Below, one piece after another: positions 1 through 64,000 of a DNA stretch of 64,000 bases (position 1 is its first letter; every line of letters begins with the position of its first letter). The notes under the pieces were generated by a model. It was not told the DNA's origin. It saw only the letters and a list, made by a program, of their open reading frames with translations, and ran no database searches. The position numbers were made by a program, and so were the translations under genes. Origin of the DNA: an uncultured bacterium (GTDB lineage: Bacteria; Desulfobacterota; BSN033; UBA1163); the NCBI GenBank assembly GCA_938045955.1, contig CALIBK010000105.1, forward strand, positions 5,187 through 69,186, in the 5' to 3' direction.

Positions 1-1242
1 AGATTTCCTGGATTCCTTCGAATCCCACTGTCCGAAATTGCAACACAGTCACCGGAAAATGCCCTTGATGAAATGGAGTATGACCTCTCTTTCGGGCAGA
101 AGGGGTTACTGATGGGGGACACCGAAAGTTTACTCTATTTACAGGAGATCTCCCCATTTTTTGGAAATGCTCTTCGACTGGAGCATGCCCGCTGGGGGAA
201 AAGAGAGTTTACAAATTATGAGGGATTGCTTCAATCAGAAGAGGTCTGTAAAATTTTACGGGATCGCTATTCGATTCTTAAGCGAACCGTCTCTCCCACC
301 CGGCTGGAAACCTATGCCTCCTGTCCTTTCCAATATCTTTTAAAGGTAGTGATGGGGATTGAGGCATTGACTGAACCCGAAAGGGAGGCCACCATCAGTT
401 CCCTTGACAGGGGGAAACTGGTTCACCACATTCTTTACACCTTTTTTACAGATCTGAAAAAGGAGAGGGGGGACTCGTTTCGATTAATTCCGGAAGATTT
501 AGAAAGGTTGATGGAGACTGCAGAAAAGAAATTTTTAGAATTTGAAGAGACAGGGATCACAGGGTATCCCATGCTCTGGGAAATGGAAAAAAGAGAGATG
601 AAGGAGCAATTGAGAGACTTCTTCGACGAGGAACTTCAGGAGACCGAGTTCATCCCGACCTATTTTGAAGTTCGATACGGGATGAACGCCCTCGATTTCC
701 AGGAGAGCGAAATTTCTACTGAAACACCGGTTTTTCTCAACGTAAAAGGTGAGACGATTCATTTACGGGGAAGGATTGACCGAATCGATCTTACCAGAGA
801 CGGGAAAAAAGGCCGTGTAAGGGATTACAAAACCGGAAAAGTCTCAGCTAAACCGAACGAATTTCAAGGAGGAAGAACACTCCAATTACCTCTCTATCTT
901 TATGCAGCCAGTCAACTCCTTGATCCCTTTTACAAAGGGATTGAAATCGAAGCTGCGGAATACTATTTTCTCAAAGAAAGAAAACGTATCCCCTTTGAAG
1001 CGTCAAGACTGGAGGAGAAGAAGGAGGAACTTCAAGAGATCCTTCAGACTCTTGCCCATGGCATTGAGAAGGGGATTTTTATTCCCCTCCCGGATAACCA
1101 GAGTTGCAGGTACCAATCCTGTGATTTCAGGAGGATCTGTGGAAGCTGGACGCGGATCCTTTTCGATCGTAAATCGAGGGACCCAAGGGTGAAGAGATTT
1201 TTGGAGGTGATTCAATCGAGGGCCCTGGAGGGTGAGGAATGA
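1..1242 (+). CDS. addB: AddB-like helicase-nuclease subunit, C-terminal part (PD-(D/E)XK nuclease with Fe-S cysteine cluster); partial, continues upstream of window
   Basis: Frame open from nt 1. RecB-family nuclease motifs GRIDRIDL and DYKTGK. Cys pattern CPFQ...CRYQSCDFRRIC typical of the AddB iron-sulfur nuclease domain. Stop overlaps the start of the following helicase gene (ATGA). Confidence 0.6.
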   Translation, partial: RFPGFLRIPLSEIATQSPENALDEMEYDLSFGQKGLLMGDTESLLYLQEISPFFGNALRLEHARWGKREFTNYEGLLQSEEVCKILRDRYSILKRTVSPTRLETYASCPFQYLLKVVMGIEALTEPEREATISSLDRGKLVHHILYTFFTDLKKERGDSFRLIPEDLERLMETAEKKFLEFEETGITGYPMLWEMEKREMKEQLRDFFDEELQETEFIPTYFEVRYGMNALDFQESEISTETPVFLNVKGETIHLRGRIDRIDLTRDGKKGRVRDYKTGKVSAKPNEFQGGRTLQLPLYLYAASQLLDPFYKGIEIEAAEYYFLKERKRIPFEASRLEEKKEELQEILQTLAHGIEKGIFIPLPDNQSCRYQSCDFRRICGSWTRILFDRKSRDPRVKRFLEVIQSRALEGEE

Positions 1243-4200
1243 CCCCTGATGAAAAGCTCATCGATCAGCACCAACGTGATCTTGCCACTGAAGACCTCTC
1301 CCAAAGTTACATCGTTGAGGCAGCGGCTGGAACCGGTAAGACTACCATTCTGATCAAACGCATTCTCAATCTGATCAGGAAAGGAGAGGCAGGACTCGAC
1401 GAGGTGGTTGCCATTACTTTTACGGAGAAAGCCGCTTCGGAATTAAAGATAAGGTTGCGTCAGGAACTTGAAAACGCCCTTTTGAAAGAGACACATCCCG
1501 ATCGAATTCAGCACATTTCGGAAGCCATATCAGACCTGGAACGAATGCAGATAACAACCATCCACTCCTTCTGTAGTTCCTTATTAAGGGAACGGCCGGT
1601 GGAGGCGAATCTCGATCCGAATTTTGAAGTGGCTGATGCCCTGATGGCACGTCTCTTACAGGGAGAGGTCTGGGAGGGCTGGCTTGAAAGGAAAATGGAG
1701 AACGATGACCCGGCACTGCGCCGAGCCTTATCCATGGGAGTTAAAACGGATCAGATTCATGAGATTGCCAGATCTCTTATTGAAAATAGGGAGATATTAG
1801 AATCTCTTTCCGTCCCTCCATCTCTGGGGAACCTGGAGAAAGCCATCCACCGATTTGTTGAGATTTTTCAAGAAAATGTAGCTTCCCTGAACTCCCTGAA
1901 ACAATACTGCAGAAAGAAGGAGGATAAGGCCTTTCTTACGATCGAAGAGTTAAACCTGAAAATGAAAAGGCTTGAGTCGATTTCAGATCGAGAAGAAAGG
2001 GAGAGGTTCCTCTATAAGGAGCTCCCACTCCCGAGCCCGAGCAAGGGGAATAAGTCGAACTGGAAGCCTGAGGATCATCTCACGAAAGTGAGAGAACATT
2101 TTGAGTTGATCCGGGAGAATCTCGAAAAGATCAAAGGAGCGATTGCAGATTCCATTCTCACAGAGATGATAGCCACTCTTCGCAGTTATCTCGATGCCTA
2201 TCAGGAGACTAAAAAGGAACGAAATCTGCTCGACTTCCATGATCTGCTCCTTTTTACCAGACAGATGCTCAAACACCATCCAGGGGTCCGAAGATATTTT
2301 CGCGATCGATACCGATTTCTGTTAGTGGACGAATTTCAAGATACCGATCCCCTTCAGGCCGAGATCATCTTCTTCCTTTCCGAAGAAGAGAGATCAGGGG
2401 CCACCGACTGGAGAACAGTTAAAGTTGCAAATAAGCGTCTCTTTCTGGTAGGCGATCCCAAACAGTCCATTTATCGTTTTCGAAGAGCAGACATCGAGAT
2501 GTATGAAGAGGCAAAAACTCGAATAGGCCAGAAACGACTCCTCACCATCTCTCAGAATTTTCGATGCGTCCCCTCAATCATTCATGTAGTAAATCGAATC
2601 TTTCAAGATCTGATCAAACCCCCTGAGGATGGTCAATACCAGCCTGGATATGTACCCCTTCACTTCGGGAGGAAGAACGAGACCATTCCTCCGGTCCACG
2701 GGATGATACTCCTCTATCCTCCCAAGGAAGAGAAGGTCCTGATCACCACAGTCGAAGAGTGCCGCTACTGGGAATCGCAGTGTATTGCCTCTTTCATTCA
2801 GAGGCTTAGAACTGAAGAGAGATGGGAGGTTTGGGATGAGGAGAACCAATCGTTCAGACCTATCATGTTCAAGGATATTGCGATCCTTATGCGAAACCAT
2901 AACCCTCTTCCTTTTCTGGAAGAGGCTCTGAGGTCTTATGGAGTGGGTTACCGGGTAGCTGGCGGAAGGTCCTTCTATCAGCGTCAGGAAGTCCAGCAGC
3001 TCCTAAACGTTCTTCAAGCCATAGATAACCCGAATGATAAGGTTGCTCTCATCGGAGCACTTCGTTCGCCCTTCTTCGGCATCTCGGATGAAGATCTCTT
3101 CCTCTTCCATGCTCGTGGAGGAGAGTTGAATTATCTGAGGGATGCTCCCCACACCGATCTGGAAGAACCCTTCAAACTTCTAAAAGAGCTTCACGAGATC
3201 CGAAATCGGGTCAGTGTTTCAATCCTTTTGCAGAAACTCTATGAAGCCACACGAGGGCTTGTCCTCTTTTTGATGAAACCTCAAGGTGAACAGAGGGTGA
3301 TGAATCTTCTCAAGATCGGTGAGGTGGCCCGGGCACTCGAAGAGAGGGGACTGATCCATTTTAGGGGGTTTGTGCGCTGGCTTTCTGAAAGACAGGAGGA
3401 GGAGGACGAAGAGGAGGAGCCTACGGCGCTTGAAAGGGGGGATGATTTTGTCCATCTCCTGACCTTCCACAAAGCTAAGGGATTGGAATTTCCAGTTGTT
3501 ATTTTGACTGATCTTGGCCATAAAGGGAGTGACCGCGCGAATCTTATCATTGACCGAAATGGAGGACGGATTGGAATTAAGATAGGGAGCGGAAAACATC
3601 CTCTCCAGACGCTCAATTTTGAAGAATTGAAGAAATGGGAAGAACAGCGAAGGGGGGCGGAGGAGAGGAGACTTCTCTATGTGGCGATGACGCGGGCAAG
3701 GGACTTTCTCGTTCTCCCTGTATTCTGGGTAAAGGATAAAAAAGGAGGGGCGAAGGAGATTCCTTCTGAAAGTTTCCTGGGATACCTTCCGTCTTATCTG
3801 ATAGATCCCGATCATGTTCCGGATGGAGAAATAGAGCAGGATATAATATTTTACGATCCCAATCGCCTCAATCTCACTCCAGAAGAGGAGGGCCCGTTCC
3901 GGTATCCAATCCACTTAGAAAAGCAAAGGGAAGAAGAAAAGGTTCAGTTATCCCTAACCCAGTTTGAGCGATGGAGAGAAGCCCAGAGAGAACTCAAGAG
4001 ACGAGGAGGGGAGGGACGTCCCATTGCGACTGCAATTGAAAAGGTGGAGGAGATTAAGGCGAATGAAGAATCGATCATTCCATTAGTGACGGGAGGCGAG
4101 GGAGCCATCTTTGGAGAGCTCGTTCACCATCTTTTTGAAAAGGTAGATTGGCATGAACCCGTACTTCTCAATGAATTAGCTGAAAATGAAGGAAAAACCC

Positions 4201-4568
4201 TCGGGGCTTCGGGTCCCATGATCAAAAGGGCAGCGGAGATGGTTCGTCGGGCCATTCGTTCTCCCACTCTTCAGCGTATTATTCACTCGGAGAATTATTA
4301 TAAAGAGGTTCCCTTCAGTTATAAAAAGAACGGGATCCTTTATGAGGGGGTAATGGATGTTGTTTTTAAGGAAAAGGATGGCCTGACCGTTCTCGATTTT
4401 AAGACGGATCTCGTCGATCCAGAGAATTTAAATTCAAAGGCTGAATCCTACAGGCCACAGGTAGAAGTCTATTCCGATGCGATTCAGAGCGTCTTTGGTA
4501 TCCCTCCAAAGGGGGTGATATTATTTTTTCTTCACCTCATGGAACCCTTTTTGATGCAACGTCATTAG
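1239..4568 (+). CDS. addA: AddA-like ATP-dependent helicase/nuclease (UvrD/REP superfamily 1 helicase with C-terminal PD-(D/E)XK nuclease)
   Basis: 1109 aa. Walker A AAAGTGKTT near N-terminus, UvrD motifs (LLVDEFQDTD, VGDPKQSIYRFRRAD), C-terminal nuclease block (VMDVVFKEKDG...LDFKTD). Translationally coupled to upstream addB-like gene. Confidence 0.8.
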   Translation: MTPDEKLIDQHQRDLATEDLSQSYIVEAAAGTGKTTILIKRILNLIRKGEAGLDEVVAITFTEKAASELKIRLRQELENALLKETHPDRIQHISEAISDLERMQITTIHSFCSSLLRERPVEANLDPNFEVADALMARLLQGEVWEGWLERKMENDDPALRRALSMGVKTDQIHEIARSLIENREILESLSVPPSLGNLEKAIHRFVEIFQENVASLNSLKQYCRKKEDKAFLTIEELNLKMKRLESISDREERERFLYKELPLPSPSKGNKSNWKPEDHLTKVREHFELIRENLEKIKGAIADSILTEMIATLRSYLDAYQETKKERNLLDFHDLLLFTRQMLKHHPGVRRYFRDRYRFLLVDEFQDTDPLQAEIIFFLSEEERSGATDWRTVKVANKRLFLVGDPKQSIYRFRRADIEMYEEAKTRIGQKRLLTISQNFRCVPSIIHVVNRIFQDLIKPPEDGQYQPGYVPLHFGRKNETIPPVHGMILLYPPKEEKVLITTVEECRYWESQCIASFIQRLRTEERWEVWDEENQSFRPIMFKDIAILMRNHNPLPFLEEALRSYGVGYRVAGGRSFYQRQEVQQLLNVLQAIDNPNDKVALIGALRSPFFGISDEDLFLFHARGGELNYLRDAPHTDLEEPFKLLKELHEIRNRVSVSILLQKLYEATRGLVLFLMKPQGEQRVMNLLKIGEVARALEERGLIHFRGFVRWLSERQEEEDEEEEPTALERGDDFVHLLTFHKAKGLEFPVVILTDLGHKGSDRANLIIDRNGGRIGIKIGSGKHPLQTLNFEELKKWEEQRRGAEERRLLYVAMTRARDFLVLPVFWVKDKKGGAKEIPSESFLGYLPSYLIDPDHVPDGEIEQDIIFYDPNRLNLTPEEEGPFRYPIHLEKQREEEKVQLSLTQFERWREAQRELKRRGGEGRPIATAIEKVEEIKANEESIIPLVTGGEGAIFGELVHHLFEKVDWHEPVLLNELAENEGKTLGASGPMIKRAAEMVRRAIRSPTLQRIIHSENYYKEVPFSYKKNGILYEGVMDVVFKEKDGLTVLDFKTDLVDPENLNSKAESYRPQVEVYSDAIQSVFGIPPKGVILFFLHLMEPFLMQRH

Positions 4569-4750
4569 GCTACCAAGCGAAAGGTATTTCCCCCAATTAA
4601 TCCAAAATCTTTGAATATGAAGATAGAAACCAATTTTATAGAGTTGAAGAAGGGTTGATATTAATTTAAAATTTTGATTAACCAGAAATTCGATTCGGGG
4701 GTTACAAAGCTTCACCTCCGTCATCCAAAGTCAAAGTCAAGGAGGAGGAT

Positions 4751-5254
4751 ATGAGAGGGAGACTCAAATTATTCTGGGTGGTTACCTTTCCTTTTATCCT
4801 ATTTTCCTGTCTTGGGGCAGGCAGGAATATTGTCTCAGAGGAACCTTTTCCGTTCATTCCTTACGATAGAGCATTTGATCTTACTTTGAAAGCTGCAAAC
4901 GAGATGCACGAAGAGTGTAGCAAAATAAATCCGATTAATTTTCCCACCGTAGTGTCTTTAGGGACAAGTAAATCGAGAGGGGTCATCACCATTCAATACA
5001 GGTTTGACCCAGAGGCTGGAAGTGTATGCAGAAAACCACCAGAAACCCTTTCATCTGTTGCAAAACGAGTTTTTGTCCCCCATTTTGGAGCTGAGTTCTT
5101 CATGCATATAAGATTTGTAAAGGAAGGGGAGGTGGCCAAAGGGGTAAAAATTGAAACCACTCAGATGAAAGGGGTCAAGAAAGAGGTCTTCGATAGAGAA
5201 ATGGAAAATCTAAAGGATTCTTATATGGCGTATTTAAAAAGATACTGGAGATAA
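4751..5254 (+). CDS. hypothetical exported protein (N-terminal signal peptide, possible lipoprotein)
   Basis: ATG at 4751 preceded by GGAGGAGG RBS; hydrophobic N-terminus MRGRLKLFWVVTFPFILFSCLGAG; no recognisable family. Confidence 0.45.
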   Translation: MRGRLKLFWVVTFPFILFSCLGAGRNIVSEEPFPFIPYDRAFDLTLKAANEMHEECSKINPINFPTVVSLGTSKSRGVITIQYRFDPEAGSVCRKPPETLSSVAKRVFVPHFGAEFFMHIRFVKEGEVAKGVKIETTQMKGVKKEVFDREMENLKDSYMAYLKRYWR

Positions 5255-5317
5255 TCTGAATCCGGGTGCTTCTGAAAAATTGATAAGGCTTGGTGACTGA
5301 AAGAGCCATGGTGAGTC

Positions 5318-5830
5318 TTAAAGGATCTTTTCCTCATTTAATCGACCTAACTGAATCTTCATTATCCTTTCATAGGGATCGGTATCTACATATTCAAAAC
5401 CAAATTTTTTATAAAGTTTGATGGCAATGAAATTGGAGAGGGGGACGGTCAGCCAGATGGATTCATAACCTAACTGGAAAGATTTCTGCAGGGCCAAACG
5501 CGTGAGTTCCGTTCCAATCCCCAGGTTTCGATGATCCTGATCTACAAAGATCACAAATTCTGCAGTCTTCCTTTTTGGATCAGGGATGAGGACTGCATGC
5601 CCGATCACTTGATCTCCCCTCCAGGCTAAAAGGTTCATTCCTATTTCCAGGAGATTATTCAACCAGCATCGGCAGACTTCGGGATCCTCGGGAGGAAGTC
5701 CTTGAGAGGCAGGTTTCGGAGAGAAGTGAAGATACATTTCGAGAAGAGACTCATAGTCTTCCGTGCAGCAGACCCCAATCGTAAAGGGATGACCTGACTT
5801 ATCGATTTTTTCAATTCGTTCGGGTTTCAT
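5318..5830 (-). CDS. GNAT family N-acetyltransferase
   Basis: 170 aa; acetyl-CoA binding-like segment (HRNLGIGTELTRLAL) typical of GNAT fold. Confidence 0.65.
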   Translation of the reverse strand: MKPERIEKIDKSGHPFTIGVCCTEDYESLLEMYLHFSPKPASQGLPPEDPEVCRCWLNNLLEIGMNLLAWRGDQVIGHAVLIPDPKRKTAEFVIFVDQDHRNLGIGTELTRLALQKSFQLGYESIWLTVPLSNFIAIKLYKKFGFEYVDTDPYERIMKIQLGRLNEEKIL

Positions 5831-5908
5831 TCAAGAGTTGGCCAAAGAGAAAAAGGCCATTTCATCAGTGAACCATTGGATCGCCCCAAACTGGCGGCAA
5901 AGAGTTTC

Positions 5909-7078
5909 TTAAAGGGCTCGGCCTGGAACTCCGATGTGTCTGGCAATGACAATCCGTTGAACTTCCGAGGTTCCTTCCCCAATGTCGAGGAGTTTCTGAT
6001 TCCGATAATGGCGCTCCACTGCGTATTCTTTCATCAATCCATACCCCCCATGGAGTTGAACGGCGTGATTGGCTACCCGGTGGTACATCTCAGAGCAAAA
6101 CATTTTTGCCATCGCTGATTCTTTGGAGAAGGGACGATGATTCTCACAGAGCCAGGTCGCCTTATACAGGATCAATCTCCCCAACTCGATCTCTGTAGCC
6201 ATATCTGCCAGTTTAAAGGCGTTAACCTGAAAAGAACCAATAGGCCTTCCGAACTGTTCCCTTTCTTTCGAATATTTAAGAGCTAATTCAAAGGCCCCCT
6301 GAGCTCCTCCCAGAGCCATGGCCGCAATGCTCAATCTCCCACCATCAAGAGTGGCCAGCATCTGCCGAAATCCATCCCCCCGTCTGCCCAGAAGATTCTC
6401 TTTGGGTACTTTGCAATCCTGGAAGTAAAGTTCTCCTGTGTTTGAGGCACGCCAGACCATTTTCCCGTGCATCGTCTTGGTGATAAAACCTGGGGTTCCG
6501 TTTGGAACCAGGATACAGGAGAGCTCATTTCTCCCGTCTTCTCGTTTTCCGGTTACGGCCTGGACCACACACACCTTACTGATGTCCGTGGTGGAATTGG
6601 TGATAAAGATCTTTGAGCCATTGATCACCCAGTAGTCTCCTTCCAGCACGGCAGTCGTCCGGGACGCCCCTGCATCGGAGCCTGCGTTGGGTTCGGTCAA
6701 TCCAAAGGAGGCCAGGGCCTTGCCCGTACAGAGATCAGGAAGCCACTGCTGTTTCTGTTCCTCGTTGCCATAGTAATAGATAGGGGAGATGCCGAGGGAG
6801 TTTCCTGCAGCAAGGGTTGCGGCCTGAGAGCCATCGATCCTTGCAATCTCCTCCACGGCAATGATATAGCTGAGGTAGCCCACATTGCTTCCACCATATT
6901 CTTCTGAAACGAAGGGACCGAAAAGGCCCAGCTCTCCCATCCGCCGGGTCAGATGGTAAGAGAACTCTTCCTTCTCATCCAGCTCCTGGGCCACCGGAGC
7001 AATCTCCTTCTCGGCAAAATTTCTGACCATTTTCCGTAGCATCTGTTGTTCTTCGGTAAGATCAAAATCGAGTGCCAT
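5909..7078 (-). CDS. acyl-CoA dehydrogenase (short/medium-chain, butyryl-CoA dehydrogenase-like)
   Basis: Start chosen at MALDFDLTEEQ (ATG at 7078) with GGAGG RBS; ACAD N-term, catalytic-base motif IGEGTSEVQ near C-terminus. Confidence 0.85.
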   Translation of the reverse strand: MALDFDLTEEQQMLRKMVRNFAEKEIAPVAQELDEKEEFSYHLTRRMGELGLFGPFVSEEYGGSNVGYLSYIIAVEEIARIDGSQAATLAAGNSLGISPIYYYGNEEQKQQWLPDLCTGKALASFGLTEPNAGSDAGASRTTAVLEGDYWVINGSKIFITNSTTDISKVCVVQAVTGKREDGRNELSCILVPNGTPGFITKTMHGKMVWRASNTGELYFQDCKVPKENLLGRRGDGFRQMLATLDGGRLSIAAMALGGAQGAFELALKYSKEREQFGRPIGSFQVNAFKLADMATEIELGRLILYKATWLCENHRPFSKESAMAKMFCSEMYHRVANHAVQLHGGYGLMKEYAVERHYRNQKLLDIGEGTSEVQRIVIARHIGVPGRAL

Positions 7079-7170
7079 AACTAACCTCCAAAAGGGATCG
7101 AGGGGACAAGGATTCAAGGAGTTAGGCTAAACCTTTTCCTCGAACCCTTGAACCCTGAGATCCTTGAATC

Positions 7171-7647
7171 CTATTTAATAGGTCTAAAATATTTGATATC
7201 TAAGATACTTCCCTCTCGTTCCTTTTTATCTTTGAAGACGGCTTCCACAGGCATGCCAAAATAGACATCTTTGAATTCCACCTCTCCGAGCCAGTGGACA
7301 AATCCCCCCTCCGTTCCATCAATTCGAATGACCGCCACAATGGAAGGAACTTCTTTCCTCACTCCATCATAGGTTTCGTAGCATTGGGTGAAGGTATGAA
7401 CCTTTCCTTTTGTCCCGACTTCGAGATAGTTTTCCTCCAGTCTTTCAAAACATTTTTCGCAATAGATTCGGGGAGGAACATAGATGAGGTTACACTGGTT
7501 GCATTTTGCTCCAAAAATCTTCCCGTTAATCATTTCACGAAAGAATTTTTCACCGGCTCTTCCAACCGTATAGATGTAACTCATCGGAATTTGCCCTTCC
7601 CAGTAAGTGACATCCGTCACCTTTTGAAATCTTTCGATCAATGCCAT
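7171..7647 (-). CDS. DUF35 family protein (Zn-ribbon + OB-fold), thiolase-associated
   Basis: 158 aa, CxxC...CxxC (CNQCNLIYVPPRIYCEKC) followed by OB-fold-like segment; GGAGGTG RBS; immediately downstream of SCP-x-type thiolase. Confidence 0.7.
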   Translation of the reverse strand: MALIERFQKVTDVTYWEGQIPMSYIYTVGRAGEKFFREMINGKIFGAKCNQCNLIYVPPRIYCEKCFERLEENYLEVGTKGKVHTFTQCYETYDGVRKEVPSIVAVIRIDGTEGGFVHWLGEVEFKDVYFGMPVEAVFKDKKEREGSILDIKYFRPIK

Positions 7648-7687
7648 ATTCTCACCTCCGTTCGTTAAATTTGAGAAAGGGTATAGA

Positions 7688-8218
7688 TTATTCGACCGGT
7701 TTAAAATATTTGATATCTGTAATCGCTCCGATTCTCTCCTCTGGTGGTTTCCAGACAGCCTTGACTCTCATCCCTCGATAGATCTTCCACGGATCTACCT
7801 CGTTAAGGAGATGAAGGATTCCCATTCCCTTGGTAGCACCATCAATTTCAATCACTGCTGGGGTGAAGGGTCTTACGCCTCCTTTGATATCAAGGCGTCC
7901 AGCTTTCCAATCCACATAACTGATGACCCAGGTATTCACGATCCCGGTATCCTTCACATAAACCCACTCCCCGGTTGGAACCCAGCAGAGTTCACAGAAC
8001 ATCCTTGGAGGAATCAAGATGCGATGACATTTATTACATTTTTTAGCAATAATCCTTCCGTTTTTTAATTCTGCCAGATAGCGTCCCAGTGCTGGTCCAT
8101 TATCCCAGGCATACTTTAAATTGGGTGTCCACTTGACAGAGAGAACTTTTCCTTTCTGTATATCTTCAGCGCTTAATTTTGTTGCGGTTTTAGCTACCAT
8201 TTTATCGGTAATTTCCAT
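7688..8218 (-). CDS. DUF35 family protein (Zn-ribbon + OB-fold), second paralog
   Basis: 176 aa, CNKCHRILIPPRMFCELC zinc ribbon; RBS GGGGAGGTG; adjacent to thiolase. Confidence 0.7.
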   Translation of the reverse strand: MEITDKMVAKTATKLSAEDIQKGKVLSVKWTPNLKYAWDNGPALGRYLAELKNGRIIAKKCNKCHRILIPPRMFCELCWVPTGEWVYVKDTGIVNTWVISYVDWKAGRLDIKGGVRPFTPAVIEIDGATKGMGILHLLNEVDPWKIYRGMRVKAVWKPPEERIGAITDIKYFKPVE

Positions 8219-8233
8219 AATTTCACCTCCCCT

Positions 8234-9391
8234 TTAGCTTCTCATTACAACCACCGTCCCCACCTGCATCAGGTCACCCCATGCCTGGGCCAAACCACAG
8301 GTGGGTTTTCCAGGGACCTGTCTTTTACCCGCCTCCCCGCGGAGCTGTAAAAAGATTTCGATAATCTTCATCAATCCCGTTGCTGATATGGGGTTACCTA
8401 CCCCCAGAGCCCCCCCAGAAGGGCAGGTTGGAAGGTTTCCATCTCTGTTGAAATATCCATCTTTCAACATTTCCACAGATTTTCCTCTCGGCGCCAGGAG
8501 AAGACCTTCGATGTGATGAAGTTCCTTGTAGGTGAAGGGATCATAAGGCTCGGCCACATGGATCTCCTTGGAAGGCTCTTTGATCCCTGCCATCTTGTAG
8601 GCCATCCTTGCAGCGACCTCCACATAGTCGGGATAATAGAGATCTCTTGTACACCAGTAGGCTGTATCAAGACACCAGCCTACTCCATCAATCCAGATGG
8701 GTTTTTCAGTCACTCTTCTTGCCACATGCTCTGCAGCCAGAACAATCGCTGCGGCCCCATCACTCGTTGGGCTAATATCGAGGCGATTCACAGGCCATGC
8801 CATGATTTCGGAATTGAGAACGTCCTGGACGGTAATCTCAGCACCCAGTTGGGCTGAAGGGTGATCCAGGGCATTCCTTTTATTTTTGACTGCGACCAAC
8901 GCAATATCCTCTTTTTTATAACCCCATGTGGTCATAAAACGATTCATTTCAATCGCAAAAATCCAGATCAGAGTAGGGTAAAGAGGTTGTTCGGTGGTGT
9001 GATCAAAGATCGTCAAAAAGGCTCCGGCAGGATGTGGATAGGCGGATGACATTTTCTCTTCAGCCACCACTAAACAGGTATCAAACATTCCCGAGGCTAC
9101 ATGGAACCAACCATGGATCGGAGAGAGGACACCTGTCCCTCCTCCCACAAAGTGTCTCATATAAGGTTTTCGATAGGCACCCGCACCATCTGCAAGATAC
9201 TCTCCTTTCATATGCACTCCATCAAAGGCATCGGGTGCTGTACCCATCACTACACAATCAATATCTGAGAGTTTCATTTCACAGGAATCAAGGGCCATCC
9301 TGGCAGCTTCGTAAGCCAATTCTTTAGGCGTTTCCTGAGCATTACGATAAAATTTAGTCAATCCAGCTCCGACGATTGCTACTCTTCTCAT
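8234..9391 (-). CDS. thiolase-like protein, SCP-x / nonspecific lipid-transfer-protein-type (DUF35-partnered)
   Basis: 385 aa, N-term MRRVAIVGAGLTKF, thiolase fold with C-terminal GGALGVGNPISATG; strong RBS. Confidence 0.8.
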   Translation of the reverse strand: MRRVAIVGAGLTKFYRNAQETPKELAYEAARMALDSCEMKLSDIDCVVMGTAPDAFDGVHMKGEYLADGAGAYRKPYMRHFVGGGTGVLSPIHGWFHVASGMFDTCLVVAEEKMSSAYPHPAGAFLTIFDHTTEQPLYPTLIWIFAIEMNRFMTTWGYKKEDIALVAVKNKRNALDHPSAQLGAEITVQDVLNSEIMAWPVNRLDISPTSDGAAAIVLAAEHVARRVTEKPIWIDGVGWCLDTAYWCTRDLYYPDYVEVAARMAYKMAGIKEPSKEIHVAEPYDPFTYKELHHIEGLLLAPRGKSVEMLKDGYFNRDGNLPTCPSGGALGVGNPISATGLMKIIEIFLQLRGEAGKRQVPGKPTCGLAQAWGDLMQVGTVVVMRS

Positions 9392-9409
9392 TTTCTCTCA
9401 CCTCCTTCT

Positions 9410-10558
9410 TTAATTACTCAATATCACCACAGTTCCTGTAGCGGTGGGTATCCCTCTCCAGCTTTGGGCAAGTCCGGTGGTGACATTCTTGATTTGATTC
9501 TTCCCTGCTTCTCCTCTCAACTGCCGCACGACCTCAAGGACTTTAAGTCCTCCGTTCAATTCATAGAGATTCCCCACTCCCAGACAACCTCCAGAGGGGT
9601 TGACTGGAAATTCTCCATTAATCTCGGTACCACCCATTGCGGTAAAGGCTCCTGCTTCTCCTTTTCTAAAGATCCTCATGGCTTCGAGGTGTTGAAGTTC
9701 TTTATAGGAGAACTCATCATTGACTTCTGCAAAGTCAATCTCCTTTCGAGGATATCGAATTCCTGCCATCTTATAGGCCATCTCTGCGGCTATCTGAGCG
9801 TAGACGGCCTCTCCCCAATTTCGGGTTTCAAGTCCGGGAGTATCGGAGCACCATCCGATGCCTCTTATCCAGATGGGCTTATCAGTAAGGGCTTTCGCGG
9901 TTTCCTCTTCCGCGAGAACCACAACCACAGCTCCATCTGAATGAGGGGCAATATCCATCTGAGTGAGTGGGTAAGAAACGACTTCAGAGTTCAGGACATA
10001 GTCGATATCCACAAGAACCCCATGGCCTGCATAGGGGTTTGTCAGAGCATTTCTTCTATTTTTTACCACCACTTGAGCAATCTGCTCTCTTGTGGTACCG
10101 GTTTCATACATAAATCTTGCCATCTCTAACCCTGCCACTGCATGAGGACTTTCCTTCAATGGTCTATTATAAATTGGATCCATTGCAAATGTGACCATTT
10201 CGGAGAGAGTAAGCATATTGGAGGCTTTACTGAGGCCCTGGACTACCGAGATGGGACCGATCCCTGAGAGAATCATCATATAGGCTGATGCCAGGGAATG
10301 GATAAAGTCTCCAGGTACGGTATAGATGGGTTTAAGCACTGCCCCTAACTGATCCGGAGAATACTCATCGGCGATGCTGTATCCCTCAAAAAAATCCTCG
10401 GCAGTGCTGACAAAAGAATCCACATCCTTAGGTTCGATGCCTGCATCCAGATAGGCCTTCATTGCCGCTTCATAGGTCAACTCGCGATAGGACACATCAG
10501 GAGTCGTTGCCCGAAATCCTGTGGTTCCTATTCCAACAATAGCCACTCGTTTAGTCAT
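9410..10558 (-). CDS. thiolase-like protein, SCP-x type, second paralog
   Basis: 382 aa, MTKRVAIVGIGTTGF..., C-terminal GGCLGVGNLYELNG; RBS GAAAGGAGGG. Confidence 0.8.
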   Translation of the reverse strand: MTKRVAIVGIGTTGFRATTPDVSYRELTYEAAMKAYLDAGIEPKDVDSFVSTAEDFFEGYSIADEYSPDQLGAVLKPIYTVPGDFIHSLASAYMMILSGIGPISVVQGLSKASNMLTLSEMVTFAMDPIYNRPLKESPHAVAGLEMARFMYETGTTREQIAQVVVKNRRNALTNPYAGHGVLVDIDYVLNSEVVSYPLTQMDIAPHSDGAVVVVLAEEETAKALTDKPIWIRGIGWCSDTPGLETRNWGEAVYAQIAAEMAYKMAGIRYPRKEIDFAEVNDEFSYKELQHLEAMRIFRKGEAGAFTAMGGTEINGEFPVNPSGGCLGVGNLYELNGGLKVLEVVRQLRGEAGKNQIKNVTTGLAQSWRGIPTATGTVVILSN

Positions 10559-10782
10559 TGTTGAATTCCCTCCTTTCGTTCCTTATTTTTAGCCTTGAGT
10601 GATCATTCATTAAAATAGCCTGTAAGTGCTTCACCTCCTTTCTCATCGGATGCGATTGACAATCCATGAAAGTCGATTAATAAAAATTCTTCCTTTCCCT
10701 TCAAAGGGGCCTAAGAATCTCTCCTGAATTCCACTTAACGTAAACTGTAAAATTAAACCAAAAAAATAGAACCCCACCCGTA

Positions 10783-11190
10783 TTACTTCCGTGGTTTAAT
10801 ATTTTCTTTGACCCATCGGACGGCTTCCTCGATGGGGGTTCCCGGGGTGAAGATGGCTTTCACGCCTGCCTGTTGGAGGGAAGGGATATCTTCTTCCGGG
10901 ATGATTCCACCTCCGAAGACGATGATATCTTCGGCTCCTTTTTCTTTGAGCAGTCGGATGACTTCCGGGAAGACGTAGTCATGAGCGCCAGAGAGGATAG
11001 ACAGTCCGATGGCGTCCACGTCTTCCTGGATGGCTGCGTTGACGATCTGTTCCGGGGTCTGGTGGAGTCCGGTGTAGATGACCTCGAAGCCTGCGTCCCG
11101 GAACCCTCGGGCGATGACTTTCGCCCCCCGGTCGTGTCCATCGAGTCCGGGTTTTCCGATAAGGATTCGAATTTTTCGTTCCGTGCTCAT
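10783..11190 (-). CDS. B12-binding small subunit of a split methylmalonyl-CoA-mutase-family acyl-CoA mutase (isobutyryl-CoA mutase small-subunit-like)
   Basis: 135 aa; cobalamin-binding DxHxxG motif ([11 protein letters not shown]), Rossmann-like B12 domain. Confidence 0.85.
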
Positions 11191-11220
11191 GGTCTCTCCT
11201 CGGGTTAAGGATTCAGGGAT

Positions 11221-12894
11221 TTAGAAGTATCCCGGGTCGGTGTATCTTCCGAAGACTTCCCTCCAGACGTCACAGATCTCCTGGATGGTGGCATACTCCC
11301 GGACGGCATTGATGATGTAGGGCATCAGGTTTTCTCCACTGATCGAGGCCCGTCGGATCTCTTCGAGGCACTGTTTGACCTTTTCGTTGTTTCGGGTTCT
11401 TTTGACTTCCTTAAGTCTTCTCAGTTGTCTTTCTTCGATTTCCGGTCTCATTCTCCAGATGGGGATAGGGGGGTGGTCGGTGACGTATTTATTTACTCCT
11501 ACGATGACCTTTTCGCCTGAGTCCACCTGTTTCTGGAATCGGTAGGCGGCCTCTGCGATCTCCATCTGGGGGTATCCCCGTTCGATCGCTTTGATCATTC
11601 CTCCCATCTCGTCGATCTTTCGGATGTATTCCCAGGCCTTCTCTTCGATCTCATTGGTGAGGGCTTCGACGAAGTAGGAGCCTGCGAGGGGGTCGATGGT
11701 ATTGGTGACTCCGGTCTCTTCGGCGAGGATCTGCTGGGTTCTCAGGGCGATCGTGACCGCTTCTTCTGTGGGGATGGCGTAGGTTTCATCGAGGGAGTTG
11801 GTGTGAAGCGACTGGGTTCCTCCGAGCACCGCGGCCAGGGCCTCGTAGGCAGTCCGGATGATGTTGTTGTAGGGTTGCTGGGCGGTGAGGGAGCATCCTG
11901 CGGTCTGGGTGTGGAAGCGGAGCATCCAGGATCTTGGGTTTTTGGCCAGAAAGCGTTCTCTCATGATCTTGGCCCACATTCTTCGGGCGGCTCGGAACTT
12001 AGCGATCTCTTCGAAGAAGTCGATGTGGGAGTCGAAGAAGAAGGAGAGTCTTGGGGCGAATTCATCGACATCGAGGCCTCGTTCCATGGCTGCTTCCACG
12101 TAGGCGATGCCATCGGCCAGGGTGAAGGCCAGTTCCTGGACGGCTGTGGCTCCTGCCTCACGGATATGGTAACCGCTGATGCTGATGGTATTCCATCGGG
12201 GGACTTCCCGGGTGCAGTATTCGATGGTATCGACGATGATTCGAAGGGAGGGTTTGGGTGGGAGCATGAAGGTCTTCTGGGCGATGAACTCTTTGAGCAT
12301 GTCGTTCTGAATCGTCCCTCCGATCTGTCTCTTGCTCACCCCCTGTTTTTCGGCGACGACGATATACATGGCGAGCAGGATAGAGGCAGGGGGATTGATG
12401 GTCATCGAGGTGGTTACTCGATCGAGGGGGATTCCTTCGAAGAGAATCTCCATATCTTTCAGGGTATCGACGGCAACCCCGCACTTTCCGACCTCTCCCC
12501 GGGCCATGGGGGAGTCACTGTCGTATCCCATCAGGGTCGGGTAATGGAAGGCGATGGAGAGCCCTGTCTCTCCGTGGTCGAGGAGGTAGTGGAAGCGTTT
12601 GTTGGTCTCTTCAGGTCCTCCGAGTCCTGAGAACATCCTCATCGTCCAGAGTCTTCCCCGATACATGGAGGGCTGGACTCCCCGGGTAAAGGGATAGATC
12701 CCTGGAAAGCCGATATCTCTCGAATAGTCCAGATCTTTGATATCCTCAGGAGTGTAGAGGGGTTTGATCTCGAGATCGGAGACGGTGGTGAATCGGGGAA
12801 GTCGCTCAGGTCTCTCACAGAGGGTCTTAGAGAGTTCTTCGTTCCATTTCTTCTTCTCCTCTTTGACCTTTTGGATCTGCTCCTCCTTAAACAT
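11221..12894 (-). CDS. acyl-CoA mutase large (substrate-binding TIM-barrel) subunit, isobutyryl-CoA-mutase-like
   Basis: 557 aa; conserved MCM-family blocks ([24 protein letters not shown]; [18 protein letters not shown]; [15 protein letters not shown]). Positions equivalent to MCM Tyr89/Arg207 read Phe/Gln by eye alignment. Confidence 0.85.
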
Positions 12895-12953
12895 ATCGTA
12901 TCACTCCTTGTGACGCTCTGGATATAACGCCAGAGCACCTTATTTGCTTATTT

Positions 12954-13478
12954 TTAGATTTCGATCCCTTCTCGGGACTGGATCCCTTTTTGATAGTAGT
13001 GTTTTCTTTCGACCATCTCCGTGACCAGATCGGCTTTTTCGAGGATCTCCGGTTTTGCGTATCTTCCCGTGAGGATGAGCTCCACGGATTCGGGTTTGGA
13101 TTCCATGAGCTCAAGAACTTCTTTGAGGGGAATCAGGCCGTAGTCCACCGCCACATTGATCTCGTCCAGGATGACGATATCATAGGCTTTGCTACGGATG
13201 GCTTCTCTGGCAAGTTCGAATCCTTTTCGGGCCAGTTCCGTATCGATCGGATCGGGATTCGTTCTGGAGACGAAGGTCTCTCTGCCCATCTGGTTGATTG
13301 TGAGGTGAGGGGAGAGCCTTTTTGAGGCCTCGAGTTCTCCGTACTGGATGTTTCCCTTCATGAACTGGATCATCAGGACTTTGAGGCCGTGGCCCGCTGC
13401 TCGAAGGGCGAGGCCCAGGGCAGCGGTTGTCTTTCCCTTTCCATCTCCTGTATAGACCTGAATGAGACCTTTTTTCAT
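12954..13478 (-). CDS. cob(I)alamin adenosyltransferase (CobA/CobO/BtuR type)
   Basis: 174 aa; P-loop-like GLIQVYTGDGKGKTTAALGLALRAAGHG characteristic of CobA-type ATP:corrinoid adenosyltransferase; sits directly upstream of the mutase genes. Confidence 0.8.
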   Translation of the reverse strand: MKKGLIQVYTGDGKGKTTAALGLALRAAGHGLKVLMIQFMKGNIQYGELEASKRLSPHLTINQMGRETFVSRTNPDPIDTELARKGFELAREAIRSKAYDIVILDEINVAVDYGLIPLKEVLELMESKPESVELILTGRYAKPEILEKADLVTEMVERKHYYQKGIQSREGIEI

Positions 13479-13485
13479 AAGATTC

Positions 13486-15420
13486 TTAACTCAGCTCTCT
13501 GATCTGGGCGATGATCTGTTCGGTTTTGAAGTGTCTCAGGCTGATGGCGCTTGAGGGGCAGGTGGCGTTACAGGCCCCGCATCCTTTGCAGAGGGCTTCG
13601 TTGACACTCATCACCTTTCGATAGGGATCGAGTCTGAGGGCACGGTATTCGCAGATCTGTTCACAGAGGCCACAGCCTGCACAGACGAGTTCATCCACGT
13701 GGGCGGTGATCGGTTCGATCTTTACCTTTCCTGCAAAAAGCGGGACCGTAGCCCTCGAGGCTGCCCCGTGAGCCTGTGAGAGGGTATCCTGGATATCCTT
13801 GGGTCCCTGACAGGTGCCGGCGAGAAAGATCCCATCGGTTGCGGTATCGAGGGGTCTCAGTTTTGGATGGGCCTCGAGGTAGAAACGATCGGGTCCCTGA
13901 GAGAGTTTAAGGAGGCTTCTCAGTCCGTCGGAGTCAGCCCTCTGGGTAAGGCCTGTGGCGAGCACCACCAGATCAGCTTCCTCTTCATAGGGTTCTCCGA
14001 GGAGTTCGTCATCGGCTCGGATGAGAAGCTTTCCATTTCTCTGGATGATCTCGGAAGGGACCCCTTTTCGATAGAGAATCCCCTTCTTCTGGACCTGTTC
14101 GTAAAACTGTTCGTATCCCTTTCCAAAGGCTCTTACATCGATATAACAGATCGTGATCCTCGCTTCTGGAAGAAGTTCTTTGGCGAGGAAGGCCTGCTTG
14201 GCCGTAAACATGCAGCACACCCTTGAGCAGTATTCATTATTGACTGTCTTATCCCGTGAGCCCACACACTGGATAAAGAAGATCCTTTCGGGTTCTTTTC
14301 CGTCGATGAGGAGTCTTCCTTTCGTGGGTCCTTCGGGGGAGAGAAGCCTTTCGAACTCAAGGGCGGTAAGGACATTTGGATAGAGGCCGTAGCCCAATTC
14401 GGGTTTCTTTTTTGGATCGAAGGGGTCATAACCCGTGGCTACAATGATGGTCCCGATGGGGATGTCGATCTCCATCCCCACCTCCTCGAACTGAACCGCT
14501 CCTTCCGGGCAGACCTCCCGGCATCGAGTGCATTCTCCTTTTCGAAGATAGAGGCAGTGTTCGGGATCGATTAGGTAACTCAATGGAAAGGCATAAGGAG
14601 AGGGCAGATAGATGGCCTTTCTGCGGTCAAGGCCCATGTTCCATTCGTTGGGAATTTCAACCGGGCAGACCTTCTCACACTCTGCGCATCGATTACACTT
14701 CAGGGGATCCACGAAGCGGGGATACTTTCTGAGCTTTACTTTGAAGTTCCCTACGAATCCCTCCACTCCCGTCACCTCACAGAGCGTTAAAACGTGAAGA
14801 GAAGGGTATTGCTTGAGTGTCTCGATTCTGGACCTCAGGATTTCTGAGGTCTCCTCAAGGTTGGGGAAGGTTCGTGAGATCTGGGTGAGATGACCACCGA
14901 TCGACGGAGCCTTCTCCACGAGATAGACCTCGAAACCCGATGAAGCGATATCCAGAGAGGCCTGAATACCCGCGATTCCGGCTCCGATGATGAGGACAGA
15001 GGGAGTCACAGGGGCCTCTTTCTCCTCAAGGGGTTCGTGAAGGGAGACCCTGGCCACTGCCGAGGCTACAAGCTCCATTGCCTTCCGGGTTGCCTCATCA
15101 CGATCCTGATGGACCCAGGAGCACTGCTCCCGGATGTTTGCCATTTCGAAGAAATAAGGATTGAGTCCGGCTGAGCGAATCGCATTTCGATAAGTGGGCT
15201 CATGCATCCGTGGAGAACAAGCCGCAACCACAATCCGGTCGAGGCCAAGGGCTTTGATATCATTCTTGATAAGATCCTGACCTGGATCGGAACACATGTA
15301 CTGATAATGACGGGCCACCTCCACATGGGGAAGGGTCATCGCAAAGGCTCTTACTCGTTCCACATCTACTGTGGCCGCTATATTGATCCCGCAATGACAG
15401 ATATAAACACCGATCTTCAT
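13486..15420 (-). CDS. hdrA: heterodisulfide reductase subunit A-like flavoprotein (HdrA)
   Basis: 644 aa; N-terminal Cys-rich HdrA block (GVYICHCGINIA...YMCSDPGQ...VVAACSPRMHE...REQCSWVH), FAD motif IIGAGIAGIQASLD, two 2x[4Fe-4S] ferredoxin-like inserts (CNRCAECEKVCP / CTRCREVCP; CAGCGLCEQICE / CKGCGACNATCP). Confidence 0.85.
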   Translation of the reverse strand: MKIGVYICHCGINIAATVDVERVRAFAMTLPHVEVARHYQYMCSDPGQDLIKNDIKALGLDRIVVAACSPRMHEPTYRNAIRSAGLNPYFFEMANIREQCSWVHQDRDEATRKAMELVASAVARVSLHEPLEEKEAPVTPSVLIIGAGIAGIQASLDIASSGFEVYLVEKAPSIGGHLTQISRTFPNLEETSEILRSRIETLKQYPSLHVLTLCEVTGVEGFVGNFKVKLRKYPRFVDPLKCNRCAECEKVCPVEIPNEWNMGLDRRKAIYLPSPYAFPLSYLIDPEHCLYLRKGECTRCREVCPEGAVQFEEVGMEIDIPIGTIIVATGYDPFDPKKKPELGYGLYPNVLTALEFERLLSPEGPTKGRLLIDGKEPERIFFIQCVGSRDKTVNNEYCSRVCCMFTAKQAFLAKELLPEARITICYIDVRAFGKGYEQFYEQVQKKGILYRKGVPSEIIQRNGKLLIRADDELLGEPYEEEADLVVLATGLTQRADSDGLRSLLKLSQGPDRFYLEAHPKLRPLDTATDGIFLAGTCQGPKDIQDTLSQAHGAASRATVPLFAGKVKIEPITAHVDELVCAGCGLCEQICEYRALRLDPYRKVMSVNEALCKGCGACNATCPSSAISLRHFKTEQIIAQIRELS

Positions 15421-15454
15421 CCACAGCCTCTCGCAACGCGCACGGTGCTAAGCG

Positions 15455-17698
15455 TTACTTTGAACCCCTCATTTTCCCTCTCGCAAGGAGGGTGCAGGCA
15501 AGAGCGGCTGCTCCGCTTGCCTGAGCCACCGTGTCCGGGATATCTTTCGGACCCTGACAGCAGCCGGCAAGAAAGATCCCCTCGACCGATGTTCTTATGG
15601 GGTCATGCCCCGGGGCCTCTGCAAAAAAACCCTCATCGGAATTCTCGAGACGAAGAATCTTTCCCAGCCACTCGCTCTCCTTTCGAGGAACGAGCCCTGA
15701 AGCGAGGACCACCAGATCTGCCTCGAGTTCGAAGGGCTCCCCAAGAAGGGTATCCTCCCCTCTGACTATGAGCTTCCCATCCCTTCGGTAGATCTCCGAG
15801 GGATTGGCCCTTCGATAGACGATATGCTCCTTCTGGACCCTCTCGTAGAACTCTTCGAATCCCTTTCCGAATGCCCTCACATCCATATATAAAACAGTAA
15901 TCCGAGCATCCGGAATCTTATCCCTCAAGAGATGAGCCTGCTTGGCCGTATACATACAACAGACCCTGGAACAGTATTCATTACCAACCGTCTTATCCCT
16001 CGATCCCACACAGTGGATAAAGACCACCTCTTTCGGTTTCTTTCCGTCGATCAGAATCTCTCCCCTGGTGGGTCCTGAGGCGGAGCATAGCCTCTCCATC
16101 TCGAGCCCATGGAGCACATTCGGATAGAGGCCGTATCCAAACTCGGGTTTCTTCTTCGGGTCAAAGGGATCAAAACCCGTGGCAAGGATAATGGCTCCAA
16201 CATGAAGCTCCACAATCTCTTCCTTCATCTCATAGTTAATGGCTCTGGGCTGGCAGTATCTCGCACACTCCCCGCAGTCCGAGCAGCCTCCACAGCTGAG
16301 ACACCTCCTGGCCTCCTCCATCGCCTCCTCTGCGCTGAGACCCGGGCCCATGGGTCTCACCATATCCGGAAGGGATTCCCGCTTATCCCTCTCCTTCTCA
16401 GGAAGCTCGCTCCGGATGGGAGAGGGTTTTTCTCTTTCAGGCTCTCTATCTTCATGGAGGTCATGACCCCTGAGGTAGCGATCGATAGAGCGAGCAGCCT
16501 TCCTTCCCTGAGCCATCGCCTCAACGATACTTCCAGGCCCCCTCACCGCATCCCCTCCAGCAAAGACCCCCTCAAGATTTGTCTGAAGTGTCACAGGATC
16601 AACCTCGATCATCCCCCTCCGATCCCTCTTCAAATCCCTGAGAGCTTTTGAGAGAGGCTCCACTCCATTTGATCCCACACCCAAAAAGATTGCCCCGTAA
16701 GAGGCTCGAATCTCCTCGAAGGAGAGATCCTTCCCTACCTCTGTATGGAGTCGAACCTCGATTCCCATCCTTTCGATGAGAGAGAGGTCTCTGCGGACAA
16801 TTTCTCGCGGAAGACGATAGGAAGGAAACCCATGGGTGAGGAGTCCTCCCAGCTCTTCCATGGATTCAAAGATCGTGACCCGATAACCCATCCTCCGAAG
16901 ATCGAAGGCCGAAACCAGCCCCGAAGGCCCTCCACCCACAATGGCGACTCTTTGAGGTCTCTCTTCGGGGAGTTCAAACTGAAACTCCGGCTCCTCCACA
17001 TGATCCACAAGAAACCTCTTCAGATCGCAGATCCTCACCGGGCGATCCACATCGATCCGCTTGCACTGCCGCTCACAGGGATGACTGCAAACATAGGCCA
17101 GGATCCCGGGGAAGGGAAGGGCTTTTCGAACCAGACTCAGAGCCTCTCGGAACTTCCCATGAGAGATTAATGCTACATATCCCTGAGCATTACAGCCGAG
17201 AGGACAGGCCGCCCGACAGGGAGGGATTCCACGTCGATCAATCGTATACTTCAAGGGAACGGCCTGAGGAAATGGAATATAGATGGCCTTCCTCATCCCG
17301 AGGCCCATATCAAACTCATTGGGAAGGGTGACAGGACACTGAGCCACACAATCCGCACAGGCCGTACATTTGTTAATATCCACGTAGCGGGGCTTCTTAC
17401 GAACCTTGACTCTAAAATCTCCCGCCCTTCCTTCGATGGAGATGATCTCTGAGTAGGTGAGCAGATTGATATTGGGATGATTGGCTGTATCCACCATCTT
17501 GGGGGTGATGATACAGGCCGAACAGTCAAGGGTGGGGAAGGTCTTATCCAGTTGGGCCATGTGACCACCGATTGAAGGCTCCTTCTCGACCAGATGGACG
17601 AGAAACCCCTTGTCTGCAATATCGAGAGCAGCCTGCATCCCGGCTATGCCCCCACCTATGACCAGAGCCTCGGGAATCGTTCTCTCTTCAAAATTCAT
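15455..17698 (-). CDS. HdrL-type large HdrA-like flavoprotein with inserted NAD(P)H-binding (GltD/NfnB-like) domain
   Basis: 747 aa; HdrA-like FAD motif VIGGGIAGMQAALD at N-term and HdrA-like C-terminal half (CVGSRD...CSRVCCMY...FLAGCCQGP). Inserted region has ferredoxin Cys motifs and a second Rossmann motif VAIVGGGPSGL...GGDAVRG. Confidence 0.8.
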   Translation of the reverse strand: MNFEERTIPEALVIGGGIAGMQAALDIADKGFLVHLVEKEPSIGGHMAQLDKTFPTLDCSACIITPKMVDTANHPNINLLTYSEIISIEGRAGDFRVKVRKKPRYVDINKCTACADCVAQCPVTLPNEFDMGLGMRKAIYIPFPQAVPLKYTIDRRGIPPCRAACPLGCNAQGYVALISHGKFREALSLVRKALPFPGILAYVCSHPCERQCKRIDVDRPVRICDLKRFLVDHVEEPEFQFELPEERPQRVAIVGGGPSGLVSAFDLRRMGYRVTIFESMEELGGLLTHGFPSYRLPREIVRRDLSLIERMGIEVRLHTEVGKDLSFEEIRASYGAIFLGVGSNGVEPLSKALRDLKRDRRGMIEVDPVTLQTNLEGVFAGGDAVRGPGSIVEAMAQGRKAARSIDRYLRGHDLHEDREPEREKPSPIRSELPEKERDKRESLPDMVRPMGPGLSAEEAMEEARRCLSCGGCSDCGECARYCQPRAINYEMKEEIVELHVGAIILATGFDPFDPKKKPEFGYGLYPNVLHGLEMERLCSASGPTRGEILIDGKKPKEVVFIHCVGSRDKTVGNEYCSRVCCMYTAKQAHLLRDKIPDARITVLYMDVRAFGKGFEEFYERVQKEHIVYRRANPSEIYRRDGKLIVRGEDTLLGEPFELEADLVVLASGLVPRKESEWLGKILRLENSDEGFFAEAPGHDPIRTSVEGIFLAGCCQGPKDIPDTVAQASGAAALACTLLARGKMRGSK

Positions 17699-17707
17699 GG
17701 GTTAAAT

Positions 17708-18862
17708 TTATTTCAGTTTTCCTATCAGTGCGGAGGCGATGGTATTTTTCTGGATCTCTTTGGTCCCTTCGTAGATCTCCATGATCTTGGCATCCCGATA
17801 GAATCGCTCCACTTCGTACTCCGTAATATACCCGTAGCCTCCAAAGATCTGGATCGCCTCATCAGCGACCTCCACTGCCACCTTCGCCGAAAACATCTTC
17901 GCCATCGAGGTGAGCTTCGGATCAATCCCTTTATGATCAAAGTTCCAGGCCGCTTTATAGGTGAGAAGCCTTGCCGTCTCCACCTTGGTTGCCATATCGG
18001 CAAGCTTGTGCTGGGTGATCTGAAACTCCACGAGCTTCCTGCCGAACTGCTCCCTCTGGCGGGCATAATCGAGAGCCCGATCGAAGGCCCCCTGGGCAAT
18101 CCCGAGGGCCTGGGCCGCGATCTCAATCCGACTTTCGTCAAAGAACTCGAGAACCTGGTAAAACCCCTTCTTCTCTTCCCCGATCAGGTTGCTCACAGGA
18201 ACCCTCACATCACTGAAGGAGAGCTCTGCCGTAGAGGTCATCCGAATCCCCATCTTCGGAGTAATCTCCGAGACCTCAAGACCCTTTACCCCCTTCTCCA
18301 CCAGAATCGTACACTGACCCCGATAGGTAGGTCTCGCCTGAGGATCGGTTTGACAGAGAACCACAAAGAAATCGGCCAGAGAACCATTGGTGATAAAGGT
18401 CTTTGTCCCATTGATCACGAAGAAGTCTCCCTCCCTCACAGCAGTCGTTGACATCAGCGTGATATCACTTCCATGATTGGGTTCTGTATAGGCCCCACCC
18501 GAGATAGACTCGCCGCGGGTTATCGGAGGAAGATACCTCTTCTTCTGCTCCTCAGAACCAAAGCGAAGAATCACCTCCGAGGAGAAGTCCGTAAGGCTGA
18601 GGGCGACTCCCACCCCCGAGTCCTTCCGACAGAACTCCTCCACGATCAGGATATTCTCCATCACTCCATATCCCTGTCCCCCATAATCCTCAGGGAAATG
18701 GATCCCTATGAATCCGAGCTTTGCTGCCTTTTTCCATATCTCAAAGGGAAAGGCATGCTCCTTCTCCCACCGGAGGATCTTCTCCTTATCATACTCCCCT
18801 TCCATAAACTCACGGGCTGCCTTCTGAATATCCCTCTGCTCCTCGGTCAACTCAAAGTCCAT
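17708..18862 (-). CDS. acyl-CoA dehydrogenase (butyryl-CoA dehydrogenase-like)
   Basis: 384 aa; ACAD fold, catalytic motif IYEGTKEIQ; RBS GGAGGAGG; immediately upstream of hdrL and downstream of etfAB. Confidence 0.85.
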   Translation of the reverse strand: MDFELTEEQRDIQKAAREFMEGEYDKEKILRWEKEHAFPFEIWKKAAKLGFIGIHFPEDYGGQGYGVMENILIVEEFCRKDSGVGVALSLTDFSSEVILRFGSEEQKKRYLPPITRGESISGGAYTEPNHGSDITLMSTTAVREGDFFVINGTKTFITNGSLADFFVVLCQTDPQARPTYRGQCTILVEKGVKGLEVSEITPKMGIRMTSTAELSFSDVRVPVSNLIGEEKKGFYQVLEFFDESRIEIAAQALGIAQGAFDRALDYARQREQFGRKLVEFQITQHKLADMATKVETARLLTYKAAWNFDHKGIDPKLTSMAKMFSAKVAVEVADEAIQIFGGYGYITEYEVERFYRDAKIMEIYEGTKEIQKNTIASALIGKLK

Positions 18863-18880
18863 GAATCCTCCTCCGAACCT

Positions 18881-19858
18881 CTATTTTTTCATCTCTTTGA
18901 TCTTATCCTTGATGACCGGGACGATCTTGAAGAGATCGCCCACGATCCCGTAATGGGCGACGCTGAAGATCGGGGCCTTTGGATCCTTATTGATCGCAAT
19001 GATCGTCCCCGAACCCTTCATCCCTGCCACATGCTGAAAGGCACCGCTGATCCCGATGGCAATATAGACCTTGGGCTTTACGGTCTTTCCCGACGTCCCC
19101 ACCTGACAGGACTTGGGAAGCCACTTCTTATCCACCACAGGCCTTGAACAGGCCAGAGCCCCTCCAATCGAGTCCGCGAACTCCTTGACCAGAGGGATGT
19201 TTTCTGCGTCCTTGATCCCCCTTCCTACAGCAACCAGAATATCGGCCTGCGTGATATCGACCTCTCCCACCGAAGCCTCGACATACTCAATAAATCGCCT
19301 TCCCAGAACCTCATCACTGAGAGGGGAGGAGGTTGTGACAATCTCCCCCTCAATGGGCTTCTTCTCTTCCACCGAAAAGGCTCCCGATCGAAGAGTCACA
19401 AGATAAGGAGCCTTCCGAACAAAGGAGACCTCTGCATTGATCTTCCCTCCATAGATCTGACGGATAAGAGTAAAAGAATCATCTTTTGGTTCTATTCCGA
19501 TACAGTCGGTCGCAAGTGGCCAACCGAGCCTGATTGCTAAGGCAGGGACAAAATCCATTCCCTGAGCCGTGTGGCCGATTAGCGTAAGAAAGGGCTTTTT
19601 CTCTGAAAGAAACTGAAAGAGAACCCTCTCATAGGTCTCCGAATTGTAGAACTCGAGTCGATCGTCTTCGATGAGATAGACCCGATGGGCTTTTGATCGA
19701 AGGGCCTCTGCAAAAGGCTTTACGCCTTTTCCTAAAAGAACGACCGAAAGAGTCCCTTCCATAGCCTCGGCAAGCGATCTTCCCTTCGAGAGCATCTCCC
19801 AGGTGATATCCCTCAACTCCCCTCGACGATGTTCAGCGACCACCATGATCTCTTTCAT
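18881..19858 (-). CDS. etfA: electron transfer flavoprotein alpha subunit (EtfA)
   Basis: 325 aa; ETF-alpha FAD-binding C-terminal domain (PKVYIAIGISGAFQHVAGMKGSGTIIAINKDP...); start overlaps etfB stop (ATGA). Confidence 0.85.
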   Translation of the reverse strand: MKEIMVVAEHRRGELRDITWEMLSKGRSLAEAMEGTLSVVLLGKGVKPFAEALRSKAHRVYLIEDDRLEFYNSETYERVLFQFLSEKKPFLTLIGHTAQGMDFVPALAIRLGWPLATDCIGIEPKDDSFTLIRQIYGGKINAEVSFVRKAPYLVTLRSGAFSVEEKKPIEGEIVTTSSPLSDEVLGRRFIEYVEASVGEVDITQADILVAVGRGIKDAENIPLVKEFADSIGGALACSRPVVDKKWLPKSCQVGTSGKTVKPKVYIAIGISGAFQHVAGMKGSGTIIAINKDPKAPIFSVAHYGIVGDLFKIVPVIKDKIKEMKK

Positions 19859-20649
19859 CAGACAAGCCCTCCTTTATCCTTCAGAATCTCAAAGACCTTC
19901 GCTGCGACCTCCTCAGGTTTCCCCTCAAGTATCTGAGCCCCCTCCCCAACCAGAGGGAGAAAGAGCCTCTCAAGCCCGATATCCGAACCCTTAAGCCCAA
20001 CCTCCTCCTCTTTAAGCCCGAGATCAGAAAGCCCCCAAACCTTGATCTCCTTCTTTGCGACCTTCCGGATCCCCATAATCGAGACATACCGGGGCTCATT
20101 GATCCCTGTCTGAATGGTAAGAAGTGCTGGAAGCTTAACCTCCACCACCTCCTCCAATCCTCCCTCAAGCTCCCGATGAGCCCTGATCTTCCCATCCTCC
20201 ATTTCAACTCGGGTTACAATTGCCACATGAGAAAGACCGAGGAGCCTGGCGACCATCACCCCCACCTCTCCAAACCCATCATCCTCAGCCTGTGTTCCGG
20301 TAAGAATCAAATCATAAGGAAGCCTGCGGATTGCCTGTGCAAGAACCTTTGCTGTCGCAAACCCATCAGAACCCGAAAAGGCAGGATCCGTAAGCCGGAT
20401 CGCCTCATCCGCTCCCATGGCCAGACACTTCCTTAAAGACTCATTCGTATCCTCCCCTCCCATGGAGAGAACCGTCACCGTCCCCCCGAACCTCTCCTTG
20501 AGAAGAATCGCCTCCTCGATGGCATAACTGTCCCACTCATTGAGATCAAAGGCCAGTCCCGTCTTCTCAATATCTCGGCCCGATCGATCAATCGCAAGAT
20601 CCGCATCCGCCGTGTCCGGAACCCTCTTGATACAGACAATGATATTCAT
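19858..20649 (-). CDS. etfB: electron transfer flavoprotein beta subunit (EtfB)
   Basis: ORF track starts at a TTG (20655); the ATG at 20649 giving MNIIVCIKRVPDT matches the canonical ETF-beta N-terminus and has GAGGAGG RBS. Confidence 0.85.
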   Translation of the reverse strand: MNIIVCIKRVPDTADADLAIDRSGRDIEKTGLAFDLNEWDSYAIEEAILLKERFGGTVTVLSMGGEDTNESLRKCLAMGADEAIRLTDPAFSGSDGFATAKVLAQAIRRLPYDLILTGTQAEDDGFGEVGVMVARLLGLSHVAIVTRVEMEDGKIRAHRELEGGLEEVVEVKLPALLTIQTGINEPRYVSIMGIRKVAKKEIKVWGLSDLGLKEEEVGLKGSDIGLERLFLPLVGEGAQILEGKPEEVAAKVFEILKDKGGLV

Positions 20650-20668
20650 CACCAAGACCTCCTCTTTA

Positions 20669-23173
20669 TTATGAAATCTTCCCCCTCTTCGTTTCGATTC
20701 TTACCCACTTCGGCTCCCTTTCAGGATCCAAAGGGTGTGGAGAATAGAGTAAAAGAACCCCGGGCGATGGATTCCTTGAGAGATGAACCATAAACTCCAT
20801 CTCCCCTCCATCCGATGATAAAACCTTAACCCAATCCCCCTCCTCAATCCCGAGACTCCGGGCCTCCTCAGGGTTCATCTCCAAAACAGGTCTCTCCATG
20901 ACCTTTCGGAGATGCTCACTCCTCAGGCTCAAACTCCCCGACTGAAAGAGTGAAGGCCTCTCGATCAAGACATAAGGATATCCTTCAGGAGGAGCCTTCG
21001 TCTCAGGAGGAGAAAGAGGAACCAATCTTCGGAAAGGAAAATCCTCGATGGAGAGAAACCTCGCCCCTCGAGGCCACTGCCTCCCATCCTCAATCCCCTG
21101 ATAATACGAAACCTCCCTTTTTATCCCCTCCAGTACCTCAGATGGAGTCTCCCCCGGAAGAGAGACCTCAAAACGTTTCAGAAGATCCCGAAAGATCTCA
21201 AAGTCTGAACGAGACTGCCCCAGGGAAGCCCTGATGGGATGAAGTCCCTGAACCCTCCGCTCAAGACTCGTATAACTGCCCTCCTTCTCAACAAAAGAAG
21301 AGACCGGAAGCACGAGATCCGCCCTCTCAAGAAGGGCATTTGCGAAGAGATCCTGGACCACCAGAAACTCAAGCCCCTCCAATGAAGAAATGGGCCTTTC
21401 TCCAACCGCATAAAGCCCCTTGATCTGACCTCGAGAGATCTTCGATTCCATCTCCCGAAGACCCCCTCGAAGAAAAGGAATCTTCATATCCATTAATCCC
21501 TGAGTATTGCACCTCTCTAAAAGAAGAAGAATCCCCGTAGCCTCCCTTCCCAGATGCCCGGTGAGAAGAGCGAGATTCCCACAGAGAGTTCCTATCTGCC
21601 GGGCATAGGAATAAGACCACGAACCTGGACAGATAAGAATCATCGCACTTTTCGCCCGGGAAAGGCTCCTTACCGCCTCCCCGAGCAACTCCCTTGACTC
21701 AGGAGAAAGCCCGTTAAGAATTCTCAGATACTCATCCTTCCTCTCAAAAAGAGTCTCAAACCCTTCTGTATGATTATGAATAAACCCTACGTCCTGAAGC
21801 CCTTCCTCAAGAATCAAACCCACCATCCCGACGAGCAGTCTTACCTCCTCTCCTGGTCTGGAGGAGAGAAAGATCGAAGGAGGCTGAAGAGGGGAGAGCC
21901 GGGTCTTCTCACTAAGGGCAATGTCATAGCTTCCAAGGACAATAAGACGGGCACGATTCCTGCGAATCGCAAGATGCATCTCATTCTTCACAATCGGATG
22001 GGTCAGGGAAGGATCTCCCCCTACCACCAAAACCACATCCGAGCCACGAATCTCACCGATAGAGTTTGTCGAAACTCCATAACCTAAGACCTCAGAAAGT
22101 CCGTCCGAAAGACCAAAACCCGAAACCCCTCCATCCAGAACAATCTCACCAGTCCCTAATGTCTCAACAAAAAGCTTCCTGAAAAGATAATACTCCTCAT
22201 TGGTCAAACGAGAAGAGAGAAGAACTCCAATCCCTTCAGCTCCATGGCGCTCGCTAATCGATTCAAGACGGTGATAAACTACCCCCAAGGCCTCCTCCCA
22301 GGAGACCTCCCTGAGACTCCCATTGACCCTGAGAAGAGGGGATCTGAGCCTTTGAGAGGAATTCACAAAATCCCAGCCAAAACGACCCTTCACACAGAGA
22401 TTCCCATCATTGGAGCCTAAAAGAGGATCCGAATAAACCCTCTTAATCTCCCCTCCCTTGGAAGCGATCGTCAACAAACAGCCACAACCACAATAAGGAC
22501 AGGGAGTCGTCGTCTCCAGACACTCCCAGAGCTTCGTCCCATAATCAAAACACTCCGACGTAATGGCCCCAACCGGACAGGTATCCAGACACTGACCACA
22601 GAACTCACACCGAAGAGGACGATGGAAATCCGTATCAATCACACACCGAATCCCCCGACGGGTGAAAGAGAGCTCCCCAACCCCCTGAACCTCCTCACAG
22701 ATCCTCACACATCGACCACAAAGAATACACTTATTCCCATCCCGAAAAAGAAGTGGGGAGGAATCATCCACCGGATATCTGATCGGCTCCCAGGGATACT
22801 GAGTCTCCTGTAGACCATACTCATAGAGGAGCCTCTGAAGCTCACACTCCCCCTCCCTCTCACACCTCGGACAGATCATTGGATGATTAAGAAGAATGAG
22901 TTGAAGCTGAAGCCTGCGAGCATCCAGAACCCTCGGGGAATGAGTATAAACCTCCATCCCATCCCCTACAGGTGTAAAACAGGAAGGAAGAAGCTCAGAA
23001 CCCCCCTTTACCTCCACCACACAGAGCCGACAGGCCCCAAAAGGCAGAAGCCTCCTATCATCACAGAGAGTCGGAATCCGAATACCCACTGAACGGGCCA
23101 CCTCAAGAATCGTCCGACCCCTCTTTGCCTCCACCTCCATCCCGTCAATTATGAGCTTAATGCTCCCGGCCAT
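20669..23173 (-). CDS. NuoG-like 75-kDa-type subunit: N-terminal [2Fe-2S]/[4Fe-4S] ferredoxin domains fused to a molybdopterin-oxidoreductase-like domain (formate-dehydrogenase-alpha fold, apparently without catalytic Cys/Sec)
   Basis: 834 aa; N-term IKLIIDGMEVEAKRGRTILE...TLCDD..GACRLC (2Fe-2S), CxxCxxxC motifs, then MopB-like block DVVLVVGGDPSLTHPIV. Region aligning to the FDH Sec/Cys (CARVUHG) reads LDGGVSGFG, by eye only. Confidence 0.7.
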   Translation of the reverse strand: MAGSIKLIIDGMEVEAKRGRTILEVARSVGIRIPTLCDDRRLLPFGACRLCVVEVKGGSELLPSCFTPVGDGMEVYTHSPRVLDARRLQLQLILLNHPMICPRCEREGECELQRLLYEYGLQETQYPWEPIRYPVDDSSPLLFRDGNKCILCGRCVRICEEVQGVGELSFTRRGIRCVIDTDFHRPLRCEFCGQCLDTCPVGAITSECFDYGTKLWECLETTTPCPYCGCGCLLTIASKGGEIKRVYSDPLLGSNDGNLCVKGRFGWDFVNSSQRLRSPLLRVNGSLREVSWEEALGVVYHRLESISERHGAEGIGVLLSSRLTNEEYYLFRKLFVETLGTGEIVLDGGVSGFGLSDGLSEVLGYGVSTNSIGEIRGSDVVLVVGGDPSLTHPIVKNEMHLAIRRNRARLIVLGSYDIALSEKTRLSPLQPPSIFLSSRPGEEVRLLVGMVGLILEEGLQDVGFIHNHTEGFETLFERKDEYLRILNGLSPESRELLGEAVRSLSRAKSAMILICPGSWSYSYARQIGTLCGNLALLTGHLGREATGILLLLERCNTQGLMDMKIPFLRGGLREMESKISRGQIKGLYAVGERPISSLEGLEFLVVQDLFANALLERADLVLPVSSFVEKEGSYTSLERRVQGLHPIRASLGQSRSDFEIFRDLLKRFEVSLPGETPSEVLEGIKREVSYYQGIEDGRQWPRGARFLSIEDFPFRRLVPLSPPETKAPPEGYPYVLIERPSLFQSGSLSLRSEHLRKVMERPVLEMNPEEARSLGIEEGDWVKVLSSDGGEMEFMVHLSRNPSPGVLLLYSPHPLDPEREPKWVRIETKRGKIS

Positions 23174-23179
23174 CTCCTC

Positions 23180-25030
23180 TTACTCTATCGCCCCGAATCT
23201 GCAGGCCGTAATACAGGAACGACACCGAATACAACGCTCCGGATCAATCCTCGCAGGCTCCTTCTTCTCCCAGCTGATCGCCTCCACAGGACAGGCCTTC
23301 TTGCAAAGCCCACACATCTTACACTTCTCAGAATTGACCCTGAACCTGATCAGATTCACACAGACCAACGCAGGACAGCGCTTCTCCTCTATATGAGCCT
23401 CATACTCGGACCGAAAGTACCGAATCGTAGAAAGCACAGGATTGGGAGCCGTCTTTCCCAGTCCACAATGGGAAGTCTCTTTAATATGGTTTCCAAGACG
23501 CTCCAGAAGATCGATATCCTCAGCCCTTCCATCCCCGGAGACAATCCGATTCAAGAGATTGAGCATCACCTTCATCCCCACCCGACAGGGAACACACTTC
23601 CCACAGGACTCATCCACAGAAAACTCCGTGAAAAACCTCGCCGTATCCACCATACAGGTTCGATCATCCATCACCACCAGTCCCCCAGAACCCATCATCG
23701 CCCCAGCCTCATCGAGAGAATCAAAATCCACCTCCGTATCTAACAGAGATTCAGGCAAACAGGCCCCGGATGGACCCCCAATCTGAATTGCCTTAAACTG
23801 CCTCTTCTCCGGGATCCCCCCTCCTATTTCATAAATAATCGTTCGAAGCGTCGTTCCCATAGGAACCTCAATCAGACCCACATTTTGAACCGCCCCGGTC
23901 AGAGCAAAAACCTTCGTCCCCTTCGAACCCTTCGTCCCGAGCTCCGAAAACCACTTCCCCCCGTGAAGAAGAATACTCGGAACATTGGCAAACGTCTCCA
24001 CATTGTTGAGCACCGTAGGCTGCCCCCAGAGCCCTGCCTCTGTCGAACGAGGAGGCTTGATCCTCGGCATCCCACGCCTCCCCTCAAGCGAATACATCAG
24101 AGCCGTCGACTCCCCACAGACAAAAGCCCCGGCCCCCGGATAGATCTCAATATCAAAATCAAACCCCGCTCCCAAAATATCCCTCCCCAACACACCCCAC
24201 TTCCTTGCCTGATCAATCGCAATCGTAAGCCGATGAATCGCCAGAGGATACTCCGCCCGCACATAGATATAACCCTGATGAGAATCAATCGCATAACCAC
24301 AAATGATCATCCCTTCCAGAACCGCATGAGGATCCGCCTCAAGTATAGAACGATCCATAAAGGCACCCGGATCGCCCTCATCCCCATTGCAGATCACATA
24401 CTTCGGAAACGAAGCATACCTGCGTCCCTCCTCCCACTTCCTCCCGGTCGGAAAACCCGCACCCCCACGACCCCTCAGACCCGAAACCTTTACCTCCTCG
24501 ATCACCTCCTCAGGCCTCATCGAAGAAAGAACCTTCGCAAGCGCCGCATAGCCATCCCTCGCAATATAGTCCTCAATCCTCTCAGGATTGATCAAACTCC
24601 TATTCCTGAGCGCCCTCAAGACCTGATGACGAAAAAACGGAATCTCACCCATCAATGAGATCTTACTCTTCGACCGAGGATCTATATAAAGAAAATCCTC
24701 AACCGGCTTGCCCTTCACAAAATGCTCCTCCACCAGACGAGAAACATCCTCGGGTCTTAACTTCCGATAAAAGATCCCCTCAGGGTAAACCACCAGAATA
24801 GGACCCTCCGCACAAAAACCATTACACCCGGAGATAAAAACCCTCACCCTCTCCGTTAACCCACGACGATCAAGCTCCTCCTCAAGCCTTCTGCGAACCT
24901 TCAGAGAATTACAGGCAACACAGCCCGTACCCGCACAAACCATCAACCCATACTGACCCTCCCCCAAAACAAATGAAGGAGTAAGCGTTTTCCTCACCTC
25001 CGAAAGATTCTCGATCGTTAGGCGAACCAT
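23180..25030 (-). CDS. NuoF-like NADH-binding 51-kDa-type subunit with N-terminal thioredoxin-like [2Fe-2S] domain and C-terminal 2x[4Fe-4S] ferredoxin
   Basis: 616 aa; FMN/NADH motifs (GLRGRGGAGFPTGRKWEEG; CGESTALMYSLEG), [4Fe-4S] SxxC...CGKCVPCR, C-terminal CKMCGLCKKACP / CIRCRSCITACR. Confidence 0.85.
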   Translation of the reverse strand: MVRLTIENLSEVRKTLTPSFVLGEGQYGLMVCAGTGCVACNSLKVRRRLEEELDRRGLTERVRVFISGCNGFCAEGPILVVYPEGIFYRKLRPEDVSRLVEEHFVKGKPVEDFLYIDPRSKSKISLMGEIPFFRHQVLRALRNRSLINPERIEDYIARDGYAALAKVLSSMRPEEVIEEVKVSGLRGRGGAGFPTGRKWEEGRRYASFPKYVICNGDEGDPGAFMDRSILEADPHAVLEGMIICGYAIDSHQGYIYVRAEYPLAIHRLTIAIDQARKWGVLGRDILGAGFDFDIEIYPGAGAFVCGESTALMYSLEGRRGMPRIKPPRSTEAGLWGQPTVLNNVETFANVPSILLHGGKWFSELGTKGSKGTKVFALTGAVQNVGLIEVPMGTTLRTIIYEIGGGIPEKRQFKAIQIGGPSGACLPESLLDTEVDFDSLDEAGAMMGSGGLVVMDDRTCMVDTARFFTEFSVDESCGKCVPCRVGMKVMLNLLNRIVSGDGRAEDIDLLERLGNHIKETSHCGLGKTAPNPVLSTIRYFRSEYEAHIEEKRCPALVCVNLIRFRVNSEKCKMCGLCKKACPVEAISWEKKEPARIDPERCIRCRSCITACRFGAIE

Positions 25031-25033
25031 CTC

Positions 25034-25513
25034 TTACGAAAAACTCCGAATCGCCTCAAGGGCCTTCCTTAAATCGAGGCCCCCGAAGGTCTCCTGCCCA
25101 ACCGCCATCACCGGTGCAAGCCCACAGGCCCCAAGACAACGAACCGCCTCGAGAGAAAACCTCCGATCCCTCGTCATCCCCCCAACCTCCACCTCCAACT
25201 CTCGCTGCAAACCCTCCAGAATCTCCTTCGACCCTCGAACATAACAGGCCGTCCCTAAACAGACCCGAATCACATGCCTCCCCCTCGGATGAGTCGTAAA
25301 AAAAGAATAAAAAGAGACGACCCCGAATACCTGAGACGAAGAAAGATGAAGCCCCTCGGCCACCCTCTGCTGAACCCTCCGAGGAAGATACCCACAGATG
25401 TCCTGAACCTCCTTAAGAACCGGGATCAACGCCCCAGGCCTCCCCCGATACCGAGAAATCACCTGCTCAACCCTCTCCCACTCCTCCTTCGAAATCGTCT
25501 CAACCCACCTCAT
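25034..25513 (-). CDS. NuoE-like 24-kDa-type [2Fe-2S] thioredoxin-like ferredoxin subunit
   Basis: ATG at 25513 (track shows an upstream TTG) overlaps the stop of the preceding gene (ATGA); motif HVIRVCLGTACYVRGS...CLGACGLAPV. Confidence 0.8.
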   Translation of the reverse strand: MRWVETISKEEWERVEQVISRYRGRPGALIPVLKEVQDICGYLPRRVQQRVAEGLHLSSSQVFGVVSFYSFFTTHPRGRHVIRVCLGTACYVRGSKEILEGLQRELEVEVGGMTRDRRFSLEAVRCLGACGLAPVMAVGQETFGGLDLRKALEAIRSFS

Positions 25514-26661
25514 CAACCCACCACCTCAGCCAGTAACTCCACCAGATCCATCACCCGAACCCTATCCTCATAACCAGAAGTCTTCACCGCATCCTCCAGA
25601 GTCAATACACAAAGAGGACAGGCCGTAACCAATACCTCAGCCCCTAAGGCCACTGCATCCTGAACCCGCAACTCCGCAAGCCTCTGCCCCACGTCAGAAG
25701 AAGACTCCACCCACATCTTCCCCCCTCCACCCTCACAACAGAGACTCCTCTCCCTCGAACGATCCATCTCACGAAACTGAATCCCAGGAATAGAAGCTAT
25801 AAGCTCACGGGGAGGATCAAAAAGACCATTCTGCTTACCCAAAAAACAGGGATCATGATAGGTTACCACCTTCCTCAACTCACGATCAAAACGAATCTTC
25901 CCTTCCCGAAACGCACGAAGAAGAATCTCAGAACTATGAAAAACCTCAAACCTCCCCTGAGGATACTCATTGCGAAACGTATTCAACCCATGAGGACAGG
26001 TCGTAAAAAGCCGCTTCACCCCATAAGCCTCGAACACCTCGAGATTCCCATCCCGCAACTCCTCAAATAATCCCGCCTCCCCCATCCTCCGAATCTCATT
26101 ACCACAACACTGCTCCTCAATACCCAGAATCCCAAAATCGACCCCCGCACGATCCAAAAGAAAGACCATCGAGCGCGCAACCTCCTGAATCCGAGGATCC
26201 GAAGAAGCCGTACAACCCACAAAATAAAGATACTCCGCCCGCTCCCCACGGGAGAAATCCTTCACCCTCAATCCCTCCGGCAACTCCCTCAACCACTCCG
26301 TCCTCTTACTCTTCGACTTGCCCCACGGATTGCGATGCTTATAAGCATTCTCCATCGCCTCAATCAACGTCTTCGGAATCCTACCCTCCTCAACCAACAC
26401 CCCCCTTAATCCAATCACTAAATCCATGGGCTTAAGCCCACGAGGACACCGAAGCGTACACGTTTTGCACGTCGTACAATCCCAGATCTCCTCCCTCTCC
26501 CCAACCCGATCCAGAACCCTCCCCAAAACCCCCTCAATCATCAAACGACGAATATTTAACCTCGACTTCATCGCCACAGGACAACCCCCCGTACACTTCC
26601 CACACTGATAACAACCATAAAGATCATACTGCTGAGCAAAAGTGATTTTGTTGGGTTCCAT
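25513..26661 (-). CDS. HdrD/GlpC-like Fe-S oxidoreductase (2x[4Fe-4S] + two CCG cysteine-rich domains), soluble
   Basis: 382 aa; CYQCGKCTGGCP and CTTCKTCTLRCP ferredoxin motifs followed by two CCG repeats (CCGNE...CPHG; CFLGKQNG...CCEGGGG...CPLC); no predicted TM helices; RBS AAGGAG. Confidence 0.75.
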   Translation of the reverse strand: MEPNKITFAQQYDLYGCYQCGKCTGGCPVAMKSRLNIRRLMIEGVLGRVLDRVGEREEIWDCTTCKTCTLRCPRGLKPMDLVIGLRGVLVEEGRIPKTLIEAMENAYKHRNPWGKSKSKRTEWLRELPEGLRVKDFSRGERAEYLYFVGCTASSDPRIQEVARSMVFLLDRAGVDFGILGIEEQCCGNEIRRMGEAGLFEELRDGNLEVFEAYGVKRLFTTCPHGLNTFRNEYPQGRFEVFHSSEILLRAFREGKIRFDRELRKVVTYHDPCFLGKQNGLFDPPRELIASIPGIQFREMDRSRERSLCCEGGGGKMWVESSSDVGQRLAELRVQDAVALGAEVLVTACPLCVLTLEDAVKTSGYEDRVRVMDLVELLAEVVG

Positions 26662-26726
26662 TCAGATTAGACTCCTTCAAATTGGATTGCGATTTTATTC
26701 ACAATCTCATTCGTAACAAATTTATA

Positions 26727-27872
26727 TTATCCTTTCAATATTTCTCTCGAGATTACGATTCGCTGGACTTCTGAAGTTCCTTCGTAAAGGGTTGTTCCGA
26801 TAATATCTCTTAAATAGCGTTCCACGGGATAATCCTTTGTGTAGCCATAACCCCCCAACATCTGAACTGCCCGGATAGCAACGTTTCTTGCGGTCTCCGT
26901 AGCAAAGAGTTTGGCCATGGAGGCTTCCTTGGTAAAGGGCAATTTATTCTCCTTCAGATAGGCTGCCCGGAGGACAAGAAGTTGGGCTGCCTCTAACTCT
27001 GTGTAGGAATCTGCAATCATCCACTGAATCGCTTCAAAAGAAGAGAGGGGTTTCCCGAAGGCCTCACGCTCTTTCACGTATTCGGTGGCAAAATCGATGG
27101 CTGCAAATCCAACCCCAACAGCTAATGAACCAATGCCAATCCTTCCTCCATCAAGTTCCATCATGGCAATCTTAAATCCCTCTCCCTCCTTTCCAAGGAG
27201 ACAGTTCGCGGGTATGACGCAGTTGTCAAAGATCAATTCATTCGTTAAGGAGGCTCGGTGTCCCATCTTTTCTTCAGCTTTTCCTACAATAAAACCCGGA
27301 GTTCCCTTTTCTACCACAAAGGCGCTTATGCCTTTTCCTTTTTTGGCATTCCGATCCGTCACTGCCCAGGTGACGGTGACCCCTGAAGCTTCTCCACTTG
27401 TAATCAAGGTCTTTGACCCATTAAGAATATAGGTCTCCCCTTTGCGGACAGCGGTGGTTCGAATATTGGCAGCATCTGATCCTGTGTGAGGTTCTGTGAT
27501 GGCAAAAGAGCCCGCAGGATACTCTCCACTGCATAACTTTTTTACATGCTTCCTTTTTATCTCTTCCTCCCCGAATTCATAAATGACTTCAGCCACCATA
27601 TTGGTGACAGAGGTCGTGACTGCATGTGAAGCACATCCCTTTGCAATCTCTGTGATGGCCAGACTATAGGCAATCACTCCCACTTCGGAGCCCCCGTATT
27701 CCACAGGAATATTCATTCCCATTAATCCCAGCTCTGCCATCCGCTTTAGATTTTCATAGGGAAAAGTTTTCTCTTCGTCGTAGAGGGCAGCAACGGGTTT
27801 GATGTTCTTCTCCGTAAACTCCCTCACCATATCCCGAATCATTTCCTGCTCTGAAGTGAGCCTGAAATCCAT
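26727..27872 (-). CDS. acyl-CoA dehydrogenase (butyryl-CoA dehydrogenase-like)
   Basis: Start set at MDFRLTSEQEM (ATG 27872; an alternative upstream ATG at 27902 exists); motif LYEGTSEVQRIV. Confidence 0.8.
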   Translation of the reverse strand: MDFRLTSEQEMIRDMVREFTEKNIKPVAALYDEEKTFPYENLKRMAELGLMGMNIPVEYGGSEVGVIAYSLAITEIAKGCASHAVTTSVTNMVAEVIYEFGEEEIKRKHVKKLCSGEYPAGSFAITEPHTGSDAANIRTTAVRKGETYILNGSKTLITSGEASGVTVTWAVTDRNAKKGKGISAFVVEKGTPGFIVGKAEEKMGHRASLTNELIFDNCVIPANCLLGKEGEGFKIAMMELDGGRIGIGSLAVGVGFAAIDFATEYVKEREAFGKPLSSFEAIQWMIADSYTELEAAQLLVLRAAYLKENKLPFTKEASMAKLFATETARNVAIRAVQMLGGYGYTKDYPVERYLRDIIGTTLYEGTSEVQRIVISREILKG

Positions 27873-27980
27873 CTTTTTATTCAAAAGGGTCCGAGGATGC
27901 AAGGGTCAATGGATTCAAGTAGCAGCACCCTATAGAGATTTTTCTCTTGACCCCCTGGAGCCTCGACTCCTTAACCCCTT

Positions 27981-28829
27981 TCAGTATTGATAGAAGCCTC
28001 TACCTGTCTTACGCCCGAGGTAGCCTGCATCGACATACTTTTTTAGAAGAGGGCAGGGGCGATATTTAGGGTCTCCAAAACCTTTATAAAGGACTTCCAT
28101 AATTGCTAAACAGGTATCCAGACCAATCAAATCAGCAAGGGCAAGCGGTCCCATGGGATGATTCATTCCGAGTTTCATTACCGTATCAATCGCCTCGGGT
28201 GTGCCCACCCCTTCAAAAAGGGCATAGATGGCTTCGTTAATCATTGGCATCAGAATCCTATTAGATATGAAACCGGGAAAGTCATTCGCCTCAACAGGGG
28301 TCTTTCCCAATCTCTCAGCAAGAGATTTTACGAGATCGAAGGTTTCCTGGGAGGTTTGAAGCCCCCGGATGATTTCCACGAGTTGCATCACAGGAACCGG
28401 ATTCATAAAATGCATCCCGATGACCTGAGAGGGTCTTCCGGTGACGGAGGCAATTCTGGTAATCGAGATAGAGGAGGTATTGGTCGAAAGGATGACCTCT
28501 TTACGGCAGATTTGATCCAGCTCTTTAAAGAGATTTAATTTAAGAGACTCGTTTTCAGTGGCTGCCTCCACAACAAAATCTACCTCGGCCATCTCTTTGA
28601 TTTGAATCGTTCCTTTGATTCTACCGACGATTTCACCCTTTTTTTCGGATGTGATTTTTCCCTTCTCTACCAAACGATCCAGATTTTTTGAGATACTGGA
28701 GAGTCCTTTTTGGATGAAGGCATCCGCAATGTCATTCATGATCACTTGAAAACCAGATTGGGAGGCAACCTGAGCGATACCACTTCCCATCTGTCCTGCA
28801 CCCACTACCCCGATGGTCTTGATTTCCAT
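27981..28829 (-). CDS. 3-hydroxyacyl-CoA (3-hydroxybutyryl-CoA) dehydrogenase
   Basis: NAD motif [16 protein letters not shown] at N-terminus, C-terminal dimerisation domain; ATG at 28829 (track begins at an adjacent TTG); RBS GGAGGG. Confidence 0.85.
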
Positions 28830-28865
28830 CAAACCCTCCGTGAAAAGATTATTGCAAAGTTAACA

Positions 28866-30044
28866 TCATATTTGCTCAACGATGAGGCTGACTGCTTCTG
28901 CTCCGCCCAAACAGAGGGAAGCCAGTCCTCTGCGTGCTCCTCTTTCCTTCATTGCATAAAGTAGAGTAGTAAGGATTCTTGCCCCACTCGCTCCAATGGG
29001 ATGTCCCAGGGCGACCGCTCCCCCACGGACGTTTACTTTTTCTTTGTCGATTCCAAGGGTTTTAATGATCGCCACGGTAGTTGCGGAAAAGGCCTCATTG
29101 ATTTCGAAGAGGTCTATGTCGTTAAGATTTAATCCTGCCTTTTTCAGGACTTTTGGAATAGAATAGATTGGAGCGATCAATACATCCTCAAGTTCCACGC
29201 CAGCCGAAGCCTGGGCCACCACTCTTGCCATGGGTTTTAATCCCAGGGCAAATGCCTTCTCCTTTGACATTACGACCAGAGCACTTGCACCATCACTGAT
29301 CTTTGAGGAATTGCCTGCTGTGACCACCCCTCCTTCTTTAAAAACAGGTTTGAGCTTTGCCAGGGCCTGAAGATCTGGATCCCGGGGCCCTTCATCGGTG
29401 TCAAAAAGTATCTGTTCCCCCTTTTTTGAAGGAATGGGGATCGGGAGGATCTCCTCTCTAAATCTTCCTTCTCGAATGGCTTTCATGGCTTTAAGATTCG
29501 ATTCGAAAGCGAATTGGTCCTGTTCTTCACGGGTAATATTAAATTTTTCAGACTGGATTTCGGCGGTATACCCCATATGGTAATCATTCACAATATCCCA
29601 GAGTCCATCATGAACCATTCCATCAACCAATTTCCCATCCCAGAGTCGATAACCCGTTCTCGCATTCTCAAGGTAGTACGGAGCTCGACTCATGCTTTCC
29701 ATTCCACCCGCCACAATCGCCTCTGCGTCCCCTGCGATAATCACCTGGGCAGCCAGCATCACAGCTTTGAGCCCGGAGCCGCAGACCTTATTGATCGTCA
29801 ATGCCCCTGCCTCCATGGGGAGTTTAGCTTTAATCATTGCCTGGCGCGCGGGGTTCTGACCCAACCCAAAAGGAAGAACATTCCCCATAATCACTTCATC
29901 CACCTCTTCCTTTTTGAGATGGGAACGTTTGACAGCCTCTTCAATGACCATCCCACCAAGTTCGGTGGCAGTAAAGGAACTCAGGGAACCTAAAAAATTA
30001 CCGATGGGGGTTCGAACGGCGCTTGTGATGACCACCTCTCGCAT
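28866..30044 (-). CDS. acetyl-CoA C-acetyltransferase (thiolase II)
   Basis: 392 aa; MREVVITSAVRTPIG, active-site Cys region NKVCGSGLKAV, C-terminal GGAVALGHPIGASGAR and CLGGAEAV motifs. Confidence 0.9.
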   Translation of the reverse strand: MREVVITSAVRTPIGNFLGSLSSFTATELGGMVIEEAVKRSHLKKEEVDEVIMGNVLPFGLGQNPARQAMIKAKLPMEAGALTINKVCGSGLKAVMLAAQVIIAGDAEAIVAGGMESMSRAPYYLENARTGYRLWDGKLVDGMVHDGLWDIVNDYHMGYTAEIQSEKFNITREEQDQFAFESNLKAMKAIREGRFREEILPIPIPSKKGEQILFDTDEGPRDPDLQALAKLKPVFKEGGVVTAGNSSKISDGASALVVMSKEKAFALGLKPMARVVAQASAGVELEDVLIAPIYSIPKVLKKAGLNLNDIDLFEINEAFSATTVAIIKTLGIDKEKVNVRGGAVALGHPIGASGARILTTLLYAMKERGARRGLASLCLGGAEAVSLIVEQI

Positions 30045-30471
30045 CCTTTTTTTCTCCTTCCTGAGAGTCCATTTCCATATTTAATTTTTGCTGGATCTTT
30101 TCTTGATAGGATAGGATCTCTTTTTTTAATTTGGTAAGAGTATGGATCCGTTCGTCAATTTTTTGAGCATGATGATCGAGTAATTCAAGAAGTCTGGGGA
30201 GCACCTTTCGATTGGTGCGGTGAATTTGATAGATGGCTTCGAGTTCATGCATTTCAGAAAGGGAAAGCCCAAGGTGTTTAAGTCGTTGAATAAATCTAAG
30301 GCGCTGGAGATCCTTGTCCGTGTAAACTCGTTTTCCCCCTTCGATCCGCTTCACAGAATTCAGCAATCCAATCTCTTCATAGTAGCGAATCGTTCGAGGG
30401 CTGATGTTTAAAAGATTAGCAAGCTCCCCAATCTGATAGTATTTTAATCCCTCGATTTCCATTTCACCCAT
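29998..30471 (-). CDS. MerR family transcriptional regulator
   Basis: HTH YQIGELANLLNISPRTIRYYEEIGLL plus coiled-coil region; 3' end overlaps thiolase start by about 47 nt. Start may instead be the MEIEG ATG at 30462. Confidence 0.7.
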   Translation of the reverse strand: MGEMEIEGLKYYQIGELANLLNISPRTIRYYEEIGLLNSVKRIEGGKRVYTDKDLQRLRFIQRLKHLGLSLSEMHELEAIYQIHRTNRKVLPRLLELLDHHAQKIDERIHTLTKLKKEILSYQEKIQQKLNMEMDSQEGEKKDARGGHHKRRSNPHR

Positions 30472-31149
30472 TTATACCGAAGGCCATCTGCCAATGGAGA
30501 GAACGTCGTAGCCTGCCTTTTCTAATTCTTTGACGACCTCTTGAACGTCTTCGGTCTGAAGACGCATGGCTGCGATTCGCTTTCCTTCCACCATAAATGA
30601 AGGGGTCACGACACTGATGAGGTTGATATTATGTTTTTTCAGGATTTCGAGAGCCCCCGCGAGAGAACCAGGCTTATCCTCGAGAGTAATGGTTATACGC
30701 GTCCCTTTCTGGTTTAGACCAAAAATATCAACCAGATGATCGAGGGCATCGGTTTCTGTAAATATTCCATAAAGCTTATCCCCTTCGACCACAGGAAGAC
30801 AACCAATCTTATGATCCCGCATCAACTTAACGGCCTCTTCAATCAGGGTATCCGGAGTGATCGTAATGAGTTTCTCCTTCGGAGTCATAAAGGCTGAGAC
30901 TTTCAATTTTCCTAAAAGATAATTTAATTCCTGGACACTGAGCAGGGTTGCATCCGAAGGGGCGGCTTCCCGGATATCCCGATCAGTCACAATCCCAAGT
31001 AATCGATTCTCTTTGTCCACAACGGGTAAGTGACGAATTCCCTTTTCATGGATGAGATTTCGAGCCTCAAAGAAGTTTGCATCTGGCCCGATGGTGATCG
31101 GATTTTTACGAATCTTTTCCCTCATGAACCCTTTGTAATGAATTTTCAT
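30472..31149 (-). CDS. CBS-pair + ACT domain protein (AcuB-like regulatory protein)
   Basis: 225 aa; two CBS motifs (HLPVVDKENRLLGIVTDRDI; CLPVVEGDKLYGIFTETD) and C-terminal ACT-like segment; RBS GAGGAGG. Confidence 0.7.
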   Translation of the reverse strand: MKIHYKGFMREKIRKNPITIGPDANFFEARNLIHEKGIRHLPVVDKENRLLGIVTDRDIREAAPSDATLLSVQELNYLLGKLKVSAFMTPKEKLITITPDTLIEEAVKLMRDHKIGCLPVVEGDKLYGIFTETDALDHLVDIFGLNQKGTRITITLEDKPGSLAGALEILKKHNINLISVVTPSFMVEGKRIAAMRLQTEDVQEVVKELEKAGYDVLSIGRWPSV

Positions 31150-31208
31150 CGTCTCTCCTCCTCTCTTTCTTTTTCAATTAGAAGATATTCTTCCCATCCC
31201 TCCTTTGT

Positions 31209-32504
31209 CTATTCCCAGGTTCTCTGATCATCGATTATTTTAGCTCCCTCAGGAATCGTCCCCCTGGGCAGGAATTGAACTTCCCCTCTCAACTTCATCA
31301 CCTCTCGAATCGATTTTTCGATCTCTTCCTTTAACCTCTCAGATGGGGGTACTTCTTCTTTAAGCTCAATGCGAAGAATCATTTCATCCTTATTTTCCTT
31401 TCTTGTGACGATCATCTGGCATCGTTCAATCTGAGGATGTTTGGAGGCTACCTCGCTGACCTGACCGGGGTGGATAAAGAGACCCCGAACTTTTGTCACC
31501 TGATCCACCCTCCCTAAAATTTTTATGAGTCGAGGCGAGGTTCTTCCACATGGACAGGGTGTTTCGGTCAGAACCGAAAGATCTCCTGTACCGAAACGGA
31601 TAAGGGGATAAACTTTATTAAAAGTCGTTGCTACGACCTCCCCTGTTTTTCCTGGTTCTAAGGATTGTCCGGTCTGGGGATCCACGATCTGGACAATCTT
31701 ATCATCAGGAACATGCATCCCGTTCTTTTTAAGACATTCATAGCCCAGACATCCAATATCTGCGGTTCCATAAGTCTGTCGAATCACCATTTCGAATTTC
31801 TCTTCGAGTTTCGTCCGGAGGGATTCCGGGAGCATTTCAGCAGCAACAAAGCCCACCTTAAGATTGAGATCTTTTTTCAGATCCAATCCCATCTCTTCCG
31901 CCTTCTCGGCAATTGCATGAAGAAAACTCGGAGTTCCACAAAATCCCGTCACTTTAAAAGTCTTCAGGATATTGACCTGCTGCTCCGTATTTCCCACTCC
32001 GGTGGGAATCACAATACATCCGATTCGATGAAGGGAATTATCGACCATATGGAGTGCGAAGGGAACCATATGATAGCTAAAGGTATTGATCACAATATCC
32101 CCAGGTCGAAAACCACAGGCATACATCCCCTGGGCCCATCCCAATTCTTGATATTCCATTTCTCCAGGCTCATAGATCGGTCCTGGAGAGACGTAAATTC
32201 TTCTTAATTCCGACAGAGGAACCCCTTCAAATCCCCCAAAAGGGGGATTTTTCTTCTGAAGCTCCACGAGATCAGCCTTTTTGGTAATTGGAATTCTATC
32301 TAAATCCTTGATGGTTCGGATATCTCTTGGTTTTATTCCCACGGAATCCAGTTTCTCTTTAAAAGCAGGAGAGTTTCGATATGCATACTGGACGATTCCT
32401 CTCAATTTTTGATTCAAATATTCCAGACGTTTTTTAGGAGGCATAGTTTCAAGACTTTTTTTAAGAAAACCAGAAGTGCGATCCATTAGATTTGATTTGG
32501 GCAT
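31209..32504 (-). CDS. phenylacetate-CoA ligase family (PaaK-like / coenzyme F390 synthetase-like) aryl- or acyl-CoA ligase
   Basis: 431 aa; PaaK-family N-terminal region (RLEYLNQKLRGIVQYAYRNSPAFKEKL...DLDRIPITKKADL) and adenylation core; RBS AAGGAG. Confidence 0.8.
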   Translation of the reverse strand: MPKSNLMDRTSGFLKKSLETMPPKKRLEYLNQKLRGIVQYAYRNSPAFKEKLDSVGIKPRDIRTIKDLDRIPITKKADLVELQKKNPPFGGFEGVPLSELRRIYVSPGPIYEPGEMEYQELGWAQGMYACGFRPGDIVINTFSYHMVPFALHMVDNSLHRIGCIVIPTGVGNTEQQVNILKTFKVTGFCGTPSFLHAIAEKAEEMGLDLKKDLNLKVGFVAAEMLPESLRTKLEEKFEMVIRQTYGTADIGCLGYECLKKNGMHVPDDKIVQIVDPQTGQSLEPGKTGEVVATTFNKVYPLIRFGTGDLSVLTETPCPCGRTSPRLIKILGRVDQVTKVRGLFIHPGQVSEVASKHPQIERCQMIVTRKENKDEMILRIELKEEVPPSERLKEEIEKSIREVMKLRGEVQFLPRGTIPEGAKIIDDQRTWE

Positions 32505-32591
32505 TGAAAGGCTCCTTTTATCTCCTCACCCTCTCCTCAATGATGGGAGAGGGTGAGAGAGATCAGAAAGGAAGAGAGGAAAATATTCTCG

Positions 32592-33161
32592 TTACTTCTT
32601 TGGAAATATCCCTTCGAATGGGACGAAAACGTCTCCTTTTTCGGTATTAAATACTGCCATTCCCTCAGAGACTTTAATCTTAAATGCAAAATCTCCAATT
32701 TTGGAGTACCATCCTTTGATCAACTCAGGGATATTCAAATTCCATTCATTTACTTTTGGGGCTTGTGCGACCAAAAGGGTTAAACGAATAGTGGCGGAAT
32801 CGATCACGCTCACAATACGGTACTGGCTTGTAGTATTGGGTGGGAAAAAGATTTGATCGTAGTTGGTAGGAGTGGCAATTTCAATATACTTTTCTGGTGC
32901 CGCTTCGAAAGAGACAGTGAATTTAATATTATCTAATTTAATATTATATCCACTCGGATTTTGAATATTAAAAACGAATCCAAGGGCAAGAGGGGTTCGA
33001 GCGGGTAGATCCACCCAGGGGAAATAACTCATGACTTCTATTCGATCTAAGGTCACCTTTGGTTTCCCAGCCTCCTCTGTGGGAAGGAGACCTGGTTTAC
33101 AAGAGGTCAATCCCCAGATTGTTAAGGATATTATCATCATGAATATAAATAGTTTACGCAT
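32592..33161 (-). CDS. hypothetical lipoprotein
   Basis: Start set at MRKLFIF (ATG 33161) with AAAGGAGG RBS; lipobox LTSC after hydrophobic signal; no clear family. Confidence 0.5.
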   Translation of the reverse strand: MRKLFIFMMIISLTIWGLTSCKPGLLPTEEAGKPKVTLDRIEVMSYFPWVDLPARTPLALGFVFNIQNPSGYNIKLDNIKFTVSFEAAPEKYIEIATPTNYDQIFFPPNTTSQYRIVSVIDSATIRLTLLVAQAPKVNEWNLNIPELIKGWYSKIGDFAFKIKVSEGMAVFNTEKGDVFVPFEGIFPKK

Positions 33162-33281
33162 AGCAAACCTCCTTTCAATGGTTACTTGACTATCTGCAAT
33201 GGTCGAAACCAATATTTCATGTCCAATGAAGAATCAAAAAATGAATTAGTCATTGATCACAAATTTTTAAAATGGATTCGT

Positions 33282-34097
33282 TTATGTGAGCCATCTCTTC
33301 CGACGTTTATAATGTTTGACCTGTCGAAAACTCTTTCTTTCACCGAGGTCTGAGAGACCCAGATAGAAATCCCGAATATCTGGATTCTCTTTCAACTTCT
33401 CTGAGGTATCATGCATCACAAGTCTTCCATTTTCGAGCACATAGGCATAAGGAGCTACGGTAAGGGCCAATTTCACATTTTGTTCGACTAAAAGGAGGGG
33501 AATTTTCTCTTCTTTATTCAGCTTCGTGATAATCTCAAAAATCTCTTTGATGAGAAGAGGGGCCAATCCCATCGAAGGCTCATCGAGGAGCATAAGTTTA
33601 GGCTGTGCCATCAGGGCTCGCCCGATCACTGTCATCTGTTGTTCTCCACCGCTGATAAAACCAGCCATCACGTTTTTCCGCTCAATCAATCTCGGGAAAT
33701 AATGATAAACCATCTCAAGTCTTTCTTTTATGGCTGAGCCATTTCCCCTTAGATGTGCCCCGACTCGAAGGTTCTCCTCGACGGTGAGATGTTCAAAGAC
33801 CCTTCTTCCTTCAATGATTTGGATAATCCCCCTTTTGGCAATCTCCTCGGCAGAGAGATGATGGATCTGTTCTCCCATAAATTCGATAGACCCATCGGTG
33901 ACCTCCCCATCCTCATGCTTCAAAAGGCCAGAGATGGACTTCAGGGTCGTTGATTTTCCTGCCCCATTGGCGCCCAGGAGGGCGACAATCCCCCCTTTGG
34001 GTATATCGATAGAGACGCCCTTGAGGACCAGGATGACCTCATGATACATGACCTCGATGTTATTGAGCTTAAGAATAATCTCTGATGATTGTTCCAA
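33282..34097 (-). CDS. branched-chain-amino-acid-type ABC transporter ATP-binding protein (LivF-like)
   Basis: Walker A GANGAGKST, ABC signature SGGEQQM, Walker B LLLDEP; begins at a TTG (34097) preceded by AGGAGG; no in-frame ATG upstream of the conserved N-terminus. Confidence 0.8.
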   Translation of the reverse strand: MEQSSEIILKLNNIEVMYHEVILVLKGVSIDIPKGGIVALLGANGAGKSTTLKSISGLLKHEDGEVTDGSIEFMGEQIHHLSAEEIAKRGIIQIIEGRRVFEHLTVEENLRVGAHLRGNGSAIKERLEMVYHYFPRLIERKNVMAGFISGGEQQMTVIGRALMAQPKLMLLDEPSMGLAPLLIKEIFEIITKLNKEEKIPLLLVEQNVKLALTVAPYAYVLENGRLVMHDTSEKLKENPDIRDFYLGLSDLGERKSFRQVKHYKRRKRWLT

Positions 34098-34110
34098 GGT
34101 TCATCCTCCT

Positions 34111-35367
34111 TTACCATCCGAGCCAGGAATCCCATTTGTCCGGGAATTTTGCCTTCATGTCAATTTCACCCACAGTTTGGGGTTTTCCTTTAATGACTCT
34201 CCCAACCCTCACGACAGAACTATATCGATGGTCAGTGGGGGTAATGGTCACCAGTTGCCCTCCGAACTTTTTAAGACCATCCCAATTTCGGAAGGATTCA
34301 AAGGCGTCTTTGATCCCTGGTCCATTTAATTTCCCGGCCTTATCGGCAATTTTCATCGCCTCTACAGCTAAAGTCACCTTCACCCAACCTTGGACGGTTC
34401 TTATCAATCTGTTCTCGAGTGGAACACCAGGATTCAGTTTTTTACAATATTCGATTACTGTTTTCTTTGCTGGATATTCATCAATGAAAAGAGCACAGGC
34501 GAGCAAACCCATAGCCCCTTCAGCCGCAGGTCCCGCCAGTTTAGGAAGGTTCTCATCAAATCCCCAGTTATTGATGATGTGATCCGCCCCAAGACCTAAT
34601 GCATAAGCATCTTTTAAAGCAGCGGAGACTGACATTGTCGTATTTCCATGCCACACCAGATTGGCTCCAAATGCTTTAGCTGCAATCACCTGACTTTTTG
34701 TATCCAAAGCGGTTAAAGCGACATGCTGATCAGGTCCAATTTCAAAACCCAAAATAGTTGCCTGATCTTTAATCGCTTTGATTGGAGCGGTAGCATAAGG
34801 AGAAGCCGTATCCATAAAACATACGAATTTGGGCTTCACCCCTTTTTCTCTCAATTCCTTCCATTTTGGGTCTTTCTTCCAAACTTCCTCATACCAGTAT
34901 GTAATTGCTCCGCGAGCATTCGTTGAGTAATCGGTTCCATAAACAAAGTTGTAAGGAGTCTTTTTGGGGTCACAAAGATGACCGGAAAAGGAGCTCGAGA
35001 GGTAAGGCATTTTATCAGCGTTAATCGTCGGAGAGAGAGCTTCTGTATCACCGGTACCCCATCCCAAGACCATCACGACTTTGTCGTAGTCTCTAAATCT
35101 TTTGTAGGTGGTGATAGCCTCAGGAACTCGATATCCATAGTCGTATTGGAAGAGACGAATCTTTTTACCATTGATCCCTCCCATATCATTATAATACTGG
35201 ACTGCTTCTCGAACTCCTAAGGCTTCATCCTTTCCAACATCCGATGTGGCGCCGGTTGTATCCTGAAGTGCGCCGAGTCTTACTTCTTGTGCAAAACTGA
35301 GCATTCCAAAAGGACCCAAGATCATCAATGTTACAATGACTATTAGATTGATTCTTTTTTTCATCAT
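34111..35367 (-). CDS. ABC transporter periplasmic substrate-binding protein (LivK/Leu-Ile-Val-binding family fold)
   Basis: 418 aa with signal peptide MMKKRINLIVIVTLMILGPFGMLSFA; type-I periplasmic binding fold; RBS AGGAGGTG. Confidence 0.8.
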   Translation of the reverse strand: MMKKRINLIVIVTLMILGPFGMLSFAQEVRLGALQDTTGATSDVGKDEALGVREAVQYYNDMGGINGKKIRLFQYDYGYRVPEAITTYKRFRDYDKVVMVLGWGTGDTEALSPTINADKMPYLSSSFSGHLCDPKKTPYNFVYGTDYSTNARGAITYWYEEVWKKDPKWKELREKGVKPKFVCFMDTASPYATAPIKAIKDQATILGFEIGPDQHVALTALDTKSQVIAAKAFGANLVWHGNTTMSVSAALKDAYALGLGADHIINNWGFDENLPKLAGPAAEGAMGLLACALFIDEYPAKKTVIEYCKKLNPGVPLENRLIRTVQGWVKVTLAVEAMKIADKAGKLNGPGIKDAFESFRNWDGLKKFGGQLVTITPTDHRYSSVVRVGRVIKGKPQTVGEIDMKAKFPDKWDSWLGW

Positions 35368-35532
35368 TTTTTCACCTCCTATTTAATTTCCTTATAGCCT
35401 TGATCATTCTTTCACCTGCCATCCACTTGACGAGCATCACCTCCTTTTTTAGTGATGGTGATCGTAATTGTGATGGAGTTAAAAATTTTACTCTATCACC
35501 CACACCATTCACTCTCGTTACCATTCTAAATG

Positions 35533-36627
35533 TTAATAGGAAAATGGCCAGAGATTAAAGTAATTCTTTATCTGCCACCACCGATATGAAAGTCCATTCG
35601 GTTCATAAATCAAGAAAAAAGCAATGGCTAACCCGAAGGCTGCCTCTTTGACATATAGAAACTTTTCGAGCAAATGAGGTAAAAAAGGCATAAGATTTAC
35701 GAAAAAGGGACTCTGGGTTAAGAAGAAGATCAAAAATTTTAGGCCTTCTGGGATAAGGGTCATAAATAAAGAGCCAAAGATGGTTCCGTAGATACTTCCC
35801 ACCCCTCCAATGAGGATCACTCCAACTAACCAAAGTGACCATCCAAAATGGAAATGCTCGGGACTGACCGCAGCCAGGGAGGTGATCCAAAAGGCTCCTG
35901 CTATTCCTCCAAAGAATCCAGCAACAAAGAAAGCAAGAAGTTTATATAGAACAATATTCACTCCCATCGTTTCGGCAGCAATGTCATTGTCCCGAATGGC
36001 AATCCAGGCCCTACCAACCTTGGATCGAAGCAGATTCGCCATGGCCAACGTGCAAAGAACTACCAATATAACCATAAGATAATAGACATCTCTATCTGTC
36101 TTGATCACCCAGGGCCCGATTTTGATCGTTCCTGGAGGGATTGAGAATGCCACCCCTCGTCCTCCAATTTGACTTATATATTGTGTGATGAAGAATTCTA
36201 CCGTGATGAATTGGGCTGCCATCGTGGTCATAATCAAATAAAATCCTTTCACACGGGCGGATGGAAGACCAAATAGAACACACCATAGCCCACCCACCAA
36301 TCCCCCGATAATCATAGCAATCAAAAAGGGGATATGAAGCTGAAGCATCAAAAGGGTACAGGTATAGGCACCTACTGCGAGAAAGGCCGCATGTCCTAAA
36401 GTTATCTGCCCACAATATCCAATAAGAAGTTGAACTCCCATGGCTGCGAGGATGGTATAACCTACCACATTGGCTACAGAGATAAGATACATCCCTGCAA
36501 ATTGGGGAATAAGATAGAAGATGGTAATAAAAAGGAGAGTCATTTTTCCCCAGACAAATTTGGTCTGCCACCAGGCGTGATCCTGACTATAATATTGATG
36601 ATAAACACCACATGGTCGATAACCCAT
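35533..36627 (-). CDS. ABC transporter permease (LivM-like)
   Basis: 364 aa polytopic membrane protein; LivM-family hydrophobic profile; RBS AGGAGG. Confidence 0.75.
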   Translation of the reverse strand: MGYRPCGVYHQYYSQDHAWWQTKFVWGKMTLLFITIFYLIPQFAGMYLISVANVVGYTILAAMGVQLLIGYCGQITLGHAAFLAVGAYTCTLLMLQLHIPFLIAMIIGGLVGGLWCVLFGLPSARVKGFYLIMTTMAAQFITVEFFITQYISQIGGRGVAFSIPPGTIKIGPWVIKTDRDVYYLMVILVVLCTLAMANLLRSKVGRAWIAIRDNDIAAETMGVNIVLYKLLAFFVAGFFGGIAGAFWITSLAAVSPEHFHFGWSLWLVGVILIGGVGSIYGTIFGSLFMTLIPEGLKFLIFFLTQSPFFVNLMPFLPHLLEKFLYVKEAAFGLAIAFFLIYEPNGLSYRWWQIKNYFNLWPFSY

Positions 36628-36694
36628 CTATTAACCTCCTTGTTAATTCCAAAATTAACAATGGGAATTTAGCAATTTCTTTTTGTAATTTGCA

Positions 36695-37579
36695 TTATAC
36701 TCTTTCGATTCTAATCCAGCCCCAAAGTCCGTAAGGTTTGAAAAGCAAAATGATGACCATCACAAAAAATGGAAAGACGTCTTTTACACCTCCCGGCGTA
36801 TAACGACTCAAATAACCGTCTGCAAGATTTTGAATGACCCCGATAACTAACCCTCCCACGATTGCCCCGGGGACAGAATTGAGTCCCCCCAGAACCACCG
36901 CAGGAAGAACCAATAGACCGAGATAGCCAACCGAAATATTCAAACCATTAATATTTCCAAGGAGGGTACCTCCCACCCCTGCTGCCATAAAGGCAATAGC
37001 CCAGGCAAGGGCATAGACGACCTTTGCATTCACTCCTAAGGATAAAGCTGCCATTTCATCATCCGCGGTGGCCTGCATGGAGAGACCCCATTTTGTATAT
37101 TTAAAGAATGAGACAAATGCTAAGAGAAGAATAATAGAGGCGATAAAAGCCCAGAGATAGACTTGGCCAATTACAATCTTCCCAAGAAAGATAGGTTCTA
37201 TGGGAAAGACGGGTGGAGAGAAAACAACTGTATCCGTTCCCCAAATCAATTCCACCATTCCTTTAAAGAAAAATGATAGACCTACAGTGACCATTATTAC
37301 ACTTAAGACAGGTTCCCCAACCATGGGGCGAAGGAAAACGACTTCGGTGAGAATCCCTAAAGCAAATCCAATAGCCAGGGTAATCAAAAGAGCAAGAATA
37401 AAAGGAATATGCCAATGGTATAAGGTGAGACAGACATAGGCCCCGATGAGGGTGAGTTCCCCCATCGCAAGATTTAGCACTCCAGAACATTTATAAATAA
37501 GCGTCCAACCCAGTGCCACCAAAGCGTAGATACTTCCAACCAGAATCCCTGTAATTAAGAGTTGTAAAAAAAGTTCCAT
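36695..37579 (-). CDS. ABC transporter permease (LivH-like)
   Basis: 294 aa polytopic membrane protein, LivH-like; RBS AGGAGG. Confidence 0.75.
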   Translation of the reverse strand: MELFLQLLITGILVGSIYALVALGWTLIYKCSGVLNLAMGELTLIGAYVCLTLYHWHIPFILALLITLAIGFALGILTEVVFLRPMVGEPVLSVIMVTVGLSFFFKGMVELIWGTDTVVFSPPVFPIEPIFLGKIVIGQVYLWAFIASIILLLAFVSFFKYTKWGLSMQATADDEMAALSLGVNAKVVYALAWAIAFMAAGVGGTLLGNINGLNISVGYLGLLVLPAVVLGGLNSVPGAIVGGLVIGVIQNLADGYLSRYTPGGVKDVFPFFVMVIILLFKPYGLWGWIRIERV

Positions 37580-37616
37580 GAAAACCTCCTAAAAATAAGT
37601 TAAATAGCAAAATTAG

Positions 37617-37663
37617 CGATGCAAAATTAACAATTTGAAATGTTTATTTTGCATCGATTTTTT
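37617..37663 (-). promoter_or_regulatory. intercistronic perfect 11-bp palindromic hairpin between the acyl-CoA synthetase and the livH-like permease gene, flanked by T/A-rich runs (attenuator/terminator-like or RNA-stability element)
   Basis: CGATGCAAAAT (37617-37627) and ATTTTGCATCG (37646-37656) are exact reverse complements, 18-nt loop; T-run ATTTTTTATT follows on + strand and TAATTTTGCTATTT on - strand. Confidence 0.35.
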
Positions 37664-39596
37664 ATTGAGGCACCTCCATCACTCGAAGGTCTGTTTTGAT
37701 ATGGACCACCCGTCCATCCTCATAGGTGATGGTCGTGTCCATATGGATATTCTGGGTATCTGAATAGAGTCCGTTTACGATATCCTTATAGCGATTTTCC
37801 ACAAAGGCCCTTCGGAGTTTTCGAGTTCGGGTTAATTCATCATCATCGGCATCAAATTCTTTATAGAGATTCACGAACTTGCGAATTCGAGCGGCTGGGG
37901 GTAAATCCCGGTTCATTTTAACGATCTCTTTTTTAACCAATTCATAAACCTCAGGCTTCTGAGAAAGCTCTGGATAACTGGTATAAGGAATATTGCGATC
38001 TTCAGCCCACTTCCCCACCACCCCATAATCGATACAGATTACCCCGGTTACGTAAGGACGGTTATCCCCGATGGCCCAAACATCCTTAATATAGGGGCTG
38101 AATTTCAATCGACTCTCCAGATACTGGGGGGCAAATTTGGTCCCATCACTCAGGGTCATCACATCCTTGGTTCGGTCAAAAACCACCAGATGACCGTCGG
38201 CGTCAATAAAACCGGTATCCCCGGAATGAAGCCATCCATCCCGAAGGGTTTTTGCTGTTTCTTCTGGCATCTTATAGTACCCCTGAAAGACCGACGGACT
38301 CTTTGAAATAATCTCTCCATCCGGAGTGATCTTCACCTCTGTTTCAGGGATGGGACGTCCTACCGTATCGAATTTGATATCATCATCCCGGTGAAGCACG
38401 GAGATACCGGCGATCTCTGTCTGACCATAGATCTGTTTAAGATTGACCCCCAAGGCATGGAAGAATCGGAAATGGTCGGGCCCCATTGCAGCTCCACCGG
38501 TATAGGTATAGCGAATTCTCGAGAGTCCCAAGTGATCCTTCAATTTTTTATGCACCCCTAAATAGGCAAGATAGTGTAAAACCTTCCAGTACCAGGGGAT
38601 AGGGGTTTTGGAGAACTTTAACTCTGCCACGTGGTATCCAATCTTCATCGCCAGCTCATAGGCCTTCCGTTTTGTCCAGGTAGAATCGAGGTATTTGACC
38701 TGGACATTTCGAACCATCTGTTCATAGATTCGTGGAGGAGCAAACATCACATGAGGACCGATTTCACGAATATTTTCCTGGGCGGTCTCGGGTTCTTCTG
38801 GAAAGTTAAGGGTAAAGCCTGCCTGAATCCCACAGGAGATGGACATCATCTGCTCACCGATCCAGGCAAAAGGAAGATAGGAAACAAAATCGTCAGTTTC
38901 AAAGTAAGGATCGACCCGCATCAGGTTTCTTCCCATGGTTAACATATTGTAATGGGTAAGAAGCGCTCCTTTTGGAAGGGCTGTCGTTCCTGAGGTATAG
39001 AAGAGGAGACAGATTTCATCTCCTTTACCTTTAGAGATCATGTCTTCAAAGAGGCCGGGCTCTTTTTTATCCACCTCTTCTCCAATTTTCATCACTTCCT
39101 TGATACTGATAAGAATGGGATCGTCATAAGCTCTCATTCCCTTTGGGTCATCCCAGAGCATCTTCTTGAGCTTTGGACATTTATCCTTAATCATCAGACA
39201 TTTATCAACCTCTTCCTGTCCTTCTCCAACCATGAGCTTTGCATCTGAATGGTCAATGATATATTGAACCTCATCAATGAGGGAGTCCTGGAATAACCAG
39301 ACTCCCACAGCCCCCACACACATGGCAGCCATTTCGCACCAGAGGGCTTCTGGGCGATTATCTCCAATCATGGCGACCTTGTCTTCACGCTCCAATCCCA
39401 GAGCCACCATCCCAAGGGCAATCTTCTTGACATTTTCATAATACTGTTTCCAGGTAATGGGAATCCAGATTCCAAATTCCTTCTCTCTCATGGCGACCTT
39501 TTTATCCCAGTACTTCTTGGCCATCTGAAGCCAGAGTTTCGGGATGGTTAAATCTTTGGTAATCTCGATCTCTTTCCAGTTAGCGCCTTGTGACAT
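37662..39596 (-). CDS. AMP-forming acyl-CoA synthetase (long-chain-fatty-acid--CoA ligase family) embedded in ABC transporter operon
   Basis: ATG at 39596 (track starts at an upstream TTG) with GGAGGA RBS. AMP-binding motifs YTSGTTALPKGALLTH, GYGQTE-like YGQTEIAG, and a C-terminal domain. Overlaps the livG-like gene by 17 nt. Confidence 0.8.
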   Translation of the reverse strand: MSQGANWKEIEITKDLTIPKLWLQMAKKYWDKKVAMREKEFGIWIPITWKQYYENVKKIALGMVALGLEREDKVAMIGDNRPEALWCEMAAMCVGAVGVWLFQDSLIDEVQYIIDHSDAKLMVGEGQEEVDKCLMIKDKCPKLKKMLWDDPKGMRAYDDPILISIKEVMKIGEEVDKKEPGLFEDMISKGKGDEICLLFYTSGTTALPKGALLTHYNMLTMGRNLMRVDPYFETDDFVSYLPFAWIGEQMMSISCGIQAGFTLNFPEEPETAQENIREIGPHVMFAPPRIYEQMVRNVQVKYLDSTWTKRKAYELAMKIGYHVAELKFSKTPIPWYWKVLHYLAYLGVHKKLKDHLGLSRIRYTYTGGAAMGPDHFRFFHALGVNLKQIYGQTEIAGISVLHRDDDIKFDTVGRPIPETEVKITPDGEIISKSPSVFQGYYKMPEETAKTLRDGWLHSGDTGFIDADGHLVVFDRTKDVMTLSDGTKFAPQYLESRLKFSPYIKDVWAIGDNRPYVTGVICIDYGVVGKWAEDRNIPYTSYPELSQKPEVYELVKKEIVKMNRDLPPAARIRKFVNLYKEFDADDDELTRTRKLRRAFVENRYKDIVNGLYSDTQNIHMDTTITYEDGRVVHIKTDLRVMEVPQ

Positions 39597-40389
39597 AGAT
39601 TTCCTCCGCTTCTCCAAGATAGGCTTTAATTACGTGAGGATTGTTTTGAACCTCTGGGGGAGTCCCTTCGGCAATCTTTTCCCCGAAATTCAGTGCCATC
39701 ACCCGATGGGAGATATCCATCACGACTCCCATATCGTGCTCGACTAACACACAGGTCGTTTGCCATCGTTCCTCTTCATTGATATCCAGGATGAATCGGG
39801 CCATATCCTCCACTTCTTCCAAATTCAGTCCCGCGAGAGGTTCGTCAAGAAGAATAATCTTAGGGTTAAGAGCCAGGGCCCTTGCCAATTCAACACGCTT
39901 TTGAAGCCCATAGGGGAGCATCCCGACGATCTTATCCCGGATATGTTCGATTTCAAGGAGGTCGATAATCTCCCTTTCGATAAAGTCTCGATGCTCTACT
40001 TCCTCCCGTGCAGTCTTTCCAAAATAGATGGCTCCACTGAGAAGGCCGGATTTGAGATGGATGTGGCGACCGAGTCGGATATTGTCGAGAACGGTTGCTC
40101 CTTTAAAGAGCTCGATCTTCTGAAAGGTTCGTGAGATTCCTAACTGGGCCCTTTGATAGGGTTTCAATTTGGTAATCTCTTTACCTTCGAAAAAGATCCT
40201 CCCTTTCTGAGGATGATAAAGGCCATTGATACAGTTTAGCATGACGGTCTTTCCCGCTCCATTTGGACCTATGATAGAAAAGATTTCGCCTTTTTTGACT
40301 TCAAAACTGACTCCCATCAGGGCTTGAACCCCTCCAAAGGCCATATGGATATTTTCGACCTTCAATTGGATCTCATCAGTAAGCACCAT
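39580..40389 (-). CDS. branched-chain-amino-acid-type ABC transporter ATP-binding protein (LivG-like)
   Basis: Walker A GPNGAGKT, signature LPYGLQKRVELARAL, Walker B ILLDEP; RBS AAGGAG. Confidence 0.85.
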   Translation of the reverse strand: MVLTDEIQLKVENIHMAFGGVQALMGVSFEVKKGEIFSIIGPNGAGKTVMLNCINGLYHPQKGRIFFEGKEITKLKPYQRAQLGISRTFQKIELFKGATVLDNIRLGRHIHLKSGLLSGAIYFGKTAREEVEHRDFIEREIIDLLEIEHIRDKIVGMLPYGLQKRVELARALALNPKIILLDEPLAGLNLEEVEDMARFILDINEEERWQTTCVLVEHDMGVVMDISHRVMALNFGEKIAEGTPPEVQNNPHVIKAYLGEAEEIYVTRR

Positions 40390-40540
40390 CCAGAGACTCC
40401 TTTCTCAAGAAGGGTATAATGAAAAATGAATTTTTTATTTCCTACATCTTACAGAGTCTAAAATTTTTTTTGAATCATAAGGAGGGAGAATGAGCTAAAA
40501 TCCATTCATCATTGAAAACTGTTATTCTCTTACCAGAACC

Positions 40541-40565
40541 AATTTTTTTTGTCAAGAAAAAAATT
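40541..40565 (-). promoter_or_regulatory. A/T inverted repeat containing TTGACA (minus strand) upstream of the liv-like/ligase transporter operon; shares a 15-nt core with the TAXI-TRAP upstream region
   Basis: AATTTTTTT-TGTCAAG-AAAAAAATT; core TTTGTCAAGAAAAAA (40548-40562) is repeated exactly at 48711-48725 upstream of the TAXI operon. Minus-strand reading gives TTTTTTCTTGACAAA (-35-like box with upstream T-tract). Confidence 0.3.
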
Positions 40566-40649
40566 GCCAGTTTACGTAAAATGTGAAAAAATTCTCTTAT
40601 AATTTGAATTTAAAGTGATTTTGATAAATTATAAACGAGGATAAGGAAT

Positions 40650-41477
40650 TTAAATATCGAAGAGAATCCTTTGGGCATTCCTGTATAGGATGGCCTCAAT
40701 CGCCTTCTCGCTCAGGGGAAGATCCTTGATGGCTTCGATGTTGGCTCGAATGCTTGTGGGCATGGTGGGCCAGTCTGACCCAAATACTACCTTTTCGGAA
40801 TTCTTTTCAAGCTCCGGAAAGTATCGAAGAAGGTTTTGCGGAGGAAGACCGGTGATGTCCATGTAGAGGTTTCTATGAAGGCGGGAGAGTGAAAAGCAGT
40901 CTTCATACCAGAACCCTCTCCCACTGTGAGCCATAATCATCTTTAAATCAGGGAAGTCTACCGCTACATCATCCAGATAGATGGGATCACAATACTTCAG
41001 CCTCGTACCTTTGAAGATAGAGGTTCCAATGTGAAAGACGATGGGGATTCTTAATTCCTGGGCTTTCTGATAAAGGGGATAGAGTCTTGCCTCATTGGGG
41101 TAGAAAAATTGATAGGAGGGGTGAAGCTTCAGTCCTTTTACCCCTCCTATCTTTACATATTCCTCAAGCCGCTGTGCGATATCTTCATGGACGTTTGGAT
41201 TGATCGAAGCAAAAGGAATGAGGGTCTCATGGCCTCGACAATAATCGATCACCTCTTCCGTCGGGACATATCCACTGGTCGCAGGGGCACACTCGGGAAG
41301 AACCACAGCATACCTGACCCCCTCTGTTTTTAAATGGGCAACTACGAGTTCAGGGTGCTCACTGAATTCATCCATCTTAGAAAAGAATTCAGGGTTAATC
41401 GATTCTAAATAGTTTAACCAGGTGGGATTAAGCAATTCCTTCTTGACATAATGGATATGGAAATCGATCACATCCAT
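40650..41477 (-). CDS. amidohydrolase-2 family metal-dependent hydrolase/decarboxylase (ACMSD/LigW-like TIM barrel)
   Basis: 275 aa; N-terminal metal-binding VIDFHIHY, later HSGRGFWYED and FGSDWP motifs typical of amidohydrolase_2; RBS AAGGAG. Confidence 0.65.
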   Translation of the reverse strand: MDVIDFHIHYVKKELLNPTWLNYLESINPEFFSKMDEFSEHPELVVAHLKTEGVRYAVVLPECAPATSGYVPTEEVIDYCRGHETLIPFASINPNVHEDIAQRLEEYVKIGGVKGLKLHPSYQFFYPNEARLYPLYQKAQELRIPIVFHIGTSIFKGTRLKYCDPIYLDDVAVDFPDLKMIMAHSGRGFWYEDCFSLSRLHRNLYMDITGLPPQNLLRYFPELEKNSEKVVFGSDWPTMPTSIRANIEAIKDLPLSEKAIEAILYRNAQRILFDI

Positions 41478-41487
41478 TTAGCGCTCC

Positions 41488-41760
41488 TTATCCTCCGGCA
41501 AGCATTAAGACCAGATGAATTTCGTCACCGTCTTTCACGGGTTTGAGGAGTTCATCCGGGTAGGCACTCGCATGATTGAGGTAGACCTCCACATGATTGA
41601 GGAGTTTCCCCTTTTTCGCAAACAGGGCTTTTTCCATGGCGGGGTATTGGTGGATGAGATGCTCCAGACATTCACCCACCGTTTGCCCTTCCACTTCCAC
41701 CACTTCCGCTCCATTTGTAAATTGCCGATGTGTGGTATGAATATGAACTTTCACGCCCAT
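41488..41760 (-). CDS. MoaD/ThiS-family ubiquitin-like sulfur-carrier protein (C-terminal Gly-Gly)
   Basis: 90 aa ending ...HLVLMLAGG; beta-grasp-like size; directly downstream of the ThiF/MoeB-like gene (4-nt gap). Confidence 0.6.
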   Translation of the reverse strand: MGVKVHIHTTHRQFTNGAEVVEVEGQTVGECLEHLIHQYPAMEKALFAKKGKLLNHVEVYLNHASAYPDELLKPVKDGDEIHLVLMLAGG

Positions 41761-41763
41761 CCT

Positions 41764-42507
41764 TTACTCCTTCGATGGGATAGATCCACAATGATCACAA
41801 TCTGGGTTTCGCTCCACAGCAAATTCATTGAATGTAAGTTCTAATCCGTCATAGAGAAGGAACCGATTGGTCAGCAGTGTCCCAATGCCCAGTAAATATT
41901 TAATGGCTTCTGTGGCCTGGATGCAACCGATTACCGCAGGAACCACTCCAATGACTGGAAATTTCTCCGGAGGAAGGGTCCCCCGATAGAGACATCTCAG
42001 ACAAGCCGATTTTCCGGGAAGAACGGTCATCACCCTTCCTTCAAACCCATATACCGCCCCATGAATGAATGGGATTCCCTTTTCTATCGAACATCGATTG
42101 AGCACATATCGAGTGGGGAGATTATCCATCGCATCGAGGATGGCATCACACCCTTCAAAAAGAGCCGAGGCATTGGTTTCGTTAATAGTTTCTGCAATGG
42201 CTTCGATTTGAATGGTGGAGTTCAATTTTTCTAACTTCCATTTTGCGGAGTCTACTTTTTTTCGACCGATATCTTCTTCCCAATGTAAAATTTGCCGATT
42301 AAGATTACTCAGGGTAACCTCATCATGATCAATGATCCGTAGTTTTCCAATCCCGGCAGCCGTAAGATAAAAAGCAATGGGAGAACCCAACCCCCCTGCA
42401 CCTGCAATGGCCAGGCACGAACGCTTGAGTTTCTCCTGTCCCTCTGTTCCAATCTCCCCGATCATGATCTGACGGTCATATCTTTCTCGTTCTCCACGTG
42501 TAAGCAT
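41764..42507 (-). CDS. ThiF/MoeB/HesA-family E1-like adenylyltransferase
   Basis: 247 aa; RYDRQIMIGEIG...LAIAGAGGLGSPIAFYLTAAGIGKLRIIDHDEVTLSNLNRQILH nucleotide-binding block; CxxC...CxxC zinc motif (CLRC...CDHC). Confidence 0.8.
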   Translation of the reverse strand: MLTRGERERYDRQIMIGEIGTEGQEKLKRSCLAIAGAGGLGSPIAFYLTAAGIGKLRIIDHDEVTLSNLNRQILHWEEDIGRKKVDSAKWKLEKLNSTIQIEAIAETINETNASALFEGCDAILDAMDNLPTRYVLNRCSIEKGIPFIHGAVYGFEGRVMTVLPGKSACLRCLYRGTLPPEKFPVIGVVPAVIGCIQATEAIKYLLGIGTLLTNRFLLYDGLELTFNEFAVERNPDCDHCGSIPSKE

Positions 42508-42545
42508 CCTTCTCGCTCTTCCTCTCTATCCTAAAATTTTTTGAC

Positions 42546-43028
42546 TCATCTGCCTGGCCTCAAAAAATCGGCTATCCGTTTGGCGGCCTCTCGTTTTCTT
42601 TCTACATTTATAAGGTCTGCGTCTATGTAGCTCACAGCCTTTGGATTACAAAAAAGAACACACTGGGGATTGCCATCACAATAGTCACATTTACAGGTGA
42701 CCCGGTCGATAGGATCAAAGAAGGGGTGCCCGAAAGGACAGGCCATGATGCAAGTTTTGCATCCGATACATTTCTTGGGATCGATGACGACCCTTCGGTT
42801 TTCAAGATCTTTGTGACAGGCCTTGGTAGGACAGACCTCCGTGCAAATAGGTGTTTCACAGTGCTGGCAAACCATGGGGAGATAGAGTCCAACCTCTTCC
42901 CATTTAAGGATACGAATCCTTGAGCGGGTGGGATTGCTCACCCCGCTGTGGAAGACCGAACAAACCATCTCACAGTTTCGACATCCTGTGCATTTTTCAG
43001 GATCTACAAAAAGCACTTTTCCATGCAT
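42546..43028 (-). CDS. 4Fe-4S multi-cluster ferredoxin (DmsB/PsrB/HybA-type electron-transfer subunit, no Tat signal)
   Basis: 160 aa with four Cys clusters (CTGCRNCEMVC, CQHCETPICTEVCP, CIGCKTCIMACP, CKCDYCDGNPQCVLFC). Confidence 0.75.
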   Translation of the reverse strand: MHGKVLFVDPEKCTGCRNCEMVCSVFHSGVSNPTRSRIRILKWEEVGLYLPMVCQHCETPICTEVCPTKACHKDLENRRVVIDPKKCIGCKTCIMACPFGHPFFDPIDRVTCKCDYCDGNPQCVLFCNPKAVSYIDADLINVERKREAAKRIADFLRPGR

Positions 43029-43091
43029 GGGTTTACTCCGGATCTTAAACTAAATCGGCCGTTCTCTTATAAAGCGAACCCCCAGAGCAGT

Positions 43092-44117
43092 CTATTTCTC
43101 TTTTAGACTTAGACGCCCCAAAAGATGTTGAGCCTCGATCCATCTCTCCATCGGAATCTGGTTCTTTACACCTGCCATGAGAATTCCGTAACGGAGGAGA
43201 AGTCCTCCAAGGAGAAGGGAGATCCCAGCAAACCAGACGAGAGCGGGATATTCAGGGAATCTGGAGAAAAAGGATTCCAGAATGAAAGGGAAGAGGAATC
43301 CCGAGAAGACGATCCCTAACCAGAAAAGAAGTTTCAGCTCCCCTTTTAAAAGAAGAGAGACGGAAAGTCCTCCCTGTGCCCCCTGATCATTTGTTTGATT
43401 CACCCGGTAAAGATAAAGGACCAGAACGATCCCTTCGATAATGATCAGAATCTGTTCGACTCCCATTAAAAATTTTATGAGTGAAGAAGAAAAGATTCCT
43501 TGAAGAAGGGTTCTTCCCATCCCAAGGATAAGCATCAATAGACTCATTGAACCGGTAGAAAGAGCGGAAATAAGGAAAAGCAATGGAAGGAGATAGGTGT
43601 TCCATAGAGCTACATGTTTTACCGATTTGAGGAGGATTCCTGTATAGAGGGCCGTCGCGAAAGCAAGGATCAAGGCAACCGTTTCCAGTCCCCTTATCCC
43701 ATCTGTTCCTATATAAGTTCTTAAGTCAGGGGAGAGGGAAAGGATCAGACTGATCAATCCAAATAGAATGAATGAGGAAAGGATGAGAAAACCCCTTGCG
43801 ACCCAGGAGGTTTTGGGATTTAAACAGGCGTAAAGAAATCTCCGTTTTATTCCGAGGTCGAGAATGAGGAAAGGGGCCCCGATTGCAACCAGAACAGGAC
43901 CCCAGAGAAGGGTGGCTTTGGCAATATCCAACTGGAGGGTGAACGGACGGATCTCCATAAGCTTCGTTGAGCCCGTAAACCAATGGATCAATGTCCCGAT
44001 GATGAATGAACCAGCTCCCATCCCTGCCAGGTAGAGATAAATTGCAATGATCCAGCCCCAGTGATGCTGAGGCTTTAGATGTCTTCCGATTCTTGAAGAA
44101 TTGAAAGACCCCGTCAT
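43092..44117 (-). CDS. NrfD/PsrC-family polytopic membrane protein (quinone-interacting anchor)
   Basis: Start set at MTGSF (ATG 44117, AAGGAG RBS); an upstream ATG at 44147 lacks an RBS. About 8-9 predicted TM helices, NrfD-like N-terminal WGWIIAIYLYLAGMGAGS. Confidence 0.65.
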   Translation of the reverse strand: MTGSFNSSRIGRHLKPQHHWGWIIAIYLYLAGMGAGSFIIGTLIHWFTGSTKLMEIRPFTLQLDIAKATLLWGPVLVAIGAPFLILDLGIKRRFLYACLNPKTSWVARGFLILSSFILFGLISLILSLSPDLRTYIGTDGIRGLETVALILAFATALYTGILLKSVKHVALWNTYLLPLLFLISALSTGSMSLLMLILGMGRTLLQGIFSSSLIKFLMGVEQILIIIEGIVLVLYLYRVNQTNDQGAQGGLSVSLLLKGELKLLFWLGIVFSGFLFPFILESFFSRFPEYPALVWFAGISLLLGGLLLRYGILMAGVKNQIPMERWIEAQHLLGRLSLKEK

Positions 44118-44291
44118 TTTTGATTCCACTCCTTTAGAGCTTCCCATTCAAGTTCTTCCCAATGAACAGGCAAATTATCTTTAAAATAATAGCATATCTC
44201 ATTATCTTGTCAAGATTAAATAACCTGTTAATTCCCAGTTAAACCTGATTTGACAATTCAATTGAAATCGGGTATTCTTAATTTGTTCAAT

Positions 44292-45071
44292 ATGATGAAC
44301 AGGCTTAAAAAGACCATCTATTCTGCTCCATCGGTGAAAAAGGCCTTCCGGATCCTAAAGGCCATAGCCGATTCTCCATCAAGACTTGGGGTAAGTGAGT
44401 TATCGAAACAGCTCAAGATAGGTAAAAGTACGGTCCATGGGATCACTATTGCGCTGGAGGAGTTGGGGGTCCTGGTAAGGGATCCCATCGATAAAAAATA
44501 CAGTATTGGATACCGGCTGATAGAACTCGGGAGAAAGGCTTATGGAAGAATCGAATTGAGAGAGATAGCAAGAATCCCTTTAGAAAGATTGGTTGAGGAG
44601 ATTGGGGAAACCGTATTTTTAGGAATCATGGATGGAGATCATATCCTGATTCTGGACGTGGTGGAGCCTCCCAGTGAAATGAAGATTACCTCTCCACCCG
44701 GCACAAGGCTTCCCCTTTTAGCAGGCGCCACAGGAAAGGCCTTTCTCAGTCTCCTTGAAGAAGAGAAGGCAAAAGATATTGTTCAAAAGATCGGGTTAAG
44801 AGGTTATACCCATAAGTCGATCACCGACCCCAAGCGGTATTTAAAGGAGGTTAAAGAGACGAAAGAGAGAGGCTATGCGATTGATGATGAGGAGTACTTG
44901 ATCGGTGTTCGAGCCATTGCGGCTCCTTTACCTATACCTTCCTCTCCTCTTTCAGCCATCTGGCTCGTTGGATTCTCCTCGCGACTGACTGACCAAAAGA
45001 TGGAGAAGGCCATAAAAGAGATCCTTAAGACCGTCCAAGAAATCATCCATTCCTTTGAGATCTACTCCTGA
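44292..45071 (+). CDS. IclR family transcriptional regulator
   Basis: HTH LGVSELSKQLKIGKSTVHGITIALEELGVL followed by an IclR effector-binding domain; the ORF opens with a TTG at 44250, and ATG ATG at 44292 is a plausible start. Start uncertain. Confidence 0.7.
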   Translation: MMNRLKKTIYSAPSVKKAFRILKAIADSPSRLGVSELSKQLKIGKSTVHGITIALEELGVLVRDPIDKKYSIGYRLIELGRKAYGRIELREIARIPLERLVEEIGETVFLGIMDGDHILILDVVEPPSEMKITSPPGTRLPLLAGATGKAFLSLLEEEKAKDIVQKIGLRGYTHKSITDPKRYLKEVKETKERGYAIDDEEYLIGVRAIAAPLPIPSSPLSAIWLVGFSSRLTDQKMEKAIKEILKTVQEIIHSFEIYS

Positions 45072-45103
45072 GGAGCTCCTAACGAACCTTTATGGCCTTC
45101 TCC

Positions 45104-45136
45104 CCTCACCGATTGAGGGATTATAAGTTTTTTAAG
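45104..45136 (+). terminator. candidate intrinsic terminator after iclR-family gene (convergent with TRAP permease gene)
   Basis: Stem CCCTCA/TGAGGG (45104-45109 / 45115-45120), loop CCGAT, followed within 8 nt by GTTTTTT. Confidence 0.3.
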
Positions 45137-47084
45137 TTTCCTTGGCTCTTCTTCCTATGAAAGGAATAGAAATCTTAACATATTTTTGACTTAATAATCC
45201 TAATCCAATTAAACCTAATCCAATTAGATCTGAAATTCCAGAGGGATGGAGGACTCCCAATCCCCCTGCGAAAAAAAGGACTCGTTCTAAGGGTGTAGTA
45301 GGTTTTAAAAAATGTCCCATGACAGATGCTTCAAGAGGGAACATAGCCAAAATAGCTAAGATGGCCATTCGAATCACATCTAATGGATGTCCCTTCATTA
45401 AAAAGACTGGATAGAAAACAAAAAAGAAGGGCATGATATAGCCTCCGATCCCTAATCGAATCGAAATCCAGGCGGTTCGTAGCCAATTGGAACCAGCAAT
45501 CGCAGCAGCCGTAAAGACCGCGATACATACCGGAGGGGTAAGACCTGATTTGATGGCAAACCAGAAAATAAAAAGATGGCCGGCAAGAGGAGGGAGCCCC
45601 AATCCTTCAAGGGCAGGGCCTAACACTGCGGCTGCAATCACATAAGCAGCGGTTGTCGTCATCCCCATCCCTAAGATGATGGCACAGATCATAGTGGCTA
45701 AGAGGGCAAGGAAGATATTGACTCCAGCAAGAGACATAATAATCTCGGAAATCTTTACACCAAAGCCCGTCAATGAGATCATGGTAACAGCCATCTGCAC
45801 ACAGCTCATCATAACCATAAGCCAGGCGAGTGCCGAAGTGATTCCTCTAAAATAGGCTTCCGATATAATTTTAATCCTCTCCCAGGCATTTTTGAGTGTT
45901 AAAGGGCCTCCAAGGAACATAAATAAGATCATGGCTGCTATCAATGACCAGGCGGCACAGATTTGCGGGGGGATGTACATAAGGAGAAGGATAATAAGTA
46001 TTCCGATTGGTATGAACACAATCACCAATTGCTTAGGAGCAAAGACTTCCCTAAACTTTGGGATGAGCTCACGAGGCAGTTTGCCTAACCCATACCTTTT
46101 TGCTTCCACATAGATTCCTGCCCATACACCCGCATAATAGACTAGGGCAGGAATCACAGCAGCAAGCATGACCTCAAGGTAGGGGATATTGAGAAATTCT
46201 GCCATTACAAAGGCGCCAGCCCCCATAATTGGAGGGGTAATCTGACCTCCGGAGGATGCCGAAGCCTCAATGGCTCCTGCAAACTCTGGTTTATAGCCCA
46301 CCTTTTTCATTGTAGGAATGGTGAAGGAACCCGTCGTTGCAACATTGGCTACCGAGGAACCCGATAGCATTCCGAAAAAGGCACTTGAGACCACAGCAAT
46401 CTGCCCTGCTCCTCCTGTAAAACGACCCCCTGTAAATTTAGCAATATCCATGAATCCTTTACCTACACCCACAGCAAATAGAACAGGACCGAAAATAACA
46501 AAAAGTGCGATGACTCGGCTGGTGAGATCGGTAAGTAATCCCCAAATCCCTTCGGTCATTAGGTAGAGTTGATAAAAAATTTCAGCATAGTGATACCCAG
46601 CATGACCAAAAAAGCCCGGAATATACTGTCCTGTGAGGGCATACACCAGAAAAAGGAGGACAAGAATTGGAATAGCTTTACCCAGTGCCCGTCTCGTTCC
46701 TTCAAGGAGAAGGATAATTAATATGATCCCTAAAACCAATTGATAATTTTCGTAGCGTCCAACTGCACGGGCTACCGCTTCCCATGAAATCATAATATAG
46801 ATGCAAGGGATTACAGAAAGGATCAGAAATAAGATATCCATCCAAGAGGGGGAGTCTTTGGTGCCATAGAGAAATCTATCTTTCCATGAGGTGGCTTTTT
46901 CTGGTAGATGTCTACTATTGATTGGATAGAGGAGAAAGACAAGGGCCAATCCAAAGGCCAGAGAGACTCCTCCTTGAAGAAGAGGGTGGAGGGCAATGGT
47001 AAGAGCCGTATAAAGTAGAAAGATTGACCAGCAACCGACCAGTATAGAAGCCAGTATTTTCCATCCTCTTGAAAGCTCCCTCAT
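45132..47084 (-). CDS. TRAP transporter fused permease (4TM/12TM fusion, TAXI type)
   Basis: 650 aa, about 16 TM helices; RBS AAGGAG; lies between a TAXI solute receptor gene and an IclR regulator gene. Confidence 0.8.
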   Translation of the reverse strand: MRELSRGWKILASILVGCWSIFLLYTALTIALHPLLQGGVSLAFGLALVFLLYPINSRHLPEKATSWKDRFLYGTKDSPSWMDILFLILSVIPCIYIMISWEAVARAVGRYENYQLVLGIILIILLLEGTRRALGKAIPILVLLFLVYALTGQYIPGFFGHAGYHYAEIFYQLYLMTEGIWGLLTDLTSRVIALFVIFGPVLFAVGVGKGFMDIAKFTGGRFTGGAGQIAVVSSAFFGMLSGSSVANVATTGSFTIPTMKKVGYKPEFAGAIEASASSGGQITPPIMGAGAFVMAEFLNIPYLEVMLAAVIPALVYYAGVWAGIYVEAKRYGLGKLPRELIPKFREVFAPKQLVIVFIPIGILIILLLMYIPPQICAAWSLIAAMILFMFLGGPLTLKNAWERIKIISEAYFRGITSALAWLMVMMSCVQMAVTMISLTGFGVKISEIIMSLAGVNIFLALLATMICAIILGMGMTTTAAYVIAAAVLGPALEGLGLPPLAGHLFIFWFAIKSGLTPPVCIAVFTAAAIAGSNWLRTAWISIRLGIGGYIMPFFFVFYPVFLMKGHPLDVIRMAILAILAMFPLEASVMGHFLKPTTPLERVLFFAGGLGVLHPSGISDLIGLGLIGLGLLSQKYVKISIPFIGRRAKET

Positions 47085-47125
47085 TTTTTTCTCCTTTCCT
47101 TTTCATGGCCCCTGTCTAAAATGAT

Positions 47126-47530
47126 TTATGGAATCACACTGATGTTAAAAGTGGCCATACTCCCTTTATTCCCCATTGCGGTAATTTTATAGTTCCCCTT
47201 GGGGGTTTTAACAGGAATTCCAGATTTCACTTCGAATGCTCCCTTATCATTGGCTACGATGACATCTTCTTTTTCGGTCCCTAAGCTATGGTGAACCTCA
47301 CCCACGGTCATGATCACCTCCACTTCTTCGCCAGGGAGAAATTGGTAGCCACTGATAAAAATGACCGCACCGGCTTGGGCGGTGGTGGGCATTACTGAAA
47401 GGGCTGCCTGTCGTTCTTTTGGTTCTTTTTGTTCTTTTGGTGCTTTTGGAACACAGGCGAAAAGATAAAGCAGAATAAAACAAAAGATGATAGCCATTCC
47501 CCTGTAGATCCAATTATATTTTTTTTGCAT
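47126..47530 (-). CDS. small membrane-anchored/exported protein of unknown function (possibly the DUF1850-type accessory protein often found with TAXI-TRAP systems)
   Basis: 134 aa; single N-terminal TM/signal (AIIFCFILLYLFACV), strong RBS GGAGGGAGG; position between TAXI receptor and permease. Confidence 0.35.
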   Translation of the reverse strand: MQKKYNWIYRGMAIIFCFILLYLFACVPKAPKEQKEPKERQAALSVMPTTAQAGAVIFISGYQFLPGEEVEVIMTVGEVHHSLGTEKEDVIVANDKGAFEVKSGIPVKTPKGNYKITAMGNKGSMATFNISVIP

Positions 47531-47574
47531 AATAAGCCTCCCTCCTTTCTATAAAATAGAACCTCAACTCTTAA

Positions 47575-48579
47575 TTATTTTACTTCCGGTGGGATTAACT
47601 CAGGTGGTATATTTTGCCCTATCTCACGATAAAATTTCACAGCCCCGGCATGAAAAGGAACTTTCAGGCCAAATTTAATGGCATTTCCTACCATATCATC
47701 AAATTTTCCTTCTTTAAGTGTAGCGAGAGGAGCCACCATAGCGGCCCGGTTTTCCCATATCGCCTTCACAATTTTATAGACCACATCATCAGGGACATCC
47801 TTACGGACAAAATCACTAATCACGTAGGCATAACTGAGCTGGTCCTGAGTGACCGCTTTAAATAATCCTGCTGGAATCGTCATACTTCGATGTAAACCCG
47901 GCTGGACTTTTTCGGCTTTTTCCATAAGTTCCTTTGTCACAGGGACAATTGTAATTTCCATGGCAGCTTCAATGTCAAGAATTGCCGCATCTTTAAAACC
48001 TGCTTTAAACCAACCATCGACTACACCCGCTTTCATGGCATCTGGACTTGCTCCTAAACCCATCAGTTTGTAGTTAGGTTTGATCCCAATAGCTTGCATA
48101 AAATACTCCATATGCCATCCAGAAGTGGTACCTGGGTTCATGGCAAAGGTTCTACCCTCGAAATCTTCCACTCTTTTAATTCCGCTTTTTTTGCTGGCAA
48201 CTAAATGAATCGGGGTAAAGTAACCTCCCCATAAGGTCCTCAAGTTTTTATCCGGTTTATCTTTCCAATCCAATATGCCTAAATAACTGGCTGCACCAGC
48301 CCCGGTACTTGCGGGACCAGCATGAATTGTTCCTCTTCGGAGTCTCTCGAGGTTTTCCACATATCCACCCGTCTCAACGACGGTCACGATGATATCCCCG
48401 GGATAAGCCTTATTAATAATCCCGGCCATAGCGACTGTGTTAGCATAAAGTCCTGATCGGACACTGGTGGAACCGAATTTAAAACGGAAAGGGGCTGCGT
48501 TTACGTCCGAAAAATGGAATACAATAACTATGAAAATTGATAAGCTTAATATACAAAAAATAAAATTTTTCTTTACCAT
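47575..48579 (-). CDS. TAXI-family TRAP transporter solute-binding protein
   Basis: 334 aa with signal peptide; TAXI-type fold hallmarks (GSTSVRSGLYANTVAMAGIINKAYP...VVETGGYVENLERLRRG); RBS GAAAGGAGG. Confidence 0.8.
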   Translation of the reverse strand: MVKKNFIFCILSLSIFIVIVFHFSDVNAAPFRFKFGSTSVRSGLYANTVAMAGIINKAYPGDIIVTVVETGGYVENLERLRRGTIHAGPASTGAGAASYLGILDWKDKPDKNLRTLWGGYFTPIHLVASKKSGIKRVEDFEGRTFAMNPGTTSGWHMEYFMQAIGIKPNYKLMGLGASPDAMKAGVVDGWFKAGFKDAAILDIEAAMEITIVPVTKELMEKAEKVQPGLHRSMTIPAGLFKAVTQDQLSYAYVISDFVRKDVPDDVVYKIVKAIWENRAAMVAPLATLKEGKFDDMVGNAIKFGLKVPFHAGAVKFYREIGQNIPPELIPPEVK

Positions 48580-48710
48580 TTTACTTTCCTCCTTTCTAAT
48601 ACAGAATTTAATTTTTTATAATTAAAATTTTTTAGGCAAATTCACCTCCTTTATTATTTTTGTTTTGGGTAATGAAAACTCATTTACTTATTCGATATTA
48701 AATTTAATAA

Positions 48711-48727
48711 TTTGTCAAGAAAAAATT
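48711..48727 (-). promoter_or_regulatory. second copy of TTTGTCAAGAAAAAA motif upstream of TAXI-TRAP operon (putative shared promoter -35/UP element or operator)
   Basis: Exact 15-mer shared with 40548-40562; both lie in AT-rich regions immediately upstream (minus-strand sense) of transporter operons. Confidence 0.3.
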
Positions 48728-48757
48728 CTTGAATTTCTGTAACTCATCATTAAGAGA

Positions 48758-51034
48758 TTACCTCTCTCTCTTTTCAAGGGCTTCGAGAACCTTATCCGGG
48801 GTCACGGGAAGGGTCTTAAACCTCACTCCTATTGCATCGTAGATGGCGTTCACGATAGCTGGAGCTGGAGAAAGCTGAGTTCCTTCTCCCGATTCCTTTG
48901 CTCCAAAAGGGCCTTCAGGATCATTTGTCTCCACCTCAATGGATTCAATTGAGGGAATCTCCATGGCCGTGGGGATTCCATAATCGAGGAAATTCGGATT
49001 GAGGACCTGGCCTTTCTCCATGATTATATTCTCATAAAGAGCCTGACCCATTCCTCCAACGACAGAGCCTTCTAACTGTCCTTCCACAAGCATTGGATTG
49101 ATCGCCTTTCCACAGTCGTGGGCAGTCACCATCTTTAAAACTCTAACTCTTCCCGTTTTTGGATCCACCTCTACCTCTGCGGCTTGGGTCATAAAGGAAT
49201 AAGCGGGGGAGAAGTTTCCATCCTCGTGAAGAAGGGTGGTTGGTTCCTTAGCCGGTGGAAAGTAGGATCCCCTTCCAATGATGGGCATGGGGCGATCGGA
49301 GTATTGATAGATCTTAATAGCCTCCTCAAATGAGAAACCACGATCAGGGTTCTCCCTCAAAAAGATTCTTCGATTCTTCATCTCAAGCTCGCCTGGACTT
49401 ACTTCCATCTTCTCTGCAATCGCTTCGAGAAGTTTCTCCTTTGCTGCCCGGGCTGCCATTCGGGCGGCATTTCCGGCCCTCAATGTAACACCGCTCCCAA
49501 AGGTTCCTGGATCGAGAGGAGTAATCTCTGTATCGGCCGCGGTAATTCGAATATCCTCAATTCGGACCCCTAACTCCTCAGCTACAATCTGGGAGATCAC
49601 CGTCTCTGCTCCCTGGCCAATATCCGCTGCCCCTGTTAGTAAAGTAACGGAACCATCTCTCTCGATCTTGACAATAGCGCCAGAGGAGATATGACTCATA
49701 TTGCTCACACCGCTTGGAAAACTGGCTCCAGCCAGACCCACTCCCCGTCCGAAAGGAAGTTTTCCTCTCTTTTCCCTCCACCCGATGGCCTCTGCGGCCT
49801 TCTTTAAGGTCTCACTGAACCCACAACTCTGAACCAGGAGTTTTGCTGGGTGAGGTTCTCCAGCCTGAAAGGCATTCTTTAGCCTGAGCTCAAGAGGATC
49901 GATCCCTATCTTTTCGGCGATGATATCGAGCTGAGTTTCTACCGCAAATCGAACCTGTGGAATTCCATGTCCCCTCATAGCTCCTCCGACAGGTTTATTC
50001 GTATAGACATGATACCCCTCAAAGAGAAGATTTTCGATACGATATGGAAGCATGATGAAGAAACAGGCCAGCGTGATCATCAGGGGGGCTGTGCTGTTAT
50101 AGGCTCCTCCGTCGGCAATGACTCTAAATTGCTGCGCAAGGATGGTCCCATCTTTTTTCACTCCCGTCTTTAAGTAGATATACATAGGATGACGTTGACG
50201 GGTACAGGTGAAGACTTCCTCTCGGTCATAGACAAACTTCACAGGCCTTCCGGTTCTCATGGCAAAGAAGGCTGCACAGAAGTCTTTGGCATAAAGATCA
50301 ATCTTCTGACCAAACCCCCCTCCCACTTTGGGTTTGATAATTCTCACTTTACTTTCCGGGAGATCGAGGGTGGTTGCCAGGTTCCTCCTGAGAAAGAAGG
50401 GAATCTGGGTAGAAGACCAGAGGGTGACTTTTCCAAAATGGTCCACCATGGCCAGAGCAGCCTGAGGCTCCATCGGGCAGTGATTCACAGGCTGAGTTTC
50501 AAAATGGTCCTCAAAAATAAAGTCAGAGTCTTTAAAGGCTTTCGCCACATTTCCAAATTCCTTTCGAATGGTGGCGCTCACATTATCAGGAACCTCTTCG
50601 TGAATGATGGGGGCCCCTGGTTTCATTGCCTCCAGAGGATCAAAGACCGCCGGGAGTTCTTCATATTCGACTTTTATCCTGGAGATGGCTTCTTCGGCTG
50701 CTTCAGGAGAGGTGGCTACCACCGCTGCCACTTCGTCCCCAATATAGCGAACCTTTTCAATCGCAAGGGCATACTCATCCTTTGCCTTCGGGACGATTCC
50801 ATATTTTCGTTTAGGGATGTCTCTGCCACTGATCGCATCTTTCACACCCGGAACTTTTAAGGCTTCTGTAAGGTCGACTTTAAGGATTTTGGCATGGGGC
50901 AGGGGGCTTCGAAGAATCTTTCCAAAGAGCATTCCCGGTAATGAAAGATCATCGGTATATTTTGCTTTTCCGGTTGCCTTTTCCCATGCATCAAGCATGG
51001 GTTCTCGTTTTCCAACCACATTAAACTCGCTCAT
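48758..51034 (-). CDS. xanthine dehydrogenase-family molybdopterin-binding large subunit (aldehyde oxidoreductase / 4-hydroxybenzoyl-CoA reductase alpha-like)
   Basis: Start chosen at MSEFNVVGKREPMLDA (ATG 51034, AGGAG RBS), the canonical family N-terminus. Family motifs GGGFGQK, AHDCGKAINP, and a C-terminal glutamate region. Confidence 0.8.
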   Translation of the reverse strand: MSEFNVVGKREPMLDAWEKATGKAKYTDDLSLPGMLFGKILRSPLPHAKILKVDLTEALKVPGVKDAISGRDIPKRKYGIVPKAKDEYALAIEKVRYIGDEVAAVVATSPEAAEEAISRIKVEYEELPAVFDPLEAMKPGAPIIHEEVPDNVSATIRKEFGNVAKAFKDSDFIFEDHFETQPVNHCPMEPQAALAMVDHFGKVTLWSSTQIPFFLRRNLATTLDLPESKVRIIKPKVGGGFGQKIDLYAKDFCAAFFAMRTGRPVKFVYDREEVFTCTRQRHPMYIYLKTGVKKDGTILAQQFRVIADGGAYNSTAPLMITLACFFIMLPYRIENLLFEGYHVYTNKPVGGAMRGHGIPQVRFAVETQLDIIAEKIGIDPLELRLKNAFQAGEPHPAKLLVQSCGFSETLKKAAEAIGWREKRGKLPFGRGVGLAGASFPSGVSNMSHISSGAIVKIERDGSVTLLTGAADIGQGAETVISQIVAEELGVRIEDIRITAADTEITPLDPGTFGSGVTLRAGNAARMAARAAKEKLLEAIAEKMEVSPGELEMKNRRIFLRENPDRGFSFEEAIKIYQYSDRPMPIIGRGSYFPPAKEPTTLLHEDGNFSPAYSFMTQAAEVEVDPKTGRVRVLKMVTAHDCGKAINPMLVEGQLEGSVVGGMGQALYENIIMEKGQVLNPNFLDYGIPTAMEIPSIESIEVETNDPEGPFGAKESGEGTQLSPAPAIVNAIYDAIGVRFKTLPVTPDKVLEALEKRER

Positions 51035-51115
51035 CTTAGATACTCCTGTATGGGTGATAAAGATTGTCATGAAGGACAGTGAATGATAAGAATTCACTCT
51101 TATTCACAATAGCCC

Positions 51116-51592
51116 CTATTCACCTCTCGATTCTCTCCCGCTTGCTGATAAAATGGCTTCGACAATCTTCACATAACCGGTGCATCGACAAAGGTTTCCA
51201 GAAATCGCCCTCTTTACCTCTTCCTCTGAGGGATGAGGATTTTCTTCTAAGAAGGCCTTTGCCGTAAGAATCATCCCTGGGGTACAGAAGCCACATTGGA
51301 TTGCTCCTTTTTCAATAAAAGCGTTTTGGAGAGGGTGAAGCTTACCATTCTGTGCCAGACCCTCAATGGTGGTGATCTTTTTCTTTTCCACAGCCACGGC
51401 CAGGGTAAGACAAGAAAGCCATGGCCTTCCATCCACAAGAACGGTACAGGCCCCGCAGGTCCCAAGATCGCATCCTCTTTTTGTTCCTGTCAGGCCAAGA
51501 TCCTCTCTTAAGACTTCGAGAAGGGTTTTATGACCTTCAACCAGGATTTCCAAATCCTCTCCATTTACGTTGAGTTTAAGAATACGTTTCAT
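51116..51592 (-). CDS. [2Fe-2S]-binding small subunit of XDH-family enzyme (CoxS/HcrC-like)
   Basis: ATG 51592 (MKRILKLNVNGE) with AGGAG RBS; plant-type ferredoxin motif CDLGTCGACTV and second cluster motif CGFCTPG...CRCTGY. Confidence 0.85.
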   Translation of the reverse strand: MKRILKLNVNGEDLEILVEGHKTLLEVLREDLGLTGTKRGCDLGTCGACTVLVDGRPWLSCLTLAVAVEKKKITTIEGLAQNGKLHPLQNAFIEKGAIQCGFCTPGMILTAKAFLEENPHPSEEEVKRAISGNLCRCTGYVKIVEAILSASGRESRGE

Positions 51593-51662
51593 AATCACTC
51601 CTGTATTTTCTCTCTTTCCCCATTCCTGTTCACTCTTAGTGTTTAAAATTTCGTTTCGAATT

Positions 51663-52640
51663 TCAATTTATCCACTTGAGTCTATCAAGCCCTTCTCGTA
51701 AAAGTATTCCGGCCATCTTTCTTTTATAGGCCGGGGAGTAGATAGACGTCCTCATAGGAGAAACCGTTTGAGGAACCTCCCGGGATAGAGAATCTATGAT
51801 GGAATCATCGAGGGTTTTTCCGATAAGCATCTTTTCAATTCCAGAAGCTTCTACTGGACCCTCTCCCACTCCGCTGAAGACCACCCTTGCCAGGCTTATC
51901 TTATTATCTTCTTTTTCAATATAAAGAGCTAATGAGACGATCGGGAATTCAATCGATCCTCTCCATCTCCATTTGAGGTAAACTCCTTTCCCGGAGGATT
52001 GAGGCACTATGACTTCTTTAATGATCTCTCCTTTCCTTAAGGAGAGGGGTTTTTTACCATTAAAAGAATAGAGTCTTTTTAGAGGAAAGATCCTTTCCCC
52101 TTGAGGACCTAAAACTTTAACCCGCGCACCCATTGCAATGAGAGCGGGAGCCAGATCTCCGCAATAGGTGGAATGACATTCCCTGGGCTTTTTTATGACA
52201 TGGCAGATCTCTCCTCCCGCCTTGAAGCAAGGGGGTCTTACGCTTCGCCAGAAAGGAGACTGATTATAGAAACGACATCGGTTCCCCTGACATAGGTTTC
52301 CTCCGACCGTTCCCATGACCTGATGGGCATAGGCTCCGACCTCTCTGGCTGCGTGAGAAAGAATCGAAAATTTTTCCTGAATCAAGGGGGAGGTATATAG
52401 ATCGCGAAGAGAGGTGAGTACCCCGATTCTTATCGCTTCTTTCTCTTCAATTATGTAAGAAAGTTTTGGAATGGATTTGAGATGAATAATTCTTGCGGGC
52501 GTTATGACTCCGAATTTCATATTCACCAGAAGATCTGTTCCTCCAGCCAAAAGGTAGGTTCCTGATGGATCAGCGGAAAGATTCTTTACCGCTTCTTTCA
52601 AGGATTTCGGTTCAATATATTCAAATTTTGGAAGTCGCAT
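51663..52640 (-). CDS. FAD-binding subunit of XDH-family enzyme (CoxM/HcrB-like) with Cys-rich insertion
   Basis: 325 aa; FAD-binding domain LLAGGTDLLVNMK; unusual six-Cys insertion GNLCQGNRCRFYNQSPFWRSVRPPCFKAGGEICHVIKKPRECHSTYCG. Confidence 0.8.
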   Translation of the reverse strand: MRLPKFEYIEPKSLKEAVKNLSADPSGTYLLAGGTDLLVNMKFGVITPARIIHLKSIPKLSYIIEEKEAIRIGVLTSLRDLYTSPLIQEKFSILSHAAREVGAYAHQVMGTVGGNLCQGNRCRFYNQSPFWRSVRPPCFKAGGEICHVIKKPRECHSTYCGDLAPALIAMGARVKVLGPQGERIFPLKRLYSFNGKKPLSLRKGEIIKEVIVPQSSGKGVYLKWRWRGSIEFPIVSLALYIEKEDNKISLARVVFSGVGEGPVEASGIEKMLIGKTLDDSIIDSLSREVPQTVSPMRTSIYSPAYKRKMAGILLREGLDRLKWIN

Positions 52641-52664
52641 CTTTTCTCTCCCAGAAGATTTAAA

Positions 52665-53966
52665 TCATTTGATTAAATTTGGCAAAATGAGGGCGAGTTT
52701 CGGGAAGAGGATTAATATTCCCGCATTAATCAACAGGGCTACCAGAAAAGGGAAGATCCCTTTAAAGATCGTCTCCAGAGGTATCTCGGGGGCAATTCCC
52801 TTGATGACATAGACATTGACTCCTACCGGCGGTGTAATCACACCCATCTCACTTACAAGCACAATAATCACACCAAACCAGATCGGATCAAATCCGAGCC
52901 TGAGCACGACAGGGAAAATCACCGGCACGGTGAGAACCACCAGGGCCATCGCATCCATAAAACAGCCCCCGATGAGATAAATCAGGATGATGACCCCCAT
53001 AATGGCAACAGGATGGAGAGGGAGCCCAGCAATCCAGTCCGCCAGAATAAAAGGGATCGTCGAGACTGCCATGAAGTGGCCGAATACCGTAGCCCCGGCA
53101 ATCACACAAAGAACCATGCAGGAGGTTCTCAGCCCATCCAGGGTTGAATCGATGAACCCCCTCAAACGGATCTCCCTCCTCATCAAGCCAATCCCCAAGG
53201 CTCCAGCAGCCCCAATCCCCCCGGCCTGGGTGGGTGTAAACCAACCGAGAAAGAGGCCTCCGATTACCAAACAGAAAAGAACCAGAGCTTCCCCTATCCC
53301 AATAAGAGCCTTCATCTTCTCTCTGAGAGTGGTCGAAGGACCTGCAGGAGCACATTCCGGCTTTCGCCAGCAGAGGATCCCCACCGTAAGAATGAAAAGA
53401 AAGACGAGGATTATCCCTGGAATGATTCCAGCCACGAAGAGCTTCCCGATGGATTGCTCCGTAATAATCCCATAGACCAGAAAGATTGTGCTCGGAGGGA
53501 TGAGAATCCCCAGTGTCCCCGCACTTGCCACACACCCTGTGGCCAGCGTATCATCATATTTATACTTTTTCATCTCCGGGAGGGCCATCTTCCCGATGGT
53601 AGCCGCAGTGGCAGAGGTTGAGCCACAAATCGCTGCAAAGAACCCACAGGCGACCACCGTGGCCATCGTTAATCCCCCACGAAGCCCTCCCAAGATCGTA
53701 TAGGCGGCTTCATAGAGCCTCCTGCCAATCCCTGAGGCAAAGGCAAAAGAACCCATGAGAATAAACATCGGAATTGCACTTAAAGGAAAGCTGAAAAACT
53801 GCTCGAAGAAATCTCGGGCAAGAAGTCTAAGCCCTGCCTTCAAGGTAGAAAGATACGAGAAACCCAGGAACCCCACAAAGGCCATTGCAAAGGCCACAGG
53901 CATTCGAATGAGAAAGAGCAAAACAAGCAAAAGGATTCCAAAGATACCCACATTAACGGGATCCAT
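52665..53966 (-). CDS. dctM: TRAP transporter large permease (DctM)
   Basis: ATG at 53966 (MDPVNVGIFGILLLVLLFL) matches the DctM N-terminus; the track begins at an upstream TTG. 12-TM profile. Confidence 0.85.
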   Translation of the reverse strand: MDPVNVGIFGILLLVLLFLIRMPVAFAMAFVGFLGFSYLSTLKAGLRLLARDFFEQFFSFPLSAIPMFILMGSFAFASGIGRRLYEAAYTILGGLRGGLTMATVVACGFFAAICGSTSATAATIGKMALPEMKKYKYDDTLATGCVASAGTLGILIPPSTIFLVYGIITEQSIGKLFVAGIIPGIILVFLFILTVGILCWRKPECAPAGPSTTLREKMKALIGIGEALVLFCLVIGGLFLGWFTPTQAGGIGAAGALGIGLMRREIRLRGFIDSTLDGLRTSCMVLCVIAGATVFGHFMAVSTIPFILADWIAGLPLHPVAIMGVIILIYLIGGCFMDAMALVVLTVPVIFPVVLRLGFDPIWFGVIIVLVSEMGVITPPVGVNVYVIKGIAPEIPLETIFKGIFPFLVALLINAGILILFPKLALILPNLIK

Positions 53967-54441
53967 CTCCAAAGACCTCAAAAAGGGATTCGATCGTCTC
54001 TATAAAGAAGACCAGACAGACAGGAAGGCAACAGAAGGCTATGAAGTAGGCAAATGGATAGTAGGGAAGGTGAGAGGTTGAACCGATCTCCCCAGCCTCT
54101 TGAAGAGACCTCCCGTAGAGAAGACTCTGCCAGAGAAGAAATACAAAAAGGATCAATGAAAGGAAAGAGCTGAAGCCACTGATCCCGGCCCGAATTCGCC
54201 TTGGAAAACGATCGAGAATAAATTCGACCCGAATATGTCGACCCATAAGAAGGGCCATGGCGATGGTCGAAGCAATCGCCATAATTTGAGAAAAACCGAT
54301 GAGCTCCGTCGCCCCGGGGACGGGCCAAAGAAAAAGTTTCGCCCCAATCACATCGATCAGATTCACCAGGAACATTAAAAGGAGCCCGATCAATCCCACC
54401 CATTCGAGGGATTGACTGAACCTCCTGGTCCACCCTTCCAT
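53953..54441 (-). CDS. dctQ: TRAP transporter small permease (DctQ)
   Basis: 162 aa, 4 TM helices, positioned between dctP and dctM; overlaps dctM start. Confidence 0.7.
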   Translation of the reverse strand: MEGWTRRFSQSLEWVGLIGLLLMFLVNLIDVIGAKLFLWPVPGATELIGFSQIMAIASTIAMALLMGRHIRVEFILDRFPRRIRAGISGFSSFLSLILFVFLLWQSLLYGRSLQEAGEIGSTSHLPYYPFAYFIAFCCLPVCLVFFIETIESLFEVFGDGSR

Positions 54442-54526
54442 GAATGAAACCTCTTGATAGAGGATTCTTGTAGCCTTTCCCTTTCTCCTTTCTTGCTACA
54501 AGGAGAAAGGGAAAGAATCGCGATGA

Positions 54527-55594
54527 TTATTTGATGCGAACTTCGGAAGGACCGGTTGAGGATTTCACTCCCAACTCTTTCTGCTTCTTCGTCCAATACT
54601 CGATCCGCATTCGAGCATAATTGATCAACTCCCGGGTCTCTTTCTCCGAATATCCCGCTGCCACCATCGATTTCACATACTTGTCCAATACAGGCTCCAC
54701 CGCCTTTTTCCACTTGGTAATCTCCTCACTCGGAAGCTCAATGAATTGCAGACCCTTTTCCTTTCCATACTGCTTTCCATCAATGTCCACCTCATTCCAC
54801 ATCGTCGCCAGCTTCTCCTCAAAAGGATATTCACTCAATATCTTTTTCAGCTCCGGTGAAAGTTTGTTCCAGGCCTCCTTATTCATAATCAAATAAAAGG
54901 TATAGACCTGACCGATCGGCCAACACTCCGTTACATATTTAGCCACCTCTGCATACCGAAAAGCCCTCATCGTCTCCATCGGAATCATTAATCCATCGAT
55001 CACCTTCTTCTGCATCGCTTCATAGGCTTCAGGGGTAGGAATGGGTCGAGGGGTTGCCCCCAGGGCTGTGACCACTTCTGCTATAAAACCCAGGCCCCTT
55101 AACGTCATCCCTTTTAGATCCTCCATCTTGTAGACTGGCTTTGTGGCTGAAAGGACGACATTGACAGGACTTGTATGCATCGAAAGTATATGAACCTTAT
55201 CCCATTCCTTCGGCTTAAATTCTCTGATAAAATCATTGGCCACATGATTAGCCACCCAGGCATTCGGAAACCCCAGAGGGAGATCCAGGGTTTCGGTCAT
55301 CCGGAAGCGCCCAAAGGTATAACCAATGTTGGAGAAGCCAATGTCCGCAATCCCTTCAACCACCCCATCATACATTTTCGGGGCCGTCAACAGGGTCCCT
55401 GCCGGAAAATAACGAATCTTTAATTCTCCTTTGGAGCGGGCCTCCAGATCCTTGATGAATTCCTCACAGATCTTGGACTGCCGAGCAGGAATCGGAAAAT
55501 AATTGCAGAATTTTAACTCCACGGCTCCCCAAACAAAGGAAGGCAAAACCATCACGAAAAGAATGAATCCAACGAGCAGTCTCTCCTTTTTCAT
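54527..55594 (-). CDS. dctP: TRAP transporter solute-binding protein (DctP family)
   Basis: Start set at MKKERLLVGFILFVMVLPSFVWGA (ATG 55594, AAGGAGGTG RBS); DctP-family fold. Confidence 0.8.
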   Translation of the reverse strand: MKKERLLVGFILFVMVLPSFVWGAVELKFCNYFPIPARQSKICEEFIKDLEARSKGELKIRYFPAGTLLTAPKMYDGVVEGIADIGFSNIGYTFGRFRMTETLDLPLGFPNAWVANHVANDFIREFKPKEWDKVHILSMHTSPVNVVLSATKPVYKMEDLKGMTLRGLGFIAEVVTALGATPRPIPTPEAYEAMQKKVIDGLMIPMETMRAFRYAEVAKYVTECWPIGQVYTFYLIMNKEAWNKLSPELKKILSEYPFEEKLATMWNEVDIDGKQYGKEKGLQFIELPSEEITKWKKAVEPVLDKYVKSMVAAGYSEKETRELINYARMRIEYWTKKQKELGVKSSTGPSEVRIK

Positions 55595-55955
55595 ATGAAA
55601 TCCACCTCCTTTTTGAATTTTATCCATCCTAAAAATTTTTAATTCGTAATCTTATTCCTCCTCACCTCCTTTCCGGATAAAGGCCTGTTCAATAACCCAC
55701 AAATCATTGTGAGACAGGATTTCGCAGGGACATCAATTTTTTATTTATCGCAGTCTGTCATTCCGTGCTGGACACGGATTCCAGGGCTTCCCATGAAAAC
55801 GGGAATCCAATTCCTAATATTTCCCTGACTTCGCACCTCGTACTTGATACGGGGCTGAATTCCTGCTCCCTGCTTAAGACCTGCAGTGACAATTTTCACA
55901 GGAATGACGCCTTAAACCCCCTCTGTTATTGGAAACCTCAGAGAAGGTTTCCTCC

Positions 55956-57647
55956 TTAGGGTTTGATTTTTCCTTCTTGAATCAACTTTTCCGTGATGAT
56001 CTGCTTCAACCTTTTTTTATCCACTTTTCCAACGTTGGTCAAGGGGAATTCGTTCAGAATTTCAATTCGTTCAGGGAGATAGATCACGGAAGTTTTCTTA
56101 TCCTTTAAGAAGGAGATGATCTCTTCAAAAGTGATCGTTTCCTCCGTTCGGGGTTTGATGAAGGCACAGATTCGTTCCCCAAGGATAGGATCGGGCATGG
56201 GAACCACCGCCACTTGCTCGATCTTGGGATGGCCGATCATTAAATTCTCCACTTCTTTTGCACTGATATTCTCCCCGCCTCGAATGATGATCTCCTTCTT
56301 CCGACCTGTAATGATCAAATGACCTTCCCGATCAAATTTCGCAATGTCCCCGGTTCGATAAAACCCGTCGGGGGTAAAGGCCTCTCGATTTTCCTCTTCA
56401 GATTTATAATAACCTCGAAAGATACAGGGCCCTCTGGCCACCAGCTCTCCCTCTGTTTCGGGCGGGAGGAGATTTCCATGGGAATCGATCACTTTAAATT
56501 CATCATAGGGGCAGATGGGCCACCCTACCGTGTGAAGGACGATCTCTTCCGGGTCTTCCAATCGGGTCTGAGAGCATGGACCTTCGGAGCTGCCATAGAC
56601 ATTATAAAATTTACATTTTAATTTTTTATAAATTTTTTTAATCGTTTCAGGAGGGATAGAAGAGCCTCCGGTAGCGATCACATGAAGAGAGGATAGATCG
56701 TACTGGTCGAGTTCAGGTGAATCCACAATCTGTTGGACCTGAGCCACTGCGAGGATGGTCGTCGTAATCCTCTCCCTCTCAATGGTCTCCAGTATGTCTT
56801 TAGGATGGGTGGAGGGAATGATGACCACTTTTCCCCCCGTAAGGAGGGTGGGATTTAAGGAAACCTCGATGGCCATGTTATGAGTGAGGGGGGTTGCAAT
56901 TAGGGTAATATCGTGAGGGCTCCGCTGCCATGCCTTAGCCCGGTATTCTATATTGCAATAAAAATCGTTATGGGTCCTCGGGACTAATTTTGGAAATCCA
57001 GTCGTTCCCCCGGTAGGCATCAAATGACATATTTCATTCGGGTCGGGTTTAAAAGATTCAAGATAATCCTCTGGATATTTGCTCGGATCGACTTCGGCTA
57101 AAATTTTATTGAAGGATATTGTTCCCTCGGGGATCGATTTCCCTTTCTCCTGAGATGAGTCGATGACTAAAATATATTTTAATGAATAAGGATGAGATTT
57201 TATGGCAGAAATGATGGGTTGATAATCTATCTTTTCAAACCGAAGGGGAACGATCCAGGCCTTCGCCTCAGTGATTTCGCAGAAATATTCTATCTCCCTC
57301 TGAGAAAATCGAGGAATACACATGACAGGAATTGCCCCGATTTTGTGAAGCCCATAATATGCAAAAACAAATTCGGGCCAGTTCGGGATCTGAAGAAGGA
57401 CTCGGTCAAATTTCTCGATGCCTAACTCGAGAAAGGCAAGGGCTGTGCGGTTGACCTTTTCTTGAAGTTCCCGATAGGTGAGTCGAACGCTGCCGGCGAC
57501 AAGGGCCTCCTTATAAAAATAGAGATCGGCACTCCGGTCAAGCATTTCTCCGAGAGTGATTCCCAACCACCAGTGATTTTTGTAGTATCGCTCAACAAAT
57601 TCTTCTGGAAATGGAATGGTTCCGGGTAAGGTCATCGAAGTGACCAT
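55956..57647 (-). CDS. AMP-dependent synthetase/ligase (aryl-CoA ligase-like; 2,3-dihydroxybenzoate-AMP ligase / cyclohexanecarboxylate-CoA ligase family)
   Basis: 563 aa; AMP-binding motifs MPTGGTTGFPKLVPRTH, YGSSEG, and a C-terminal lysine region (GKVDKKRL). Confidence 0.8.
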   Translation of the reverse strand: MVTSMTLPGTIPFPEEFVERYYKNHWWLGITLGEMLDRSADLYFYKEALVAGSVRLTYRELQEKVNRTALAFLELGIEKFDRVLLQIPNWPEFVFAYYGLHKIGAIPVMCIPRFSQREIEYFCEITEAKAWIVPLRFEKIDYQPIISAIKSHPYSLKYILVIDSSQEKGKSIPEGTISFNKILAEVDPSKYPEDYLESFKPDPNEICHLMPTGGTTGFPKLVPRTHNDFYCNIEYRAKAWQRSPHDITLIATPLTHNMAIEVSLNPTLLTGGKVVIIPSTHPKDILETIERERITTTILAVAQVQQIVDSPELDQYDLSSLHVIATGGSSIPPETIKKIYKKLKCKFYNVYGSSEGPCSQTRLEDPEEIVLHTVGWPICPYDEFKVIDSHGNLLPPETEGELVARGPCIFRGYYKSEEENREAFTPDGFYRTGDIAKFDREGHLIITGRKKEIIIRGGENISAKEVENLMIGHPKIEQVAVVPMPDPILGERICAFIKPRTEETITFEEIISFLKDKKTSVIYLPERIEILNEFPLTNVGKVDKKRLKQIITEKLIQEGKIKP

Positions 57648-57657
57648 TCACTTTTGT

Positions 57658-58737
57658 CTATTTAAAGGTGGATTTTACAATATCACCGGGGCTGAAGTCG
57701 TTTCCTTCCACTCTCTTTGCAATGGCAGCATCGACCCCGAAGAGTTCTTGAACTCTTACTAAACCCTTAAGTCTTCCCGTCGTCCAACCAAGGGAGAGGT
57801 GAGTAGTGGGATGAATGATCTCCTTTCCAGGCTCATAGACCTCAAGATGGTCTCCTACCCGAAGCCCCGAGAGCTTCCCTGCGTTAAGGAAGAGGGTTTC
57901 TCCTTCGATCTTTGCAATGGTCGTACTCCATTCAAGATAATCTAAATATCTCAGGAGGCCATCCAGGGTGTCTTCAAGGGCGAAATCAATCGCTTTCGTT
58001 ACCGCTTTGCTCCGGCTATACTCTCCGGTTTCTTTCGTTCCAAAGATGGGACTTCGTCCAATAAAGGTTTTTAGAAGATTTCCTGTGGAGGCATCGACCA
58101 GCCGAACCTCTACCTTGGCCGTTGCAAAAGAGACCTCTTCTTCAGAAGCTTCAGAGGTTTTTGAGGAAAGAAGGCTAACGTCCATCACTGATCCATAAAG
58201 GACGGCCTGGATTCCATAGGAGCGATGGGCTCGTTTAATAAATTCAAGATTCGAGAGGCTTTCAAAAGAGAGTCCCTCTCGACGAAGCATCTCTAATATT
58301 GCATTTCGATCTATCAGAACTACTCTCTGGGAAGCTTCCAGTTTGTCGGAGAGTCGTTTGGCTACGGTTTCGCCAATCTTCTCTTCTTTATAGGTGGTTT
58401 TATTTTCAAAGTCTAAAATAATGACCTTTTTCTTTAAACCCATCTGAAAGTAAGGAAGGGGAGATCCATAGAAGGGACGACTCGGAATAGATGCGATCTT
58501 TGAATCAGGTTCTTTCCTGATTGGTGGAGGAGGAGAGGGTTTGCTCGGAGGAGGAGTTTCGGCGATCTGAGGATTCACCCCTTTAATCGTTTCCAATCCT
58601 TCAACCCTGACGGTTTTACCCTCCGGAAGTTTTTCTTCTGACCTCTTTTTCCCGATCAATGGAAGATTTGCACAGCCATTTAGAAAAAAAATTAAAAAAA
58701 GAGAGATTACAAAAACTTCAACAATTCTATTTTTCAT
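57658..58737 (-). CDS. CsgG-family-like outer-membrane lipoprotein with Pro-rich linker and extra C-terminal domain
   Basis: Lipobox FFLNGC; Pro-rich PPPSKPSPPPPIRKEP; CsgG-like block KKVIILDFENKTT...VAKRLSDKLEASQRVVLIDRNAILEM; RBS AAGGAG. Confidence 0.5.
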   Translation of the reverse strand: MKNRIVEVFVISLFLIFFLNGCANLPLIGKKRSEEKLPEGKTVRVEGLETIKGVNPQIAETPPPSKPSPPPPIRKEPDSKIASIPSRPFYGSPLPYFQMGLKKKVIILDFENKTTYKEEKIGETVAKRLSDKLEASQRVVLIDRNAILEMLRREGLSFESLSNLEFIKRAHRSYGIQAVLYGSVMDVSLLSSKTSEASEEEVSFATAKVEVRLVDASTGNLLKTFIGRSPIFGTKETGEYSRSKAVTKAIDFALEDTLDGLLRYLDYLEWSTTIAKIEGETLFLNAGKLSGLRVGDHLEVYEPGKEIIHPTTHLSLGWTTGRLKGLVRVQELFGVDAAIAKRVEGNDFSPGDIVKSTFK

Positions 58738-58983
58738 GAAATCTCCTTTTAATAAGGTTCCCTTCTTAAAAATTATCCTCCTTTGAGGACCTCGTCCTAA
58801 TCTAAGAGAAAAGCTAATTTCATTGCAATATTACCAATTTTATAAAATAAGTCAAGCAAAGGGGGTACTGTCTCGCAATCCATCGGTCAGGATTGGGGAA
58901 TAGGCCTGATAGGGATGCACTGACCCCAAACGCGGTCTAAGGGTTTATTAAAGCATCCGGGGTAAAAGGGATGAAATAAAGAA

Positions 58984-59012
58984 TTGACGGAGATAAGGAT
59001 ATTTGATATAAA
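58984..59012 (+). promoter_or_regulatory. putative sigma70-type promoter for the DUF2267-TctC gene
   Basis: TTGACG (58984-58989), 17-nt spacer, TATAAA (59007-59012); about 120 nt upstream of ATG at 59136. Confidence 0.35.
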
Positions 59013-59135
59013 ATGCTTGGGTTTTGTTCATTCTATCCTGATTCGGAGCGGATTTCGTTTCATATCGTAATCAGAAATCTCCCTTTCTCATCGATTTCTT
59101 CAGGAATCATTTTTTTAAAAAGAGGAGGTTAGGAG

Positions 59136-60203
59136 ATGATGACCCGAAAGGAATTTCTTGAGCAGGTCATGAAGATGGCAAATCTTCGGGATTTAAAACA
59201 GGCGGACGAGGCTACACGGGCGGTGATTTCACTTACTAAATTAATTATTGGACCAAAGCTATCTCAGAAGATTGCAGAAGTTTCTCCCCCCGATCTCAGG
59301 ATAGGATGGGAAGCCATTCAGCCTGCCTACCCGAAGAAATCCATCAAGATTATTACAGGTCCCGGGGGTGAGGATGAAGATATTCGGCAGGTGGTTCCCT
59401 ATCTTCAAAAATACCTCGGGGTAGAGGTGGTCATTGAACATATTGTTGGTTTCTGGGGAAGGATTCCTTTCGAAAAATTTCAGACCACTGATCCTGATGG
59501 ATATACCTTAATGTGCTATACCTTCCCGAGGAGTATCATGATTGAACTTACGGGGGAAAGCCATTTTAAGACCAGAGAGTTTACCCCCATTTTTGCCTGG
59601 TCCTCTGGAAATCAATTCTTAGTGGTTCCCTCTGAGAGGTTTAAAACGTTTGATGAATTTATAAAGGAAGCTAAAACCCGGAGGTTTTCCGCAGCCATTC
59701 CTGTTAAAAGGGGGATCAGCCATTTGTCTGGATTATTGTTTTCCGAAGGGTTGGGGATTCAGGTGGATTGGATCCCTTACGGGGGATTGGCTTCAAGTAT
59801 GGCCGCCCTGAATCGGGGAGAGGTTGATTTTATGATCTCCTTGGCGAATGCTCTTCCTACTTATATGAAAACGGGCAGGATAAAGGTCCTTGCGATGCTT
59901 CCTGAAAAGTCAGGGAAACGATGCCCTTATTTTCAACATATTCCTTCCATTAAGGAACTCGGATACGATATTCCGATGATCACAGTTCGACACGTGTTGG
60001 AGGCTCCACCCAATACTCCCGCTCATATTGTAATGGTTCTCGAAGGGGCGCTCAAGCGGGCGATTCAAGGACCTACCTATCTGGAGTGGGCGAAGAGGAA
60101 CTTCGTCAATATTGAGCCTCTGGACGTTAGGGCTTTTTCACAGGAGAAGGAGGAAGCCTATACTAAGATAGAAAGAGTGAAAGAGAAGTTCGGAGAGGAG
60201 TAG
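59136..60203 (+). CDS. cytoplasmic fusion protein: DUF2267-like N-terminal helical segment + TctC/Bug-family (tripartite tricarboxylate transporter receptor-like) domain, no signal peptide
   Basis: ATG ATG at 59136 with AGAGGAGG RBS and upstream sigma70-like promoter. N-term MMTRKEFLEQVMKMANLRDLKQADEATRAVISLTKLI resembles the DUF2267 consensus. Residues about 65-355 carry TctC hallmarks (YPKKSIKIITGPGG..., TDPDGYTL). Confidence 0.55.
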   Translation: MMTRKEFLEQVMKMANLRDLKQADEATRAVISLTKLIIGPKLSQKIAEVSPPDLRIGWEAIQPAYPKKSIKIITGPGGEDEDIRQVVPYLQKYLGVEVVIEHIVGFWGRIPFEKFQTTDPDGYTLMCYTFPRSIMIELTGESHFKTREFTPIFAWSSGNQFLVVPSERFKTFDEFIKEAKTRRFSAAIPVKRGISHLSGLLFSEGLGIQVDWIPYGGLASSMAALNRGEVDFMISLANALPTYMKTGRIKVLAMLPEKSGKRCPYFQHIPSIKELGYDIPMITVRHVLEAPPNTPAHIVMVLEGALKRAIQGPTYLEWAKRNFVNIEPLDVRAFSQEKEEAYTKIERVKEKFGEE

Positions 60204-60226
60204 GTATTGATTCGAAGGAGATGAGA

Positions 60227-62281
60227 TTATAGGGATGGATCTTCCATTGCCTTTTCCAAAAGTTCAGCTATATCATAAACCTTCACGGAATCCTCCTTTC
60301 TTCTGGCCTTGAGGCCATCCTCGAGCATCGTTAGACAATAGGGGCAGGCTGTGATAATCTGATCAGGTTTAAGAGCCAGTGCCTGATCCACACGCATTTC
60401 ATTGATCCGCTTCCCGAGATGTTCCTCCATCCACATCCTGCCCCCTCCGCCTCCGCAGCAGAAGCTTTTAGAGCGAGTCCTTTCCATTTCCTGAAGTCTT
60501 ATTCCGTGGAGGGTGGTTAGGATTTTCCTCGGTTCTTCATAGATTCCATTATATCGACCCAGATAACAAGAATCATGATAGGTGACAGTGATCGGACTTC
60601 CCTTTTTTAGGGAGAGCCTTTCTTCCTGAAGGAGCCGGGCGAGATACTCTGTGTGATGGATGATTTCAAAAGAACCCCCAAATTGTGGGTATTCATTCTT
60701 TAAGGTATTGAAACAGTGGGGACAGGAAGTAAGAATCTTCTTCACCCCGTATTGTCTCAAGGTCTGAATATTGGCCTCTGCCAAATTTTTAAAGAGATAT
60801 TCATTGCCGATCCTCCGGACGGATTCACCACAACATCCTTCTTCTTTACCCAGAATTCCAAACTTCACCCCTGCACGCTTAAGGATTCGAGAAAGCGAGA
60901 TGGCCACCTTTTTACTTCGGTCATCATAACTCTTGAAACATCCGGGGAAGTAGAGGATCTCCACCTCTGGATCCTCAGGAAAGGATTTTACTCCTAATAG
61001 GGAAGCCCAATCTGAACGAAGATGCCTTTCGGCACCCCATGGATTGCTCCTCCTTTCCAGATTTTTGAATACCTCCCTTACTTCTGTGGGATACCGAGAT
61101 TCCATCAGGACCAGATATCGTCTCACCTCTATAATTTTGTCATAAGCAGAAATAAAAACCGGACATTGTTCGTAACAATTGAGGCAGAACGTGCATGCCC
61201 AGAGAGCCTCTTCAGAAAGGAGTTCATTGAGAGAAGGATCCTCTGTTGCAGAAAAGGAAGGATTCCAGAGAAGCCTCCTTCCTTTTTCATGGAGAAGGGT
61301 TCTAAGGTCTTGAATAACCTTTTTGGGAGACAGGGGCTTTTGGCTCAGATAGGCAGGGCAGTGCTCCTGACATCGTCCACAATTGGTACAGGCCTCAAGA
61401 TCCAAAAGTTGCTTCCAAGAAAATTCAAAGAGGTTTTTCACCCCGTAAGTCTCGGCCTCCTCGAAATCAGGAATGGGAGAGAGGGCTCCTTTCAGGGTGA
61501 GAGGGCGGAAAAATATATTGAGAGGAGATAAGAAGAGATGCTGGAGAGAGGAGTGGCTGAGGGTAATATAGAAGAACAGGAATAGAGCAGGAAGGGCATG
61601 GATGAAGATTCGATGCCATATAAAAAGTTCATTCAAAAGGTCTGTTGAAAAAACAGGGAGGAGACGGGAGATGGGATAACTAAGGGGTGCCCAGGAGAGC
61701 CACTCGGGAGGGGGAAGAGATCCAGCTACAGCCATTCGGTACCCCTTTATGAGAAACCCTGTGATCAAAATTCCAAAACCCCAGAGGAAGATCAAGGTCC
61801 TATCGGGTTGGGTTTCCAGACGATAAGGTCTAAAAAGGTACCTACGAATTACGGCAAGAGCACCCCCAATGAGAACCAGCCCCCCTCCCATCTCGGAAAC
61901 AAAGGAGGAGTATAAAAATATGGATTGAGGGGGATCGGTTAATCCAAATGGGAGAGAGAAGAGCCTGATAAATTTACCTAAAAAGATGAGCATCATTCCC
62001 CAGAAGATTAAAATATGCATGAGTCCAGAATATCCTTTTTTCCAGAATCGGGAATGGGTCAGGGTAGTCATGAGAAGGGTTTTAAGTCTGAAAGCTACAT
62101 CGCCTGTTCTCCTCTCATCCTTTCCAGAGTGCCAGAGTCGATAATGGAATTTCCAGAAAAAGAAAAGAAAGAAAGCCATCAAAAAAGGGAGAAGGATTAG
62201 AAAACCGAGGAGAATCGGGGAAAATATCTCCTTGATATAAAAATGTTGAATTTTCCAGAATTGAAGCGTCGAGCCTTCCAT
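60227..62281 (-). CDS. membrane-bound Fe-S oxidoreductase: N-terminal polytopic cytochrome-b-like (HdrE/NarI-like) domain fused to 2x[4Fe-4S] + double CCG (HdrD-like) domain
   Basis: 684 aa; about 6 TM helices with conserved His (LMHILIFWG; IWHRIFIHALPA), then CTNCGRCQEHCP / CTFCLNCYEQCP and CCG domains (CPHCFNTLKNEYPQ; DSCYLGRYNG; CCGGGGGRMW; CPYCLTM). Confidence 0.75.
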   Translation of the reverse strand: MEGSTLQFWKIQHFYIKEIFSPILLGFLILLPFLMAFFLFFFWKFHYRLWHSGKDERRTGDVAFRLKTLLMTTLTHSRFWKKGYSGLMHILIFWGMMLIFLGKFIRLFSLPFGLTDPPQSIFLYSSFVSEMGGGLVLIGGALAVIRRYLFRPYRLETQPDRTLIFLWGFGILITGFLIKGYRMAVAGSLPPPEWLSWAPLSYPISRLLPVFSTDLLNELFIWHRIFIHALPALFLFFYITLSHSSLQHLFLSPLNIFFRPLTLKGALSPIPDFEEAETYGVKNLFEFSWKQLLDLEACTNCGRCQEHCPAYLSQKPLSPKKVIQDLRTLLHEKGRRLLWNPSFSATEDPSLNELLSEEALWACTFCLNCYEQCPVFISAYDKIIEVRRYLVLMESRYPTEVREVFKNLERRSNPWGAERHLRSDWASLLGVKSFPEDPEVEILYFPGCFKSYDDRSKKVAISLSRILKRAGVKFGILGKEEGCCGESVRRIGNEYLFKNLAEANIQTLRQYGVKKILTSCPHCFNTLKNEYPQFGGSFEIIHHTEYLARLLQEERLSLKKGSPITVTYHDSCYLGRYNGIYEEPRKILTTLHGIRLQEMERTRSKSFCCGGGGGRMWMEEHLGKRINEMRVDQALALKPDQIITACPYCLTMLEDGLKARRKEDSVKVYDIAELLEKAMEDPSL

Positions 62282-62292
62282 TTTTTCCTTGA

Positions 62293-62526
62293 TCAGAGAA
62301 CATGATGTAAGCGTGGGTAGAATGTAAACAGATGGGCGATCAGAAAGGAAAGAACCATTCCCCCAATAATCAGTAAGGAGATCCTTAAAAATTTTTTATA
62401 TTTTGGGTCCAACCCGAGGTCAAAAAGGATGAGTCTGATAGCCACAAGAAAGGAGTATAAAAAGGCCGTCAGTAAGATTAATTCCAAAGATATAGCCAGA
62501 GGTCTAATAACATCCTCCGTCATCAT
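62293..62526 (-). CDS. small two-TM membrane protein (HmcD-like position)
   Basis: 77 aa, two hydrophobic helices; start overlaps stop of upstream NrfD-like gene. Confidence 0.4.
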   Translation of the reverse strand: MMTEDVIRPLAISLELILLTAFLYSFLVAIRLILFDLGLDPKYKKFLRISLLIIGGMVLSFLIAHLFTFYPRLHHVL

Positions 62527-63716
62527 GATTGCTCCGTGATTGCCTTGGGATCTTCCTTTTCAATGAGAGGAAGGAGTTCCAAATACCTCAATCCAAGGAC
62601 AAAAAACAAACCCATCATAGAGAATATTCCCAGACACAGGAAAAGTTCAATAACGGTGATAGGAAAGATTCCTGCTTGACCCCACACCCCTTCGATCCTT
62701 CCGGGATAGAAAGGCATCGGAAGGGCCGTCCCCGGGATCACCAATGTATATCTCTCAAAGAAGATCCCGATAACGATTAAAGAGGAAGCTACCATCAGAC
62801 CTTTTATTGTTTTTCGAACTTCAGGAAGACTTAATAATAAAATGGGGAGAATGTACCCGCATCCCACCTGGAATCCCCAGAATAATCGGGCAAAGGGACC
62901 TGTAAGAAGCCAGAGAGTTGGTTCTCGATGGGGGGAGTAAAGGTGGGTTAATTTATCTATCAGGACGAAGACGACTAACGTGATCGTCAACCCTAAAAGT
63001 AATTTAGCCAGGGAGAAAAAGGGTTCTTTCCAGTATCGTCTTTTTGCAAAATGGAAGGCGGAGATGACGACGATCATCAGAAGGGCCAATCCGGAAGCCA
63101 TGGCTGCAGCCACAAATTCGAAGGGTTTTATGGGAGAATAAAAAATCGGCCTGGCTATAATAAAGCCAAAGATTGCTCCAGTACCCATATGGACCATGGA
63201 AGCCCAGATGATGGCCAATATCCCTATCTTTTTAGCCCACTTTTGATTGTTCGCCAGAATGAACCCAAAATAAAGAAAGCTTATCACAAAGTATCCTCCA
63301 TACAGGATCCCATTGAGAGCGAACATCGAGCGCATATTATTTAAGACAAAAAACATGAAGAGACGCCACATCTTTTCAGGTCTTCCGAGATCCATGGAAA
63401 TTCCGACCATAGCTCCGAAGATCAGGACAATGGCAAGAAAGACAGCAATCCGCGAGATCAGGCGATATTCTTCTCGACCAAAAACATAGGTCAAAGAAGA
63501 GAGAATGAGAGATCCTGCGCTCAAGCCGATGAGAAAGATAGTCATGATGATGGGCATCCCCCAGGGGATCCGATTACTCATTCCGAAGACCTGATGCCCA
63601 TGAATATAACTGACCACAAAGCAAACGAATCCTATAATCGAAAGAGCTGAAAGAATTACCAGAACCAGATAGTAATTTCGAGACTGGAATTCAACAGGAG
63701 TATAGATCAGTTTCAT
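62523..63716 (-). CDS. NrfD/HmcC/DsrP-family polytopic membrane protein
   Basis: 397 aa, about 10 TM helices, NrfD-like N-terminus; directly downstream of a 4Fe-4S protein gene. Confidence 0.65.
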   Translation of the reverse strand: MKLIYTPVEFQSRNYYLVLVILSALSIIGFVCFVVSYIHGHQVFGMSNRIPWGMPIIMTIFLIGLSAGSLILSSLTYVFGREEYRLISRIAVFLAIVLIFGAMVGISMDLGRPEKMWRLFMFFVLNNMRSMFALNGILYGGYFVISFLYFGFILANNQKWAKKIGILAIIWASMVHMGTGAIFGFIIARPIFYSPIKPFEFVAAAMASGLALLMIVVISAFHFAKRRYWKEPFFSLAKLLLGLTITLVVFVLIDKLTHLYSPHREPTLWLLTGPFARLFWGFQVGCGYILPILLLSLPEVRKTIKGLMVASSLIVIGIFFERYTLVIPGTALPMPFYPGRIEGVWGQAGIFPITVIELFLCLGIFSMMGLFFVLGLRYLELLPLIEKEDPKAITEQS

Positions 63717-63726
63717 TCAAATTCCC

Positions 63727-64000
63727 TTATCTTGTCAGGTAGTAGACCTTTGGCTTGGTCTCGAGCTCGTCTCGAAGTCTGAACCAGATCCGTGATGAGA
63801 GGAGACGGCAAACCTCGCTCGTTAGATCGTCTAAATCTCCAAATGTTCTTGCGCAGGAAGGGCAGCTCTCCACACAGGCCGGCACAATTTCTATTCCAAT
63901 CTTTTTTCCTTCCTTTATCCCCTGATCGATTCGATGGAAACAGAAATTACACTTTTCCACCACCCCATGGGTCCGCTTTGGGAAGGGCCAGCTCCCTCGA
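63727..64000 (-). CDS. 4Fe-4S ferredoxin-type protein (HmcB/DsrO/HybA-like), C-terminal part; partial, continues beyond window end
   Basis: Frame remains open to nt 64000; C-terminal motifs CNFCFHRIDQG and CVESCPSCARTF. Confidence 0.6.
   Translation of the reverse strand, partial: RGSWPFPKRTHGVVEKCNFCFHRIDQGIKEGKKIGIEIVPACVESCPSCARTFGDLDDLTSEVCRLLSSRIWFRLRDELETKPKVYYLTR

What the first reader, a model, noticed from the sequence alone, without database searches (positions are those of the whole stretch)
59136..60203. Signal-peptide-less TctC/Bug-type solute-binding domain fused to a DUF2267-like N-terminus
TctC/Bug proteins are normally periplasmic receptors with cleavable signal peptides working with TctAB. 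This 355-aa protein has clear TctC hallmarks (YPKKSIKIITGPGG...; TDPDGYTL) but starts with a hydrophilic helical segment matching the DUF2267 consensus (MMTRKEFLEQVMKMANLRDLKQADEATRAVISL) and has no hydrophobic leader. No tctA/tctB genes are nearby. A cytoplasmic carboxylate-binding Bug domain could act as a sensor or sequestration protein rather than a transport receptor. It has its own sigma70-like promoter and is oriented opposite to all neighbours.
Basis: partly seen in the sequence, partly recalled or inferred. Interest (0 to 1): 0.5.

Follow-up and report, generated by a model that had tools for sequence, protein, structure and literature searches.

The report
Cytoplasmic TctC-fold protein with DUF2267 head
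This gene encodes a member of a normally periplasmic transporter-receptor family that has no export signal, carries a small helical domain instead, and in related uncultured syntroph-like bacteria nearly always sits next to a membrane electron-transfer complex, so it probably binds a metabolite inside the cell rather than serving uptake.

Summary
ORF 59136-60203 (+) is a real 355-aa gene with a fixed start, a good ribosome-binding site, and no signal peptide or membrane helix. Residues ~65-355 are a TctC/Bug solute-binding fold (Pfam E=3e-28; TM 0.83-0.87 to Bug/TphC structures). Residues 1-64 are one half-repeat of DUF2267: weak in a direct Pfam scan (E=1.4e-3, below threshold), but a profile of the module retrieves bona fide DUF2267 proteins. 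No tctA/tctB lies in the window.

- The fusion is a conserved family. The best 120 of 677 hits are all full length, from Syntrophaceae-like Thermodesulfobacteriota MAGs. The head (84% identity) is better conserved than the TctC body (60%).
- The head also occurs as free-standing ~86-aa proteins.
- In 19 of 22 informative loci the gene abuts a DsrMK/HmcEF/EMO-like cytochrome-b/FeS/CCG membrane protein with NrfD and FeS subunits. The arrangement is convergent or co-directional, and duplicated copies each keep their own cluster.

My best reading is a cytoplasmic ligand-binding partner of that redox complex. This is inferred, not shown. I rate it a new variant of a known kind, of moderate interest.

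The parts
59136..60203 (+). Complete gene for the 355-aa DUF2267-half/TctC fusion protein (stop codon included)
   Evidence: ORF list and translation. The best 120 of 677 homologues are 350-364 aa with 97-100% query coverage.
59136..59327 (+). N-terminal helical module (residues 1-64), equal to one half-repeat of DUF2267
59328..60200 (+). TctC/Bug-type class II solute-binding fold (residues 65-355; Pfam envelope 84-326)
   Evidence: PF03401 E=3.1e-28. PDB sequence hits to BugE, BugD, TBP, TphC, AdpC and MatC at E about 1e-16 to 1e-10, with alignments starting at query residues 58-77 (mostly 61-70), where the mature Bug proteins begin. AF2 pLDDT 83.6. Foldseek TM 0.83-0.87 to 4x9t, 7ndr and 8hk9.
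58984..59012 (+). Sigma-70-type promoter with extended -10 element: TTGACG, 14 nt, TGATATAAA
   Evidence: Unique in the window, with 0 matches in 100 shuffles. Identical in L011, L012 and L013, while the surrounding intergenic DNA is poorly conserved. Transcription from it is inferred.
59122..59128 (+). Shine-Dalgarno sequence GAGGAGG, 7 nt before the ATG
   Evidence: Read directly from the sequence.
60227..62281 (-). Convergent neighbour, 23 nt away: 684-aa membrane protein with an N-terminal multi-helix (NarI/cytochrome-b-like) domain, 2x[4Fe-4S] and 2 CCG domains (DsrMK/HmcEF/EMO-like architecture)
   Evidence: Pfam CCG and Fer4 hits. About 5 TM segments. Best NCBIfam hits TfrB, LdhH, GlpC, TmcB, DsrK and HmcF are all below their cut-offs. 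A Nitrate_red_gam hit is recorded for the orthologue in L010. Adjacent to the fusion gene in 19 of 22 informative loci.
62293..62526 (-). 77-aa small membrane protein of the cluster (separate gene here; fused to the N-terminus of the CCG protein in other clades)
   Evidence: BLAST matches to the N-termini of the 753-763-aa CCG proteins in L002, L005 and L014-L018, and to separate ORFs in L012, L013 and L022.
62523..63716 (-). NrfD/DsrP-like integral membrane quinone-interacting subunit
   Evidence: PF03916 E=4.6e-42. Best NCBIfam hit is DsrP, below its cut-off. Conserved in 14 loci.
63727..64000 (-). C-terminal part of a DsrO/QrcC-like 4x[4Fe-4S] subunit, cut by the window end
   Evidence: Fer4_11 hit. 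The full-length orthologue in L013 reaches the DsrO cut-off (213.9 bits, cut-off 200).

Best explanation
SHOWN: The gene encodes a soluble cytoplasmic two-domain protein. A 64-residue helical head, equal to one half-repeat of DUF2267, is joined by a short low-confidence linker to a complete TctC/Bug class II solute-binding fold. The protein has no export signal. It represents a conserved family confined, so far, to Syntrophaceae-like Thermodesulfobacteriota MAGs. The same head also occurs there as free-standing ~86-aa proteins with an acidic tail. The fusion gene is almost always encoded directly beside a membrane redox module. That module has a DsrO/QrcC-like FeS subunit, an NrfD/DsrP-like subunit, a small TM protein and a fused cytochrome-b/2x[4Fe-4S]/2xCCG protein. 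In most clades it also has a Tat-exported Mo-bisPGD subunit, and in some etfBA.

INFERRED: The protein is not a transport receptor. The TctC body keeps the second 'pincer' loop (GGTSHLAG) and the GG..D core of the first, so it still binds a small, probably carboxylate-bearing, ligand in the cytoplasm. The very highly conserved DUF2267 head serves as a docking or oligomerisation module. Together they act with the cytoplasm-facing CCG/FeS domain of the neighbouring complex. They would either present a bound metabolite to it or tune its activity according to that metabolite. A loose comparison is the soluble protein DsrC serving DsrK.
For: - Cytoplasmic location: the start is fixed and there is no hydrophobic leader in the window protein or in 41 family members.
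- TctC fold.
- DUF2267 homology of the head.
- Family conservation: the best 120 hits are all full length, and the head is 84% identical against 60% for the body.
- Linkage to the CCG cluster: convergent with gaps of 8-58 nt in W, L002, L005, L010-L018, L020-L022, L024 and L047.
- Linkage survives rearrangement: the gene is co-directional, 330 nt downstream of the cluster, in L046, and is flanked by two clusters in L044.
- The unit is inherited together: three MAGs carry two paralogous fusion genes, each beside its own paralogous cluster, and the fine clades of the two protein trees coincide.
- The genes on the other side of the fusion gene differ between clades (RtcA-like, TatD, lipoprotein).
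- No TctA/TctB appears in the window or in the precomputed Pfam lists of the fetched contigs.
- Loop 2 and the GG of loop 1 are retained, as judged against the family signature given in PMC5812351.
- The cytoplasmic orientation of this kind of diheme/FeS protein (EMO) is described in PMC8805022.
Against: - No interaction, ligand or expression data exist. Gene adjacency is the only link to the redox complex, and in most loci the genes are convergent and so not co-transcribed.
- Three loci (L001, L008, L023) lack the cluster nearby.
- All loci come from one bacterial lineage, so part of the synteny may be inherited rather than selected.
- The canonical P-F of the first pincer loop is deleted. 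The GAGG loop is replaced by GFWG, and W.G..AP.GTP by RHV.EAPPNTP. The pocket may therefore no longer bind carboxylates.
- There is no conserved cysteine pair, so a DsrC-like thiol/disulfide carrier role for the protein itself is excluded.
- AF2 places the head with low confidence relative to the body.
Confidence: 0.45

Rival explanations
1. A free-standing cytoplasmic metabolite sensor or buffer. The TctC body binds a di- or tricarboxylate or an aromatic acid. The protein sequesters it, or signals through the DUF2267 head to some other partner. Adjacency to the redox cluster is inherited synteny with no functional meaning.
For: The gene has its own strong conserved promoter and is mostly convergent with the cluster, so it is an independent transcription unit. 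Three loci lack the cluster. The window and L001 carry TRAP transporters, and the window also carries acyl/aryl-CoA ligases for organic acids nearby. Amidohydro_2 genes lie next to the fusion gene in L001 and L043.
Against: The linkage survives changes of orientation (L046, L044) and a duplication of the whole unit, and it persists down to about 58% identity of the CCG protein, while the other flank is not conserved. No output domain or DNA-binding domain was detected.
Confidence: 0.27
2. An enzyme that evolved from the solute-binding fold, as Thi5, MqnA/MqnD, HisG and porphobilinogen deaminase did. It would act on a cytoplasmic carboxylate, perhaps one linked to quinone or cofactor metabolism of the neighbouring complex.
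For: The canonical Bug motifs are remodelled into family-invariant polar residues: YTFPRS (128-133), E137, H196, R227, D231, R285, H286 and E289. The body is under strong purifying selection. The location is cytoplasmic.
Against: No catalytic motif or cofactor site could be recognised. The closest sequence and fold relatives are all plain binding proteins. The AF2 model resembles open, unliganded binding proteins.
Confidence: 0.12
3. An assembly or maturation factor for the redox complex. Examples would be a cytoplasmic chaperone for the Tat-exported Mo subunit, or an oxyanion or cofactor-precursor binding protein, since ModA-like proteins share the fold.
For: The gene is next to a Tat-signal Mo-bisPGD enzyme operon in 11 loci. 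Operons of this kind usually encode a cytoplasmic private chaperone, and none is seen in these clusters. Class II binding proteins such as ModA appear among the remote fold hits.
Against: Clade A orthologues L012 and L013 keep the fusion gene although the cluster has no Mo subunit. There is no similarity to TorD/DmsD/NarJ. The fold is far closer to TctC than to ModA.
Confidence: 0.1
4. An ordinary periplasmic TTT receptor whose start codon or export route was misjudged.
For: Databases annotate it as 'tripartite tricarboxylate transporter substrate-binding protein'.
Against: An in-frame stop lies 2 codons upstream of the ATG, and the Shine-Dalgarno sequence is well placed. The hydrophilic head is conserved in all of the best 120 homologues. 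No hydrophobic segment occurs in the first 80 residues of 41 members. No tctA/tctB lies in the window.
Confidence: 0.03

Closest known systems
Bug/TctC solute-binding proteins of tripartite tricarboxylate transporters (BugD 2f5x, BugE 2dvz, Bug27 2qpq, AdpC 5oei, MatC 6hke, TphC 7ndr, TBP 8hk9, Bpro_3516 4x9t)
   Same: Same Pfam family (PF03401, 99.5 bits). Same two-lobe class II fold (TM 0.83-0.87, 18-24% identity). The DGYT motif, the second pincer loop G-G-T/I-S-H-L and the GG..D core of the first loop are retained.
   Different: No signal peptide, with a DUF2267-type helical head in its place. The P-F of the P-F-x-A-G-G-x-x-D signature is deleted. GAGG is replaced by GFWG, and W.G..AP.GTP by RHV.EAPPNTP. 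There are no TctA/TctB partners nearby. The gene is linked to a redox complex instead of a transporter.
DUF2267 (PF10025; crystal structure TTHA1432, PDB 2ysk)
   Different: Only one of the two ~60-residue repeats is present. The score is below Pfam's cut-off. Known DUF2267 proteins are free-standing or fused to BON or DUF5335, not to a binding-protein fold. The function of DUF2267 itself is unknown: the one paper the literature search found only names it.
DsrC with DsrMK(JOP), and HmcEF/TmcBC
   Same: A membrane cytochrome-b plus cytoplasmic FeS/CCG protein, with NrfD-type and DsrO-type subunits, has a small soluble cytoplasmic protein encoded with it.
   Different: The soluble protein here is a TctC fold without a conserved cysteine pair. 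The CCG protein is below the cut-offs of DsrK, HmcF and TmcB. No dsrAB context was seen. The comparison is an analogy, not membership.
EMO, the ETF:methylmenaquinone oxidoreductase of Syntrophus aciditrophicus (PMC8805022)
   Same: The neighbouring 684-aa protein has the same general build (membrane b-type-cytochrome-like domain plus FeS clusters, cytoplasm-facing). In L005, L006, L014, L015 and L017 the cluster follows etfBA.
   Different: Orthology to EMO was not tested because no reference sequence was at hand. EMO is not reported with a TctC-like partner. Here the protein sits in one operon with NrfD, FeS and Mo subunits.
Cytoplasmic proteins built on the periplasmic-binding-protein fold (LysR effector domains, Thi5, MqnA/MqnD, HisG)
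   Same: A class II binding fold has been recruited to a cytoplasmic, non-transport role, with an N-terminal helical module in front as in LysR-type regulators (general knowledge; remote fold hit 1zbm).
   Different: These are different sequence families. No HTH or other DNA-binding domain was detected in the head.

Membership tests
TctC/Bug sequence-structure family (PF03401) | Pfam PF03401 match above the gathering threshold | tested here: met
   99.5 bits against a cut-off of 27, E=3.1e-28, residues 84-326.
TctC/Bug sequence-structure family (PF03401) | Two-lobe class II binding-protein fold superposable on solved Bug/TctC proteins | tested here: met
   AF2 pLDDT 83.6. Foldseek E down to 1.6e-22 and TM (target-normalised) 0.83-0.87 to 4x9t, 8hk9 and 7ndr.
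TctC/Bug sequence-structure family (PF03401) | Signature pincer loop 1, P-F-x-A-G-G-x-x-D (PMC5812351), and loop 2 | tested here: inconclusive
   Loop 1 reads I-I-T-G-P-G-G-E-D-A/E-D. GG and an Asp are kept, but P-F is deleted in nearly all of the 41 members. Loop 2 (GGTSHLAG) is kept.
Functional TTT transport receptor (periplasmic TctC working with TctAB) | Cleavable signal peptide or lipoprotein anchor, giving an extracytoplasmic location | tested here: not met
   The start is fixed by an upstream stop. Kyte-Doolittle maxima are at most 1.37 in the first 80 residues of 41 members. SignalP itself was not available.
Functional TTT transport receptor (periplasmic TctC working with TctAB) | TctA/TctB membrane partners encoded nearby | tested here: not met
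   None of the 9 polytopic membrane ORFs in the 64-kb window is TctA or TctB. Neither appears in the Pfam lists of the contigs fetched. The rest of the genome could not be examined, and orphan Bug genes are common.
Functional TTT transport receptor (periplasmic TctC working with TctAB) | Binds a carboxylate ligand | not testable with these tools
   Needs thermal-shift or ITC assays, or a liganded structure.
DUF2267 (PF10025) | Pfam match above the gathering threshold (29.8 bits) | tested here: not met
   19.3 bits and E=1.4e-3 for the window protein. Free-standing relatives score 24-28 bits. One relative, P0241, scores 30.7.
DUF2267 (PF10025) | Homology demonstrable by profile search | tested here: met
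   Profile A3 of the module finds P0285, P0288, P0291, P0300, P0302 and P0303 at library-wide E=6.6e-8 to 7e-4. These proteins score 88-129 bits on PF10025.
DUF2267 (PF10025) | Complete ~120-residue domain made of two helical repeats | tested here: not met
   Only profile positions 2-55 of 122 are matched. The TctC body begins at residue ~65.
DUF2267 (PF10025) | Fold similarity to the solved DUF2267 structure 2ysk | tested here: inconclusive
DsrC-type thiol/disulfide carrier for CCG proteins | Conserved redox-active cysteine pair | tested here: not met
   Only one column (residue 235) is Cys in more than 30% of members, and it is Ser in the window protein.
One-component transcription regulator (LysR-like logic) | Recognisable DNA-binding domain | tested here: not met
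   No HTH or other DNA-binding family in Pfam or NCBIfam at E<=10. No significant fold match for the head.

The most novel reading that the evidence does not exclude
The fusion protein is the dedicated cytoplasmic partner of the CCG/FeS domain of a DsrMK/EMO-like membrane complex. A solute-binding protein captures a carboxylate-bearing redox substrate and hands it to an oxidoreductase rather than to a transporter, docking through the DUF2267 head. The free-standing DUF2267-half proteins would compete with or regulate the same docking site. This would be a binding-protein-dependent respiratory enzyme in syntrophic Thermodesulfobacteriota. It would also give DUF2267 its first function.
Probability: 0.15. 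Interest if true: 0.75.

Novelty: new variant of a known kind. Interest (0 to 1): 0.5.

Why it matters
TctC/Bug proteins are treated as extracytoplasmic receptors. Hundreds of 'orphan' copies have no known role, and public annotation calls this family a transporter subunit as well. A conserved, leaderless TctC family tied to a membrane redox complex shows that the fold has been recruited to a cytoplasmic job. It warns against reading such annotations as uptake capacity in metabolic reconstructions of syntrophs. It also offers a handle on two unknowns: the function of DUF2267, and the cytoplasmic reaction or partner of HdrD-like CCG subunits in bacteria that do not reduce sulfate.

Tried and rejected
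- **Start-codon correction to recover a signal peptide.** Impossible: an in-frame stop lies 2 codons upstream.
- **Riboswitch or other known RNA in the 398-nt upstream region.** Rfam finds nothing at E<=1.
- **Consensus promoter scan.** It missed the promoter, which was recovered by conservation and a pattern search.
- **Sequence search of PDB with the head profile.** Only chance hits to cytochrome b562, E about 0.09.
- **Foldseek of the head against PDB.** Nothing significant. The afdb50 library was not available.
- **Literature on DUF2267 and on leaderless TctC.** Nothing informative.
- **Conserved neighbours of the free-standing head proteins.** Only lineage-type synteny next to fhs/folD/CODH-ACS and a prenyltransferase-like gene, with no CCG cluster.
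- **DsrC-like carrier idea.** Rejected, because there is no conserved Cys pair.
- **Mirror-tree correlation of identities.** Modest (Pearson r=0.55), because the clade A CCG proteins evolved faster. Only the agreement of fine clades is used as evidence.
- **A pairwise BLAST script.** It timed out and was rewritten.

Full report
**1. The observation**

The reading frame has a stop two codons before the ATG, and GAGGAGG lies 7 nt upstream. The start therefore cannot be moved to uncover a leader.

Hydropathy gives no segment close to a signal-peptide core or a membrane helix. The maximum is 1.12 over 19 residues anywhere in the protein, and 1.25 over 15 residues within the first 80. In 41 aligned family members the 15-residue maximum in the first 80 residues is 1.37.

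Pfam confirms a TctC domain (PF03401, E=3.1e-28, residues 84-326). It also reports DUF2267 (PF10025) at E=1.4e-3 and 19.3 bits, below the 29.8-bit threshold. That match covers residues 5-58 and only positions 2-55 of the 122-position model.

**2. The TctC body**

Sequence search of the PDB finds only Bug/TctC binding proteins: BugE 2dvz, BugD 2f5x, terephthalate-binding TBP and TphC, AdpC and MatC, at E=1e-16 to 1e-10. The alignments begin at query residues 58-77, mostly 61-70, which is where the mature periplasmic proteins begin.

An AlphaFold2 model built on 41 homologues has pLDDT 83.6. It superposes on those structures with target-normalised TM 0.83-0.87, fitting best to open, unliganded forms.

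I compared the sequence with the family signature P-F-x-A-G-G-x-x-D and the two 'pincer' loops that hold the ligand's proximal carboxylate through waters (PMC5812351).
- The family keeps GG and an Asp in loop 1, but P-F is deleted (consensus IKIITGPGGEDAD).
- Loop 2 is kept (GGTSHLAG).
- The glycine-rich GAGG loop is replaced by GFWG.
- The W.G..AP.GTP strand is replaced by an invariant RHV.EAPPNTP.

A pocket is therefore probably retained but remodelled. Ligand binding is inferred, not shown.

**3. The head**

The first 64 residues are predicted as three to four helices, joined to the body by a low-confidence linker.

Three lines of evidence tie the head to DUF2267:
- The weak direct Pfam hit. 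Free-standing relatives give stronger hits, E=3e-6 to 4e-5 at 24-28 bits.
- A profile built from the module alone was searched against 1.84 billion representative proteins. It gives only 64 hits, and these include proteins that score 88-129 bits on PF10025, at library-wide E=6.6e-8 to 7e-4.

**4. A conserved family, not a one-off fusion**

The protein search returned 677 hits. The best 120 are all 350-364 aa, cover 97-100% of the query at 60-90% identity, and come from MAGs labelled Thermodesulfobacteriota, Syntrophaceae or Deltaproteobacteria. Sources name them 'tripartite tricarboxylate transporter substrate-binding protein'.

The head is the best-conserved part: 84% mean identity to the window protein, against 60% for the body.

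Among 185,579 species-representative genomes, a pattern scan based on the head found full-length or partial copies in about a dozen such MAGs. Three MAGs carry two paralogues.

The same scan, and a search with the head alone, revealed many free-standing proteins of 75-114 aa. They are about 80% identical to the head and carry a conserved acidic tail, DDYERDELLFETGEV. Their neighbourhoods show only lineage-type synteny, often divergent from fhs/folD/CODH-ACS genes.

**5. Genomic context**

In the window, the gene's convergent neighbour lies 23 nt away. It is a 684-aa membrane protein with about five TM segments, two [4Fe-4S] motifs and two CCG domains. It is followed by a 77-aa membrane protein, an NrfD protein and a DsrO/QrcC-like FeS protein that is cut off by the end of the window.

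The same cluster abuts the fusion gene in 19 of 22 informative distinct loci.
- It is tail-to-tail, with gaps of 8-58 nt, in W, L002, L005, L010-L018, L020-L022, L024 and L047.
- It is co-directional, with the fusion gene 330 nt downstream of the cluster, in L046.
- In L044 there is one cluster on each side of the fusion gene.
- L001, L008 and L023 lack the cluster.
- L043 is a frameshifted copy next to a transposase, with the cluster 5 kb away.

In most clades the cluster also encodes a Mo-bisPGD subunit with a twin-arginine leader (RRKFLK). Its NCBIfam hits are ArrA/PhsA/QrcB-like but below cut-off. In L005, L006, L014, L015 and L017 the cluster follows etfBA. The window-type orthologues L012 and L013 have no Mo gene.

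In the three MAGs with two fusion genes, each copy sits beside its own paralogous cluster. The fine clades of the fusion and CCG proteins also coincide. The genes on the other side of the fusion gene differ between clades.

This pattern is better explained by selection for linkage than by inertia alone: it is retained through a duplication and through changes of orientation while the other flank is lost. All the data come from one lineage, however, and adjacency is not interaction.

**6. Nature of the neighbouring complex**

Its parts resemble DsrMK(OP), HmcBCDEF and Hme-type complexes. The fused cytochrome-b-like/FeS/CCG protein also has the general build of EMO, the cytoplasm-facing diheme/FeS ETF:methylmenaquinone oxidoreductase of Syntrophus (PMC8805022; DUF224/ETF context in PMC5606693).

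All NCBIfam matches of the CCG protein (TfrB, LdhH, GlpC, TmcB, DsrK, HmcF) are below their cut-offs. It therefore belongs to no characterised equivalog. The rest of the window fits a syntroph-like fatty- or aromatic-acid oxidiser: acyl-CoA dehydrogenases, methylmalonyl-CoA mutase, an NuoF/FdhA-type module, a soluble HdrD-like protein, TRAP and ABC uptake systems, aryl/acyl-CoA ligases and a xanthine-dehydrogenase-family enzyme.

**7. Mechanism**

Shown: a leaderless, soluble TctC-fold protein with a DUF2267 half-repeat head; conserved as a family; with its own conserved promoter TTGACG-14-TGATATAAA at 58984-59012; and genomically coupled to the redox cluster.

Inferred (confidence about 0.45): it binds a small cytoplasmic ligand, and through the head it works with the cytoplasmic FeS/CCG domain of the neighbouring protein. 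It would act as a substrate-presenting or metabolite-sensing accessory.

Rivals:
- An independent cytoplasmic sensor or buffer (0.27).
- An enzyme derived from the binding fold (0.12). The many invariant polar residues, such as R132, S133, E137, H196, R285, H286 and E289, fit this idea.
- An assembly or cofactor factor for the Mo/FeS complex (0.10). This is weakened by the Mo-less clade A.
- A misjudged periplasmic receptor (0.03).

A DsrC-like thiol carrier is excluded because there is no conserved cysteine pair.

**8. Comparison and novelty**

By sequence and fold the body is a member of the TctC/Bug family. By function it fails two defining features of a TTT receptor: export, and nearby TctAB. 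The head is homologous to DUF2267 but is not a complete domain.

I found no description of leaderless TctC proteins or of this fusion in the searchable literature. Absence from that library is not proof of absence.

I rate it a new variant of a known kind, with interest 0.5. It is a clear, conserved departure from what the family is assumed to do, and it has a suggestive partner, but there is no functional evidence.

Noticed in passing
L026:10001-10261, L027, L028, L029, L030, L031, L032, L033, L035, L037, L039:7001-7294, L041:6475-6726: Free-standing 83-98-aa proteins about 80% identical to the fusion's head. They carry a conserved acidic tail (DDYERDELLFETGEV). In 6 of 12 loci they lie divergent from fhs/folD/CODH-ACS genes, and in 5 they lie near a prenyltransferase-like gene. 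Their function is unknown.
   Followed up: partly
window 60227-64000 (-); L013:11094-15291: A DsrMK/HmcEF/EMO-like fused cytochrome-b/FeS/CCG protein with a 77-aa TM protein, NrfD and a DsrO-like FeS subunit. In window-type orthologues L012 and L013 there is no Mo subunit, and the L013 FeS protein has no Tat leader. The topology of that half of the complex is therefore unclear. Other clades have a Tat-signal Mo-bisPGD subunit and etfBA.
   Followed up: partly
L044:1-13068: One fusion gene is flanked by two paralogous Mo-FeS-NrfD-small-CCG clusters, one co-directional upstream and one convergent downstream. The upstream cluster has an extra 153-aa ferredoxin-like gene.
   Followed up: no
L043:7001-8065: The fusion gene is split into 90-aa and 216-aa ORFs (a frameshift, or a pseudogene missing about 50 residues). 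It lies beside DDE transposase fragments, with the redox cluster 5 kb away in another arrangement.
   Followed up: no
window 57658-58737 (-): A 359-aa predicted lipoprotein (LFLIFFLNGC lipobox-like leader, proline-rich linker) with no Pfam or NCBIfam match. It is conserved at about 79% identity in L012 and L013. Its promoter-like block (58822-58858) is conserved and divergent from the fusion gene's promoter.
   Followed up: partly
window 20669-26661 (-): An FdhA/NuoG-like Mo subunit (834 aa), an NuoF-like subunit (616 aa) and a soluble HdrD-like FeS/CCG protein (382 aa; 38% identical to the C-terminal half of the membrane CCG protein) lie next to acyl-CoA dehydrogenases and HdrA-like flavoproteins (13486-17698). 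This is a possible confurcating formate dehydrogenase/Hdr-type module.
   Followed up: no
window 45132-57647 (-): An organic- or aromatic-acid uptake and activation block: a fused 650-aa DctQM-type TRAP permease with a TAXI (NMT1_3) binding protein; a xanthine-dehydrogenase-family Mo enzyme with its FAD subunit (48758-52640); a DctPQM TRAP system; and a DHB-AMP-ligase-like CoA ligase. An IclR regulator on the + strand lies at 44250-45071.
   Followed up: no
(database behaviour): Searches with the head alone returned only short proteins in their listed hits and none of the ~355-aa fusions, although the fusion heads are 75-100% identical to the query. This is probably an effect of representative choice or ranking.
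   Followed up: no
P0285 (253 aa): A bona fide DUF2267 protein whose first 40 residues also match the N-terminal helices of HU/IHF (PF00216, E=4e-7). This hints that the DUF2267 repeat may be related to the HU helical dimerisation body. Other DUF2267 proteins are fused to BON or DUF5335 domains.
   Followed up: no

Follow-up and report, generated by a model that had tools for sequence, protein, structure and literature searches.

A four-gene membrane module with an EMO/EtfD-type oxidoreductase, an NrfD-family protein and a four-cluster iron-sulfur protein in an uncultured Desulfobacterota bacterium

The four genes and their products

The DNA analysed here (the window, 64 kb in length) carries at its end four open reading frames on the minus strand, located at the coordinates that the original prediction had given (Table 1). 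Successive genes are separated by a 10-nt gap, a 4-nt ATGA overlap and an 11-nt gap, and the four form one tightly packed operon. Reading of the source contig beyond the window end revealed that the iron-sulfur (FeS) protein gene is the first of the operon. Its full product has 228 aa, the gene would reach to about window position 64413, and the complete reading frame (2039-2725 of the window's locus, L001) begins MVRWAMTIDLDKCTGC and has no in-frame start farther upstream. The gene is preceded by a 420-bp AT-rich spacer, beyond which lie divergent regulators (GAF, cNMP-binding and GYD genes). A cytochrome c (HmcA-like) or catalytic subunit had been suggested as something to look for upstream; the regulators were found instead, and no gene for a cytochrome c, HmcA, DsrJ or a catalytic subunit is present upstream of the FeS gene on the source contig, nor is there a canonical DsrMKJOP or Qmo context.

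Table 1. Position of the four genes and of the domains of the fusion protein in the window
Feature	Position	Strand	Basis or remark
684-aa EMO/EtfD-type fusion, whole gene	60227..62281	-	EtfD match and AF2/Foldseek
HdrB-like non-cubane-cluster (double CCG) domain	60302..60964	-	CCG domain twice
Fer4_8, Fer4_9, Fer4_10 region, residues 293-376	61097..61429	-	Pfam; cysteines invariant
N-terminal NarI/HdrE-like heme-b membrane domain, aa 1-260	61502..62281	-	5 TM
77-aa two-TM protein	62293..62526	-	Hydropathy, homologue alignment
NrfD-family integral membrane subunit, 397 aa	62523..63716	-	PF03916
3' part of 4x[4Fe-4S] protein gene	63727..64000	-	Fer4_11; codons 139-228 of 228 aa

The FeS protein, of the NrfC/PsrB/DsrO/QrcC type, contains all 16 cysteines of the four cluster motifs, and the part of it encoded in the window matches Fer4_11 in Pfam. 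Both a signal peptide and a TM helix are absent. It scores 209.7 bits against the QrcC profile and 207.6 bits against that of DsrO (cut-off 200), the latter match beginning at profile position 42 and leaving the signal-peptide region of the profile uncovered. The closest solved structures are PsrB (2VPW_B), ArrB (6CZ7_B) and ActB. The absence of an export signal of its own suggests that a partner with a Tat signal is encoded elsewhere in the source genome, or that the periplasmic end is of a different kind. The 64-kb window contains no Tat-motif reading frame and no orthologue of the molybdopterin subunit (MopB) found in relatives, which is also absent at the contig end, and the periplasmic half can therefore not be assembled from the visible genes.

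The NrfD protein (PF03916, 4.6e-42) has approximately 10 TM helices as judged from hydropathy and positive-inside analysis, and no redox cofactor motifs were found in its 397 residues. Its best NCBIfam match is DsrP, at 106.5 bits and below the cut-off of 350, while the closest solved structure is ActC (6F0K_C). The start of the 77-aa gene overlaps the NrfD stop codon, and the two genes are translationally coupled. Hydropathy indicates two TM helices in the 77-aa protein, with a predicted N-out/C-out topology which would put H65 near the periplasmic face; the residues invariant in an alignment of 58 distinct homologues are R8, E15, D36, G38, K42-Y43, A64-H65-L66 and F69-Y70-P71. In Pfam and NCBIfam it matched nothing apart from SdhC cytochrome b556, weakly and below threshold. 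In some relatives the small protein and the EMO-like protein are a single polypeptide, with the small protein at its N-terminal end (P0028 and P0065; 765 aa), which marks the small protein as a dedicated partner of the EMO-like membrane domain.

The 684-aa protein was originally predicted to have the architecture of the membrane FeS oxidoreductase encoded next to etfAB in syntrophs, and this is borne out by its homology to EtfD/EMO proteins, including 43% identity to an etfBA-adjacent Smithella protein. It has more than 7,798 homologues. A phmmer search gave E=2.9e-107 and 363 bits for Mycobacterium smegmatis EtfD (PDB 9OJN), and the AF2 model (pLDDT 75.5) was matched to the same structure by Foldseek with E=2e-33 and a TM-score of 0.81 over 735 columns. 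On sequence and modelled fold, the protein can be assigned to the EMO/EtfD superfamily, of which structures have been solved; enzymes of this kind, ETF:(methyl)menaquinone oxidoreductases, hand electrons derived from fatty acids on from ETF to menaquinone. Its non-cubane-cluster domain is cytoplasmic and is connected, together with two cubane clusters, to heme b carried by a NarI-like domain of 5 TM helices. In Pfam the CCG domain PF02754 was found twice (2.8e-39) together with a 4Fe-4S dicluster domain, and two cubane [4Fe-4S] motifs are present.

The TM and heme-ligand check proposed for the N-terminal domain had a positive outcome. Hydropathy places five TM helices within residues 1-240, with N-out/C-in topology, and the secondary structure consists of five long helices with short connectors, also helical, following TM I and TM IV; the Syntrophus aciditrophicus enzyme (SaEMO) has the same layout. 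H89 (62015-62017), H228 (61598-61600) and H248 (61538-61540) are invariant in all 149 homologues and correspond to H87, H233 and H251 of SaEMO, which are assigned as heme ligands from the SaEMO structure; H89 and H248 also align with histidines of M. smegmatis EtfD (MsEtfD). The membrane domain further shows a weak NCBIfam match to the membrane part of QmoC. In the CCG domain the ten cysteines (C448, C483, C484, C520, C523, C572, C608, C609, C646 and C649) are complete, and are retained in 68 of 68 members of the clade, whereas other EMOs often have T or N at position 484 or G at 523. H522 of the CPHC motif (60716-60718) is of EMO type and invariant, where HdrB has CNGC. In both solved EMOs this histidine (Sa H534, Ms H583) caps the proximal non-cubane cluster and fills the thiol-binding site. 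The retention of all ten HdrB-type cysteines, unlike in both solved EMOs, nevertheless leaves room for thiol/disulfide chemistry.

Conservation of the cluster and loss of the molybdopterin subunit

Seventy-four loci encode an EMO-like protein at least 54% identical to that of the window, and these form one monophyletic clade in a tree of the 149 homologues, spanning several phyla including Thermodesulfobacteriota, Dehalococcoidia and Thermodesulfovibrionales. Among loci with enough upstream DNA, the FeS-NrfD-small-fusion arrangement is invariant (small protein 64/64, NrfD 43/43, FeS protein 38/38). NrfD and the 4x[4Fe-4S] protein are obligatory partners of the EMO-like protein in this clade. 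We are aware of no earlier description of an EMO/EtfD-type protein constantly paired with NrfD, an FeS partner and such a small adaptor.

In 20 of the 24 informative loci a Tat-exported ArrA-like MopB is encoded upstream. It is closest to ArrA (6CZ7, E=2e-103) and carries Asp in place of the Mo-ligating Cys of ArrA; all 28 complete copies have the Tat motif, the FS0 cysteines and Asp or Glu at the ArrA Cys193 position. As judged from these comparisons, the module is descended from a five- or six-gene cluster headed by such a subunit. MopB is missing in the window's locus and in L166, L167, L083 and L086. The subclade of the window, which comprises at least four lineages diverged to 73% identity, has lost the molybdopterin subunit, yet it keeps the other four genes intact. 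The dN/dS values of the four genes are 0.078-0.122 at dS 0.6-0.8, the lowest being that of the FeS gene, which shows purifying selection on all four in the MopB-less subclade. After the loss of MopB, 2 of 120 conserved columns were altered in the FeS protein and 0 of 119 in NrfD.

A separate observation, absent from the original prediction, is that the module derives, without its MopB, from a gene cluster that is widespread and comprises Tat-MopB, FeS, NrfD, small-protein and EMO-like genes.

Electron donors, proposed function and alternatives

An ETF/Hdr/Nuo cluster with a soluble HdrD-like protein had been predicted elsewhere in the window, and it is indeed present at 13486-26661, about 34-40 kb from the four genes. 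The ETF itself (18881-20655) lies about 40 kb from the module, to which no etf gene is adjacent. Its identity to each of the ETF types associated with EMOs is only 35-47%, its subfamily is not that of the ETFs encoded next to EMO-type genes, and its neighbours are NuoEFG/HdrA-like genes and a soluble HdrD-like protein of its own. As a partner of the module, as originally suggested, this ETF is no more than a candidate. Among the relatives, etfB-etfA directly follow the EMO-like gene in six loci (L130, L132, L137, L142, L144 and L145) and are close by in four others (L085, L097, L118 and L106). An independent cluster (L150) has EtfBA, a cytochrome c, FeS protein, NrfD, Tat-MopB, a NapC-like cytochrome and the EMO-like protein on one strand. 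Since mycobacterial EtfD likewise lacks adjacency to etfBA, such adjacency is no strict criterion for EMO/EtfD. In 23 of 58 loci a GlcD-FeS-CCG dehydrogenase takes the place of ETF as cytoplasmic neighbour, and the donor may therefore differ among members.

We lean, with moderate confidence, towards the view that the four genes encode a menaquinone-linked membrane-spanning module, which would connect a cytoplasmic flavoprotein donor, probably ETF, with a periplasmic FeS/NrfD end in either direction. Gene linkage and gene fusions suggest that the four proteins may form a physical complex. A reduced cytoplasmic flavoprotein, most likely ETF as in the solved EMO/EtfD enzymes, would deliver single electrons to the non-cubane clusters, and the electrons would then traverse the membrane via the hemes toward the periplasmic face; exchange with the NrfD/FeS pair could go through menaquinone/menaquinol or be direct. 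The module would be a built-in form of the redox loop known from Syntrophus, in which EMO is linked through the free methylmenaquinone pool to a separately encoded periplasmic enzyme (PMC8805022), and the built-in loop would be driven by, or generate, proton-motive force according to direction.

That same Syntrophus loop lends some plausibility to an arrangement in which one promoter serves both an EMO-type enzyme and an NrfCD quinol module unrelated to it, with neither a complex nor a dedicated loop between them. We find this improbable in view of the strict co-occurrence at 74 loci in several phyla, the position of the two-TM protein between both halves, coupled to NrfD and in some genomes fused to the EMO-like protein, and the same association in the separate clade of L150. 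A comparably low probability is given to the FeS protein and NrfD being idle relics of the MopB loss, with the EMO-like protein working by itself as an ETF:menaquinone oxidoreductase. The absence of MopB in the window and the nearest relatives, the absence of a Tat-motif reading frame in the window, the FeS protein without export signal and the ability of stand-alone EMO/EtfD enzymes to function without such partners would all fit this explanation. Against it stand the intact genes of the diverged MopB-less lineages, the FeS gene having the lowest dN/dS of the four, the near absence of changes in conserved columns, and the tight operon spacing that is retained.

The original designation of the locus as an Hmc/Dsr-like module holds with respect to gene order and fails with respect to orthology. 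A true Hmc/Dsr-type sulfur-respiration complex, whose CCG domain would reduce a DsrC-type (tri)sulfide or other heterodisulfide with menaquinol or periplasmic electrons, would be in line with the mirrored HmcB-C-D-E/F order, DsrP as top score for NrfD, the FeS protein barely exceeding the DsrO cut-off, and the ten HdrB-type cysteines kept throughout the clade. However, DsrK (64.6 vs 400 bits), HmcF (55.5 vs 750) and HmcB (81.7 vs 420) are, like DsrP, far below their NCBIfam equivalog cut-offs, by contrast with the EtfD match, and the marginal DsrO match lacks the signal-peptide region. Genes for DsrJ and HmcA are lacking, the 64-kb window is free of dsr genes, and the histidine of the CPHC motif, which in both solved EMOs fills the thiol-binding site of the proximal non-cubane cluster, is conserved without exception at a position where HdrB has CNGC. 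The module was accordingly rejected as an Hmc or Dsr orthologue, and we consider such a function very unlikely.

Returning to the menaquinone-linked module, it is tempting to speculate that the clade represents a further, undescribed Dsr/Hmc-like complex, in which the EMO-type protein is physically joined to NrfCD via the two-TM adaptor and electrons from ETF or 2-hydroxyacids are hard-wired to the periplasm. This stronger version is possible but rather doubtful. The invariant periplasm-side histidine of the adaptor may help to bind a distal heme. If this proposal is true, electrons from beta-oxidation (ETF) or 2-hydroxyacids would be hard-wired to periplasmic redox chemistry, with a new Asp-type ArrA-like molybdoenzyme as the periplasmic end in most members and another partner in the MopB-less lineage, and the hard-wired complex would take the place of separate enzymes that a diffusible quinone links into a loop.

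Comparison with known systems

The predicted parallel with HmcB-HmcC-HmcD-HmcE/F of HmcABCDEF from Desulfovibrio was confirmed in that the order of modules is the same, namely four-cluster FeS protein, NrfD-like protein, small hydrophobic protein, cytochrome b and HdrD-like protein, the last two being fused in the window. Both would also follow the same design, in which electrons are conducted across the membrane between redox modules at its two faces. The module differs in having no HmcA cytochrome c and in an FeS protein without signal peptide and TM anchor, while relatives have a molybdopterin subunit in the first position. DsrMKJOP shares the NarI-like cytochrome b with HdrD-like protein and the NrfD-like protein with four-cluster FeS protein (two membrane subunits). 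NrfD is best matched by DsrP, and the FeS protein scores alike for DsrO and QrcC, but the window module is without DsrJ, FeS signal peptide and dsr context, and its two CCG motifs come with the EMO-type histidine.

The FeS protein and NrfD also resemble subunits of PsrABC, ArrABC, QrcABCD and alternative complex III, being nearest to PsrB, ArrB and ActB and to ActC, respectively. A four-cluster FeS subunit without own signal and an NrfD-family anchor are as in MopB-FeS-NrfD (CISM-type) enzymes, whose Tat-exported MopB is lacking in the window. To our knowledge, an EMO-type subunit is part of none of these four systems. HdrDE of Methanosarcina has the domain logic of heme-b membrane part and cubane/non-cubane clusters in common with the 684-aa protein, as well as all ten cysteines; it consists of two polypeptides, and has HdrB-type CNGC sites as opposed to CPHC. 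A bacterium would not be expected to have its substrate, CoM-S-S-CoB.

The closest likeness is to EMO/EtfD (S. aciditrophicus SYN_02638 and M. smegmatis EtfD), with which the 684-aa protein shares the single polypeptide, the 5-TM NarI-like heme-b domain, the two cubane clusters, the double CCG domain, the three heme-ligand histidines and the CPHC histidine. SaEMO has G and MsEtfD T at one cluster-ligand position, at which the 684-aa protein retains Cys. The window has no adjacent etfBA. The 684-aa protein falls in a separate clade with its own invariant residues in H46, H76, K103 (at the position of SaEMO A101) and the P117-P118 loop, and in this clade the gene is always preceded by those for the FeS protein, NrfD and the two-TM protein, and usually by Tat-MopB.

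The four-gene module and its surroundings

The original prediction described the genes at the end of the window as encoding an iron-sulfur (FeS) protein, an NrfD-like protein, a 77-aa two-TM protein and a 684-aa fusion protein, and this description is correct as judged from open reading frames, Pfam matches, hydropathy and spacing. From the first gene to the last, the spacing is 10 nt, an overlap of 4 nt (ATGA) and 11 nt, which is operon-like. The source contig (ENA ERZ6863514, 70.7 kb; locus L001), found by exact-protein look-up, reaches beyond the window end and contains the whole FeS gene. Its product, with the N-terminus MVRWAMTIDLDKCTGC, holds the 16 cysteines of four [4Fe-4S] motifs but is without a signal peptide, and a further-upstream in-frame start is absent on L001. 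The FeS gene is preceded by a 420-bp AT-rich spacer and then by divergent GAF, cNMP-binding and GYD genes; the operon consists of the four genes. A cytochrome c or catalytic subunit had been suggested as something to look for upstream of the window end; neither is found there on L001, nor is DsrJ. A search for promoters and terminators turned up only a weak site, TTGACA-17-TATTTT, on L001 some 90 bp ahead of the FeS start, and the number of matches did not clearly exceed that in shuffled controls.

Positions of the features discussed, in window coordinates unless another locus is named
Feature	Position	Strand	Remarks
FeS protein gene, 3' part	63727 to beyond 64000	-	Pfam Fer4_11
FeS protein gene, whole (L001)	2039-2725		228 aa
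NrfD	62523-63716	-	397 aa; Pfam NrfD 4.6e-42; about 10 TM by hydropathy
77-aa protein	62293-62526	-	no Pfam match above threshold; 2 TM by hydropathy
EMO-like fusion	60227-62281	-	684 aa; Pfam 4Fe-4S dicluster and two CCG (2.8e-39)
TctC-family (Bug-like) gene	59136-60203	+	
4-Hydroxybenzoyl-CoA-reductase-like block	48758-57647	-	TRAP DctPQM, AMP-forming ligase and 359-aa lipoprotein included
IclR regulator	44250-45071		
Second NrfD-family gene	43092-44147	-	351 aa
FeS protein beside second NrfD	42546-43028		160 aa; Fer4_11
MoeB/ThiF-type adenylyltransferase	41764-42507	-	
Soluble HdrD/Nuo/ETF cluster	13486-26661	-	HdrD-like, 382 aa, at 25513-26661
Window etfBA	18881-20655		
Optional ferredoxin (locus L004)	7214-7711		165 aa
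Molybdopterin subunit (locus L084)	5458-7785		
Molybdopterin subunit (locus L085)	5519-7858		
Independent-clade cluster (locus L150)	1121-10974	one strand	TetR, EtfB, EtfA first, then redox genes

The 3' neighbour of the fusion gene is a convergent TctC-family gene 23 nt away, an arrangement also kept in the related loci L166 and L167; its product lacks a signal peptide and has a DUF2267-like N-terminal stretch. Beyond it lie genes for a lipoprotein, an AMP-forming ligase, a TRAP transporter and a 4-hydroxybenzoyl-CoA-reductase-like trio, which suggests aromatic or organic-acid catabolism beside the module. The trio comprises a 779-aa protein (777 bits versus a cut-off of 995), a 160-aa 2Fe-2S protein and a 325-aa FAD subunit, and the block is syntenic with L167. 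The window has a second NrfD-family gene, next to genes for an FeS protein and a MoeB/ThiF-type adenylyltransferase and beside a divergent IclR regulator; as at the module, no catalytic subunit adjoins this locus (41764-44147).

The 684-aa protein and its obligate partners

Among solved structures, the best match of the 684-aa protein is by far M. smegmatis EtfD (PDB 9OJN, E=2.9e-107), with both the membrane and the soluble part covered. Its AlphaFold model (79-sequence alignment, pLDDT 75.5, pTM 0.66) also matches 9OJN in Foldseek (E=2e-33, TM-score 0.81, 735 columns), and the next matches, HdrB and LutA, cover the CCG part only. Five TM helices with the N-terminus outside are a hallmark of EMO/EtfD, the ETF:(methyl)menaquinone oxidoreductases (2026 S. 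aciditrophicus EMO cryo-EM preprint and EtfD paper); hydropathy places five TM helices within residues 1-240 of the 684-aa protein, and the positive-inside rule gives an N-out/C-in topology. In the S. aciditrophicus enzyme (SaEMO, SYN_02638) the heme ligands are H87 and H251 (proximal) and H233 (distal) (2026 preprint), and the histidine of the C-P-H-C/G motif of EMO/EtfD fills the thiol-binding site of the proximal non-cubane cluster (both structure papers). The candidate heme-ligand histidines H89, H228 and H248, which the original prediction had wished to see checked, are present and, like H522, invariant in an alignment of 149 full-length homologues; the CPHC site of EMO-type proteins is CNGC in HdrB. 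The sequence and fold match to 9OJN, the invariant hallmark histidines, the CPHC site and the topology together identify the protein as an EMO/EtfD-type enzyme, which bears out the comparison with SYN_02638-like proteins in the original prediction. The NCBIfam matches all lie below cut-off (TfrB C-terminal part, TmcB, DsrK with 64.6 versus 400, HmcF with 55.5 versus 750, and the QmoC membrane part). The 684-aa protein shares 43% identity with an etfBA-adjacent homologue from Smithella and 39-44% with such homologues from Syntrophaceae and Desulfosporosinus.

Loci for comparison were taken from species genomes (80), from metagenomes (80) and via exact look-up (8), and neighbour genes were mapped by tblastn. 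A neighbour-joining tree puts the window protein in a clade that is monophyletic and has a Dehalococcoidia sequence as its outlier. The clade set comprises 74 loci at ≥54% identity, and wherever upstream DNA suffices the partner genes are present: that for the 77-aa protein in 64/64, NrfD in 43/43 and FeS in 38/38 loci. The clade is thus distinct and has the FeS, NrfD and 77-aa proteins as obligate partners. More remote homologues (35-47% identity) form two groups, namely classic etfBA-adjacent EMOs and EtfD-like genes of actinobacteria that lack such neighbours. The complete set of ten HdrB-type cysteines is kept in 68/68 clade members, whereas other EMOs, including the two solved enzymes, often have T/N at 484 or G at 523. 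That this full cysteine set coexists with the EMO histidine is relevant to how heterodisulfide reductases were repurposed for electron transfer. Further clade-specific invariants are H46 and H76 on the cytoplasmic side, a periplasmic GLTxPPQ loop and K103, which follows the proximal heme ligand by 14 residues; judging from this ungapped spacing, K103 would occupy the position of SaEMO A101, beside the second distal heme. An optional 165-aa 2x[4Fe-4S] ferredoxin is encoded between NrfD and the 77-aa protein in 13/50 clade loci, and its N-terminus carries a twin-arginine-like SRREFLK motif without a hydrophobic h-region.

The 77-aa protein is fused to the EMO-like N-terminus in some members (e.g. 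P0028 and P0065, 765 aa) and has the invariant residues R8, E15, D36, KY, AHL and FYP. With its predicted N-out/C-out topology, the invariant H65 in TM2 would lie near the periplasmic face, where the distal hemes of EMO sit, and a role of H65 in heme binding may be envisaged. Similarity to the heme-binding helix region of SdhC cytochrome b556 is sub-threshold (NCBIfam E=1.5e-4, Pfam E=3.5e-3), and no family was assigned.

The molybdopterin subunit in relatives and in the window's subclade

In 20 of the 24 clade loci with ≥5.2 kb of upstream DNA, a 768-799-aa molybdopterin oxidoreductase (MopB) is encoded upstream of the FeS gene. All 28 complete copies have a twin-arginine motif, RR[TKRE]F[LI]K, and an intact FS0 cysteine motif, and in the alignment the counterpart of Cys193, the Mo ligand of Shewanella ArrA, is Asp in 27 and Glu in one. 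Of known structures, ArrA (6CZ7, E=2e-103) comes closest and PsrA (2VPW) second, and the NCBIfam ArrA scores are 400-434 bits versus a cut-off of 1600. This Asp-type ArrA-like subunit appears to be an uncharacterised MopB family. Since the Tat-exported MopB is encoded beside the FeS gene, the signal-less FeS protein of these relatives is a typical Tat hitch-hiker, and their periplasmic half is a Psr/Arr/Qrc-like module. The window's FeS protein narrowly passes the NCBIfam DsrO equivalog cut-off (207.6 versus 200 bits) with the signal-peptide part of the profile missing, and its QrcC score is a little higher still; in non-Dsr contexts, such proteins may be labelled DsrO by automatic pipelines.

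The MopB-less exceptions form one subclade, comprising L001/L002 (the window), L166 (85% identity to the window) and L167, L083 and L086 (73%), of which L167 is syntenic with the window on both sides; the sister lineages L087 and L168 (67%) keep the gene. All four module genes are intact throughout this subclade, and between the window and L166 (dS 0.6-0.8) the dN/dS values are 0.078 for FeS, 0.083 for NrfD, 0.122 for the 77-aa protein and 0.115 for the EMO-like protein. In the subclade 2/120 FeS columns, scored as ≥95% conserved in 32 MopB-containing orthologues, and 0/119 NrfD columns have changed. The four genes have been under purifying selection after the loss of MopB.

No Tat-motif ORF or MopB orthologue was found in the 64-kb window; the sole match, a NuoG/Fdh-like protein, is 22% identical and cytoplasmic. 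Taken with the intact and conserved genes, this suggests that the window's module is functional but, as seen, incomplete. Either some other part of the genome encodes a partner with a Tat signal, or the periplasmic end has taken on a different role. The MopB-less form thus presents the puzzle of a strongly conserved, predicted cofactor-loaded periplasmic subunit whose export partner is not visible.

Electron donor, proposed path and known systems

Both solved family members accept electrons from ETF (structure papers). In six clade loci the EMO-like gene is directly followed by etfB-etfA, which in others lies within a few kb, and a single ETF subtype (90-95% identical) is found in the one arrangement as well as in the other. 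In L150, from an independent clade, EtfA is followed by a 323-aa multiheme cytochrome c, FeS (201 aa) and NrfD (298 aa, 8-TM) proteins and, at the end, a 774-aa Tat-MopB, a 187-aa NapC-like cytochrome c and a 657-aa EMO-like protein; this cluster parallels the window's module, with cytochromes and an ETF link. Homology, adjacency, recurrence of the subtype and the independent cluster all argue for ETF as donor in the clade. The original prediction went further in naming the window's own ETF as the possible partner, but its genes lie about 40 kb from the module, and the proteins are just 35-47% identical to every EMO-associated ETF type and find their best NCBIfam matches in EftB, AcrAB and FixAB-like models. 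Moreover, the etfBA genes share their cluster with genes for a soluble HdrD-like protein of their own, for NuoE/F/G-like proteins and an acyl-CoA dehydrogenase, and for two HdrA-like proteins. In 23/58 clade loci the downstream neighbour is an 860-aa GlcD-FeS-CCG fusion rather than ETF, so the cytoplasmic donor may vary between clade members.

The cluster containing the window's ETF looks like a soluble ETF-linked (con)furcating system. Besides the HdrD-like protein it encodes NuoE-like, NuoF-like and 834-aa NuoG/Fdh-like proteins, EtfB, EtfA, the acyl-CoA dehydrogenase, and 747-aa GltD/HdrA-like and 644-aa HdrA2-like proteins. The HdrD-like protein shares 38% identity with the soluble portion of the 684-aa protein and has a CPHG motif as in SaEMO, with Gly for the last Cys. 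From about 10 to 26 kb the GC content is 0.51-0.54, versus 0.42-0.48, and the GC skew is strongly negative.

The analysis establishes the cofactor-binding architecture, the topology in the membrane, the constant association of the genes, the Tat-exported partner of relatives and the purifying selection on all four genes. For the electrons we propose a path in which a reduced cytoplasmic flavoprotein would deliver them at the non-cubane clusters; both cubane clusters and then the proximal heme would relay them to the distal heme(s) on the periplasmic side, before exchange with the NrfD/FeS pair via menaquinone or directly. This and all other functional statements are predictions. The path mirrors the redox loop of S. 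aciditrophicus, in which EMO, methylmenaquinone and a periplasmic formate dehydrogenase may be run in either direction (PMC8805022).

EMO/EtfD, whose structure was solved recently, connects the beta-oxidation of fatty acids to the menaquinone pool in both syntrophs and mycobacteria, and its role in syntrophs matters for methane formation. No description of an EMO-type and NrfCD cluster was found in the searchable literature (NrfD with DUF224, HdrD, HmcE, HmcF, EtfAB, molybdopterin or ETF), and neither the NrfD review (PMC8076601) nor the two EMO/EtfD structure papers mention one. Within that literature the combination appears to be new, with the MopB-less form a further twist. In the Syntrophus model EMO and a separately encoded periplasmic enzyme are coupled by a reverse redox loop (PMC8805022). 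The large, multi-phylum clade has the EMO-type and periplasm-facing NrfCD halves in one operon, usually with the new ArrA-like molybdoenzyme, and offers a genetically defined system for asking whether hard-wiring of such redox loops is possible and which reaction takes place in the periplasm. By descent, the cytoplasm-facing half is EMO/EtfD and the periplasm-facing half Psr/Arr/Qrc/ACIII-like. By architecture, the module is predicted to work like an Hmc/Dsr-type transmembrane conduit, and the proposed path would echo the two-membrane-subunit design of DsrMKJOP and Hmc.
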